A DNA stretch of 37,764 nt from contig CAYOIH010000003.1 of NCBI GenBank assembly GCA_964404005.1, forward strand, positions 1 to 37,764, written 5' to 3'. This stretch comes from an uncultured Candidatus Saccharibacteria bacterium (GTDB taxonomy: Bacteria; Patescibacteriota; Minisyncoccia; Minisyncoccales; Staskawiczbacteraceae). A program made the position numbers and the translations under genes. The notes under the pieces were generated by a model. The model did not search any database. It saw only the letters and a program-made list of their open reading frames with translations, and had not been told where the DNA came from. Positions 1 to 37,764 of this stretch are shown one piece after another (the stretch's first letter is position 1; every line of letters begins with the position of its first letter).

Positions 1-1
1 G

Positions 2-58
2 GAGCATAAGTTGATTGAAAAATTAGGACAAGGTCCTGCTACGAGATATAAAAAATAA
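2..58 (+). CDS. 3' end of an upstream gene (partial), possibly a C-terminal winged-helix domain
   Basis: Open frame EHKLIEKLGQGPATRYKK* ending TAA at 56-58; LIE..G.G..TRY resembles the wing of C-terminal wHTH domains. Confidence 0.45.
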   Translation, partial: EHKLIEKLGQGPATRYKK

Positions 59-184
59 AATTAATTGAGAAATAGAATAATTAATTAAGTTCGCAGGCCT
101 AAAGTTAATCAATTAATGTATTCAACGTCCCCGCTGAGCGGGGCCGAAGCAAGTCTGTTTGCCTCGCTCACAGACCCGAAAAAT

Positions 185-1177
185 ATGAGTGAAATAAAAA
201 AAGGAGAGATCGTTATTTATCAAACTCCCGACAAGAAAGTAAAAATTGATGTTTCATTGGAAAATGAAACTATTTGGCTTACGCAAGCGCAAATTGCTTT
301 GCTTTTTGGAGTTAATAGGCCGGCCGTTACAAAACATTTAAAGAACATCTTAAAAGAGAAAGAGTTAGACGAAAAATCAGTATGTTCCATTTTGGAACAT
401 ACTGCCCAGGACGGGAAAAAGTATAAAACTCAATTTTACAACCTTGATGCTATTATTTCTGTTGGTTATAGAGTTAATTCTAAAAGAGCGACGCAGTTTA
501 GAATTTGGGCAACCAATACTTTGAAGAATTATTTGGTAAAAGGTTATGCAATAAACGAGAAAAGATTGCTTGAGGCGCAGAACAAATTTAAAGAATTGCA
601 GACCGCCATAGATTTTTTGAAGAAAAAATCGGGTAATGAATTGATGGTTGGGCAGGAGCAGGAAATTTTAAATCTTCTTGCCGACTATTCTAAAACCTTA
701 ACCCTGCTTGAACAATACGATACCGAGAAAATTCCTTTGGCAAAACAAGGCAAGGGTAAATTTGTGTTGGATTATTCTGTTGCCGAAAAGATTATTGCCG
801 GCGTGAAAAAAGAATTGGCAGAGAAGAAAGAGGCCAGCGAGTTGTTTGGTCAGGATAATGGTGAAAAATTAAAAGGCATTGTGGGAAACATCTATCAAAC
901 TTTTGATAAAAAGGATCTTTATCCTTCTATAGAAGAGAAGGCGGCGCATTTGCTTTACTTTATTATTAAGGACCATCCGTTTGTGGACGGCAACAAAAGG
1001 ATTGCTTCGTTTTTGTTCGCGTACTTTTTAGATAAAAATAGTTATTCGTATAAAGAAACCGGGGAGAAAAAAATCAACGATAACGCACTGGTTGCGCTGG
1101 CGCTTTTAATTGCCGTAAGCGATATGTCTGAAAAAGAAAAATTGATAAAAATAATAACAAACCTTTTAACTTCGTAA
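185..1177 (+). CDS. RhuM-like N-terminal domain fused to Fic/Doc domain protein
   Basis: ETIWLTQAQIA, YNLDAIISVGYRVNSKRATQFRIWA (RhuM/virulence family) and Fic motif HPFVDGNKRIA. ATG 185 (MSEIKKGEIVIYQ) preferred over 116. Confidence 0.9.
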   Translation: MSEIKKGEIVIYQTPDKKVKIDVSLENETIWLTQAQIALLFGVNRPAVTKHLKNILKEKELDEKSVCSILEHTAQDGKKYKTQFYNLDAIISVGYRVNSKRATQFRIWATNTLKNYLVKGYAINEKRLLEAQNKFKELQTAIDFLKKKSGNELMVGQEQEILNLLADYSKTLTLLEQYDTEKIPLAKQGKGKFVLDYSVAEKIIAGVKKELAEKKEASELFGQDNGEKLKGIVGNIYQTFDKKDLYPSIEEKAAHLLYFIIKDHPFVDGNKRIASFLFAYFLDKNSYSYKETGEKKINDNALVALALLIAVSDMSEKEKLIKIITNLLTS

Positions 1178-1187
1178 AAAAAATTAT

Positions 1188-1433
1188 ATGACAATACAAG
1201 TTTTTGGGTCGGGATGCCCAACATGCAAAAAGCTATACGAGTTAACAAAAGAGGCGGTGGCCGAGCTTAGTCTTGGCGTAGAAGTGGAATATATTACAGA
1301 CGTGCAAAAGATTGTAGAAATGGGTGTGATGCAAAGCCCGGTTTTGGCTATAAATGGAAAACCTGCTGTTGCAGGGTTTGTGCCCAACAAGGAAAAAATA
1401 ATGGTAATAATCAAGGAGCAGGTAAGTAAATAA
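1188..1433 (+). CDS. Small redox-active disulfide protein (thioredoxin-like, MTH895 type)
   Basis: IQVFGSGCPTC CxxC, GVMQSPVLAING. Confidence 0.9.
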   Translation: MTIQVFGSGCPTCKKLYELTKEAVAELSLGVEVEYITDVQKIVEMGVMQSPVLAINGKPAVAGFVPNKEKIMVIIKEQVSK

Positions 1434-1437
1434 TACT

Positions 1438-2403
1438 ATGAGCATTTTCTATCCTATTCAATTAGTGGCAGACTGGATTACGTATGGTGTGCTTAATATA
1501 GATGGCGGAACGGCGTTGGCCGGAGCGGTCGATTTTTTTATTTTTGACACGGTAAAGATATTTTCTCTTTTAGCTGTTATTATATTTGCCGTTTCTATTG
1601 CGCGCTCGTACATGCCTCCTGAAAAGATAAGGAAGCTTTTGTCGCGCAAGAATAAATATACGGGCAATGTATTGGCCTCACTTTTAGGAATTATTACGCC
1701 CTTTTGCTCTTGCTCGGCTATTCCTTTGTTTTTGGGGTTTGTGCAGGCGGGAGTGCCTTTGGGAGCTACGTTTTCTTTTCTTGTTGCTTCTCCCATGATA
1801 AACGAGGTGGCTTTGGTTTTGCTTTTGGGGTTGTTTGGCTGGAAGATAGCTTTAATATATATAGTAAGCGGATTGGTTATTGCCGTTCTTTCGGGGATTA
1901 TTATAGGAGAGATGAAGGTTAAAGATTTGGTTGAGCCGTTTGTTTTTGAAAATATGGCAAAAGGGGATCAGGAGATTTTAAAAATGACGGGAGCTGAAAG
2001 GACAAGTTATGCTAAGGGTTATACATGGGATATTTTAAAAAGGGTTTGGCTTTATGTTGTAATAGGCGTTGGCGTTGGAGCCTGGATACACGGATATGTG
2101 CCCGCCGACTTTTTGGCGCAATACGCGGGGTCGGGTAAATGGTATGCTGTGCCTTTGGCTGTGTTAATTGGTATTCCATTGTACTCAAACGCCGCCGGGG
2201 TCATACCCCTGGTGAGCGCGCTAACAGAAAAAGGAGTTGCCATGGGCACAACTTTGGCTTTTATGATGTCGGTTACGGCTTTGTCTTTGCCCGAGTTTAT
2301 GATTTTAAAGAAGGTGATGAAGACACGCCTTATTTTAATTTTTGTAGGCATTGTTGGCGTTGGCATTGTGCTTACAGGCCTTTTATTCAACTGGATTTTG
2401 TAG
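1438..2403 (+). CDS. Permease, DUF318/ArsP family
   Basis: TPFCSCSAIP, FLVASPMINE, ALSLPE motifs; multiple TM segments. Confidence 0.9.
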   Translation: MSIFYPIQLVADWITYGVLNIDGGTALAGAVDFFIFDTVKIFSLLAVIIFAVSIARSYMPPEKIRKLLSRKNKYTGNVLASLLGIITPFCSCSAIPLFLGFVQAGVPLGATFSFLVASPMINEVALVLLLGLFGWKIALIYIVSGLVIAVLSGIIIGEMKVKDLVEPFVFENMAKGDQEILKMTGAERTSYAKGYTWDILKRVWLYVVIGVGVGAWIHGYVPADFLAQYAGSGKWYAVPLAVLIGIPLYSNAAGVIPLVSALTEKGVAMGTTLAFMMSVTALSLPEFMILKKVMKTRLILIFVGIVGVGIVLTGLLFNWIL

Positions 2404-2437
2404 TTGCCCCTCGTGTATTTTTTTGGTAAGTTAAATT

Positions 2438-2740
2438 ATGGAAAAGGAAATAAATTTGGAAAATATAATAGCCCATGGCGCCCTTATAATTGATGTACGT
2501 ACTGTTGGAGAATATAAAAACGGGCATATTCAGGGATCATTAAATGTTTCATTAAACGACATAGAAGATGCAATGTCTTGGTTAATAAAAGACGTGCCCT
2601 TGGTTGTTGTATGTGAAACCGGCAGTAGGAGCGCGGTTGCTGAAAAAATATTAAAAACTAACGGATATAAAGCGGTTTACAACGGCGGAAGTTGGGACAG
2701 CTTGGGAAGTATAAAAGCGGGAGGCTGTCCAATTAAATAA
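2438..2740 (+). CDS. Rhodanese-like domain protein
   Basis: IIDVRTVGEYKNGHIQGS, active-site loop CETGSRS. Confidence 0.9.
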   Translation: MEKEINLENIIAHGALIIDVRTVGEYKNGHIQGSLNVSLNDIEDAMSWLIKDVPLVVVCETGSRSAVAEKILKTNGYKAVYNGGSWDSLGSIKAGGCPIK

Positions 2741-2816
2741 AAAAATTAATTAGGCTATTTTTTTGTCCTTCGGGCAATTTTTTGGTACAATGCAAAAATA
2801 CTTTAGATAATTTATT

Positions 2817-3737
2817 ATGATTAAAATATATCAAAAAAGAATTTCAGATTCCAAAATAAAAGAAATTTCAGAATTTAGGGCCGGATCTTGGATATGCGCG
2901 CAAAATGCGAGCGAAGGAGAGATAGCTGTTTTGGAAAAAGATTTTAAGCTGGATTTAAATATATTAAGGGATGCATTAGATCCTTATGAAGCTCCTCGTG
3001 TGGAAACAGAAAGGGGGATAGTGTATATATTTACGCGAGTGGCTCAAAAATCAGAAGAGAGAATTGTTACAGTTCCTTTGTTAATAGCTATTGGGCCGGA
3101 TTTTGTTTTAACGCTTTCCAAAGAAGAAAACCAGATTCTTAATAAGTTTATAGAAAGCGGGTTGAGCTTTACAACCACGCAAAAAACACAATTACTTTTG
3201 AGAATTCTTTCTGAAACAATAAAGAGTTATAATAGTTTTTTAACTTCTATAAGCAGGAATGTAAGAGAGGCAAGCGGGAGGGTCGGAAAAATAAACGAGA
3301 AAGTGATTATGAATTTTGTCGGTTTTGAAGAAGAGTTGAACGATTTTCTTTCGGCTCTTACCCACACGAATCCCGTTTTGCAAAATATTTTAGGAGGAAA
3401 ACTGATAAAACTTTACGAGCAAGATGGGGAACTAATGGAGGATTTAATTTTAAGCGCGAACCAGCTAATAAATCTTTGTCAATCTACGCTTAAAAATATT
3501 GTTAATATCAGGGAAGCTTATTCGACAATTGTTACAAATGACCTTAACCGAGTTATCAAACTATTTACTTCTTTCACTGTTATACTTACAATTCCTACGA
3601 TAATTGCCAGTTTATACGGTATGAACGTGGCGCTTCCTTTGGCGGGAAACCCGGAAGCTTTTTGGATGATATCATTGGCGATAGTGGTTATTGTTTCAGC
3701 TGTTTTATACGTATTTAGCAGAAATAGGTGGTTGTAG
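2817..3737 (+). CDS. corA: CorA-family Mg2+ transporter
   Basis: C-terminal two TMs with PTIIASLYGMN signature. Confidence 0.9.
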   Translation: MIKIYQKRISDSKIKEISEFRAGSWICAQNASEGEIAVLEKDFKLDLNILRDALDPYEAPRVETERGIVYIFTRVAQKSEERIVTVPLLIAIGPDFVLTLSKEENQILNKFIESGLSFTTTQKTQLLLRILSETIKSYNSFLTSISRNVREASGRVGKINEKVIMNFVGFEEELNDFLSALTHTNPVLQNILGGKLIKLYEQDGELMEDLILSANQLINLCQSTLKNIVNIREAYSTIVTNDLNRVIKLFTSFTVILTIPTIIASLYGMNVALPLAGNPEAFWMISLAIVVIVSAVLYVFSRNRWL

Positions 3738-3767
3738 TCTGCAGTGTTGCTAAAAACAAATTACTCA

Positions 3768-3793
3768 CCACCTTTAAGTTGAGGTGGTTTTTT
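3768..3793 (+). terminator. Intrinsic terminator after corA
   Basis: CCACCT...AGGTGG stem followed by T run. Confidence 0.7.
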
Positions 3794-3806
3794 GGTAAAA
3801 TGACGT

Positions 3807-4451
3807 ATGAAGCGTTTTTTTATTTTTTGCATAATTATTTTTTTAATAATTGTTACCTCAATTTTTGCTGTTAATTTAATTATTTGTACTGTATCTTCGC
3901 CACATATTTTTAACGAAGTTTCTGTAGCCCCCGATGTAGAAACAGCGGTTATACCCGGAGCAGCCGTGCTATCAAATGGCGGTCTTTCTCCTATATTAAA
4001 AGATCGAGTGGACATGGCTGTTCAATTGTATAAATTAAAAAAAGTATCAAAGATTCTTGTATCTGGAGACAACAGCACTGTAAGCCATAACGAAGTTAAT
4101 CCGGTCCGTATTTATCTTTTGGATAAGGGTGTTTTAGACCAAGATATCTTTCTTGACCATGCCGGTTTTAACACTTATAGCACTATGTATCGCGCTAGGG
4201 ATATTTTTAAGGTGAATTCTATCCTTATTGTAAGTCAGTCGTTCCATTTGCCCCGTGCAGTATTTATTGCTCGCTCGCTTGGGATAAACGCATACGGAGT
4301 TAACGCAGACGCGGGCCATATTCTTTTTAAAAACTATGTTAGAGAAGTTTTTGCAAACGAGAAAGCAGTAATAAATTTAATGTTTGGTACGAAACCAAAA
4401 TATTTAGGAGCAGAGATACCCATAACGGGAGACGGGAGAGACAATCCATAA
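3807..4451 (+). CDS. SanA/YdcF (DUF218) family protein
   Basis: N-terminal TM, KILVSGDN, DHAGFNTYSTMYRA, QSFHLPRAVFIA, REVFA. Confidence 0.88.
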   Translation: MKRFFIFCIIIFLIIVTSIFAVNLIICTVSSPHIFNEVSVAPDVETAVIPGAAVLSNGGLSPILKDRVDMAVQLYKLKKVSKILVSGDNSTVSHNEVNPVRIYLLDKGVLDQDIFLDHAGFNTYSTMYRARDIFKVNSILIVSQSFHLPRAVFIARSLGINAYGVNADAGHILFKNYVREVFANEKAVINLMFGTKPKYLGAEIPITGDGRDNP

Positions 4452-4470
4452 TTTTAAAAACCACCTTTTC

Positions 4471-4499
4471 CCGCCTGATTGCCCCTCGGGCGGTTTTTT
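4471..4499 (+). terminator. Intrinsic terminator
   Basis: CCGCCTGA...TCGGGCGG stem plus TTTTTT. Confidence 0.7.
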
Positions 4500-4670
4500 G
4501 ATAAAACTATAATAAATCTTTAATTGTTCATTTTATACAGTTGACGTCTAAAACCGAGCAGGGTATTGCTATTATATTGACAATGTGCTAAGGTTAGTGT
4601 TCAATCTAATATATCTTAATACGTAATTAAATGTCCTAATTTTAGTAAAAATTGGACTCAAAATAATCTT

Positions 4671-5717
4671 ATGAAAAAAATAATCATTGTAAGTATATTT
4701 TTATCAGCGTTTCTTATCTTGGCATACATGGGAATAGGGATTGGGAGCGCGATAGCATCATCGGTCGCCGTTTCGTCATCATCCGCAACAGCATCGGCCG
4801 GATCGGCGTCCGCGACAGCGGGCGGTTCAGCAGCAGCATCTTCAGCGGGCTCGGCTTCTTCAGCTTCGTCATCGGCTTCTTCGTCCGCCTCGGCATCTGC
4901 GTCCACCCCAACACCGACACCGGTTATACCAACTTGCACTTCAAACTATCAACAGAGATGTTTGGGAAACAACCTTTATTGGTATGACTCTTGCGGAAAT
5001 CCGCAAGGCATTGCTCAAAACTGTACTAACGGATGTTATAACAATTTATGCCAAGGGTTTATTATCAACGGAAATACAGGAATGTTGACCGTAACTAAAA
5101 CGGTTAGAAACTTGACCAGTGGTTTAGGATTTTCCAGCTCAATCTATGCTTATCCCTCCGATACGCTGATGTTTATGATTACGGTTGTAAATAATAGTGG
5201 GCAGAATATCCAAAATGTGTTTGTTAGGGATGTGCTTCCGGCAAATCTTATTTATAATAATAATTTGATTATTGCCTGCACAACAAATAATGGAAATTAT
5301 AATAACTGCAACGGCGGGAATTATAATTATTCGGGAAATATTACATCGGGCATAAACTTAAATACAATGTACGCCGGCCAAACAGCCACAATAACTTATC
5401 AGGCGCAAGTAGCTCCGACAACAAGTTTTGTTTATGGCTCTACAACTTTAACCAACAATGTATCTGTAACCAGCTCATCGTCAGGTTATATACCAACTGC
5501 CAACGCAACAGTCATTGTCACAAAGTCGGCAGTATTAGGGGCTAGCACTGTTTCAACCGGTTTGACTAATAACTTTTGGTTGGATTCATTTTTCTTGCCA
5601 TTAATGCTTATCTTGGTTGGATTTTGGATGTGGAGGTCCGGGATATTTTTTGGGATTTGGAGATGGCTGGCTAACAAAAAAGAAACAAGTAAAATAAGCG
5701 GTTTGGAAAGTCTCTAA
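4671..5717 (+). CDS. Cell-surface protein: Ser/Ala tract, Cys-rich module, DUF11-type Ig-like domain, C-terminal anchor
   Basis: Signal/TM; S/A low-complexity stretch; PTPTP linker; C..RC...YWYDSCG...C...C....C; LTVTKTVRN..DTLMFMITVVN..VFVRDVLPANL (DUF11-like); VSTG followed by hydrophobic segment and basic tail. Confidence 0.75.
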   Translation: MKKIIIVSIFLSAFLILAYMGIGIGSAIASSVAVSSSSATASAGSASATAGGSAAASSAGSASSASSSASSSASASASTPTPTPVIPTCTSNYQQRCLGNNLYWYDSCGNPQGIAQNCTNGCYNNLCQGFIINGNTGMLTVTKTVRNLTSGLGFSSSIYAYPSDTLMFMITVVNNSGQNIQNVFVRDVLPANLIYNNNLIIACTTNNGNYNNCNGGNYNYSGNITSGINLNTMYAGQTATITYQAQVAPTTSFVYGSTTLTNNVSVTSSSSGYIPTANATVIVTKSAVLGASTVSTGLTNNFWLDSFFLPLMLILVGFWMWRSGIFFGIWRWLANKKETSKISGLESL

Positions 5718-5820
5718 AAAGATTCGATAAATCGGAAGTTACGCAACTGTGAACAGTATCCGCTTATAGGCTTGCTTCTGTGCAGGCCCATAAGCAGATG
5801 TGGGAATGTCTATGTTGCTA

Positions 5821-5849
5821 TTTACAATTTTGTTTGTATATGTTATGAT
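5821..5849 (+). promoter_or_regulatory. Sigma70-type promoter for 5964 ORF
   Basis: TTTACA-17 nt-TATGAT with TG extended -10. Confidence 0.6.
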
Positions 5850-5963
5850 TGGATTTCGAGGGGATCTTTAACAAAAACAATGAATTGACGCATTGTGTGC
5901 GCCAACTCTAATGATAAAGACGTAGAGATGAACAACGGCATTATTTGAGCGAAGGAGCATTTT

Positions 5964-6611
5964 ATGAAAAAGGTATTGTTTGGATTTGTCCTTGTAGCAA
6001 GCCTTGTGGGCTGTGCCAGCTCGAAGACTGAGATGATGGGTAAGCCAGTCATTTGGGGCGATAAGGCCTATGTGGGCATAATGGCGGAGAGAGTGAACCC
6101 CTGGGGCACGAATGGCCTTACTATAGGGATGGCGGAGGCGACCGTAAGCCCGCCCCCGCAACAGCAGTATTGTCCGCCGCCACAATATCAGCCGGCCCCT
6201 CAACAGCAACAGCGGCCATATTGTCCTCTGTTCCCGCGGCAACCTGCGCCGCAGCAACACTATCGTCCACAGCCGCCACCAGTGGTTCAACAACAGCAAC
6301 AGCAACAGCGGTATTGCGAGCCACCCCAGCGACAACAGTATTGCGAGCCGCCACAACGGCAGCAGTATATAATGAATGGCCCGGGTCAATGTGTGGTGTT
6401 TACTGGCACCCATATGGTCAATTTTAACAACGCCAGCAGTATCGGCTGGGCCAACGGCGCCTTCCAAGGGGCGGTTGGCGATGCAATAATCGGCGGCTCC
6501 ATGATGGGAGCGGCATGCTTATTGAAGCCTTCACGGGTGTCAATGAGGGGCGGAGGAGCATCTTCTGCCTCGTCTTCATCGGCAGCCGCAGCAGCCGCAG
6601 CCGGCGACTAA
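5964..6611 (+). CDS. Orphan putative lipoprotein with Gln/Pro-rich repeats and glycine-zipper-like C-terminus
   Basis: AAGGAG SD at 5952-5957; MKK + hydrophobic + LVGC lipobox; YC-x-PPQ repeats; GAFQGAVGDAIIGG. Confidence 0.75.
   Translation: MKKVLFGFVLVASLVGCASSKTEMMGKPVIWGDKAYVGIMAERVNPWGTNGLTIGMAEATVSPPPQQQYCPPPQYQPAPQQQQRPYCPLFPRQPAPQQHYRPQPPPVVQQQQQQQRYCEPPQRQQYCEPPQRQQYIMNGPGQCVVFTGTHMVNFNNASSIGWANGAFQGAVGDAIIGGSMMGAACLLKPSRVSMRGGGASSASSSSAAAAAAAGD
6312..6365 (+). repeat. Tandem 27-nt coding repeat (2x YCEPPQRQQ)
   Basis: tattgcgagccaccccagcgacaacag / tattgcgagccgccacaacggcagcag; 5 differences, all synonymous. Confidence 0.9.
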
Positions 6612-6680
6612 GAGTTATTGCCCTTTGGGGCAATAACTCCGCGGCGTACCAGTTTACATAACTGGTCCGCCGCTTTTTTT
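6612..6680 (+). terminator. Perfect hairpin followed by intrinsic terminator
   Basis: GAGTTATTGCCC-TTTG-GGGCAATAACTC then GCGGCG.ACCAGTT...AACTGGT.CGCCGC-T7. Confidence 0.85.
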
Positions 6681-6713
6681 ATAGAAAGCAACTTTTTAAT
6701 TGAGGCGGTTTTT

Positions 6714-6742
6714 TTGACAATTTTAATATTTCAATGTATAGT
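6714..6742 (+). promoter_or_regulatory. Sigma70-type promoter for the helicase (probably leaderless or very short leader)
   Basis: TTGACA-17 nt-TATAGT; ATG 8 nt downstream. Confidence 0.6.
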
Positions 6743-6750
6743 CAACATAT

Positions 6751-8034
6751 ATGAATAAACACATAGAAGCGCCCGTAAAAAATGATTCGCCTGCGCAGGC
6801 GGGGACAGGAGTGACCTTTGGCGGTCTTGGCATAGCTCCGAAAATTCTTGATGTAATTTCAAAACTGGGATTTAAAATTCCTACTTCGATACAGCACAAA
6901 GCAATTCCTTCAGCTATTGAGGGTAAGGATATCATTGGCATAGCCCAGACAGGCACAGGTAAAACTTTGGCTTTTGGAATTCCTTTAATCCAGCGTATTT
7001 TAAATGCAAAACGACCCAAGGGGTACCCCGACGGGCTGATTGTATTGCCAACCCGGGAATTGGCATTACAAGTAGATGAAGCCATACAAAAGATAGGAAG
7101 AGGGTTTGGCATAAAAACAGCGGTTCTAATTGGGGGAGCTTCTATGTACAATCAGGTGTACTCGATAAGAAATAATCCACATATTATAATCGGAACTCCC
7201 GGAAGAATTATTGACCACATTGAAAGGCGGACTTTAAGCTTGCGCGATGTTACAATTCTGGTTTTAGACGAAGCTGACAGGATGTTCGATATGGGATTTG
7301 CCCCGCAGATAAAAAAAATACTGCAGGTGGTTCCAAAAGAAAGGCAGACAATGCTGTTTTCAGCAACGATGCCGGATGGCATCGCAAAAATTGCCAGCTC
7401 TCACATGAAACTTCCTGTCAGAGTAGAAATAGCTAAATCCGGAACTACTGCTGAAAACATTGAGCACGAACTTTTTGTCGTCAGAAAAGACCAGAAACTT
7501 CCGCTGTTAAAAAAATTGCTTGGAGATTATAAAGGAAGCGTTTTAATTTTTTTAAGAATCAAACATAATGCCAGAAAAATTTGCGATGAGCTGCGCAATG
7601 TTGGAATTTCTGCCGCTGAAATACACTCAAACAGATCTTTGGGCCAGAGAAAAGAAGCGCTGGAAGGATTTAAGATGGGCAGATACAGAGTGCTTGTGGC
7701 AACAGATATTGCTTCACGCGGAATAGACGTAAAGGGAATTGAGCTGGTTATTAATTTTGACCTTCCCGAAAATCCGGAAGATTATGTCCATCGTATCGGG
7801 AGAACCGGTAGGGCCGGAATGTCTGGAAAAGCCATTTCTTTTTGTTTGCCGGACCAGGGGTCTAAAGTTAGAGAGATAGAAAGATTGACCAGGCTTTTTC
7901 TGCCTATTTCAAAATTACCGGATTTGCCTGCCAGTTCGGTCCAGAGAACAAACACTTCTGATAGTTTTAATAAAAATAATTATCCTCAACGCAGAAGGCC
8001 GTCAAGCCGTTTTAATCATGGTAGAAGATACTAA
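6751..8034 (+). CDS. DEAD-box RNA helicase (RhlE-like)
   Basis: Q motif, AQTGTGKT, PTRELA, TPGR, LDEAD, SAT, SRGID, HRIGRTGRAG. Confidence 0.95.
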   Translation: MNKHIEAPVKNDSPAQAGTGVTFGGLGIAPKILDVISKLGFKIPTSIQHKAIPSAIEGKDIIGIAQTGTGKTLAFGIPLIQRILNAKRPKGYPDGLIVLPTRELALQVDEAIQKIGRGFGIKTAVLIGGASMYNQVYSIRNNPHIIIGTPGRIIDHIERRTLSLRDVTILVLDEADRMFDMGFAPQIKKILQVVPKERQTMLFSATMPDGIAKIASSHMKLPVRVEIAKSGTTAENIEHELFVVRKDQKLPLLKKLLGDYKGSVLIFLRIKHNARKICDELRNVGISAAEIHSNRSLGQRKEALEGFKMGRYRVLVATDIASRGIDVKGIELVINFDLPENPEDYVHRIGRTGRAGMSGKAISFCLPDQGSKVREIERLTRLFLPISKLPDLPASSVQRTNTSDSFNKNNYPQRRRPSSRFNHGRRY

Positions 8035-9322
8035 ATTCGACGTTGCTGTTATCGGTGCCGGTCCTGCGGGAATTATGGCGGCCGGCACAGCAGCAAGATC
8101 GGGGCTGAAAGTCGCCTTGATAGAAAAAAATGTGGAGCTTGCTAAAAAATTACTCTTAACCGGCAACGGAAGATGTAATTTTTCTAACGCAGAGTTTAAT
8201 TTACGGGAACTCGTAAAAAATTATAATAATGGTGAATTTTTATTCCACGCTTTTTCTGTTTTTGGGCCGGAAAAAACAATTAAATTTTTTGAAGAGCTGG
8301 GGGTGAAAACTAAGATTGAAGGCAAAAGAGTTTTTCCAAAAAGCGACAGTGTCAAGGAAGTTTTAGAAGCTTTAAAAAAATATTTAACAAAAAATAAAGT
8401 CGAGTTGTTTTTTAACTCAGAAGTCAAAGAAATCGTTTGTACCGGTAAAAAAATTAAAAAAATAATTTTAAGTAACAAAGCCACCGCCACGGGCTACGTC
8501 GTGGCAAAGAAATATATTATTTGTACCGGAGGAAAATCTTATCCTTCAACTGGTTCTGACGGTTCTGGGCTCAGAATGGCTGAAAAATTGGGGCATACAA
8601 TTGTTAAGCCAGCGCCGGCCTTGTCTCCCATAAAAGTAAAAGAAGAATGGGTAAAAAGTCTACAGGGAATAAGCTTGGACGATGTGGAAATCAGCGTATT
8701 TCAAAAACCCTTCGACACCCCTTCGGCTTCGCTCAGGGCAGGTGCTCAGGGCAGGCGGAAGAAAATAGTTCGCGAATACGGAGAAATTTTGTTCACGCAT
8801 TTTGGCATAACGGGCCCCGCTGTTTTAAATATTAGCGGAAAATTAGGGGATTTGTTAAAAAAAGGCGAAACCAAGTTGTCCATCGATCTCTTTCCTTTGT
8901 TAAATTATAACGAGCTTTTGAAAGGGTTTGAAGATGTTTTAAAACAAAATGCAAGCAAAACAACTAAAAATGTATTATCAATTTTCGTGCCAGAAAAATT
9001 GGCCGAAATTTTAGCAGACATTGCAAAAATAGATAAAAATAAAATAGCGAACAATATGTCGAAGGCTGAAAGAGCCGCGATAGTAAAAATTCTTAAAAAT
9101 ATTGAGATAACCCCGGAAAGCGTTTTAGATTTTGATGTCGCTAAAGTTACAAGGGGAGGAATATCTTTAAAAGAAATAGACCACAAAACAATGAAATCAA
9201 AAATAATTGATAATTTATTTTTTGCAGGAGAAATTATTGACGTAGACGGAACCACAGGAGGATTTAATTTACAGGAATGTTGGAGTACGGGATATCTGGC
9301 AGGGAAAAGTGCTACGTTTTAG
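8018..9322 (+). CDS. HI0933/BaiN-family NAD(P)/FAD-dependent oxidoreductase
   Basis: GAGPAG, LTGNGRCNFSN, TGGKSYPSTGSDG, LFTHFGITGP, VTRGGI, GEIIDVDGTTGGFNLQ. Confidence 0.93.
   Translation: MVEDTKFDVAVIGAGPAGIMAAGTAARSGLKVALIEKNVELAKKLLLTGNGRCNFSNAEFNLRELVKNYNNGEFLFHAFSVFGPEKTIKFFEELGVKTKIEGKRVFPKSDSVKEVLEALKKYLTKNKVELFFNSEVKEIVCTGKKIKKIILSNKATATGYVVAKKYIICTGGKSYPSTGSDGSGLRMAEKLGHTIVKPAPALSPIKVKEEWVKSLQGISLDDVEISVFQKPFDTPSASLRAGAQGRRKKIVREYGEILFTHFGITGPAVLNISGKLGDLLKKGETKLSIDLFPLLNYNELLKGFEDVLKQNASKTTKNVLSIFVPEKLAEILADIAKIDKNKIANNMSKAERAAIVKILKNIEITPESVLDFDVAKVTRGGISLKEIDHKTMKSKIIDNLFFAGEIIDVDGTTGGFNLQECWSTGYLAGKSATF
8708..8755. repeat. Two nested 24-nt palindromic (REP-like) elements inserted in frame
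   Basis: CCCTTCGACAC[CCCTTCGGCTTCGCTCAGGGCAGG]TGCTCAGGGCAGG; adds PFDTPSASLRAGAQGR. Confidence 0.8.
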
Positions 9323-9339
9323 CTGAGAACAAAGATACG

Positions 9340-9367
9340 AGCCGTTCTTTAATCGGGGCGGTTTTTT
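9340..9367 (+). terminator. Intrinsic terminator
   Basis: AGCCGTTC...GGGCGGTT stem plus T run. Confidence 0.6.
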
Positions 9368-9377
9368 GTTCAGACTA

Positions 9378-9406
9378 TTGACAAAAGAACGAAATAAGTG
9401 TAATAT
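9378..9406 (+). promoter_or_regulatory. Sigma70-type promoter for the 9544/9814 cassette
   Basis: TTGACA-17 nt-TAATAT (TATAAT also 3 nt downstream). Confidence 0.6.
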
Positions 9407-9543
9407 AATATTTATACTTTACAAGTAAGCACATTGCAAATATCCGCCTATGGGCGGTGATTTATATAGATTTTAAGAGCCTCGGCTCGGATGCCAAACA
9501 AGCTCACGGATGATTTTTTTGGATTTTGTGAGGAGAAACAGAA

Positions 9544-9795
9544 ATGAAGTGCTCAATCGTGATATCGGTCTTAGTGGTGGTCGCCATGGCGGTCTGCGGC
9601 GGATGCGCGCTCCATACTCAAACGAGTGTTGGCATGGGGAGCGCGGCTCCGTATGCTGCCAGCATGAGTAGGGGTCGCGGAGTCGGAATCGACTACGGCC
9701 CTGATGTGCAGTATGATGCTCATTCCGACCACCAAAACAAGACGGTCAACGAGAGTCATACAAGCAAGAGCGAGAAGTATTCCGCCCGCGACTAA
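9544..9795 (+). CDS. Orphan small secreted/lipoprotein-like protein
   Basis: GAGGAG SD at 9530-9535; hydrophobic N-terminus ending AVCGGC. Confidence 0.6.
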   Translation: MKCSIVISVLVVVAMAVCGGCALHTQTSVGMGSAAPYAASMSRGRGVGIDYGPDVQYDAHSDHQNKTVNESHTSKSEKYSARD

Positions 9796-9813
9796 CTCTT
9801 GGAGGAGAGAGGG

Positions 9814-10302
9814 ATGAATTACAAAAGAATCAGCCAGATTCAGTTTTTTGTCATTGCCGCTCTGCTCGGAATAGGAGTCGATCACGATTCGTACAACGTG
9901 TTTTTGGCAATTGCCTCGGCTGTCGCCACTTACATAGTTGCTCGCGCATTTTTTACGAGCAAGATCGGCCGGCTTCTGTTCTTCGTGCCGGTTTCCATTA
10001 TCGTCTGCCAGTTGTCGGTGACTGCCAAAAAAGCAGTCATGGACGAAGGCTTTAAGCAGGTTCTTCAACAGAAACCACTTGGAGCTATTTTCGCAGACGT
10101 TCTATATGGATTCCGTCACGTGGCAGAGACGGTATTCGGTTCGATCGGAGCTTTCAGCGATGCGCTGGTTTACGACCAGTACAGTAGCATCGAGAGTCTG
10201 AATTACCGCTTTTTCACGGTTGCAATAGCAATTGTGATAATCGCGTTCTTTATACTGAAGGAGAAACGGAGGACCGAAGAGTCGGTTCCAGAGGAGGCGT
10301 AG
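9814..10302 (+). CDS. Orphan multi-pass membrane protein
   Basis: GGAGGAG SD at 9801-9807 before ATG 9814 (MNYKRIS); about 4 hydrophobic segments. Confidence 0.65.
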   Translation: MNYKRISQIQFFVIAALLGIGVDHDSYNVFLAIASAVATYIVARAFFTSKIGRLLFFVPVSIIVCQLSVTAKKAVMDEGFKQVLQQKPLGAIFADVLYGFRHVAETVFGSIGAFSDALVYDQYSSIESLNYRFFTVAIAIVIIAFFILKEKRRTEESVPEEA

Positions 10303-10303
10303 G

Positions 10304-10370
10304 CGTTGGGCACATGTGTCCCAATGCGTTTCATAAGCCCCGTACACGAAGTATCGTGCGGGGCTTTTTT
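10304..10370 (+). terminator. Hairpin plus intrinsic terminator
   Basis: GCGTTGGG...CCCAATGC then AGCCCCGTACACGA-AGTA-TCGTGCGGGGCT-TTTTT. Confidence 0.75.
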
Positions 10371-10431
10371 ATAGATATTATATATTTTATGAGGTCGCTT
10401 TTATAATAATTTTCTGGTAGAATTAAAGAAG

Positions 10432-13074
10432 ATGAAAAAAAATTGGCACACAATTTCATTAGAAAAAGTTTTTATTGAAACAGCGGGCACAAGAGATGGT
10501 CTCAACAGCGTCGTGGCTATAGAGAGACTTAAAAAGTTTGGACGAAACACCCTTCCTCAAGAAAAACCGTATTCCAAAATACGGCTGTTTTTGAGTCAGT
10601 TTAATAGTCCCTTGATGTACATTTTGCTTGCGACCGTTGTTATTTCATCATTATTAAAGCACTATTCAGACGCCATTTTTATTGTTGTTGTATTGTTTAT
10701 TAACACCACTGTTGGATTTTATCAAGAAAATAAAGCTAATCAATCACTTCTCGCTCTCAAGAAGATGGTAAAAGTTAGGACAAAAGTTTTACGGGATGGA
10801 CACGAAAAAGAAATAGACAGCGAAGAATTAGTTGTTGGCGATGTGGTGTTTTTGAAATCGGGTGATAAGGTGCCAGCCGACGGTCGTATTTTCGAATCAA
10901 AGGGATTGAAAATAAATGAAGCGAGTCTTACCGGCGAATGGCAAGCGGTTGAAAAAGATTTAGAACGAACAAATGCGGTTTTTATGGGAACGATTGTAGA
11001 AGAAGGGCGGGCAACGATAGTGGTTGTTGCTACTGGCATCAATACGCAGATTGGAGAAGTTGTGTCGCTTCTTAAAGAGACAAAAGAACGCAAAACTCCG
11101 CTTCAGAAAAAAATCGCAATTCTCTCAAATTGGCTTGGAGTTTTTATTTTATCTTTTATCGTTATTATTATCATTGAGGGTTATTTTACTGAAAAGAATT
11201 TTGTTGACGTTTTTATAGCCTCCCTTGCTCTTGCAGTTTCGGCGATACCCGCAGGGTTGCTTCCAGCCATTACTGTCATATTAGCCCTGGGAATGCGGCG
11301 TATTTTTAAGCAAAAAGGTTTGGTAAGAAAACTTGCCGCCACAGAAACCTTGGGAAGCGTAACTGTCATTTGCACCGATAAAACAGGCACTCTTACAGAA
11401 GGAAAAATGCAAGTAAGCCATATTTTAACAAGCACAAAAGAATTGATGGGAGACAGTATTAACGGACTTGCTAACGGCAAAAATGTTAATGGCGTTGAAT
11501 CGCATATTTCAGCGTTAAAAATTGCCACTTTGGTAAATGATGCATTTGTGGAAAATCCAGAAGCGGAACTGCAAGAATGGGTAGTGCGGGGCAGACCAAC
11601 AGATAAAGCCCTACTATTAGCTGGAATGCAGTCGGGTTTGAACAAACAAGAATTGGAAAAACAATATCCCGTATTGGACAGGATTAGTTTTGAATCAGAA
11701 TATAAGTTTGCCGCCACATTCTGCAAGAAAGATAAAAAACATAATATGCTTTATGTTATTGGAGCTCCCGAAGAAATTATTAATCGTTCCGTCAGTTTGG
11801 ATATTGATAGCAAAAAGGGAAAATTAGGAACGGTCCAGGCCGACGAATTGATAAAAAAACTTGAAGCGCTCACGCAGAAAGGATTGCGAGTTGTTGCCTG
11901 CGCCCATAAAGATTATGATACTGAAACAAAATACCAGAATCTCACCGAATTGGTAAATGGGCTTTCGCTTGTCGGTTTTATCGCCCTCAAAGACCCGCTT
12001 CGCCAAGACGCTAAAGAATCTATCGCTATTACCAAGAAGGCCGGCATCCGCACGGTCATTGTTACCGGAGACCATAAATTTACAGCTAAGGCCATTGCTG
12101 AAGAAATTGGCCTTGAAGCAGAAGACGAAAACATAATGGAAGGCAAAGAACTGGAAATGATAACGGATGACGAGTTAAAAGAAAAATCAAAAATTATCTC
12201 CATTTATGCCCGTGTTTCTCCGCGCCATAAACTGCGTATTGTTGACGCGCTCCAAGCTAATGGAGAAGTGGTGGCAATGCTCGGCGATGGCGTGAATGAC
12301 GCTCCAGCCCTCAAGTCAGCTGATATTGGAGTTGCTGTTGGTTCTGGCACGGATGTGGCAAAAGAAGTGGCCGATCTGGTTTTATTGGATGATAATTTTA
12401 AGACGATATTAAAAGCTATTGAGCAAGGCAGGGTGATTTTTCAAAACATTCGCAAAGTGTTTGTTTATCTTGTGGTAAATGATTTTTCAGAACTCTGTTT
12501 ATTTTTAGCAAGTATGGCAATGGGGTTTCCGCTTCCATTATTACCCGCACAGATTCTTTGGATAAACCTTATAGAGAGCGGATTTCCAGATATTGCTCTC
12601 ACCACCGAGCAGGAGACCAAGGGGCTAATGGATGAGAAGCCAAGAAATCCTAAAGAATCGATATTAAATAAAGCAATGAAGCAATGGATGACTGCTATTT
12701 TCTTTATCACCGGGTTAGATGGGTTTTTATTTTTTATTTTTTTCTGGAAGTTTACTGGTGACCTTGATAAAACGCGAACGATGGTTTTCGTATTTATGTG
12801 TGTAGCTTCCCTTGCCATTGCTTTCTCGGTTCGCTCATTCAAAAAAACAATTTTCAGGAGAGATATATTCTCCAATTATTATTTGGTTGGCGGTGTAGCC
12901 ATTAGTTTTATTTTGCTTCTAATAAGCTTATATCTCCCGCCCTTGCAGAAACTTTTGTCCACTCAGCCATTGGGTGTAGCGGAGTGGGCTATAATTTTTG
13001 CCGTCAGCTTAATGGAGATTTCGTTGATTGAATTTTTCAAAAAGAGATTTTTTGTTGCTGATATAAGAGTATAA
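10432..13074 (+). CDS. P-type ATPase, P2-type (Ca2+-ATPase-like) with altered ion-site residues
   Basis: DKTGT, TGE(W), DPLR, TGD, GDGVNDAPAL, PAQILWINL. Confidence 0.93.
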   Translation: MKKNWHTISLEKVFIETAGTRDGLNSVVAIERLKKFGRNTLPQEKPYSKIRLFLSQFNSPLMYILLATVVISSLLKHYSDAIFIVVVLFINTTVGFYQENKANQSLLALKKMVKVRTKVLRDGHEKEIDSEELVVGDVVFLKSGDKVPADGRIFESKGLKINEASLTGEWQAVEKDLERTNAVFMGTIVEEGRATIVVVATGINTQIGEVVSLLKETKERKTPLQKKIAILSNWLGVFILSFIVIIIIEGYFTEKNFVDVFIASLALAVSAIPAGLLPAITVILALGMRRIFKQKGLVRKLAATETLGSVTVICTDKTGTLTEGKMQVSHILTSTKELMGDSINGLANGKNVNGVESHISALKIATLVNDAFVENPEAELQEWVVRGRPTDKALLLAGMQSGLNKQELEKQYPVLDRISFESEYKFAATFCKKDKKHNMLYVIGAPEEIINRSVSLDIDSKKGKLGTVQADELIKKLEALTQKGLRVVACAHKDYDTETKYQNLTELVNGLSLVGFIALKDPLRQDAKESIAITKKAGIRTVIVTGDHKFTAKAIAEEIGLEAEDENIMEGKELEMITDDELKEKSKIISIYARVSPRHKLRIVDALQANGEVVAMLGDGVNDAPALKSADIGVAVGSGTDVAKEVADLVLLDDNFKTILKAIEQGRVIFQNIRKVFVYLVVNDFSELCLFLASMAMGFPLPLLPAQILWINLIESGFPDIALTTEQETKGLMDEKPRNPKESILNKAMKQWMTAIFFITGLDGFLFFIFFWKFTGDLDKTRTMVFVFMCVASLAIAFSVRSFKKTIFRRDIFSNYYLVGGVAISFILLLISLYLPPLQKLLSTQPLGVAEWAIIFAVSLMEISLIEFFKKRFFVADIRV

Positions 13075-13104
13075 AAATGTATAATAATTCAATAAACAAT
13101 TAAC

Positions 13105-14079
13105 ATGTTTGATATAGTTACGTATTTACTTTTAGCGTTGGGATTTATTTTTCTTATAAAAGGAGCAGATTTTTTAGTTGATGGGGCTTCGTCGATTGCT
13201 AAAAGATTTGGCATCTCAAGCTTGGTAATTGGCCTTACTATTGTTGCATTTGGAACTTCAGCTCCCGAGCTGGTGGTTAATATCTTTGCCAGCTTGCAGG
13301 GTAATGTAGATATTGCCATAGGCAACATTATAGGAAGCAATATAGCAAACATTCTGCTTATTTTAGGAGCTTCAGCGGTTATTTTTCCGCTGGCAGTTAA
13401 AAAAGGAACCACCTGGAAGGAGATTCCATTAAGCTTATTGGCAGTGGTTGTGCTCGCCCTTTTGGTTAATGACCAATTTATTGATGGCAGCCTGCCCTCC
13501 GGACTTACCAGAATCGACGGGTTTGTGCTCCTTTCTTTCTTTATTATTTTTTTGTATTACACATTCGGCATAAGCAAAGTATCCGGAGACGAAAATCAAA
13601 CAGATGTTAAAGAGAGGTCTTTGTCGATGTCAATTTGCATGATAATAGCCGGGTTTTTCGGCCTGACGCTCGGCGGAAAATGGATTGTAGATTCTGCTGT
13701 AACTATTGCCTCAAACCTCGGTATTAGCCAGGCAGTGATAGGGCTTACTGTTGTGGCTATTGGAACATCTTTACCGGAACTTGCGACTTCGGCGATAGCT
13801 GCTTATAGAAAAAATACAGACATTGCAGTGGGCAATATAGTAGGGTCGAACATTTTTAATGTTTTTTGGATATTGGGAATAAGCGCCGTAATTAATCCAT
13901 TGCCTTTTTCTCCATTGCTAATGAGAGACGTTATGGTTGTAATCGGGGCAACGCTTTTACTCTTTATTTTTATGTTTGTCGGTAAAAAACATGTACTTGA
14001 AAGATGGCAGGGCGCTTTGTTTGTGGTAGCCTATTTTGCTTATATTATTTTTATCGTTGCGCAAGAAATAATTAAATAA
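13105..14079 (+). CDS. Ca2+/Na+ antiporter (YrbG/CaCA family)
   Basis: Two alpha repeats: GTSAPE...GNIIGSN and GTSLPE...GNIVGSN. Confidence 0.93.
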   Translation: MFDIVTYLLLALGFIFLIKGADFLVDGASSIAKRFGISSLVIGLTIVAFGTSAPELVVNIFASLQGNVDIAIGNIIGSNIANILLILGASAVIFPLAVKKGTTWKEIPLSLLAVVVLALLVNDQFIDGSLPSGLTRIDGFVLLSFFIIFLYYTFGISKVSGDENQTDVKERSLSMSICMIIAGFFGLTLGGKWIVDSAVTIASNLGISQAVIGLTVVAIGTSLPELATSAIAAYRKNTDIAVGNIVGSNIFNVFWILGISAVINPLPFSPLLMRDVMVVIGATLLLFIFMFVGKKHVLERWQGALFVVAYFAYIIFIVAQEIIK

Positions 14080-14120
14080 TATTTTTATACCGACCCACCA
14101 AGGCCATAAATAAAACCTCT

Positions 14121-14153
14121 AAAAAAGCACTAATATAGGATTAGTGCTTTTTT
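14121..14153. terminator. Bidirectional intrinsic terminator
   Basis: A6-GCACTAAT...ATTAGTGC-T6 between convergent genes. Confidence 0.85.
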
Positions 14154-14186
14154 AGTTGTGAAAGTTTACCCTCTCCAGCTTTTTTA

Positions 14187-15323
14187 TTATATGGCGCTGG
14201 TTAAAACGGAAACTAATTCGGTGAATATTTTATGAGTGCCATAGGATTCTTTTATCTGATTTTTAACGTCTTCGGCCACTTCTCCCCCTATTACATCTTC
14301 TATTTTTTTATACACCGATTTCACTGAGTTGAAGTTTATAATCCAGTCGTGGAGCCCCAGTTTTTTAAAGGTTTCAGAAACTCCCATATTATGGTTAATT
14401 ATTGCCGGAGTTCCTGACGCCACGGCTTCCTTGGCCACATTTCCATAAGTTTCAAAATGCGAAGGGCTGATTATAACTCCCATTTTTTGGTAAAATGCCA
14501 CTAGCTTTTTGTTGCTTCTGGAGTTATAAAACGTAACCAATTTTGACATCCTTTTGTATTTTTTATTTTTAGGGTCAAGATCTGTAATAATATTAATAGT
14601 AAACTTACTACCATTTTTTTGGTTGTACTTTGCCAGTTTTTCACAGAATTGAACATTTTTTGTTCTGGTCCACCTGCTTATAATGCCAATGTTTTGTTTG
14701 GTTTTTTTACTTTTGCCTGCGACAAAATATTCAGGTACAGGATTTGGGATTATGGCAGACTTATATATTTTATGGCCGAAAACTTCTTCTTCGACAACAT
14801 TTTTTGTCATATCAGAAGGAAAAATGTAAAAGGTATTATCATTATCAAAACATCTTTCCATCTCCAAAAATATTTTTTTGGCCCTTTTCTTCCAGCTTAC
14901 AGTTTCTTTTGCAAGCACGCCGTGGTAGTGCGAAACAACAGGAATGCTTTCTCTTTGGGCAGCTAAAAGCAGACACCATGGTAAAAAATAAGTTCCATTT
15001 ACAAGCACTAGGTCCGGTTTTTCTTCTTTTATTGCTCTTTGATAGGCGCCAATAACCTTACTATATCTTTTTTCTACATACTTTAAATCTTTGGCGTTTT
15101 TAACAACCTTTGAGACGTTAGGAACGTTCAAAGAAGCTGATATGGTGGCGGTGTTGTTTGTTTCCACCTTTCTGAAACTGTTTTTACCTCTTTTATTTAT
15201 TATGTTTACAGCCGTAATGTGTAAACCTATATCGGCCCTCTTTTCTATAAAATCCATAAAGGATAAAACCACCTGGGCTATACCGGCCGTCTGGGCGAAT
15301 CTTATGTTTGTTAGAATTTTCAT
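14187..15323 (-). CDS. GT4-family (GT-B) glycosyltransferase
   Basis: IIPNPV, PSHFETYGNVAKEAVASGTP (E-x7-E motif). Confidence 0.85.
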   Translation of the reverse strand: MKILTNIRFAQTAGIAQVVLSFMDFIEKRADIGLHITAVNIINKRGKNSFRKVETNNTATISASLNVPNVSKVVKNAKDLKYVEKRYSKVIGAYQRAIKEEKPDLVLVNGTYFLPWCLLLAAQRESIPVVSHYHGVLAKETVSWKKRAKKIFLEMERCFDNDNTFYIFPSDMTKNVVEEEVFGHKIYKSAIIPNPVPEYFVAGKSKKTKQNIGIISRWTRTKNVQFCEKLAKYNQKNGSKFTINIITDLDPKNKKYKRMSKLVTFYNSRSNKKLVAFYQKMGVIISPSHFETYGNVAKEAVASGTPAIINHNMGVSETFKKLGLHDWIINFNSVKSVYKKIEDVIGGEVAEDVKNQIKESYGTHKIFTELVSVLTSAI

Positions 15324-15403
15324 TTTTAGTTTTTGGGTTTAATAATAAAAAACTCAAAACATGCTGTGTTTGAGCGCAATCTCTTTACATTATTATGTCT
15401 TTA

Positions 15404-15430
15404 TTGTATCATTTTATAACTGTTTGTCAA
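15404..15430 (-). promoter_or_regulatory. Sigma70-type promoter for the GT4 gene
   Basis: Minus strand TTGACA-16 nt-TACAAT (coordinates approximate to 1 nt). Confidence 0.55.
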
Positions 15431-15542
15431 GTCTTTTTAGCCTATTTTGCCCCTTGCTCTAAAAAATTTTTGACAAGAAGCCACTTTAATGCAAATCGCT
15501 CTATTCTTCAAATTAGGCCCTATTTATGGTAATATGAGCGTA

Positions 15543-16139
15543 ATGATCTTAAAACAACTTTTTGAGTTTATACTTCCACAAAAAAGGTTCAACAGGGGAT
15601 TAAGAATCCTGATTGCAGTAAATACTGCGATGGTTTTTATCATAGGACTGTTTGCGCCATTTTATGCGGTGTTTGTGCAGAAATTAGGTGGGAACATTGC
15701 TTTCGCCGGGCTATCTTGGGCGGTATTTTCTATTGTAGCTGGCGTTCTAACATTATTATTTGGAAAATGGCAGTTAAAAGTAAAAGAACAGGAGCTTTTA
15801 GTGGCCTTAGGCTATTTGATCCGTGGATTGGTTTTTTTAAGCTACGCTTTTATGGGCAGTATTGCCCAGCTAATTTTTACCCAAGTTCTTTGGGGCGTGG
15901 GAGCTGCTCTTGGCTCTCCGGCATTTGATGCGGTTTACAGCGCGCACACAAGCAGGGAGGATTCTATAGTCCAATGGGGGGAATGGGAAGGGATTGCGTC
16001 TATAGCAGTGGGATTGGCGGCAATTATCGGCGGTATTTTAATTCAAGAAGTCGGTTATATGTACGTCTTTTTGGGAATGGCCGTTCTATCTTTTGCTCTC
16101 GGAATTTATATTTGGAGGCTTCCGCGAGAAGTTTTATAA
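15543..16139 (+). CDS. Half-size (about 6 TM) MFS-like membrane protein
   Basis: APFYAVFVQKLGG, WGVGAALGSPAFDAVYS; six hydrophobic segments; start uncertain (15534 or 15543). Confidence 0.75.
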   Translation: MILKQLFEFILPQKRFNRGLRILIAVNTAMVFIIGLFAPFYAVFVQKLGGNIAFAGLSWAVFSIVAGVLTLLFGKWQLKVKEQELLVALGYLIRGLVFLSYAFMGSIAQLIFTQVLWGVGAALGSPAFDAVYSAHTSREDSIVQWGEWEGIASIAVGLAAIIGGILIQEVGYMYVFLGMAVLSFALGIYIWRLPREVL

Positions 16140-16168
16140 AAATATATTTTTTAATCTAATTTAAAAAA

Positions 16169-18388
16169 ATGAATCAATTTTGGACAATCGTTGTCGGAAT
16201 ATTGGTTTTAACAAGTGTCATAGTGTTTGGCTTTACTTTTTTCCAAGTGAGTGGACAAAGAGCATCTTTGGTTTCTGATTTAGAATATAGAACTCAAATT
16301 CTGTCAGAAAGTTTTAAGGAGTCTATAGAACCAGCATACATTAATAATTCTCAAGAATCTTTACAAAAAACCCTAAACAAATTTACCGACAAGCAAAGAT
16401 TGTTGGGAATAGTTGTGTACGATAGTAAAGGGGGCGTCGTAGCTTATTCTGTCGATTTGTTAGATGAGATAATAAAGAGCGCTAAGCCCGCTCATGCTAT
16501 GGATGCTGACAGTGCCTCGGGGAGTTTTGTATCTGTAGAAAAAAACAAGATTTATGAATTCGTCGATCCTCTGCACCAAGACAGCGCAGTAATCGGATCG
16601 ATTATGATTGCGCAAAATGCTGGTTATATAGACGCTGCAATTAATCAGACCTGGGCAACTGTTCTTTTACGATTTTTCATCCAAACATTAATTTTAATAA
16701 TTGCTTTAATTTTTATCTTAAGATGGCTGGTTTTTAAACCGATTCTAAAAATGATTAAATCGATAAGATCGGTACAGGCTGGTAAAATGGATCAGGAATT
16801 AAAAGATTTTGAAGGGCATTCTTTTTTTCGTCCATTAGCTCAAGAGATTTTTAAGATATCGGCTAGTCTACTAAAAGCCAGATCAGCAGCCAGAGAGGAG
16901 GCAAAATTGAGGATGGAGAAATTAGATAGTCCCTGGACCGAAGAGCGTTTAAAAGAATTTGTTAGGGCGTATTTAAAAGATCAGAAAATTTTTCTTGTGT
17001 TTAATCGTGAGCCGTATTCCCACAAAAAAGGAAAAAACGGTGTTTATTGTTTCTCTCAAGCAGGTGGCGTACTAACCGCCCTTGAGCCCTTAATGGAGGC
17101 TTGCGGAGGAATGTGGGTTGCCCATGGCAGTGGTGATGCTGACAAGGAAACCGCAGATGCTGAAGGAAAGTTGCAGGTTCCTCCCGATGACCCAAAATAT
17201 ACTTTAAAAAGAGTCTGGCTTACCGATAAAGAGGTCAGGGGATATAATAAAGGTTATTCAGCTGAAGGATTATATCCGCTTTGTCTTAATACTCATACGC
17301 GTCCGGTTTTTAAGGAAGAAGATTGGGTTGAATATAAGAGAGTGAATGGTAAATTTGCTAAAGTGTTGCTTGAGGAAATTAAAAATATTCAAAGGCCGAT
17401 TATAATCGTAAACGAATATCATTTCAGTCTTTTACCGCTTATGATTAAAGCGGCTCGTCCGGATGCGCGGATCGGCATATTTTGGCATACCCCGTGGCCG
17501 AGCGCAGAAGCTTTTAGCATTTGTCCGCAAAGGCAAAAAATTCTTGAAGGAATGCTAGGGGCTGATATTATTGGTTTTCATAATCAGCAGTTTTGTAACA
17601 ATTTTATTGATACTATAGGAAAAAATGTGGAGTCGCGCATAGATTTTGATAAATTTTCTGTTACTCGTGACGACCACGATTCGTATATACGATCCTTTCC
17701 GGTCGGCGTCTCTTTTACCAATGAAGATGATGGAGAAGATCTTTCCGAGCTTGGTAAAAAAATATTAAATCGGCTTGGAATAAAAACAAAATATTTGGGT
17801 CTGGGCGTTGATAGGCTCGATTACGTTAAAGGAATTCCGGAACGTCTTAAGGGAGTTGAATATTTTCTCGATACGCACCCGGAGTACTGTGGGCAATTTA
17901 CTTTTTTGCAAATTGCGTCACCCTGCCGATCGGAGATCGAAAAATATTCTGAATATAAAAATATCGTTTCCAAAGAAGTGGAAAGGATTAATCAAAAGTT
18001 TAAAAAAGATGACTGGCAGCCCATCGTTCTAGAAGTAGTGCAATATAGCCACCAAGATCTGAATTCGCTTTATAAATTAGCGGATGTTTGTGCTGTTACG
18101 TCTCTGCATGACGGCATGAACCTAGTATCCAAGGAATTTGTTGCTGCAAGAAATGATGAGTCGGGGGTTCTTGTCTTAAGCCAATTTACTGGCGCTTCTC
18201 ATGAATTAAAAGGAGCTTTAATTATTAACCCTTATAGTACAAAAGAGATTGCCGATGCAATATATAGGGGGATTATTATGTCTCCTCTAGAACAAAACAG
18301 GCGGATGAAAACTATGCGCGCCAGTGTCAGGAATTATAATATTTACCGCTGGGCCGCCGAGCTTCTTAAAACTATAGCCGAAGTTTAA
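16169..18388 (+). CDS. otsA: Trehalose-6-phosphate synthase (GT20) with N-terminal TM-extracytoplasmic-TM-HAMP-like module
   Basis: AGGVLTAL, FWHTPWP, GVDRLDYVKG, DGMNLVSKEF, LSQFTGA, INPY; extra ~265 aa N-terminus. Confidence 0.9.
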   Translation: MNQFWTIVVGILVLTSVIVFGFTFFQVSGQRASLVSDLEYRTQILSESFKESIEPAYINNSQESLQKTLNKFTDKQRLLGIVVYDSKGGVVAYSVDLLDEIIKSAKPAHAMDADSASGSFVSVEKNKIYEFVDPLHQDSAVIGSIMIAQNAGYIDAAINQTWATVLLRFFIQTLILIIALIFILRWLVFKPILKMIKSIRSVQAGKMDQELKDFEGHSFFRPLAQEIFKISASLLKARSAAREEAKLRMEKLDSPWTEERLKEFVRAYLKDQKIFLVFNREPYSHKKGKNGVYCFSQAGGVLTALEPLMEACGGMWVAHGSGDADKETADAEGKLQVPPDDPKYTLKRVWLTDKEVRGYNKGYSAEGLYPLCLNTHTRPVFKEEDWVEYKRVNGKFAKVLLEEIKNIQRPIIIVNEYHFSLLPLMIKAARPDARIGIFWHTPWPSAEAFSICPQRQKILEGMLGADIIGFHNQQFCNNFIDTIGKNVESRIDFDKFSVTRDDHDSYIRSFPVGVSFTNEDDGEDLSELGKKILNRLGIKTKYLGLGVDRLDYVKGIPERLKGVEYFLDTHPEYCGQFTFLQIASPCRSEIEKYSEYKNIVSKEVERINQKFKKDDWQPIVLEVVQYSHQDLNSLYKLADVCAVTSLHDGMNLVSKEFVAARNDESGVLVLSQFTGASHELKGALIINPYSTKEIADAIYRGIIMSPLEQNRRMKTMRASVRNYNIYRWAAELLKTIAEV

Positions 18389-18393
18389 TAACT

Positions 18394-19194
18394 ATGAAAG
18401 AAATTAAAGAATGCGAGGTCGAGATTGAGAGGCAGGTAAAAGCTGGCAAAAAAATATTATTAATGCTTGATTTTGACGGAACTATTTCTCCGATAATGCC
18501 TGCGCCAGAACAAGCCTATCTTCCGAATAAGACTCGCCGGGTTCTTCGGGAGATAAGCCAATTCTATCCGGTTGCGATAGTCAGTGGCCGGCCGCTCAGC
18601 GTTGTCAAAAAAAAAGTTGGCGTTGATGAATTTACGTATGCGGGCAGCCATGGTTTGGAATGGTCGATAGAGAAAAAACTAAAATTAAAGCGCATGTCAA
18701 AGCGCGTTTTATCTGCGCTTTCAGATACTAAAAAAGATTTTATAAAAATTATCCATAAATATCCTAAGTTATCAATTGAAGAGAAACCTTATTCTTTTAC
18801 TTTTCATTATCAGTTTGTCGGTCGTAAAAAGATGCGGGCGTTTAAGGCAGACTTGAAAAAATTTATTGAACCGATTTATAAAAATCCTCTATTGAGAGTT
18901 TTTTGGGACAAGGAGACGGTAGACATTATCCCGCGGTTGGATTGGAATAAGGGCGAAATTATCCGTTTGTTATATAAATACTTTCAAGTTAAAAACAAGA
19001 AAATTATTCTGCCCGTTTATGCAGGAGACTCAAAAACAGACGAAGATGCCTTTATTGCGCTCAAGGGGGAGGGGATTACTATCCGCGTGGGCAAGAATAA
19101 AAAAAGTGCGGCAAAATATTATCTAAAAAATCAAAGACAAATAGATAAATTTTTGTTGTGGCTTTTAAAAAATATCCGCAAGGACGTCGATTAG
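18394..19194 (+). CDS. otsB: Trehalose-6-phosphate phosphatase (HAD)
   Basis: LDFDGT, VSGR, GSHG, NKG, GDSKTDEDAF; directly after otsA. Confidence 0.92.
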   Translation: MKEIKECEVEIERQVKAGKKILLMLDFDGTISPIMPAPEQAYLPNKTRRVLREISQFYPVAIVSGRPLSVVKKKVGVDEFTYAGSHGLEWSIEKKLKLKRMSKRVLSALSDTKKDFIKIIHKYPKLSIEEKPYSFTFHYQFVGRKKMRAFKADLKKFIEPIYKNPLLRVFWDKETVDIIPRLDWNKGEIIRLLYKYFQVKNKKIILPVYAGDSKTDEDAFIALKGEGITIRVGKNKKSAAKYYLKNQRQIDKFLLWLLKNIRKDVD

Positions 19195-19216
19195 TAATAT
19201 TTTTATCAAGTAGCGC

Positions 19217-19249
19217 AAAAGACCAGAGACTTAAATCTTTGGTTTTTTT
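19217..19249 (+). terminator. Intrinsic terminator
   Basis: ACCAGAGA...TCTTTGGT plus T run. Confidence 0.65.
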
Positions 19250-19350
19250 GTAAAACAGTGGATAAATAAATTATTGACTGCTTTGTTTTTTTGATATCAT
19301 AAAAAATATTGTTCTGAGGAAAGCACCGTCCTTTGACAAGGAGAGAGCAT

Positions 19351-19665
19351 ATGGGAACTCATGTAGAGACTGGGATCCTGTGGAATCGCGTTTTATCTCT
19401 CGACAACATAGATGCTCTGTCGCGCGTTGCTTTTGACGGAGTGCTAAGGTCTTGGAAGGTTGTTATTGTTTTTACAAGGCTTGGCAGAATTGATGGTACC
19501 ATCGCAATTTCGAAAGAAATTATGGATGATATGACAATTATCGACTCGGAAGTTTTTTTCAGACTACTCCGCGAAGCTTTATGCTACGTAATCGAAACGC
19601 GCCCGCAAACAAGGGTAATCGTTAAAGAGCTGGAGTTGAAAAAAGACGAGATTTGGAGCAGGTGA
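19351..19665 (+). CDS. Orphan hypothetical protein (104 aa)
   Basis: AAGGAG SD at 19338-19343, upstream TTGACT/TGATATCAT promoter-like boxes, own terminator. Confidence 0.55.
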   Translation: MGTHVETGILWNRVLSLDNIDALSRVAFDGVLRSWKVVIVFTRLGRIDGTIAISKEIMDDMTIIDSEVFFRLLREALCYVIETRPQTRVIVKELELKKDEIWSR

Positions 19666-19677
19666 TGTCTCGTTTAG

Positions 19678-19706
19678 TCCCGTGTCGGCTGGCACGGGAT
19701 TTTTTT
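19678..19706 (+). terminator. Intrinsic terminator
   Basis: GTCCCGTGTC-GGCT-GGCACGGGAT plus T run. Confidence 0.8.
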
Positions 19707-19768
19707 AGTGTTTGAAGGATCGCCAAACAGGTGATTTTTTGGTAATATAAAGCAATGAGTTTAAAAAT

Positions 19769-20677
19769 ATGATATATTCTTGGTTAATAGTAATAATCTT
19801 AGCGTATCTTTTTTTCGCTTTTTCTTCGTTGGGAGACAAGCTGGTTTTAGCCAGCAGACCAAAGCCAAAATCTTATATTTTTTATGTGGGTGCTTTTGGA
19901 GCCTCTGTGGTTGTGCTTATACCTTTTATAAATTTTGGTTTTCCAAGCACTGCGGGGCTAACCTGGATTATTTTAGATTCTATCGTTCGTATAGCGGGTC
20001 TTTACTCAATGTATGTTGCCTTAGAAAAATTTGATGTTTCTAAGGTTATGACAACTATTGGAGCAACCCAGCCAATATTTATTTTTGTTTTAACCTGGAT
20101 TTTCTGGGGAACTGTAATAATGTCCCCGATATATATTTTGGCATTTATAATATTATTTTTGGCGTGTATAATTGTTTCCGTCGAAAAGACTCAGAAAGTT
20201 ACACAAAGTTACCTTAAACTCACAATTTTTTCTTCGGTGATGTTTTCTTTAGATTATATTTTTGTAAAAATGGTTTTCTTGAGCACGGGGTTTTTGCAGG
20301 GAGTTGTATGGCTGGGGATATTTGTGTTTTTATTTGTTTCGGTTTTACTTCTATCTAAAAGATACAGAAAGGAAATTTTTGCAAAGCGTATGGTTTTAAA
20401 TAAAGGAACGCAGGCAAAGTTTGTTTTGGCCCAGGCTTCTGGAGGTGTGGCTAATTTTTTACAGAGTTTTGCCATATTTCTGGCGCCCATAGCATTCTTG
20501 CCGATGGTTAACGCCCTGAGGGGAATTCAATATGCTTTTCTTTTTGTCATTACTTTATTTATTTCCATTTTCTTCCCCAAAATTTTAAAGGAAGGATTGT
20601 CAAAGAGGATAATTTTTCAAAAGGCAATTTCCATTGTTCTTATAGTAATCGGTTTGGCGATACTGGTTATTTATTGA
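19769..20677 (+). CDS. EamA/DMT-like 10-TM transporter
   Basis: About 10 TM in two repeats, GDKLVL, ALEKFDVS..QPIF, LKE..S. Confidence 0.75.
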   Translation: MIYSWLIVIILAYLFFAFSSLGDKLVLASRPKPKSYIFYVGAFGASVVVLIPFINFGFPSTAGLTWIILDSIVRIAGLYSMYVALEKFDVSKVMTTIGATQPIFIFVLTWIFWGTVIMSPIYILAFIILFLACIIVSVEKTQKVTQSYLKLTIFSSVMFSLDYIFVKMVFLSTGFLQGVVWLGIFVFLFVSVLLLSKRYRKEIFAKRMVLNKGTQAKFVLAQASGGVANFLQSFAIFLAPIAFLPMVNALRGIQYAFLFVITLFISIFFPKILKEGLSKRIIFQKAISIVLIVIGLAILVIY

Positions 20678-20698
20678 TAAAAACAGGCGGAACAAACC

Positions 20699-20731
20699 AA
20701 AAACTCGCCCCACTTAAGGGACGAGCTTTTG
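20699..20731. terminator. Bidirectional terminator
   Basis: AAAAACTCG.CC...GG.CGAGCTTTT between convergent genes. Confidence 0.6.
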
Positions 20732-20737
20732 GTTTTA

Positions 20738-20995
20738 CTAAGATAGGTGTTTTGAGACCAATTTTGTCATCTCAAACATATCCACTACTGATTTTCCACC
20801 AAATACTACTTTTAACTTGGCGTCAGCGACTATATTCCTTTTAGCCTTTGGATCCTGCAAGTTATTCTTTTTAATATACGCCCAAAGTTTTTTTACAACT
20901 TCAGATCTTGGCATCGGGCCTTTTCCTACAACTGCCTCTAAGTCAGCAGTTAACTTTAACGGCTTCATGAAAGCCGAATTTGCTTTTCCTGGCAT
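20738..20995 (-). CDS. Stand-alone SWIB/MDM2 domain protein
   Basis: PMPRSEVVKKLWAYIKKNNLQDP...IVADAKLK...MFEMTKLVSKHL. Confidence 0.92.
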   Translation of the reverse strand: MPGKANSAFMKPLKLTADLEAVVGKGPMPRSEVVKKLWAYIKKNNLQDPKAKRNIVADAKLKVVFGGKSVVDMFEMTKLVSKHLS

Positions 20996-21265
20996 TATAA
21001 ATAACTATTCGATTAGCATATTTTCTGTTTCGTTCAGTCCATTGCAATAGGGACTGGACTATTTCGAAAAAATTACCGACCAACTAGTTTTTAATTAATA
21101 ATAGTGCCTATAGCATAATGATGGCACATCCTATAGGGGAAATCAACCCTGTCAAGCGTAATTTGACCAAAATACGTTGTTTTTGAGTTAATCGGCAAAA
21201 AAAAGAGCGGCTGTCTCTCATGGACGAGTCGCTTTTTGGCTTGGATTTTTCGCGGAGTTTCCGCG

Positions 21266-21586
21266 CTATGTTGTTATTGGAGTTGTGTGAACGCCTTTTT
21301 GTGGCGCATGCCAACTTTGGATATAGTGGTTGGCAGGCCAGACTTCTCCACCCAATCCTCTCTTAAATACATTAAAGTCTTTTTCGATCTCGAATTTTTT
21401 GTGGACGAGAAGCACCTGTTTTTTAGTGCGCAACCCCCACAATTTACGGTGTTCGCCGTCAGCACAACGAATCGTATCGTGGGAGCTGTCCAGTCCGCAG
21501 TGAGCGGCGATTGCAGCAGCTATTGCTTCGTTCACGGAGCGCCCAACTTCAAGATACCACGGATAGCCCGTTTTCTTTTTGGCCAT
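21266..21586 (-). CDS. Orphan basic hypothetical protein (106 aa)
   Basis: TAAGGAGG SD, TTGACT-16-TATTAT promoter and own terminator (about 21197-21235) all on minus strand. Confidence 0.6.
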   Translation of the reverse strand: MAKKKTGYPWYLEVGRSVNEAIAAAIAAHCGLDSSHDTIRCADGEHRKLWGLRTKKQVLLVHKKFEIEKDFNVFKRGLGGEVWPANHYIQSWHAPQKGVHTTPITT

Positions 21587-21742
21587 GATAAGCCTCCTTA
21601 TTTGGCTGGGAAGGTTCGGTTAGTTCAAAATTTATAATATACTTTTTTGGCTAAAAGTCAACAATTTCCCTCTGAATTTATCCACTTTCGGGTATTGCTT
21701 TGTCTATTATTTTGCGGTAAAATAGAAGAATATAAGCTATAT

Positions 21743-22891
21743 ATGAAGAGAGAAAATATCATAATAGAAGACAAAAAGGGGGAGGATTTAACTAAGGAAC
21801 TTGAGGCCAGGACGGATATTAAGGCCGAAAGAATAAAGAGGCTATTAAGGTTTCCAGATCTTACAAAAAAGGAGAACTCTCCTGTTAAGATTTTAGTTGA
21901 CCAGATAATAGATTTGCCAAGGTTTGAAGATTTTTACTTGGTTGATTTCCCAAGAATTGTTACTGTAGCTGACAATTTTAATGTTTTAAACACCCCAAAA
22001 GATCATCCCTCAAGAAGAGAGTCTGATACATATTACATTACAGAAAAAGACATACTGCGCACACAAACCACAACAATGTGGCCGTATTGTTTGCGCGATA
22101 AAGATGTATTAGAAGTTCTAAAAAAAGATGGAGAGTTCGGCGCATTATCTACGGGGATTGTTTTTAGAAAAGACGAAATTGATAGAAAGCATTTTCCGGC
22201 ATTCCACCAAATAGACGGTTTGTATATTTGTAAAAAAGACAAGAAAATAATAACCCAGAGAGACTTGGAGCTTGTTGAAGAGGACATTGTAAAAACTCTT
22301 TTTGGAAAAAACGTTGAGTTTAGATTTTTGGTGGATTCTTTTCCATTTACAGACCCTTCGGTTCAAATTGAAGTGAAATTTAATAATGATTGGTTAGAAA
22401 TTGTTGGTTCTGGGCTTGTACACACACAAGTATTAAAGAATTTTGGAATTGACCCAGAAATTTATAATGGTTGGGCGTTTGGATTTGGGATAGAAAGATT
22501 AGCTATGATAAAGATGGGGATCACCGACATCAGAATTTTGTGGTCGGACGATCCGCGAATTACCAGCCAGTTTAAGGATATAAACAGCAAGTATAAAGAG
22601 GTAAGCAAATATCCGGAAATTGCCAGGGATATTTCATTTATTATAGATAAAAATATAAATTTAAATAATTATTACGAAATTGTGCGCGACTTCGCCGAGA
22701 ATTTAATTGAAGAAGTAAAACTTTTAGACAGCTACGAAGATGATGCAAAATTCGGCAAGGATAAAAAAAGTTATACATTTAGGATTGTTTACCGCTCGCC
22801 GGAAAGGACATTGACCAACGAAGAAATAAATAAAATCCAAGAAGAGATTAGAGAAGAAACAGTTAAAGAGCTGAAAGCGGAATTACGTTAA
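21743..22891 (+). CDS. pheS: Single-chain (mitochondrial-type) phenylalanyl-tRNA synthetase: catalytic domain fused to FDX-ACB anticodon-binding domain
   Basis: HPSR, LRTQTT, FRKDEID..HFPAFHQIDG, FPFTDPS, GWAFGFGIERLAM, then SKYPEIARDISF...YRSPERTLTNEE. Confidence 0.92.
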   Translation: MKRENIIIEDKKGEDLTKELEARTDIKAERIKRLLRFPDLTKKENSPVKILVDQIIDLPRFEDFYLVDFPRIVTVADNFNVLNTPKDHPSRRESDTYYITEKDILRTQTTTMWPYCLRDKDVLEVLKKDGEFGALSTGIVFRKDEIDRKHFPAFHQIDGLYICKKDKKIITQRDLELVEEDIVKTLFGKNVEFRFLVDSFPFTDPSVQIEVKFNNDWLEIVGSGLVHTQVLKNFGIDPEIYNGWAFGFGIERLAMIKMGITDIRILWSDDPRITSQFKDINSKYKEVSKYPEIARDISFIIDKNINLNNYYEIVRDFAENLIEEVKLLDSYEDDAKFGKDKKSYTFRIVYRSPERTLTNEEINKIQEEIREETVKELKAELR

Positions 22892-22910
22892 AAAATAATC
22901 ATTAACAAAA

Positions 22911-25073
22911 ATGAAACTAAATATTAAATCAAAAGACGAAGAGGTCGAGAAAAAAACGGTGATAAAATCTCCGGTAAAAAATGTTGTCGGAAAGAAAGCC
23001 GTTGCACCAAAACCGGAAAAAAAACCGGTGCCAGCTAAGGTTGCAAAAAAATCAGAACCGATAAAAGAGGAAAAGGTAAAGGAAGAACCAAAAGAGGAGT
23101 TAAGAAAAACAGAAGTGGTAAAAGACGATGTTAAGCCGGAAGCCAAGATTGAGCCGAAGAAAACAAGGAAAGATGGAGAATACACAGCCAAAGATATTTA
23201 TGTTTTAAAAGGTTTGGAGCCTGTCAGATTAAGGCCGGGAATGTATATTGGCTCGACAGGAGTGGACGGTTTGCATCACTTGATTTGGGAAGTTGTAGAC
23301 AATTGTTTAGACGAGGCAATGGCAGGATACGCCAAAAATATAGAAGTTATTTTATTGCCGAATAACAGGGTGAAGATTTCTGACGACGGCAGGGGAATTC
23401 CGGTTGAAAAACATCCGGACACGGGCAAATCAACTTTGGAAACTGTTTTGACGACTTTGCACGCCGGAGGAAAGTTCGGCGGAGAAGCGTATAAAGTTTC
23501 CGGAGGTTTGCATGGAGTTGGTATTTCTGTCGTTTGCGCGCTTTCCACATATATGCTTTCGCACGTTGAAAGAGACGGCGGAATTTATGAGCAGGAATAT
23601 TTTAGGGGCAAGCCGAAATATAATGTAAAAAAAATAGGAGACTCAAAAAAAACCGGAACAACGCAGACGTTTGACGCAGACCCGGAGATTTTTTCAAAAA
23701 TAGAATACGATCCGAAAAGAATTTTAGCTCACTTGCGCCAGCAGGCATATTTAACCAAGGGAGTAAAAATAACATTCAACGATGAAAGAATAAAAGGCCA
23801 GGAAACCAGCTACACATTTTATTTTGAAGGAGGGGTGGCGTCCTATGTAAAATATTTGGTCCAGACAAATACTCCAAGGCACCCGAATATTTTTTCTGTT
23901 GCCGCAGAAAAAGATAAAATTTGGGTTGAAGCGGCTTTTCAATATACGCAGGAGATGGAATGTACGGAGGAATCTTTTGCGAACAATATTTATACAATGG
24001 AAGGAGGAACGCATATTTCCGGCTTCAGAACTGCGCTAACAAGGTCATTAAATGATTATGCAAGGCGGGAAGGATTTTTGAAAGAAAAAGATGAAAATTT
24101 TTCTGGCGATGATGTTAGGGAAGGATTAACAGCAGTTGTTTCGGTTAAAATACGAACTCCGCAGTTTGAGGGGCAGACAAAAGCAAAACTGGGAAACCCG
24201 GAGGCCAAGAATGCTGTTGAGGTTGCCACCGCAGAGGGCTTGTCTGACTACTTGGAAAGAAATCCTTCTGATGCAAAAGCCATTATAGAAAATTGTTTAC
24301 TGGCGACTAAGGCGAGGCTGGCGGCAAAAGCCGCACGCCAGACAGTTTTGAGAAAAGGAGCTTTGGAGGGGCTGGCTTTGCCGGGAAAATTAGCGGATTG
24401 CCTCTCCAGAAAACCGGAAGAATCTGAAATATATATTGTTGAGGGAGATTCCGCCGGAGGCTCGTCAAAACAGGCGAGGGACAGGAGATTCCAGGCGATA
24501 TTGCCTTTGCGCGGAAAAATTCTAAATGTGGAAAGGGCGAGATTAGACAAAATGTTAGCATCAAAAGAAATCAAGGCGCTGATTATTGCAATGGGAACTG
24601 GCATTGGAGAAGATTTTGATATTGAAAAATTAAGATACCACAGAATCGTAATTATGACTGACGCTGACGTTGATGGAGCGCACATCAGATGTCTTCTCAT
24701 AACATTCTTTTACAGACACTTTAAACCGGTTGTTGACGCCGGACACATTTATATTGCCCAGCCGCCTTTGTACAAAATTTCTTTTGGAAAAAATGCTCAA
24801 TATGCGTATTCAGATGCGCAACGAGATAAAATTGTAAAAGAAATGGGCAAGGGCGGAGTCTCAATACAGCGATATAAAGGTTTGGGAGAAATGAATCCCG
24901 AACAGCTTTGGGAAACAACAATGAATCCGGAAAACAGAACTTTATTGCAGGTTACAGTTGAAGATGCCCATGAAGCCGATAAAACATTGGATATTTTAAT
25001 GGGCGAGGAAGTTGAACCAAGAAAGAAATTTATTCAGACACACGCCAAGGCTGCTAAAAATTTAGATATTTAA
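22911..25073 (+). CDS. gyrB: DNA gyrase subunit B (short type) with Lys/Glu-rich N-terminal extension
   Basis: RPGMYIG, EVVDN, DDGRGIP, LHAGGKF, GLHGVG, VEGDSAGG, PLRGKILN, MTDADVDG, QRYKGLGEM. Confidence 0.93.
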   Translation: MKLNIKSKDEEVEKKTVIKSPVKNVVGKKAVAPKPEKKPVPAKVAKKSEPIKEEKVKEEPKEELRKTEVVKDDVKPEAKIEPKKTRKDGEYTAKDIYVLKGLEPVRLRPGMYIGSTGVDGLHHLIWEVVDNCLDEAMAGYAKNIEVILLPNNRVKISDDGRGIPVEKHPDTGKSTLETVLTTLHAGGKFGGEAYKVSGGLHGVGISVVCALSTYMLSHVERDGGIYEQEYFRGKPKYNVKKIGDSKKTGTTQTFDADPEIFSKIEYDPKRILAHLRQQAYLTKGVKITFNDERIKGQETSYTFYFEGGVASYVKYLVQTNTPRHPNIFSVAAEKDKIWVEAAFQYTQEMECTEESFANNIYTMEGGTHISGFRTALTRSLNDYARREGFLKEKDENFSGDDVREGLTAVVSVKIRTPQFEGQTKAKLGNPEAKNAVEVATAEGLSDYLERNPSDAKAIIENCLLATKARLAAKAARQTVLRKGALEGLALPGKLADCLSRKPEESEIYIVEGDSAGGSSKQARDRRFQAILPLRGKILNVERARLDKMLASKEIKALIIAMGTGIGEDFDIEKLRYHRIVIMTDADVDGAHIRCLLITFFYRHFKPVVDAGHIYIAQPPLYKISFGKNAQYAYSDAQRDKIVKEMGKGGVSIQRYKGLGEMNPEQLWETTMNPENRTLLQVTVEDAHEADKTLDILMGEEVEPRKKFIQTHAKAAKNLDI

Positions 25074-25078
25074 ACAAG

Positions 25079-25336
25079 ATGGTATTTGACCAGATAAAAA
25101 AAATTGCGGAGTTAAAGAAACTCCAGGACAGTTTAAAGAAAGAAAAAACGGTTATTGAGAAGAGAGGAGTTTCAATTGAAATGAATGGCAATTTTGAAGT
25201 GGAAAATATAAAATTGAATCCGGAATTAAGTACAGATGACCAGCAAGAAGTTTTAAAGCAGTGCTTGAATGAGGCAAAGGAAGATATACAAAAAAAGATG
25301 GCTAAAACATTGATGTCATCGGGGATTAGCTTCTAA
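25079..25336 (+). CDS. YbaB/EbfC nucleoid-associated protein
   Basis: KKLQDSLKKE...GVSIEMNGNFEVENIKLNP...LNEA pattern. Confidence 0.8.
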   Translation: MVFDQIKKIAELKKLQDSLKKEKTVIEKRGVSIEMNGNFEVENIKLNPELSTDDQQEVLKQCLNEAKEDIQKKMAKTLMSSGISF

Positions 25337-25383
25337 AAATAAGCAAATTTAAAAGGTCCGTTGACCACAGCAGCTTCGCCGCC

Positions 25384-25412
25384 TTGACTTATTGGTTTGA
25401 TTCGGCTATTAT
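25384..25412 (+). promoter_or_regulatory. Promoter of secE-nusG-rplK
   Basis: TTGACT-17 nt-TATTAT. Confidence 0.7.
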
Positions 25413-25457
25413 AGAAATATAAACATAAATAGCCGCCGCGGGCGGTTTTTAAGAACC

Positions 25458-25658
25458 ATGACAATTACACAAAAAATAAGTATATTTTTTAAAGAAGTTT
25501 GGGTTGAAATGAGAAGGGTAAGCTGGCTTTCCCAGAAAGATATTTTAAAGTACACGCTTATTGTGCTCGGATTTACAATCGTCGCCGCAATATTTTTAGG
25601 AGGGCTAGATTATATATTTACTGAAATAATTAAAAAGCTCGTACTTCGGAGTATTTAA
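25458..25658 (+). CDS. secE: Preprotein translocase subunit SecE
   Basis: FFKEVWVEMRRVSW, single TM, LD; precedes nusG. Confidence 0.92.
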   Translation: MTITQKISIFFKEVWVEMRRVSWLSQKDILKYTLIVLGFTIVAAIFLGGLDYIFTEIIKKLVLRSI

Positions 25659-25669
25659 TTTAAAAAACC

Positions 25670-26218
25670 ATGCCAAAACAAGTTATAGAACAAGAAAAAA
25701 ACTGGTACGTAATTCACACTTATTCCGGGTATGAAGATGCTGTCGCAAAAAACCTTAAACAAAGGATTGAGAGTTTAAGCATGGAAGACAAAATTTTTGA
25801 TGTGATAGTTCCAAAAGAAAAAAAGATAAAAATTAAAAACGGGAAAAGAAAAACAGTTGAGGAAAAAATTTATCCGGGATATGTTTTGGTGCAGATGGTG
25901 GTTACAGATGAGTCTTGGTATGTAGTTAGGAATACGCCAAGAGTAACAGGATTTTTAGGGGCAGGTACCACGCCGATTCCGGTTTCTGCCGCTGATATGG
26001 CTGATTTGATGAAAAGAATGGAAATGGGCGAACCGGAATTTACAATTGATTTTGAAGTGGGAGCTTCGGTTAAAATTGTTGACGGCCCGTTCAAGGGCTT
26101 CGAAGGAAAAGTGTCCGAGATCGATAAAGAAAGAGGAAAAATTAAAGTTTTGGTAAACATGTTTGGCAGAGATACTCCGGTAGAATTAGATTCATTACAA
26201 ATTAAAAAAGTTGAATAA
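25670..26218 (+). CDS. nusG: Transcription termination/antitermination factor NusG
   Basis: WYVIHTYSGYE, YPGYVLV, KOW domain, MFGRDTPVEL. Confidence 0.97.
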   Translation: MPKQVIEQEKNWYVIHTYSGYEDAVAKNLKQRIESLSMEDKIFDVIVPKEKKIKIKNGKRKTVEEKIYPGYVLVQMVVTDESWYVVRNTPRVTGFLGAGTTPIPVSAADMADLMKRMEMGEPEFTIDFEVGASVKIVDGPFKGFEGKVSEIDKERGKIKVLVNMFGRDTPVELDSLQIKKVE

Positions 26219-26229
26219 AATAACATAAT

Positions 26230-26655
26230 ATGGCAAAAGAATTAAAAGCAGTCGTAAAAATACAAATTCCAGCCGGTAAAGCAACGCCAGCGCCCCCAAT
26301 AGGGCCTGCGTTAGCTCAGCACGGGTTAAATATCGCAGAGTTCTGCCAAAAGTTTAATGCGGCAACCCAGGCAATGGTGGGATTTACAATTCCGGCCGAG
26401 GTTACAATTTATAAGGACAGGTCTTATACTTTTAAACTAAAAACTCCTCTCGCGGCCGAACTTATCAGAAAAGTAATTGGAATTGAGAAAGGAAGTGGCG
26501 TCCCAAATAAAACCAAAGTCGGCAAGATAACAAAAGCCCAATTAAAGGAAATCGCCATAAAAAAAATGCCGGATTTGAACACAACAGACATTGAACAAGC
26601 GATAAAAATTATCGCGGGCACAGCAAAAAATATGGGGATAGAAGTCGTGAATTAG
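26230..26655 (+). CDS. rplK: 50S ribosomal protein uL11
   Basis: [34 protein letters not shown]. Confidence 0.98.
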
Positions 26656-26675
26656 CAGTCCTGAAATAACAATTT

Positions 26676-26707
26676 AAAACACAGCTATTGCATAGCTGTG
26701 TTTTTTT
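26676..26707 (+). terminator. Intrinsic terminator after rplK
   Basis: CACAGCTAT-TGC-ATAGCTGTG-T7. Confidence 0.9.
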
Positions 26708-26779
26708 GTTGCAAAACTTAACAACATATTTTTGTTGTAAAAGGTCGAAAAAATTAAAAATCATTGTCCTCGTAAAATT

Positions 26780-27025
26780 GTGATTTCCACAATTAAAAAG
26801 TTTGCGGTAGGAACTGCCGCAACCGTAGCAGGTTTATTCGGCTTAGCCGCTTCAACCTTTGCGGCAGGCGAGATAGTTGTCTTGCCTGAAACGGCAGTCG
26901 CGGATCTGACCGGCAACGCCAGCCAGATCATGTCGGATCTCTGGATATTGGTTGCGTTAGCAATCGGTATCCCGATGGGATTCTACATTCTCCGCAAGGT
27001 TATCGCTTTAATTCCTAAACACTAA
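26780..27025 (+). CDS. Filamentous-phage major coat (pVIII)-like procoat protein
   Basis: 28-aa signal peptide ending STFA|AGE, 53-aa mature part: acidic N-terminus, amphipathic helix, one TM, basic C-terminus RKVIALIPKH. Confidence 0.7.
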   Translation: MISTIKKFAVGTAATVAGLFGLAASTFAAGEIVVLPETAVADLTGNASQIMSDLWILVALAIGIPMGFYILRKVIALIPKH

Positions 27026-27083
27026 AAGCGAACGGGGTTGGGCTCGTAGAGAGGCGGGCCCAACCTTCGGGACTTAAACAGAT

Positions 27084-27239
27084 ATGTTTATCAATTGGAC
27101 TCAGGCTATGACAGATGCGGTGCTTGCCAGCGCTACTGGTTTGATCACTGATTTGACGCCCCTGCTTACAATAATCATCGGCATCGGAATAGGGTTGATT
27201 GTCTTTTACGCCATAATCTCTGCGATAAGAGGACACTAA
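27084..27239 (+). CDS. Second coat-like protein, 51 aa, no signal peptide (not in ORF track)
   Basis: MFINWTQAMTDAVLASATGLITDLTPLLTIIIGIGIGLIVFYAIISAIRGH; ungapped similarity to the upstream coat-like protein. Confidence 0.7.
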   Translation: MFINWTQAMTDAVLASATGLITDLTPLLTIIIGIGIGLIVFYAIISAIRGH

Positions 27240-27245
27240 AAGTTA

Positions 27246-27548
27246 ATGGATGACATACTGCACATTGCCTTTGATTGCTTTAACGTAGCCCGATATATCA
27301 TTTCCAATATCGGATCTTTGTTTGGATACTTGTTTGCTCCGCTAACAGGGCTCTTTAATTTTGCAAAGGGTTTTTTTGACGGCATGGCAAGCACTCCGCC
27401 GTCAACGTCTGTCAGTTGGGTTTTTCCGGAAAATGTAATGGCGGTATTCAATGCGATTCCGTATTTCTCGGTTATTGAGTATGCCTGCGGAGTAGGCATC
27501 GCAATTTTAGTTTTAATTTTCATATTCCGCCGTCTGGTGGATTTTTAG
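27246..27548 (+). CDS. Hydrophobic minor-coat (pVI)-like protein
   Basis: 100 aa, amphipathic N-half, C-terminal TM followed by RR; position within the coat cluster. Confidence 0.55.
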   Translation: MDDILHIAFDCFNVARYIISNIGSLFGYLFAPLTGLFNFAKGFFDGMASTPPSTSVSWVFPENVMAVFNAIPYFSVIEYACGVGIAILVLIFIFRRLVDF

Positions 27549-27549
27549 C

Positions 27550-28740
27550 ATGCAAAAACTCAAACAAAAATACATTATATTTCTAATCGTGAGTTTGTTT
27601 TTGTTTTGCCGCGCATTGCAGGCGTCAGCCGAGGCAGTGCAGACATACAACGCCACAATAAACCTGGACGGCACTGGGGCTGATGTAAAATTTGATTGCA
27701 TTTACGGGCAGAACTCAGAGTCTTGGGCCTTAATCTATACCAATGGATACACCTATATCTACATTGAGGGCGGAGCAGGAAGCGGAGCTGTATGCCAAAA
27801 CGGGTATGTTGATTTAAACTTTGGGAATTTTCCTTACTATACTTCGCACCATCTTGGAGGACTCAACGGCGACATAGGCAACTACTACATTTTCTATAAC
27901 ACAAACTCAAGCTTTCCTTATCACTGCACTTATCCGTATCAATCCAGCTGGGGATTGGACGGCTGTATGGCAGGAATGTATCAATATGCAATTTTCAGCC
28001 AGACAGCAACTCCGCCAGCCGCACATTGGACTACAACACCAGCTCCGCCCACAAGCCCGACGTTGATTATTGATACTCCGGCCAGCGGCACAACTATTAC
28101 AGATAGTTCAACAACGTTGTCCGGCAGTTATGCCGCTTTGCACATAGGCACGTTTGGCTACGGGTATTTGCGCATTAGATTCAAAAATACAAATAATGGA
28201 ATTTATTCTTATCCGTACACCATACCTCTGTCAAATTATGAAGGCATTTTTTCAACACCTTTGTCCAACTTTGGCATTACAGAAAACGGAGAGTGGGAAT
28301 TGATAGCAGACCAAGAATTGGACGCAAACACTTTTGTTGAATTGACGCCGGACCCTGCATACACATTGAATTTCGATGTCAGCGGCAACTCAATACCTTA
28401 CACATTCATTAACTGGAACGATTGGTATACAGAAAACGCCGCAGGCGGGTATACTTATCCGTCTGATTTTGCATACTCCATTGAGGGATTTTTCCGGCCT
28501 ATATTCACCAATGCTTATGAGTTCGCAAATCAAACATTGAGATATTTTAATGCCGAAACTTCATACAGCAAGGGAAACCAGATCGGATTAATGTTTCCGA
28601 CAACCCAGGCATACATCAACAAAATTAACATCTTTTTTGGAGGATTTCCTTTAATCCAGTTTTTTGAGTTTGTGATAGTTGTAATGCTTGGCGTCTTTAT
28701 TGTGCGAACGATATTCAAATTCATTCCATTTTTCGGTTAG
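27550..28740 (+). CDS. Adsorption protein (pIII)-like: signal peptide, Cys/Tyr-rich domain, Pro/Thr linker, Ig-like domain, C-terminal membrane anchor
   Basis: ALQASA|EA cleavage-like site, TATPPAAHWTTTPAPPTSP linker, C-terminal TM ending RTIFKFIPFFG. Confidence 0.6.
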   Translation: MQKLKQKYIIFLIVSLFLFCRALQASAEAVQTYNATINLDGTGADVKFDCIYGQNSESWALIYTNGYTYIYIEGGAGSGAVCQNGYVDLNFGNFPYYTSHHLGGLNGDIGNYYIFYNTNSSFPYHCTYPYQSSWGLDGCMAGMYQYAIFSQTATPPAAHWTTTPAPPTSPTLIIDTPASGTTITDSSTTLSGSYAALHIGTFGYGYLRIRFKNTNNGIYSYPYTIPLSNYEGIFSTPLSNFGITENGEWELIADQELDANTFVELTPDPAYTLNFDVSGNSIPYTFINWNDWYTENAAGGYTYPSDFAYSIEGFFRPIFTNAYEFANQTLRYFNAETSYSKGNQIGLMFPTTQAYINKINIFFGGFPLIQFFEFVIVVMLGVFIVRTIFKFIPFFG

Positions 28741-28904
28741 TTGCCGGCGCGGCTTTGCTGATATGTCCCACGAGGACGCAAAAACAGCATTTAAGCCCGC
28801 CGACAATTGTCCGAAAAAAACAATCTGACGAGTGGCGAGTGAAGATAGAAATTACGCCGCAAATCGAACATCGTTTGAAAGATAAATTGATAATTGCGAT
28901 GTAA

Positions 28905-29169
28905 AAGAAAACCCGCCCTTTGTGGTAATTTCAGACGGGTTTCTCTTTGTGGGATTATCTCACAGGGATAAAGTTTTATCAAGCCATTTAACTGGGCTCT
29001 CTGCGGCTCCAAATAGCAGAGCGGAAGTGCAAGGGACATAAATCGATGCACATTTGTGTCCCGTGAACTTCCTCTCATGCAATGGTCTTTCGGCCTACCT
29101 CTCGAAAAACAGAGGCGGGCTGAAAGACCTTTGCTCCTACAACGGAAATGCTGTATTTATACGGCGGAG
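28905..29169 (+). other. Hairpin-dense non-coding region (ssDNA origin/packaging signal or structured RNA)
   Basis: Seven consecutive stem-loops, with G-T wobbles on the + strand in four of them. Confidence 0.65.
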
Positions 29170-29217
29170 AAATTAAAAATTAAGAATAGTAACAAAATCC
29201 GGCAAAAAATTAAAAAT

Positions 29218-29382
29218 ATGACAAACAAAAACAAGCCACGAGTTTATTGGGACGAGAACGAACAGCGCTACTACATCACATTTTTTGAGGACACAAAATC
29301 CGACGAGATAATATCTGCCTGGGAAAGGTTTAAAGGTCGCAAATCAAGACAAAAAAAAGAACATGATAAAAGTACCAATTAA
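29218..29382 (+). CDS. Small hypothetical protein (54 aa)
   Basis: A-rich leader then MTNKNKPRVYWDENEQRYYITFFED...; start 29218 preferred over 29056. Confidence 0.55.
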   Translation: MTNKNKPRVYWDENEQRYYITFFEDTKSDEIISAWERFKGRKSRQKKEHDKSTN

Positions 29383-29578
29383 AACAAAAGATGACGCTAT
29401 GAAATTATTTAATTTATTTAAGAAAAAAGAATTAGAGGGTTTAGACAAAGCTCTGGGCATGGGGCTGATTACAGAAGAAGAAAAATTGAGAATTGCGGCA
29501 ACCCGGGCGGCCGAAACGCTGGACAAGTTTTTAGAGAAAAAAGGTCGACCAAAACATCAAATTACGAGAAAATTGTGA
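29363..29578 (+). CDS. Small charged helical protein (71 aa)
   Basis: ORF overlapping the previous gene; GLITEEE resembles short oligomerisation (SHOCT-like) helices; C-terminal KKGRPK. Confidence 0.55.
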   Translation: MIKVPIKTKDDAMKLFNLFKKKELEGLDKALGMGLITEEEKLRIAATRAAETLDKFLEKKGRPKHQITRKL

Positions 29579-29592
29579 TTTCTCCTTGACTT

Positions 29593-29760
29593 ATGAAAAC
29601 CTTTCGCGCACCCTTTGACAGACGATTGAAAAATGGCAAGCGTGGGTTCAAAATGGGGCAGTCCAATGAAAGGAAGTACTTTGTTCACTACGCAAAAGGA
29701 AAATACACGATAATTGACCTCTCATTAAAAAAACGAGGACACTCTCAAAAATTCAAATGA
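29593..29760 (+). CDS. Highly basic 55-aa protein, candidate nucleic-acid binder (not in ORF track)
   Basis: MKTFRAPFDRRLKNGKRGFKMGQSNERKYFVHYAKGKYTIIDLSLKKRGHSQKFK; ATGA overlap with next ORF. Confidence 0.55.
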   Translation: MKTFRAPFDRRLKNGKRGFKMGQSNERKYFVHYAKGKYTIIDLSLKKRGHSQKFK

Positions 29761-29846
29761 CATTAGATTTTATTTTAGGCATTTTTTATGGGATAGCGTT
29801 CATGGTGATTGTTTGGATTTTTTTAAGCAGTAGACCACAAATATGA
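29757..29846 (+). CDS. 29-aa single-TM microprotein (pVII/pIX-like; not in ORF track)
   Basis: MTLDFILGIFYGIAFMVIVWIFLSSRPQI; ATGA overlaps at both ends. Confidence 0.6.
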   Translation: MTLDFILGIFYGIAFMVIVWIFLSSRPQI

Positions 29847-30112
29847 ATTGCACACTTTCACAGCCGGTAAATTATTTAGGCAATCCGCCGGGCAAAAACG
29901 ACCCGTTTGCTTTTACGCAGATGAATTGCGACGGTTCAATAGGCGAGGGCTCAACAATAGAGCAAATAGAGGGCACGGGGACATTTTGGATTTCCAAACA
30001 GCTTGATTACGGGCAGGTCTTAATTTTAACCTTTCTTTTAATTTTCTTTGTCGGGTTTGTTGTAAAATTCCTTTGGAATTTCAACAAGCAAGACAGCGAC
30101 CAAAAACTATGA
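29843..30112 (+). CDS. 89-aa protein with two Cys and a C-terminal TM (minor-coat-like)
   Basis: YGQVLILTFLLIFFVGFVVKFLW TM; ATGA overlaps at both ends. Confidence 0.65.
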   Translation: MNCTLSQPVNYLGNPPGKNDPFAFTQMNCDGSIGEGSTIEQIEGTGTFWISKQLDYGQVLILTFLLIFFVGFVVKFLWNFNKQDSDQKL

Positions 30113-30267
30113 CATTTCTTAATTCCAGCATAAGCGAATTCTTGGGTATGATTTTTCTTTACCCGTTCGTTTTCTACATGATATTTATACTATTTACCGG
30201 CATTGAGTCGGCGTTGATTTTCTGGTTCCGCAGAAAAGATTACCCCTCAAGGCCATCAGATCTATGA
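30109..30267 (+). CDS. 52-aa single-TM microprotein
   Basis: MTFLNSSISEFLGMIFLYPFVFYMIFILFTGIESALIFWFRRK...; start at ATGA overlap. Confidence 0.6.
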   Translation: MTFLNSSISEFLGMIFLYPFVFYMIFILFTGIESALIFWFRRKDYPSRPSDL

Positions 30268-30407
30268 TAGAAACAAACGAAATTTTAACAAACGCTTTCT
30301 TTGCTTTTTTCTATTGCCTGGGATGGGTGGTTGATTACATTTGGGCGGGGGGCCTGGCGGTGGCGATCGTTTTAACTCTCACAAGATTAATAGCAAAAAA
30401 AGATTAA
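30264..30407 (+). CDS. 47-aa hydrophobic microprotein (not in ORF track)
   Basis: MIETNEILTNAFFAFFYCLGWVVDYIWAGGLAVAIVLTLTRLIAKKD; ATGA overlap; stops 4 nt before the MTase start. Confidence 0.6.
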   Translation: MIETNEILTNAFFAFFYCLGWVVDYIWAGGLAVAIVLTLTRLIAKKD

Positions 30408-30411
30408 ATTT

Positions 30412-31833
30412 ATGGCAAAATCAATTAAAAAATTAACCTGGCACACAGAAAAAAGGAAAGTGAAAGACCTCGTGCCTTTTGAGGGCAATCCCCGGATAAT
30501 GACTGACAAACAGTTAGAGGACCTCAAAAAGAGCGTCGCTAAATTTGATTTAGTAGAGATTCCGGCAACAGACACAAACAACAAAATTATTGCTGGACAC
30601 CAGCGGTTGAAAATTATGCAGTTGTTGGGCAGAGGCGACGAGGAGATTGATGTAAGGGTACCAAACCGGAAACTCAGCGAAGCCGAGTTTAAGGAATACA
30701 ATCTCCGTAGCAACAAAAACACCGGGGAGTGGAACTTCGATGAGCTGGCCAATTTTGACGAAGCTTTATTAAAAGAATTTGGTTTTGACGAAAATGAATT
30801 AGACAACATCTTCGGATTGGAAAAAGCAGATGACTTTGACTTGCAAAAGGAAACCGAAAAAGCAATACAGAAACCTCACGGAGTAAAACTTGGAGATCTC
30901 TGGCAACTCGGCGAACATAGATTGATGGTGGGCAACGCAACAGATCCGAAAGCATGGAAAAAGTTGATGGGTAATGAGCGATTTGATTTTATGTTTACAG
31001 ATCCGCCGTACAGATTAGCTTATTGCAAAAAACGAGTCAGAAAAGTAAAAACCAAAGACGGCTGGAAAATAAAAGCCGAGAGGGAATATGAAAGCGTCGG
31101 CGAAACAGATGCGATGGGAAAGGGCTTCGGTTACAAGGGTAATCGAAAATACGAAGGCGTTATTCAAGCCGGTGGCGTTCCAGAATTTGACGAATGGCTT
31201 TCAATAGCTAACCAGTTTAAGAATGAAAAAGGTTCAAACGTTATGGTGTTCGAGAATTGGAGAAACACCCCCGATCTTTGGGGAGCCATAGAAAAGTATT
31301 GGGCAATTCAAAACATGGTAATCTGGCACACGCCAAATCGGACTCAAGGATTTTCAGCAAAGTATAAATTTTTTAACAGATTTGATGTGGCTCCGGTTGC
31401 CGGCGACGGAGTGAATAACGAATTGGACGAAGACGAGTTCAGAAAATATCTGGAGGACAAAGGTCAAAAATTATTAGACACTTACGAAATATCGCTTTAC
31501 GCCAAACAAGGTAAGCCGGATTGGAATAAGGACAAAGGCACAAAATTTTGGGTGATGGGCGACCATGTAACACACGCAACGGATTCAGCTTCTCAATCCG
31601 GCCAGAATTTAATTTTCGGCACAAAGCCAATTCCAATATTAGTTCCGTACATAAAAATACTTAGTCCGAGGAACGGCATTGTGATGGAACCTTTCGGCGG
31701 ATCGGGATCAACAATAATTGCATCGGAAATTATGAAAAGGAAATGCAGAGCGATTGAATTGTCGCCTTTATACGCAGAAGTGATATTAGCGAGGTTTGAG
31801 GGGTTTACCGGTATAAAGGCCAAAAAAGCGTAA
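30412..31833 (+). CDS. ParB/Srx-like domain fused to beta-class N4/N6 DNA methyltransferase
   Basis: LVPFEGNPR, IIAGHQRL; GDLWQLGEHRLMVG; FTDPPY precedes TKP and EPFGGSGST. Confidence 0.9.
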   Translation: MAKSIKKLTWHTEKRKVKDLVPFEGNPRIMTDKQLEDLKKSVAKFDLVEIPATDTNNKIIAGHQRLKIMQLLGRGDEEIDVRVPNRKLSEAEFKEYNLRSNKNTGEWNFDELANFDEALLKEFGFDENELDNIFGLEKADDFDLQKETEKAIQKPHGVKLGDLWQLGEHRLMVGNATDPKAWKKLMGNERFDFMFTDPPYRLAYCKKRVRKVKTKDGWKIKAEREYESVGETDAMGKGFGYKGNRKYEGVIQAGGVPEFDEWLSIANQFKNEKGSNVMVFENWRNTPDLWGAIEKYWAIQNMVIWHTPNRTQGFSAKYKFFNRFDVAPVAGDGVNNELDEDEFRKYLEDKGQKLLDTYEISLYAKQGKPDWNKDKGTKFWVMGDHVTHATDSASQSGQNLIFGTKPIPILVPYIKILSPRNGIVMEPFGGSGSTIIASEIMKRKCRAIELSPLYAEVILARFEGFTGIKAKKA

Positions 31834-31900
31834 AATATGGGGATTTTGAGCAACCACAAGGGCACCCAACAAGAGTTTGGGGGCTGAATAGGGTAAATAT

Positions 31901-32293
31901 ATGGGTCAAGAGCAAATAACAAAAACACCTGATATATCAGGTAATAACAGGGAAAAAAGGGACGATAATGGCAGGTTTAGACCGGGGTTGAGCGGAAATC
32001 CAACCGGAAGGCCAACCGGCTGCGTTTCAATTACGGCAGAAATCAAAAAGAAACTTCAAGAAGTTCCTGATGGCCAGCAAAAATCATATTTGGAGTTGTT
32101 GATCAATAGAATTTTAAAACAGGCGGTCGTTGATGGAAACGAACAAATGATAAAACAGATTTGGAGTTACATAGATGGCACGCCCAGGCCAGCAGAAAAT
32201 CCGGATCCAGTCGCACCGATTGTGCATATCAATCTTTTGAATAAAAACGATACGAAAGTTAGAGAAGATAGTAGCGAGAAAATTTTAGCTTAA
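31901..32293 (+). CDS. DUF5681-like / terminase small subunit-like protein
   Basis: RDDNGRFRPGLSGNPTGRP motif, AVVDGN..IKQIWSYIDGTP; follows a phage-type MTase. Confidence 0.7.
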   Translation: MGQEQITKTPDISGNNREKRDDNGRFRPGLSGNPTGRPTGCVSITAEIKKKLQEVPDGQQKSYLELLINRILKQAVVDGNEQMIKQIWSYIDGTPRPAENPDPVAPIVHINLLNKNDTKVREDSSEKILA

Positions 32294-32372
32294 TTTTTCA
32301 ACACCTGATTCAATAGGGTGTTTTTTTCGGCTGTTGCATTTTTTTCGAAAAAACGTCAAAATAAAATAAAAA

Positions 32373-33542
32373 ATGGCAAAAGTCCAACCCCAAACAGAAC
32401 TAAATTTATTTTCACAAGACCCGATAAATTGTCTCAATTTAGATAATCCGTTTTTCACTTCGCATTTAATCACATATATTGGAAACAAAAGGCGGCTATT
32501 ACCCTTTCTTTATAAAGGTTTTTTAGCAATAAGAAAAAAAATAGGTAAAGATAAAATTATTGTGTTTGATGGTTTCTCGGGAAGCGGTGCTGTTTCACGA
32601 TTATTAAAAGCATTCGCAAGCGAGCTTCATGTGAACGATTTAGAGGACTATTCTGAAACTATAAATAGTGCTTATCTTGCTAACAAATCAGAAATAAATA
32701 TGGAAAAATTAGGCGAATATATAAACTGGTTGAATGAGAACAAATTAAAAATAAAAGGTAAGCCGAAGGGCTTTATAGAAAAAAACTATTCTCCAAAAAA
32801 AGATAACGATATTCAGCCTGGCGAGAGGGTTTTTTATACAAATGTTAACGCGAAAATAATAGATAACCTGAGAAAACTTATAGACGAAGTGCCAAAGGAA
32901 TACAAAAAATTCTGCTTAGCATCACTTTTAGTGAGATCGTCTATTCATACCAATACATCAGGCGTTTTTAAGGGTTTTCATAAAAATAATGGTAATGGGC
33001 ACTTTGGTGGACGTGGAGAGAATGCGCTTTCCAGAATTAAAAAAGAAATTAATCTTGATATACCTGAACTTTCTGATTTTGAGTGTCCGGTTTATGTACA
33101 CAAAAAAGATCTAAACGAACTGGTAAAAGATGAGAATCTTCCTACTTTCGATTTGGCTTATTACGACCCTCCGTACAATCAGCATCCATACGGCTCTAAC
33201 TATTTTATGCTGAATATAATAAACGGCGGTAAGCCTATAGAAATACAAGATGGTGTAAGTGGAATAGCTAGGGAGTGGAACAGATCCGATTATAATAAAA
33301 GAAACTCCGCCGAAAAAGCGATGGATCAGCTTTTGTCCGATACTCGAGCGAAATTTATAGCTATTTCTTATAACAACGAGGGGATAATACCGATAGAGTC
33401 ATTCAAAAATATTCTTTCTAAATATGGTAGCTGGGATTTAATGGAACAAGATTATAATACTTACCGTGGCTCAAGAAATTTACGAAATAGAGATATAAAG
33501 GTTAAGGAACAGCTTTGGGTTCTTGAGAAAAAGAGTGCCTAA
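32373..33542 (+). CDS. Alpha-class (Dam/D12-like) N6-adenine DNA methyltransferase
   Basis: YIGNKRRLL, FDGFSGSGAVS (motif I), VND, YYDPPYN (motif IV), ISYNNEG. Confidence 0.9.
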   Translation: MAKVQPQTELNLFSQDPINCLNLDNPFFTSHLITYIGNKRRLLPFLYKGFLAIRKKIGKDKIIVFDGFSGSGAVSRLLKAFASELHVNDLEDYSETINSAYLANKSEINMEKLGEYINWLNENKLKIKGKPKGFIEKNYSPKKDNDIQPGERVFYTNVNAKIIDNLRKLIDEVPKEYKKFCLASLLVRSSIHTNTSGVFKGFHKNNGNGHFGGRGENALSRIKKEINLDIPELSDFECPVYVHKKDLNELVKDENLPTFDLAYYDPPYNQHPYGSNYFMLNIINGGKPIEIQDGVSGIAREWNRSDYNKRNSAEKAMDQLLSDTRAKFIAISYNNEGIIPIESFKNILSKYGSWDLMEQDYNTYRGSRNLRNRDIKVKEQLWVLEKKSA

Positions 33543-34384
33543 ATTTCGCCTAATTTTTGCAAGCGAGTTATAGATTTATCGATAACCATTAGCATAATAC
33601 CTACTATTTCTTTCTCACTCCATTTTGGCATCCTGGCGAATATCGTTGCCGGGCAGATTTGAGTGTCGCCATGGCGATAGCAATTAACATAAATTTGGTT
33701 CAAAGGAAGCCAATCGTTTCCAGCTATTAACCTCATTAGAATAGAGGAGTCTGTTCCCTTAAAACGAGAACTGTGAGATTGTTTTTCAAAAATGTTGAAA
33801 TCTTCTTTAAGAAAAAAGTCGAATCCTTCCGCAAAAACTACGTAGGGATTATAACCATAAAAACTTGTGAGTGTTTTGATGGCATTAGCATTTTTAGCAA
33901 ATCTTTCTATTGCATTACCTTGTGCTTGTGGTGGTCTTTGATCCCTAAGAATAGAACTATCGAGGCCCTTCTTTTTCCAATCAGAGTCACTGATTGGAGT
34001 ATAGCCGTCGTACTCACCTTGATGTTTTACTTCCAAAGAGCCGATAATATGGTTAAAATTATCTTTTTTTGATTGCACAAAAAATATACCGCCATCGGGT
34101 TTGATCCCGCCAGCTGAAGCATGCGCTTGCAAACTCTCCAATTTCCTTTCCGGCAGGTGAGCTAATTTAGCTCCACGATTTATATAAGCGGTAGCATATT
34201 TGGCGTCTAAATCAGTAAGTCCTAATGTTTGGAGATTATTGAAACTTAACTTAGGATATTTTTTTTGTATAGTTTCCCAAACAATATTTGAAGCGATTTT
34301 GGCCGTATCTTCTTGCCCCTTTGACAAGAGATTAAAAGGAGGGCTCATGCGAGTTTTTAAATGTTGCCTATGTTTTTTTTCCAT
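33539..34384 (-). CDS. EcoRI-family type II restriction endonuclease
   Basis: IKPDGGI...LEVKHQG...QGNAIERFAKN...PYVVFAEG matches the EcoRI motifs PDGG, EAKHQG, GNAIER..KN, PYVLFLEG. Confidence 0.85.
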   Translation of the reverse strand: MEKKHRQHLKTRMSPPFNLLSKGQEDTAKIASNIVWETIQKKYPKLSFNNLQTLGLTDLDAKYATAYINRGAKLAHLPERKLESLQAHASAGGIKPDGGIFFVQSKKDNFNHIIGSLEVKHQGEYDGYTPISDSDWKKKGLDSSILRDQRPPQAQGNAIERFAKNANAIKTLTSFYGYNPYVVFAEGFDFFLKEDFNIFEKQSHSSRFKGTDSSILMRLIAGNDWLPLNQIYVNCYRHGDTQICPATIFARMPKWSEKEIVGIMLMVIDKSITRLQKLGEI

Positions 34385-34514
34385 AAGATTGATACTATTA
34401 AAATAAGCGTATCACAAAAATTATATTTTTGCCATCTCTAAAATTTACTTTGCAACAAAAGGTTGTAAGTTTGCCTATTGCAATTATTTCTTGTATATGC
34501 TATATAAAAAATAT

Positions 34515-35159
34515 ATGGCAAATAAAAACATAAAAGGATGGGACTCACTCCATCCAAAACAACAGCAACTATACGAACTTCTGCTTAAAAATAGTGAAGG
34601 GTTGACTCTCGAATCTATGAGGGAGGATCTTGATGTAAGCGCTATAAATACAGTTGTGTATCACCTAAAACAATTGGAGAAAAAAGGATACATACGCAGG
34701 CAGGGAACCAACGGTAGAATAGAAGTGCTTTCGGCGCCGGTTCAAGATATAGTTTACCTTAATCTCTATGGCATGGTGGGCTGCGGACCGGATGGATTTT
34801 TCAACGGCGACAATGTTGTCGATAGAATTCCATTCCCGGCCAAAAGAATGCGTGTAAATGCAGGGTCGTTTTTGGTTGAGGCAAGAGGGAATTCAATGGA
34901 GCCAATGATTCATGATAAAGATTTGGTTCTCGTTGATGAATCTCCAGTTAACAGTGGAGATGTCGCTGTTGTTGTTTACGGCAACGGTGCCGTTTTAAAA
35001 AAGATTTATAAAGAAAAAAATAATATTATTCTTCAATCACTTAATCCGAAAGTAGAACCGTTTGTTGTTAATTCGGGTGAAATTACCACAGTTGGCATTG
35101 TGCGTGGCGTAGTTCACAATTTCAGCGAGAGGAATTTAAAAGTCAAAAAAAGCCGCTAA
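34515..35159 (+). CDS. LexA-like S24 repressor (wHTH plus self-cleaving peptidase)
   Basis: TVVYHLKQLEKKGYIRR wHTH, VGCG cleavage site, GNSM Ser, VLKK Lys. Confidence 0.88.
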   Translation: MANKNIKGWDSLHPKQQQLYELLLKNSEGLTLESMREDLDVSAINTVVYHLKQLEKKGYIRRQGTNGRIEVLSAPVQDIVYLNLYGMVGCGPDGFFNGDNVVDRIPFPAKRMRVNAGSFLVEARGNSMEPMIHDKDLVLVDESPVNSGDVAVVVYGNGAVLKKIYKEKNNIILQSLNPKVEPFVVNSGEITTVGIVRGVVHNFSERNLKVKKSR

Positions 35160-35178
35160 TTATTAGGCGGTTTTTTTG
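35146..35178 (+). terminator. Intrinsic terminator overlapping the repressor stop codon
   Basis: A-run GCCGC.TAAT..ATTA.GCGGT T-run. Confidence 0.7.
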
Positions 35179-35322
35179 GGCGTTTAAATCGGAGAAGGAG
35201 TTTCCTTCCCGATAGAACTCCGGTTCGATTCCTTCGAGAAGCTAGTTATGAATGAGTTTAGCTTACACTTTAACTTTATCATACTGACACCCAAAAAAGC
35301 AAATAATAAACAATTAAAACAG

Positions 35323-35469
35323 ATGAGCAAAGAATCAAAAACAGTCACACATGGACGAAGTGCTGAAACTGGCCGTTTTACTACGGTAGAAAAAGCCAGA
35401 GAGCATCCAAGGACACATGTAGTTGAGAGAGTTCCAAAACCTGGATATGGTGACACAAAAAAGAAATAA
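35323..35469 (+). CDS. 48-aa basic protein with GRSAETGRF motif
   Basis: MSKESKTVTHGRSAETGRFTTVEKAREHPRTHVVERVPKPGYGDTKKK; A-rich leader; next ATG 1 nt after stop. Confidence 0.7.
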   Translation: MSKESKTVTHGRSAETGRFTTVEKAREHPRTHVVERVPKPGYGDTKKK

Positions 35470-35470
35470 T

Positions 35471-35827
35471 ATGATACAACTTTTATGGCAAAAATGCCAA
35501 GGAGATGTTTGGGGTTCCTTCTTGAACGTTGATTTGAGTCACAATCATTTCGATAATATGGAAGGGGTTTATGTAATTTGGCAAGGCCGAGGACCTGTCG
35601 TTCGAGTTGGTCAGGGTTTCGTTAGGGATCGTGTAGCCGATCATCGCACAAATAGAGCGGTAACAAGGTACAACAATTTGTATGTGACTTGGGCTTCAGT
35701 TCCGGCAATATATCGCGACGGCGTAGAGCGGTATCTTGCTGATACATTAAAGCCAGTAGTAGGCGACGCCTTTCCAGACGTCACGCCAATTTCGGTTAAC
35801 TTACCCGAATCTTGCAGAATATCATAG
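35471..35827 (+). CDS. Divergent GIY-YIG superfamily protein
   Basis: GVYVIW...VRVGQG..RDRV..H...VERYL...LKP. Confidence 0.65.
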   Translation: MIQLLWQKCQGDVWGSFLNVDLSHNHFDNMEGVYVIWQGRGPVVRVGQGFVRDRVADHRTNRAVTRYNNLYVTWASVPAIYRDGVERYLADTLKPVVGDAFPDVTPISVNLPESCRIS

Positions 35828-35950
35828 CCAATTAGGATGATGTAAAAGGAAAGCCACCATAGGGAAGGATGGTGGCTCCCAAAAACTTTGAGTATTTTTT
35901 TAGGGTTTTTGAATTTAAGGAGTGGGCTTAAGTAAATCAAAACACATATA

Positions 35951-37444
35951 ATGAGCGAGAAAACAGAAGACAAGGTTTATTTTTCGGACATATTTCAGGT
36001 TGAACATTCCGTAGTCGAAAGCTATGGAGCTTTAGATATTTCTCTTGTTTGCGATAACCCGGCCTTTGTTGATCCTTTTCTCATTTTTGCTAATCCAGAA
36101 TATAAAAATCTCCATGATTTTATTGTTGCCTATTTAAGATTTTTGAGGGATTTATCCATAAAAAATCAGGGGCATGATTTAAACGATGGAAATTTTAATC
36201 AATATTATAAATTTCCAGAAGTAAAACAGGCATGGCTTGGCTACTCAGTTTCTGGCAATGCCGGCTTGGGACTGGGTTTAGAGTTTGCAGAATCTCTGTA
36301 TAAAAATTTGCATAAAATTTTTTCAAAATTTGGAGATGAAAAAATAACAGAAACTTCGCATCTTGAAAAGCTTTGTCTGATTGAGAATGGGGTGGGCGTG
36401 GACAAGATAAGCGATTTCACCTTAAACCTAATAAAGAAATTTTTGCTGGGATATACTCAGGAATTTGCGAATAAATATTTAGACGAAAGATTTTTAACAG
36501 ATTTTGCCGTACGTAAGGTTGAATTTAATTTGGAAAAAGGCATTTGGATGGATGCACATTTTATGTTACCTACGCTAGAACGTGATGGCAAAAAGGATTT
36601 CGTATTACTTGTTCCAAAAAGTATACTGGCCAGGGAAGATACATGGATTTCCAGAAATGATTTTTTGGAAAACGATGTGGCGATTTTTGAAGCTATCCCA
36701 AACTCCGAGTTACGAGCCAAAGTAAATAAGTTCTTTTTTGATAATCTGAAAATTAAATTCGGCAAGGATAAAAAACCAGAAAAAGATTATTCAAAAAACA
36801 GCAAAGCGGGCGCCTTGTTAAAAACTGTTTGGGAGTACCCGGACATATTAGATTATTACATTAAATTAAAGGAACAAAAAAAGAATGATGCGTTGAAAAT
36901 GCACATCGCCGTCCCGGAAGACATTAATTTTTTTCTTGATGCCGGAGAAATAAAGAAAGAATTCGCCAAGAAAAAGATAGAAAAAATGACGTCTTTCGAC
37001 GATTGCATAGCCAGACTTTATTTTTTTAAAAAAACATTGGAGTCGAATAGTAATGATTTGTATTTAAAGGGAAAGCCTCTTCAGGAAAATCAATTACAGT
37101 TAATGTTCAAAAATACAACCTATGGTAGCTTGTTTGACTATAATTCAGAAGTTGATAATGGGAGAGGTCCGATTGATTTTATAATTTCCTATGGCAGTCA
37201 AGATAAGGCCGGACTGGAGTTAAAACGCGCATCGAATTCAAAGCTTAAGAAAAATTTGCTTAATCAGGGGAAAATTTACCAGGATGCAAGTAATCTGAAG
37301 TGTGTTATAAAGGCGATTTTTTTCTTTTCTGATGTGGAGTTGCAACGAGTAAACGGAATATTGCAGGAGATAAGGAAGCCCGTAGATAACAGGGAAATTT
37401 TCTTAATTGATTGCCGGAGAAAACCCTCTGCTTCAAATGTATAA
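35951..37444 (+). CDS. Putative PD-(D/E)XK nuclease, candidate defence protein
   Basis: C-terminal EVDNGRGPIDF...GLELKRASN (E...D...ExK); N-terminal FVDPFLIF, GVDKISD. Confidence 0.55.
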   Translation: MSEKTEDKVYFSDIFQVEHSVVESYGALDISLVCDNPAFVDPFLIFANPEYKNLHDFIVAYLRFLRDLSIKNQGHDLNDGNFNQYYKFPEVKQAWLGYSVSGNAGLGLGLEFAESLYKNLHKIFSKFGDEKITETSHLEKLCLIENGVGVDKISDFTLNLIKKFLLGYTQEFANKYLDERFLTDFAVRKVEFNLEKGIWMDAHFMLPTLERDGKKDFVLLVPKSILAREDTWISRNDFLENDVAIFEAIPNSELRAKVNKFFFDNLKIKFGKDKKPEKDYSKNSKAGALLKTVWEYPDILDYYIKLKEQKKNDALKMHIAVPEDINFFLDAGEIKKEFAKKKIEKMTSFDDCIARLYFFKKTLESNSNDLYLKGKPLQENQLQLMFKNTTYGSLFDYNSEVDNGRGPIDFIISYGSQDKAGLELKRASNSKLKKNLLNQGKIYQDASNLKCVIKAIFFFSDVELQRVNGILQEIRKPVDNREIFLIDCRRKPSASNV

Positions 37445-37643
37445 CGGGTTTTGAGCAATTTTTAGGGGTTTTGTGAGGTTGCCAGAAAAAAGACGGGTAT
37501 TTGCTGGTCTGGAGGCAGGAAGGGCGACCGGCAGCGCATAGGCTTGACTTATTGGAGGGTTTCTGGTAGCGTCAAAAATAAGAACAAATTAATAAATTAT
37601 TAACCATTTCCCGCAAGGGAGCGTGTGGCAGGTAAAAAACCTG

Positions 37644-37670
37644 TTGACATGGCTGCATCAGTGGTATAAT
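37644..37670 (+). promoter_or_regulatory. Promoter reading out of the window
   Basis: TTGACA-15 nt-TATAAT with TG extended -10. Confidence 0.6.
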
Positions 37671-37764
37671 AAATAGCAAGAGGAGTAATCCTCGTGTTGT
37701 TAATAACAACAAACTACTTACGCCACTCGCATGCAGCCAGTGGCGTTTGTAGTTATGTTATTAG

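Follow-up and report, generated by a model that had tools for sequence, protein, structure and literature searches.

The gene for ribosomal protein L11 (rplK; confirmed by Pfam) lies directly upstream of a module of 15 densely packed genes at 26780-32293 of the window (the whole 37,764-nt stretch of DNA analyzed), all on the + strand (Table 1). The host of this DNA is a member of the Staskawiczbacteria-type Parcubacteria (CPR). Every open reading frame (ORF) named in the original prediction, which had proposed an inovirus-like virion module joined to a ParB-methylase gene and a terminase-like gene, was found in the ORF list on this strand. The 13 module genes tested all had dN/dS values of 0.04-0.29, indicating purifying selection, and internal stops were present in only two of the distinct gene copies tested. 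Because the module is intact and under selection, simple decay is unlikely, as had been argued from its intact, tightly packed frames. The region immediately upstream of the first gene (26719-26779) is 93-95% identical between elements inserted at rplK and at gap (see below), the sequence further upstream diverges, and this region is probably the promoter/operator of the module.

Table 1. Features at the rplK locus, with positions in the window
Feature	Position	Strand	Details
rplK 3' end, element-supplied	26627-26655	+	Ends ..VVN-stop, versus ..VKD-stop at empty sites
Probable attL crossover core, AAATATGGGGATAGAAGT	~26627-26645	+	Exact crossover inferred
Terminator hairpin after rplK	26676-26704	+	13-bp perfect inverted repeat, then T run
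Left-end control region (probable)	26719-26779	+	Palindrome ACAACA (26721-26726)...TGTTGT (26733-26738)
Coat-like gene 1	26780-27025	+	81 aa; dN/dS 0.13; phrog_1646, E 0.041
Coat-like gene 2	27084-27239	+	51 aa, no signal peptide; dN/dS 0.06; phrog_1646, E 0.07
g100, hydrophobic	27246-27548	+	100 aa; dN/dS 0.11; in all loci, including 4-kb circles
g396, secreted, C-anchored	27550-28740	+	396 aa; N-terminal signal helix, C-terminal TM
Hairpin-array intergenic region, noncoding	28741-29217	+	477 nt; follows g396
Invariant hairpin, GTCCCACGAGGAC	28765-28777	+	13-mer present once per locus in 43 loci
s54, small soluble	29218-29382	+	Open in 18/19 distinct copies; dN/dS 0.19; absent from 4-kb circles
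s71, small helical soluble	29363-29578	+	dN/dS 0.13
s55, small basic	29593-29760	+	dN/dS 0.29
t29, single-TM	29757-29846	+	29 aa; dN/dS 0.10 (4 distinct copies)
t89, ectodomain and conserved C-terminal TM anchor	29843-30112	+	dN/dS 0.10
t64, small TM	30073-30267	+	dN/dS 0.06; likely start ATG 30109
t47, small TM	30264-30407	+	dN/dS 0.09; immediately before coat genes in circular form
ParB-like domain fused to N6/N4 DNA methyltransferase	30412-31833	+	dN/dS 0.04
DUF5681 protein	31901-32293	+	PF18932, 4.4e-9; absent from 4-kb circles
Variable cargo of window copy	32373-37444	.	Pfam
D12 adenine methylase (cargo)	32373-33542		Pfam
EcoRI-family endonuclease (cargo)	33539-34384	-	Pfam
LexA/S24-type repressor (cargo)	34491-35159		Pfam
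Cargo ORFs without known family	within 32373-37444		73, 134 and 497 aa
Conserved pre-integrase region	37543-37764	+	TTGACA-17-TATAAT and hairpin; contig end

The signal peptide of coat-like gene 1 ends TFA↓AGE, leaving a mature part of 53 aa with an acidic, a transmembrane (TM) and a basic segment. Coat-like gene 2 is a paralogue of gene 1, both align with a third paralogue found at other loci, and the coat-like genes form one family. A profile of this family (A2) searched against 177,635 PDB sequences gave six matches at E≤10, all of them inovirus pVIII entries (If1, fd, M13, and IKe; best E 0.0046), with alignments in register along the mature protein. Using PHROGs, we found that 9 of 14 family members matched phrog_1646, "major coat protein" (best E 6.5e-5), a family for which 6 of 14 control genomes also gave matches at E≤1. 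Similarity to the coat is short and marginal (E 0.005-0.05) and involves a TM helix. Pfam contained no pilin family for the coat-like genes at E≤1, and no prepilin motif was present in the sequence. Gene 1 was also considered as a type IV pilin and rejected, having a Sec-type A-x-A site instead of the class III signal G↓F-x-x-x-E. As anticipated, the coats thus match inovirus proteins and not pilins, and the profile comparisons support, at marginal E values, a relationship of both genes to pVIII, the major coat protein of inoviruses. In Ff, If1, and IKe, as here, the coat peptide is ~50 aa with an acidic N-terminal part, one TM segment and a basic C-terminal end. Natural coat fusions with extra N-terminal domains (203 and 249 aa) are as expected if the N terminus is displayed.

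Among the adjoining genes, neither the g396 C terminus nor g100 has a sequence match to pIII or pVI. An alignment (A1) and an AF2 model divide g396 into a hypervariable N-terminal beta domain, an Ig-like domain, and invariant C-terminal helices with the TM segment; for most of its 44 homologues, the alignment is limited to 56-61% of the query at its C-terminal end, the fold of the model matches only generic Ig/FN3 domains, and PHROGs assigns no family. For g100 there was no family in Pfam or PHROGs and no PDB match; by position, it is placed where a minor coat protein or membrane partner would sit.

The intergenic region that follows g396 folds better than all of 100 shuffled sequences (z −6.28), and another structured intergenic region gave a z value of −6.0. 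Across 16 loci, 98% of the cells in its hairpins were paired, compared to 40-43% when the alignment was slid; 12 of 49 pairs were changed on both sides, compared to 2-5 when slid, and none of 500 shuffles scored as high. Among the small genes beyond this region, s71 is the only soluble gene common to the large form and the 4-kb circles described below, and has no family in Pfam or PHROGs and no Atlas match. Relatives of t89 have larger, variable ectodomains (181-205 aa), and the later start of t64 is likely because the upstream codons contain stops in two relatives. The 5' part of s55 was found again on further contigs of the same MAG that resemble mobile genetic elements. The ParB-methylase has an N-terminal ParB-like domain and an N6/N4 methylase domain, as in phrog_498 (2.3e-67, residues 7-471), and also matches phrog_620 (ParB-like, 1.1e-24, residues 11-147) and PF01555 (6.7e-14, residues 192-458); it is 90-93% identical across loci and absent from the 4-kb circles. 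The label small-terminase-like given to the next gene lacks backing: besides DUF5681, it matched only PHROGs of unknown function, the PDB sequences gave nothing relevant, and its model (three helices at 44-92), with a pLDDT of 54, was not good enough to search for related folds.

Comparison of loci identifies the block at 26780-32293 as the left arm of an 11- to 15-kb integrative element in the rplK 3' end, and the element continues past 32293, where the island had been thought to end. We found three insertion sites, i.e., the 3' end of rplK, whose own end is replaced, and, in relatives, the 3' end of gap or a position after rpsI. Relatives carry a terminal tyrosine integrase (PF00589; 1.3e-30 in C28 and 2.7e-27 in genome G061, with relatives of 93-95% in G062 and G063), and the integrase type tracks the insertion site: integrases at gap share 93-100% identity among themselves and 38-40% with the rplK-site type. 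In G061, rplK is followed by the module, five genes, the integrase, a pseudo rplK end, MNT-HepT, a native-type rplK end with its terminator, and then a dCMP deaminase gene; of these two degenerate rplK 3' end copies beyond the integrase, the outer one matches the native end of empty-site relatives. Similarly, a displaced gap 3' end lies beyond the integrase in G062. The module follows rplK in 0 of 24 genus relatives; host genes are found there in all 24, dCMP deaminase in 13. The last part of the window (37543-37764) is 90% identical to positions 18588-18802 of locus L015, which are located ~150 nt upstream of the integrase gene of G061; in C28 and L014, weaker matches precede the integrase. 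The contig of the window ends in this conserved region, ~150 nt before the integrase position of the nearest relative, so that no integrase is seen in this copy. The reported lack of an integrase needs correcting, as the module forms an arm of an integrative element that bears one in relatives. In other copies, the cargo is swapped for different restriction or defense genes (R-M, OLD, AbiV, and GmrSD). A second copy in the same MAG (C52 and C28) adjoins gap at ~80% nucleotide identity. The synteny of coat, g396, ParB-methylase, and DUF5681 genes, suggested earlier as a check, recurs, the module order being identical in this second copy, in four genome loci, and in 34 of 34 large-type metagenome loci, judged as far as each contig extends.

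Diverged relatives, whose proteins are 37-53% identical to those of the window, are found on circularly permuted contigs of 3.9-4.0 kb. Three of these (L089, L090, and L091), recovered from three metagenomes, share 99.9% identity and are circularly permuted, and we found terminal overlaps of 150/151 in L091 (4000-nt unit), 203/207 in L094 (3859 nt), and 107/107 in L090. They have ~10 genes, all on one strand, comprising membrane/coat genes and one small soluble gene, plus a structured intergenic region. Thus, the relatives have the small circle, single coding strand, and hairpin-rich intergenic region of inoviruses, and the window copy is integrated. Among the 120 coat-family clusters listed, the longest contig was 3.9-4.7 kb in 25. 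The permuted contigs could instead be tandem arrays, and at locus L078 the module genes adjoin an unrelated gene, pointing to integration or rearrangement. No such 4-kb circle was found in IMG/VR. The gene order, originally considered rearranged relative to Ff, is resolved when read as a circle, with the small TM genes ahead of the coat genes, the arrangement also found in Ff.

These data bear on the suggestion that the module is a host filament or an appendage for attachment that has been domesticated and is inherited vertically. Its intact, selected genes next to a ribosomal protein operon would fit, but of 61 relatives only 5 have g396 homologues, as do 2 of 401 class genomes, the rplK site is empty in 24 of 24 genus relatives, and one MAG has two diverged copies. 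Because of this patchy distribution, the two copies, the three insertion sites with displaced target ends and integrases, and the free circles, we regard domestication as very unlikely.

As originally stated, the island has neither a Walker A ATPase nor a Rep. Real ORFs of 26650-37764 and of seven mini-type contigs contained no Walker A motif, the matches in the former region all lying in frames of ≤102 aa that are short or antisense. Pfam gave no ATPase family for the island ORFs, and neither Pfam nor PHROGs gave a Rep family for any module or cargo ORF. In two circles, the open frames of ≥80 aa had no HUH-like motif; a rolling-circle Rep was thus not found in the module, the cargo ORFs, or these two circles. 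The hallmark of Inoviridae/Tubulavirales, the pI/Zot ATPase, is also missing. According to PMC6813254, no gene other than pI is conserved throughout the known inoviruses. The genome (767 kb, 96.7% complete), in which a search for it had been proposed, had no PF05707 (Zot) match at E≤1. Matches above the cutoff occurred in only two genomes, both of other families.

That functions of every known inovirus (PMC6813254) are missing from the module could reflect a decaying inovirus prophage with pI and Rep deleted. However, the gene set without pI or Rep is the same at every locus seen, dN/dS values are low, internal stops occur in only two of the distinct copies tested, and the gene content of the circular forms is the same. 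No complete inovirus was present among the 47 related loci examined, in agreement with the view that the module is no deletion derivative, and we consider decay the least credible reading, with hardly any probability.

Alternatively, a satellite could encode its own coat and tip proteins and depend on a co-resident inovirus for the pI-type assembly ATPase and for a rolling-circle Rep. The motor and replicase are absent from every copy, an unbinned episomal helper would be missed by MAG searches, and inoviruses have been reported in CPR genomes (PMC6813254). The absence of the motor in this idea held up, but no helper was found: Zot occurred in none of 25 genus genomes, including the carriers G006, G021, and G025, nor in G032. 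Moreover, all 47 related loci and the circles lack both functions, so that reliance on a helper would need to be both ancient and universal. The Vibrio satellite filamentous phages RS1 and TLC likewise have a partial gene set needing functions in trans, but gene retention is reversed: they keep replication/regulation genes and are not known to carry structural genes, whereas the element keeps structural-type genes without replication and assembly genes. We consider a satellite unlikely.

Similarly doubtful, in our view, is an element without virions, i.e., an integrative island plus small plasmids whose coat likeness reflects convergence of short TM peptides, the membrane proteins acting at the cell surface, e.g., as an episymbiotic adhesin or in exclusion or membrane remodeling. 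The viral match is limited to the coat family and marginal, g396 consists of generic Ig-like adhesin domains, the defense cargo resembles that of genomic islands, and ColE1-type plasmids are known to replicate without an element-encoded protein. On the other hand, the 4-kb circles encode nearly exclusively small membrane proteins and no plasmid replication, partition, or mobilization gene, a content unlike that of known plasmids, their gene order parallels that of Ff, all six PDB matches are to pVIII among thousands of membrane proteins, and the tip-like proteins pair hypervariable ectodomains with invariant anchors.

With moderate confidence, we consider the block to be the core of an integrative element of a new inovirus-like lineage that lacks the hallmark motor and replicase. 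A previously undescribed lineage is the best explanation, and we infer that the element forms particles. Because coat genes occur without motor or Rep and relatives occur as 4-kb circles, the element may be virus-like and unusually minimal. In this inovirus-like scheme, the integrase would excise a circle in which t29-t47 abut the coat genes, giving an Ff-like order of small soluble, small TM, coat, and adsorption/minor proteins followed by the hairpin region. The coat proteins would enter the cell membrane (via Sec for gene 1, leaderless for gene 2) and wrap the element DNA there; this would probably be the + strand, with the invariant hairpin directly 3' of g396 as its mark. One end would be capped by g396 and g100, with the hypervariable N-terminal domain of g396 binding the next host, and the opposite end by the small TM proteins. 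Host functions or an unseen helper would supply replication and the energy for extrusion. The ParB-methylase, DUF5681 protein, s54, s55, and integrase, which the 4-kb circles lack, would be additions for an integrated, restriction-exposed lifestyle.

The element, known here from DNA sequence alone, shares with Ff, If1, and IKe the pVIII-only profile matches, the small one-strand circle of its relatives, integrated forms, and a circular order including a large adsorption-type protein, a ~100-aa hydrophobic protein, and a hairpin-rich region. It differs in lacking the pI/Zot ATPase, pIV, and Rep, in that neither g396 nor g100 matches pIII or pVI in sequence or fold, in its 3.9- to 4.0-kb unit and CPR host, and in that its large forms add the ParB-methylase, DUF5681, defense cargo, and integrase. 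Also, g100 precedes g396, whereas gene III precedes gene VI in Ff. Pleolipoviridae and Plasmaviridae are membrane-vesicle viruses that need no capsid fold, so that a packaging motor is not strictly required. They resemble the element in small genome, small membrane proteins, a signal-peptide-bearing C-anchored spike, and integrative forms; in contrast, the element has a coat family matching pVIII, no pleolipovirus-type NTPase gene, a genome of 4 kb versus 7-17 kb, and a host that, like CPR hosts, has a cell wall. With tyrosine-integrase islands and prophages located at the 3' ends of housekeeping genes, it shares PF00589, replacement of the target 3' end, displaced copies, empty sites, and variable defense cargo; its core, however, is an inovirus-like block instead of a tailed-phage or conjugation module, and it targets protein genes (rplK, gap, and rpsI) instead of tRNA genes.

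The genome carrying the module (G000) comprises 767 kb in 54 contigs and is 96.7% complete, and the window is an entire contig of it (C3), in which Pfam confirmed gyrB, ybaB, secE, nusG, and rplK (L11). All ORFs of the original prediction were found downstream of rplK and its perfect 13-bp hairpin terminator, on the plus strand and mostly abutting or overlapping. Based on Pfam and PHROGs, the last two module genes are the only ones with firm family calls, i.e., a ParB-domain N6/N4 methylase (phrog_498, 2.3e-67; PF01555, 6.7e-14) and a DUF5681 protein (Pfam, 4.4e-9). The DUF5681 protein had been described as small-terminase-like; PHROGs and a PDB sequence search with a DUF5681 profile returned nothing relevant and gave no tie to small terminases, and its predicted structure was too uncertain to serve as a fold-search query. 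A reading of the module as part of a tailed prophage, based on this gene pair, was rejected because the module is bounded by host genes or att scars and has no linked gene for a capsid or terminase. Between positions 26600 and 32500, a promoter scan gave 10 sites, which is not above the 12.4 in shuffled sequences, and terminator-like sites numbered 12 versus 6.8 +/- 2.8 in shuffles. The gene for ribosomal protein L1 (PF00687) was not found in this nearly complete genome, and rplA never follows rplK in the 24 genus relatives looked at; this fits the L1-lacking subgroup known among Parcubacteria.

Coordinates of features in the window, in other contigs of G000 (C28, C29, C37, and C51), and in related loci (L numbers)
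Feature	Sequence	Position	Description
End of rplK	window	26655	
Module	window	26780-32293, plus strand	Coat genes to DUF5681 gene
g396 model, signal helix	g396 protein		
g396 model, beta domain	g396 protein	28-151	
g396 model, Pro/Thr linker	g396 protein		
g396 model, Ig-like sandwich	g396 protein	171-275	
g396 model, three C-terminal helices	g396 protein		Low confidence
Window end matching G061	window	37543-37754	Last 220 nt
Pre-integrase unit	window	37543-37764	Conserved between cargo and integrase
Pre-integrase unit	C28 (L008)	~1840-2290, minus strand	Conserved between cargo and integrase
Pre-integrase unit	L014	13000-13450	Conserved between cargo and integrase
rplK-like 26-28 nt	C28 (L008)	~2260-2290	Gap-site element
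rplK-like 26-28 nt	L014	~12995-13023	Gap-site element
447-aa ORF	C28	2369-3712, minus strand	Second-copy cargo
MNT/HepT pair	L055 (G061)	3061-3776	
DGR element	L103	1-9300	IMG/VR contig
151-nt tandem duplication	L089	3-288	4.0-kb circle
151-nt tandem duplication	L091	1450-1740	4.0-kb circle
s55 5' part and upstream box	window	29569-29732	
s55-like repeat	C29	10940-11234	MGE-like contig
s55-like repeat	C37	963-1118	MGE-like contig
s55-like repeat	C51	2806-2890	MGE-like contig

The 396-aa secreted, C-anchored protein g396 has 44 relatives among 5.8 billion proteins. Relatives were also found in 5 of 61 related genomes, G000 included; at the class level, 2 of 401 genomes had a match (G000 and one marginal case). 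The gene order of the module is repeated, as far as contigs reach, in a second copy, at 4 genome loci, and at 34/34 metagenome loci of the large type (the 11-15 kb integrase-bearing integrated form), several of these 38 loci being the same sequence from different collections rather than independent cases. The common order is coat, an optional third coat paralogue, coat, g100 (a 100-aa hydrophobic protein), g396, an intergenic gap, the small soluble proteins s54, s71, and s55, the small transmembrane (TM) proteins t29, t89, t64, and t47, the ParB-methylase, and DUF5681. Pairwise dN/dS was 0.04-0.29 for all 13 module genes compared with 0.04 for rplK, and internal stops were confined to one s54 copy and one DUF5681 copy. 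The original prediction had doubted simple decay; these purifying dN/dS values and the rarity of internal stops bear this out, and decay is thus not the explanation. We give little weight to a domesticated or decayed element.

The coat-like genes form one family with three subtypes. Among all 177,635 distinct PDB sequences, the family profile matched six at E <= 10, each of them the major coat protein of an inovirus (If1, fd, M13, or IKe); the best E was 0.0046, and the alignment is in register over the mature peptide. The E-values are marginal and concern a TM helix. Coat genes 1 and 2 of the window matched phrog_1646 ("major coat protein") weakly (E of 0.041 and 0.07), and 9 of 14 family members matched it (best 6.5e-5), a profile that also gives matches in 6/14 control genomes at E <= 1. 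Though marginal, the PDB matches are exclusively to inovirus major coat proteins; this specificity is notable and agrees with the predicted likeness to inovirus coats. In some relatives, the signal peptide of the coat protein is followed by an additional N-terminal domain (203 and 249 aa), which would be compatible with an exposed coat N-terminus.

The structural model of g396 (pLDDT 66.8) comprises five parts (see the table). Between relatives, the N-domain is unalignable and the last ~60 residues are nearly invariant, and the predicted layout is that of an adsorption protein; t89 likewise has a variable ectodomain on a conserved anchor. A fold search with the g396 model (PDB, BFVD) gave generic Ig/FN3 matches only, and neither fold nor sequence searches linked g396 to pIII. 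PDB sequence searches with g100 and the g396 C-terminus returned nothing relevant. In these searches, g396 thus had no match to pIII and g100 none to pVI, the inovirus proteins with which the original prediction proposed to compare them. The predicted complex of g100 and the g396 C-terminus scored 0.07, which is no evidence either way. For s71, the ESM Atlas gave no usable match.

Downstream of DUF5681, the window encodes a D12 methylase, an EcoRI-family endonuclease, a LexA/S24-type repressor, and three ORFs without a family, and then the contig stops. Its last 220 nt share 90% identity with a stretch of G061, the closest syntenic relative, in which a tyrosine integrase gene follows ~150 nt downstream. 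The earlier statement that there is no integrase therefore holds for the window's contig, in which the right end of the element is not assembled, but not for relatives, which have a tyrosine integrase at the far end. In G061, rplK is followed by the same module, five further genes, the integrase, a degenerate rplK 3' end, an MNT/HepT pair, a native-type rplK 3' end with the native terminator, and dCMP deaminase. Among the rplK genes of 24 genus relatives, none has the module on its 3' side, and 13 are directly followed by dCMP deaminase. From these empty sites and the order in G061, it follows that the element is integrated within the last codons of rplK, supplying a new end ..VVN* in place of ..VKD*. 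With a pseudo rplK 3' end on either side, the MNT/HepT (nucleotidyltransferase/HEPN RNase) pair resembles a further, very small insertion into this att site.

Further copies are inserted in the 3' end of the gap gene, the displaced 3' end of which lies beyond the integrase in the related genome G062, and one element type uses a third site after rpsI. The gap-site integrases are 93-100% identical among themselves and 38-40% identical to the rplK-site type. The second copy in G000 (~80% nucleotide identity) is split over contigs C52 and C28, and the host gap gene runs off the end of contig C35; a contig of a public run, in which the gap terminator is joined to position 26712 as a loose end, fits this second copy. 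Ahead of the integrase, its cargo consists of an EcoRI-type methylase, GmrSD-N/HNH, an OLD-family ATPase, a PD-(D/E)XK nuclease, AbiV, and, as the last gene, a 447-aa ORF. The 447-aa ORF has a markedly higher G+C content than its surroundings and no Pfam family, and looks foreign. The conserved pre-integrase unit has a near-consensus TTGACA-17-TATAAT promoter, followed in C28 and in the gap-site locus L014 by ~230 nt of hairpins, with a terminator-like hairpin last, just before the integrase ATG; this unit may encode a small RNA or serve as the integrase's regulatory leader. Just upstream of the promoter, gap-site elements contain 26-28 nt matching the window's rplK 3' region (23/26 bases), possibly left over from an att site of the rplK type. 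The only IMG/VR contig found (L103/L105) is listed for a neighboring, separate DGR-bearing element (reverse transcriptase, 9.9e-18; bAvd, 5.6e-9). That element also encodes a collagen-like repeat protein and a tyrosine integrase of its own; it shares the gap 3' site with the module and lies in tandem with it, directly upstream, which makes the 3' end of gap a hot spot for insertion.

Eleven lake-water DNA sequencing runs contain 0.91-0.95 of the sampled words, and no RNA run containing them is listed. In Logan contigs of four runs, none joins the element ends or bridges an empty rplK site, which is uninformative on excision because contigs cannot show rare forms, and the similar contig depth over rplK and cargo is uninformative on copy number.

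Seven diverged metagenome loci have a rotated gene order and lack the ParB-methylase, DUF5681, s54, s55, and the integrase; their proteins are 37-53% identical to those of the window, and it is on this homology that the proposed link of the 4-kb circles to the window copy rests. The two ends of locus L091 overlap by 151 nt (150 identical) inside the g396 gene, for a unit of 4000 nt; those of L094 overlap by 207 nt (203 identical), for a unit of 3859 nt, and those of L090 overlap exactly over 107 nt. Although from three metagenomes, L089, L090, and L091 are circular permutations of one another at 99.9% identity. The circles encode, on one strand throughout, two or three coat paralogues, a leaderless coat type, g100, g396, a 58-aa TM ORF, s71, t89, and small TM ORFs, and their intergenic region is structured (z -6.0). 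In the 4.0-kb circle, this region has a 151-nt tandem duplication, each copy with a TTGACA box and a 46-aa CxxC..CxxC (zinc-ribbon-like) ORF without a Pfam family. A coat-profile search gave 185 clusters, in at least 25 of which the longest contig is 3.9-4.7 kb (25 of the 120 listed, some possibly the same contig). The gene order had been regarded as rearranged relative to filamentous phages; in the circular reading, however, the coat genes come directly after the small TM genes, and the order parallels that of the filamentous Ff phages, V / VII-IX / VIII / III-VI / IG. The integrated form is this circle with an opening between t47 and the first coat gene; methylase, DUF5681, cargo, integrase, and attP occupy the opening. 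With the PDB matches of the coats beside this gene content, we find a plasmid or island of membrane proteins that forms no virion improbable; if the element is not a virus, a 4-kb replicon almost wholly of small membrane proteins would be an unexplained kind of plasmid.

The 477-nt intergenic gap 3' of the g396 gene folds much better than shuffled sequences (z -6.28). RNAalifold over 16 large-type loci gave 67 pairs, 17 with compensatory changes. For 49 local pairs, 98.0% of cells pair versus 40-43% with slid partners, 12 pairs are changed on both sides versus 2-5 when slid, and the covariation was reached by 0/500 shuffles; these values overstate independence, as the loci form about two sequence clades and the structure was derived from the same sequences. 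The many G-U pairs indicate that it is the plus strand that would fold, as mRNA or plus single-stranded DNA. An invariant 13-nt hairpin, GTCCCACGAGGAC, begins 25 nt downstream of the g396 stop; each of 43 loci has it exactly once, and the circles lack it. It is a candidate packaging or origin signal. Searched at gathering scores, the window had no Rfam family, and L014 had none at E <= 1, so neither the hairpin region nor the pre-integrase leader belongs to a known RNA family.

The island had been described as lacking a motor and a replicase. Zot/pI was also absent from the whole of G000 (E <= 1) and from 25 genus genomes including three carriers, and was above the cut-off in only 2 of 61 relatives, both from other families. 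No Rep family was found in any element ORF (Pfam, PHROGs), Walker A motifs were absent from every real ORF of the circles, and HUH-like motifs were absent from the open frames of 80 aa or more in two circles. Relatives might have been complete inoviruses of which the element is a deletion derivative; 0/47 related loci is a fuller inovirus. In a strict satellite, the missing functions would come from a helper; with Zot/pI absent from the carriers, we consider this unlikely.

The data show a mobile element that is linked to an integrase and has a core both conserved and under selection, pVIII-like coat genes, and autonomous-looking 4-kb relatives. To us, it is about evenly balanced whether the module encodes an inovirus-like virion, the source of the missing functions being left unspecified. 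For such a virion, the element would be excised as a circle, the coat proteins would insert into the membrane and coat the element DNA there, g396/g100 would sit at one tip for host recognition and the small TM proteins at the other, and replication and the energy for extrusion would come from the host or a helper. A bolder version, which we hold only tentatively and on the doubtful side, is that the ~4-kb circles are autonomous minimal filamentous or membrane-assembled CPR viruses without a replication initiator or assembly ATPase, in which host enzymes prime replication on the structured intergenic region and the coat-DNA filament exits the monoderm cell without a dedicated motor; the 11-15 kb integrase forms would be temperate derivatives with acquired methylase and defense cargo, and all would have been missed by pI screens.

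The element has a coat family in common with Inoviridae and would work like a temperate filamentous phage, but we do not file it there because it lacks pI, the defining test, and Rep. The g396 protein had no match in INPHARED phages, mini-circle DNA had none in INPHARED or PLSDB plasmids, and IMG/VR had none with the g396 alignment or the mini coat protein. In literature searches on inoviruses of patescibacteria, on Staskawiczbacteria, and on CPR circular plasmids or major coat proteins, none of the titles or abstracts listed described such an element. According to Roux et al. (PMC6813254), known inoviruses have no universally conserved marker other than pI, from which their screen starts, and inovirus discovery on a large scale has always been anchored on the pI ATPase. 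A lineage with pVIII-type coats but without pI and Rep is invisible to such screens and would therefore have been missed. If particles are made, the minimal gene set of a filamentous virus would be revised, and genomes of 3.9-4.0 kb would be the smallest of this kind. The element is also a rare, tractable CPR-specific mobile element: its att sites, in rplK, gap, and rpsI, are defined, its adsorption-type protein is hypervariable, and restriction and defense genes collect in one slot.

The 5' part of s55, together with an upstream TTGACTT box, recurs with 78-83% nucleotide identity in three other contigs of G000. On C29 and C51, the stretch directly follows a DUF5681 C-terminal remnant; genes linked to the stretch are a large serine-recombinase-type ORF (C29) and other defense-type genes. 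It may be a regulatory or recombination module common to several elements.
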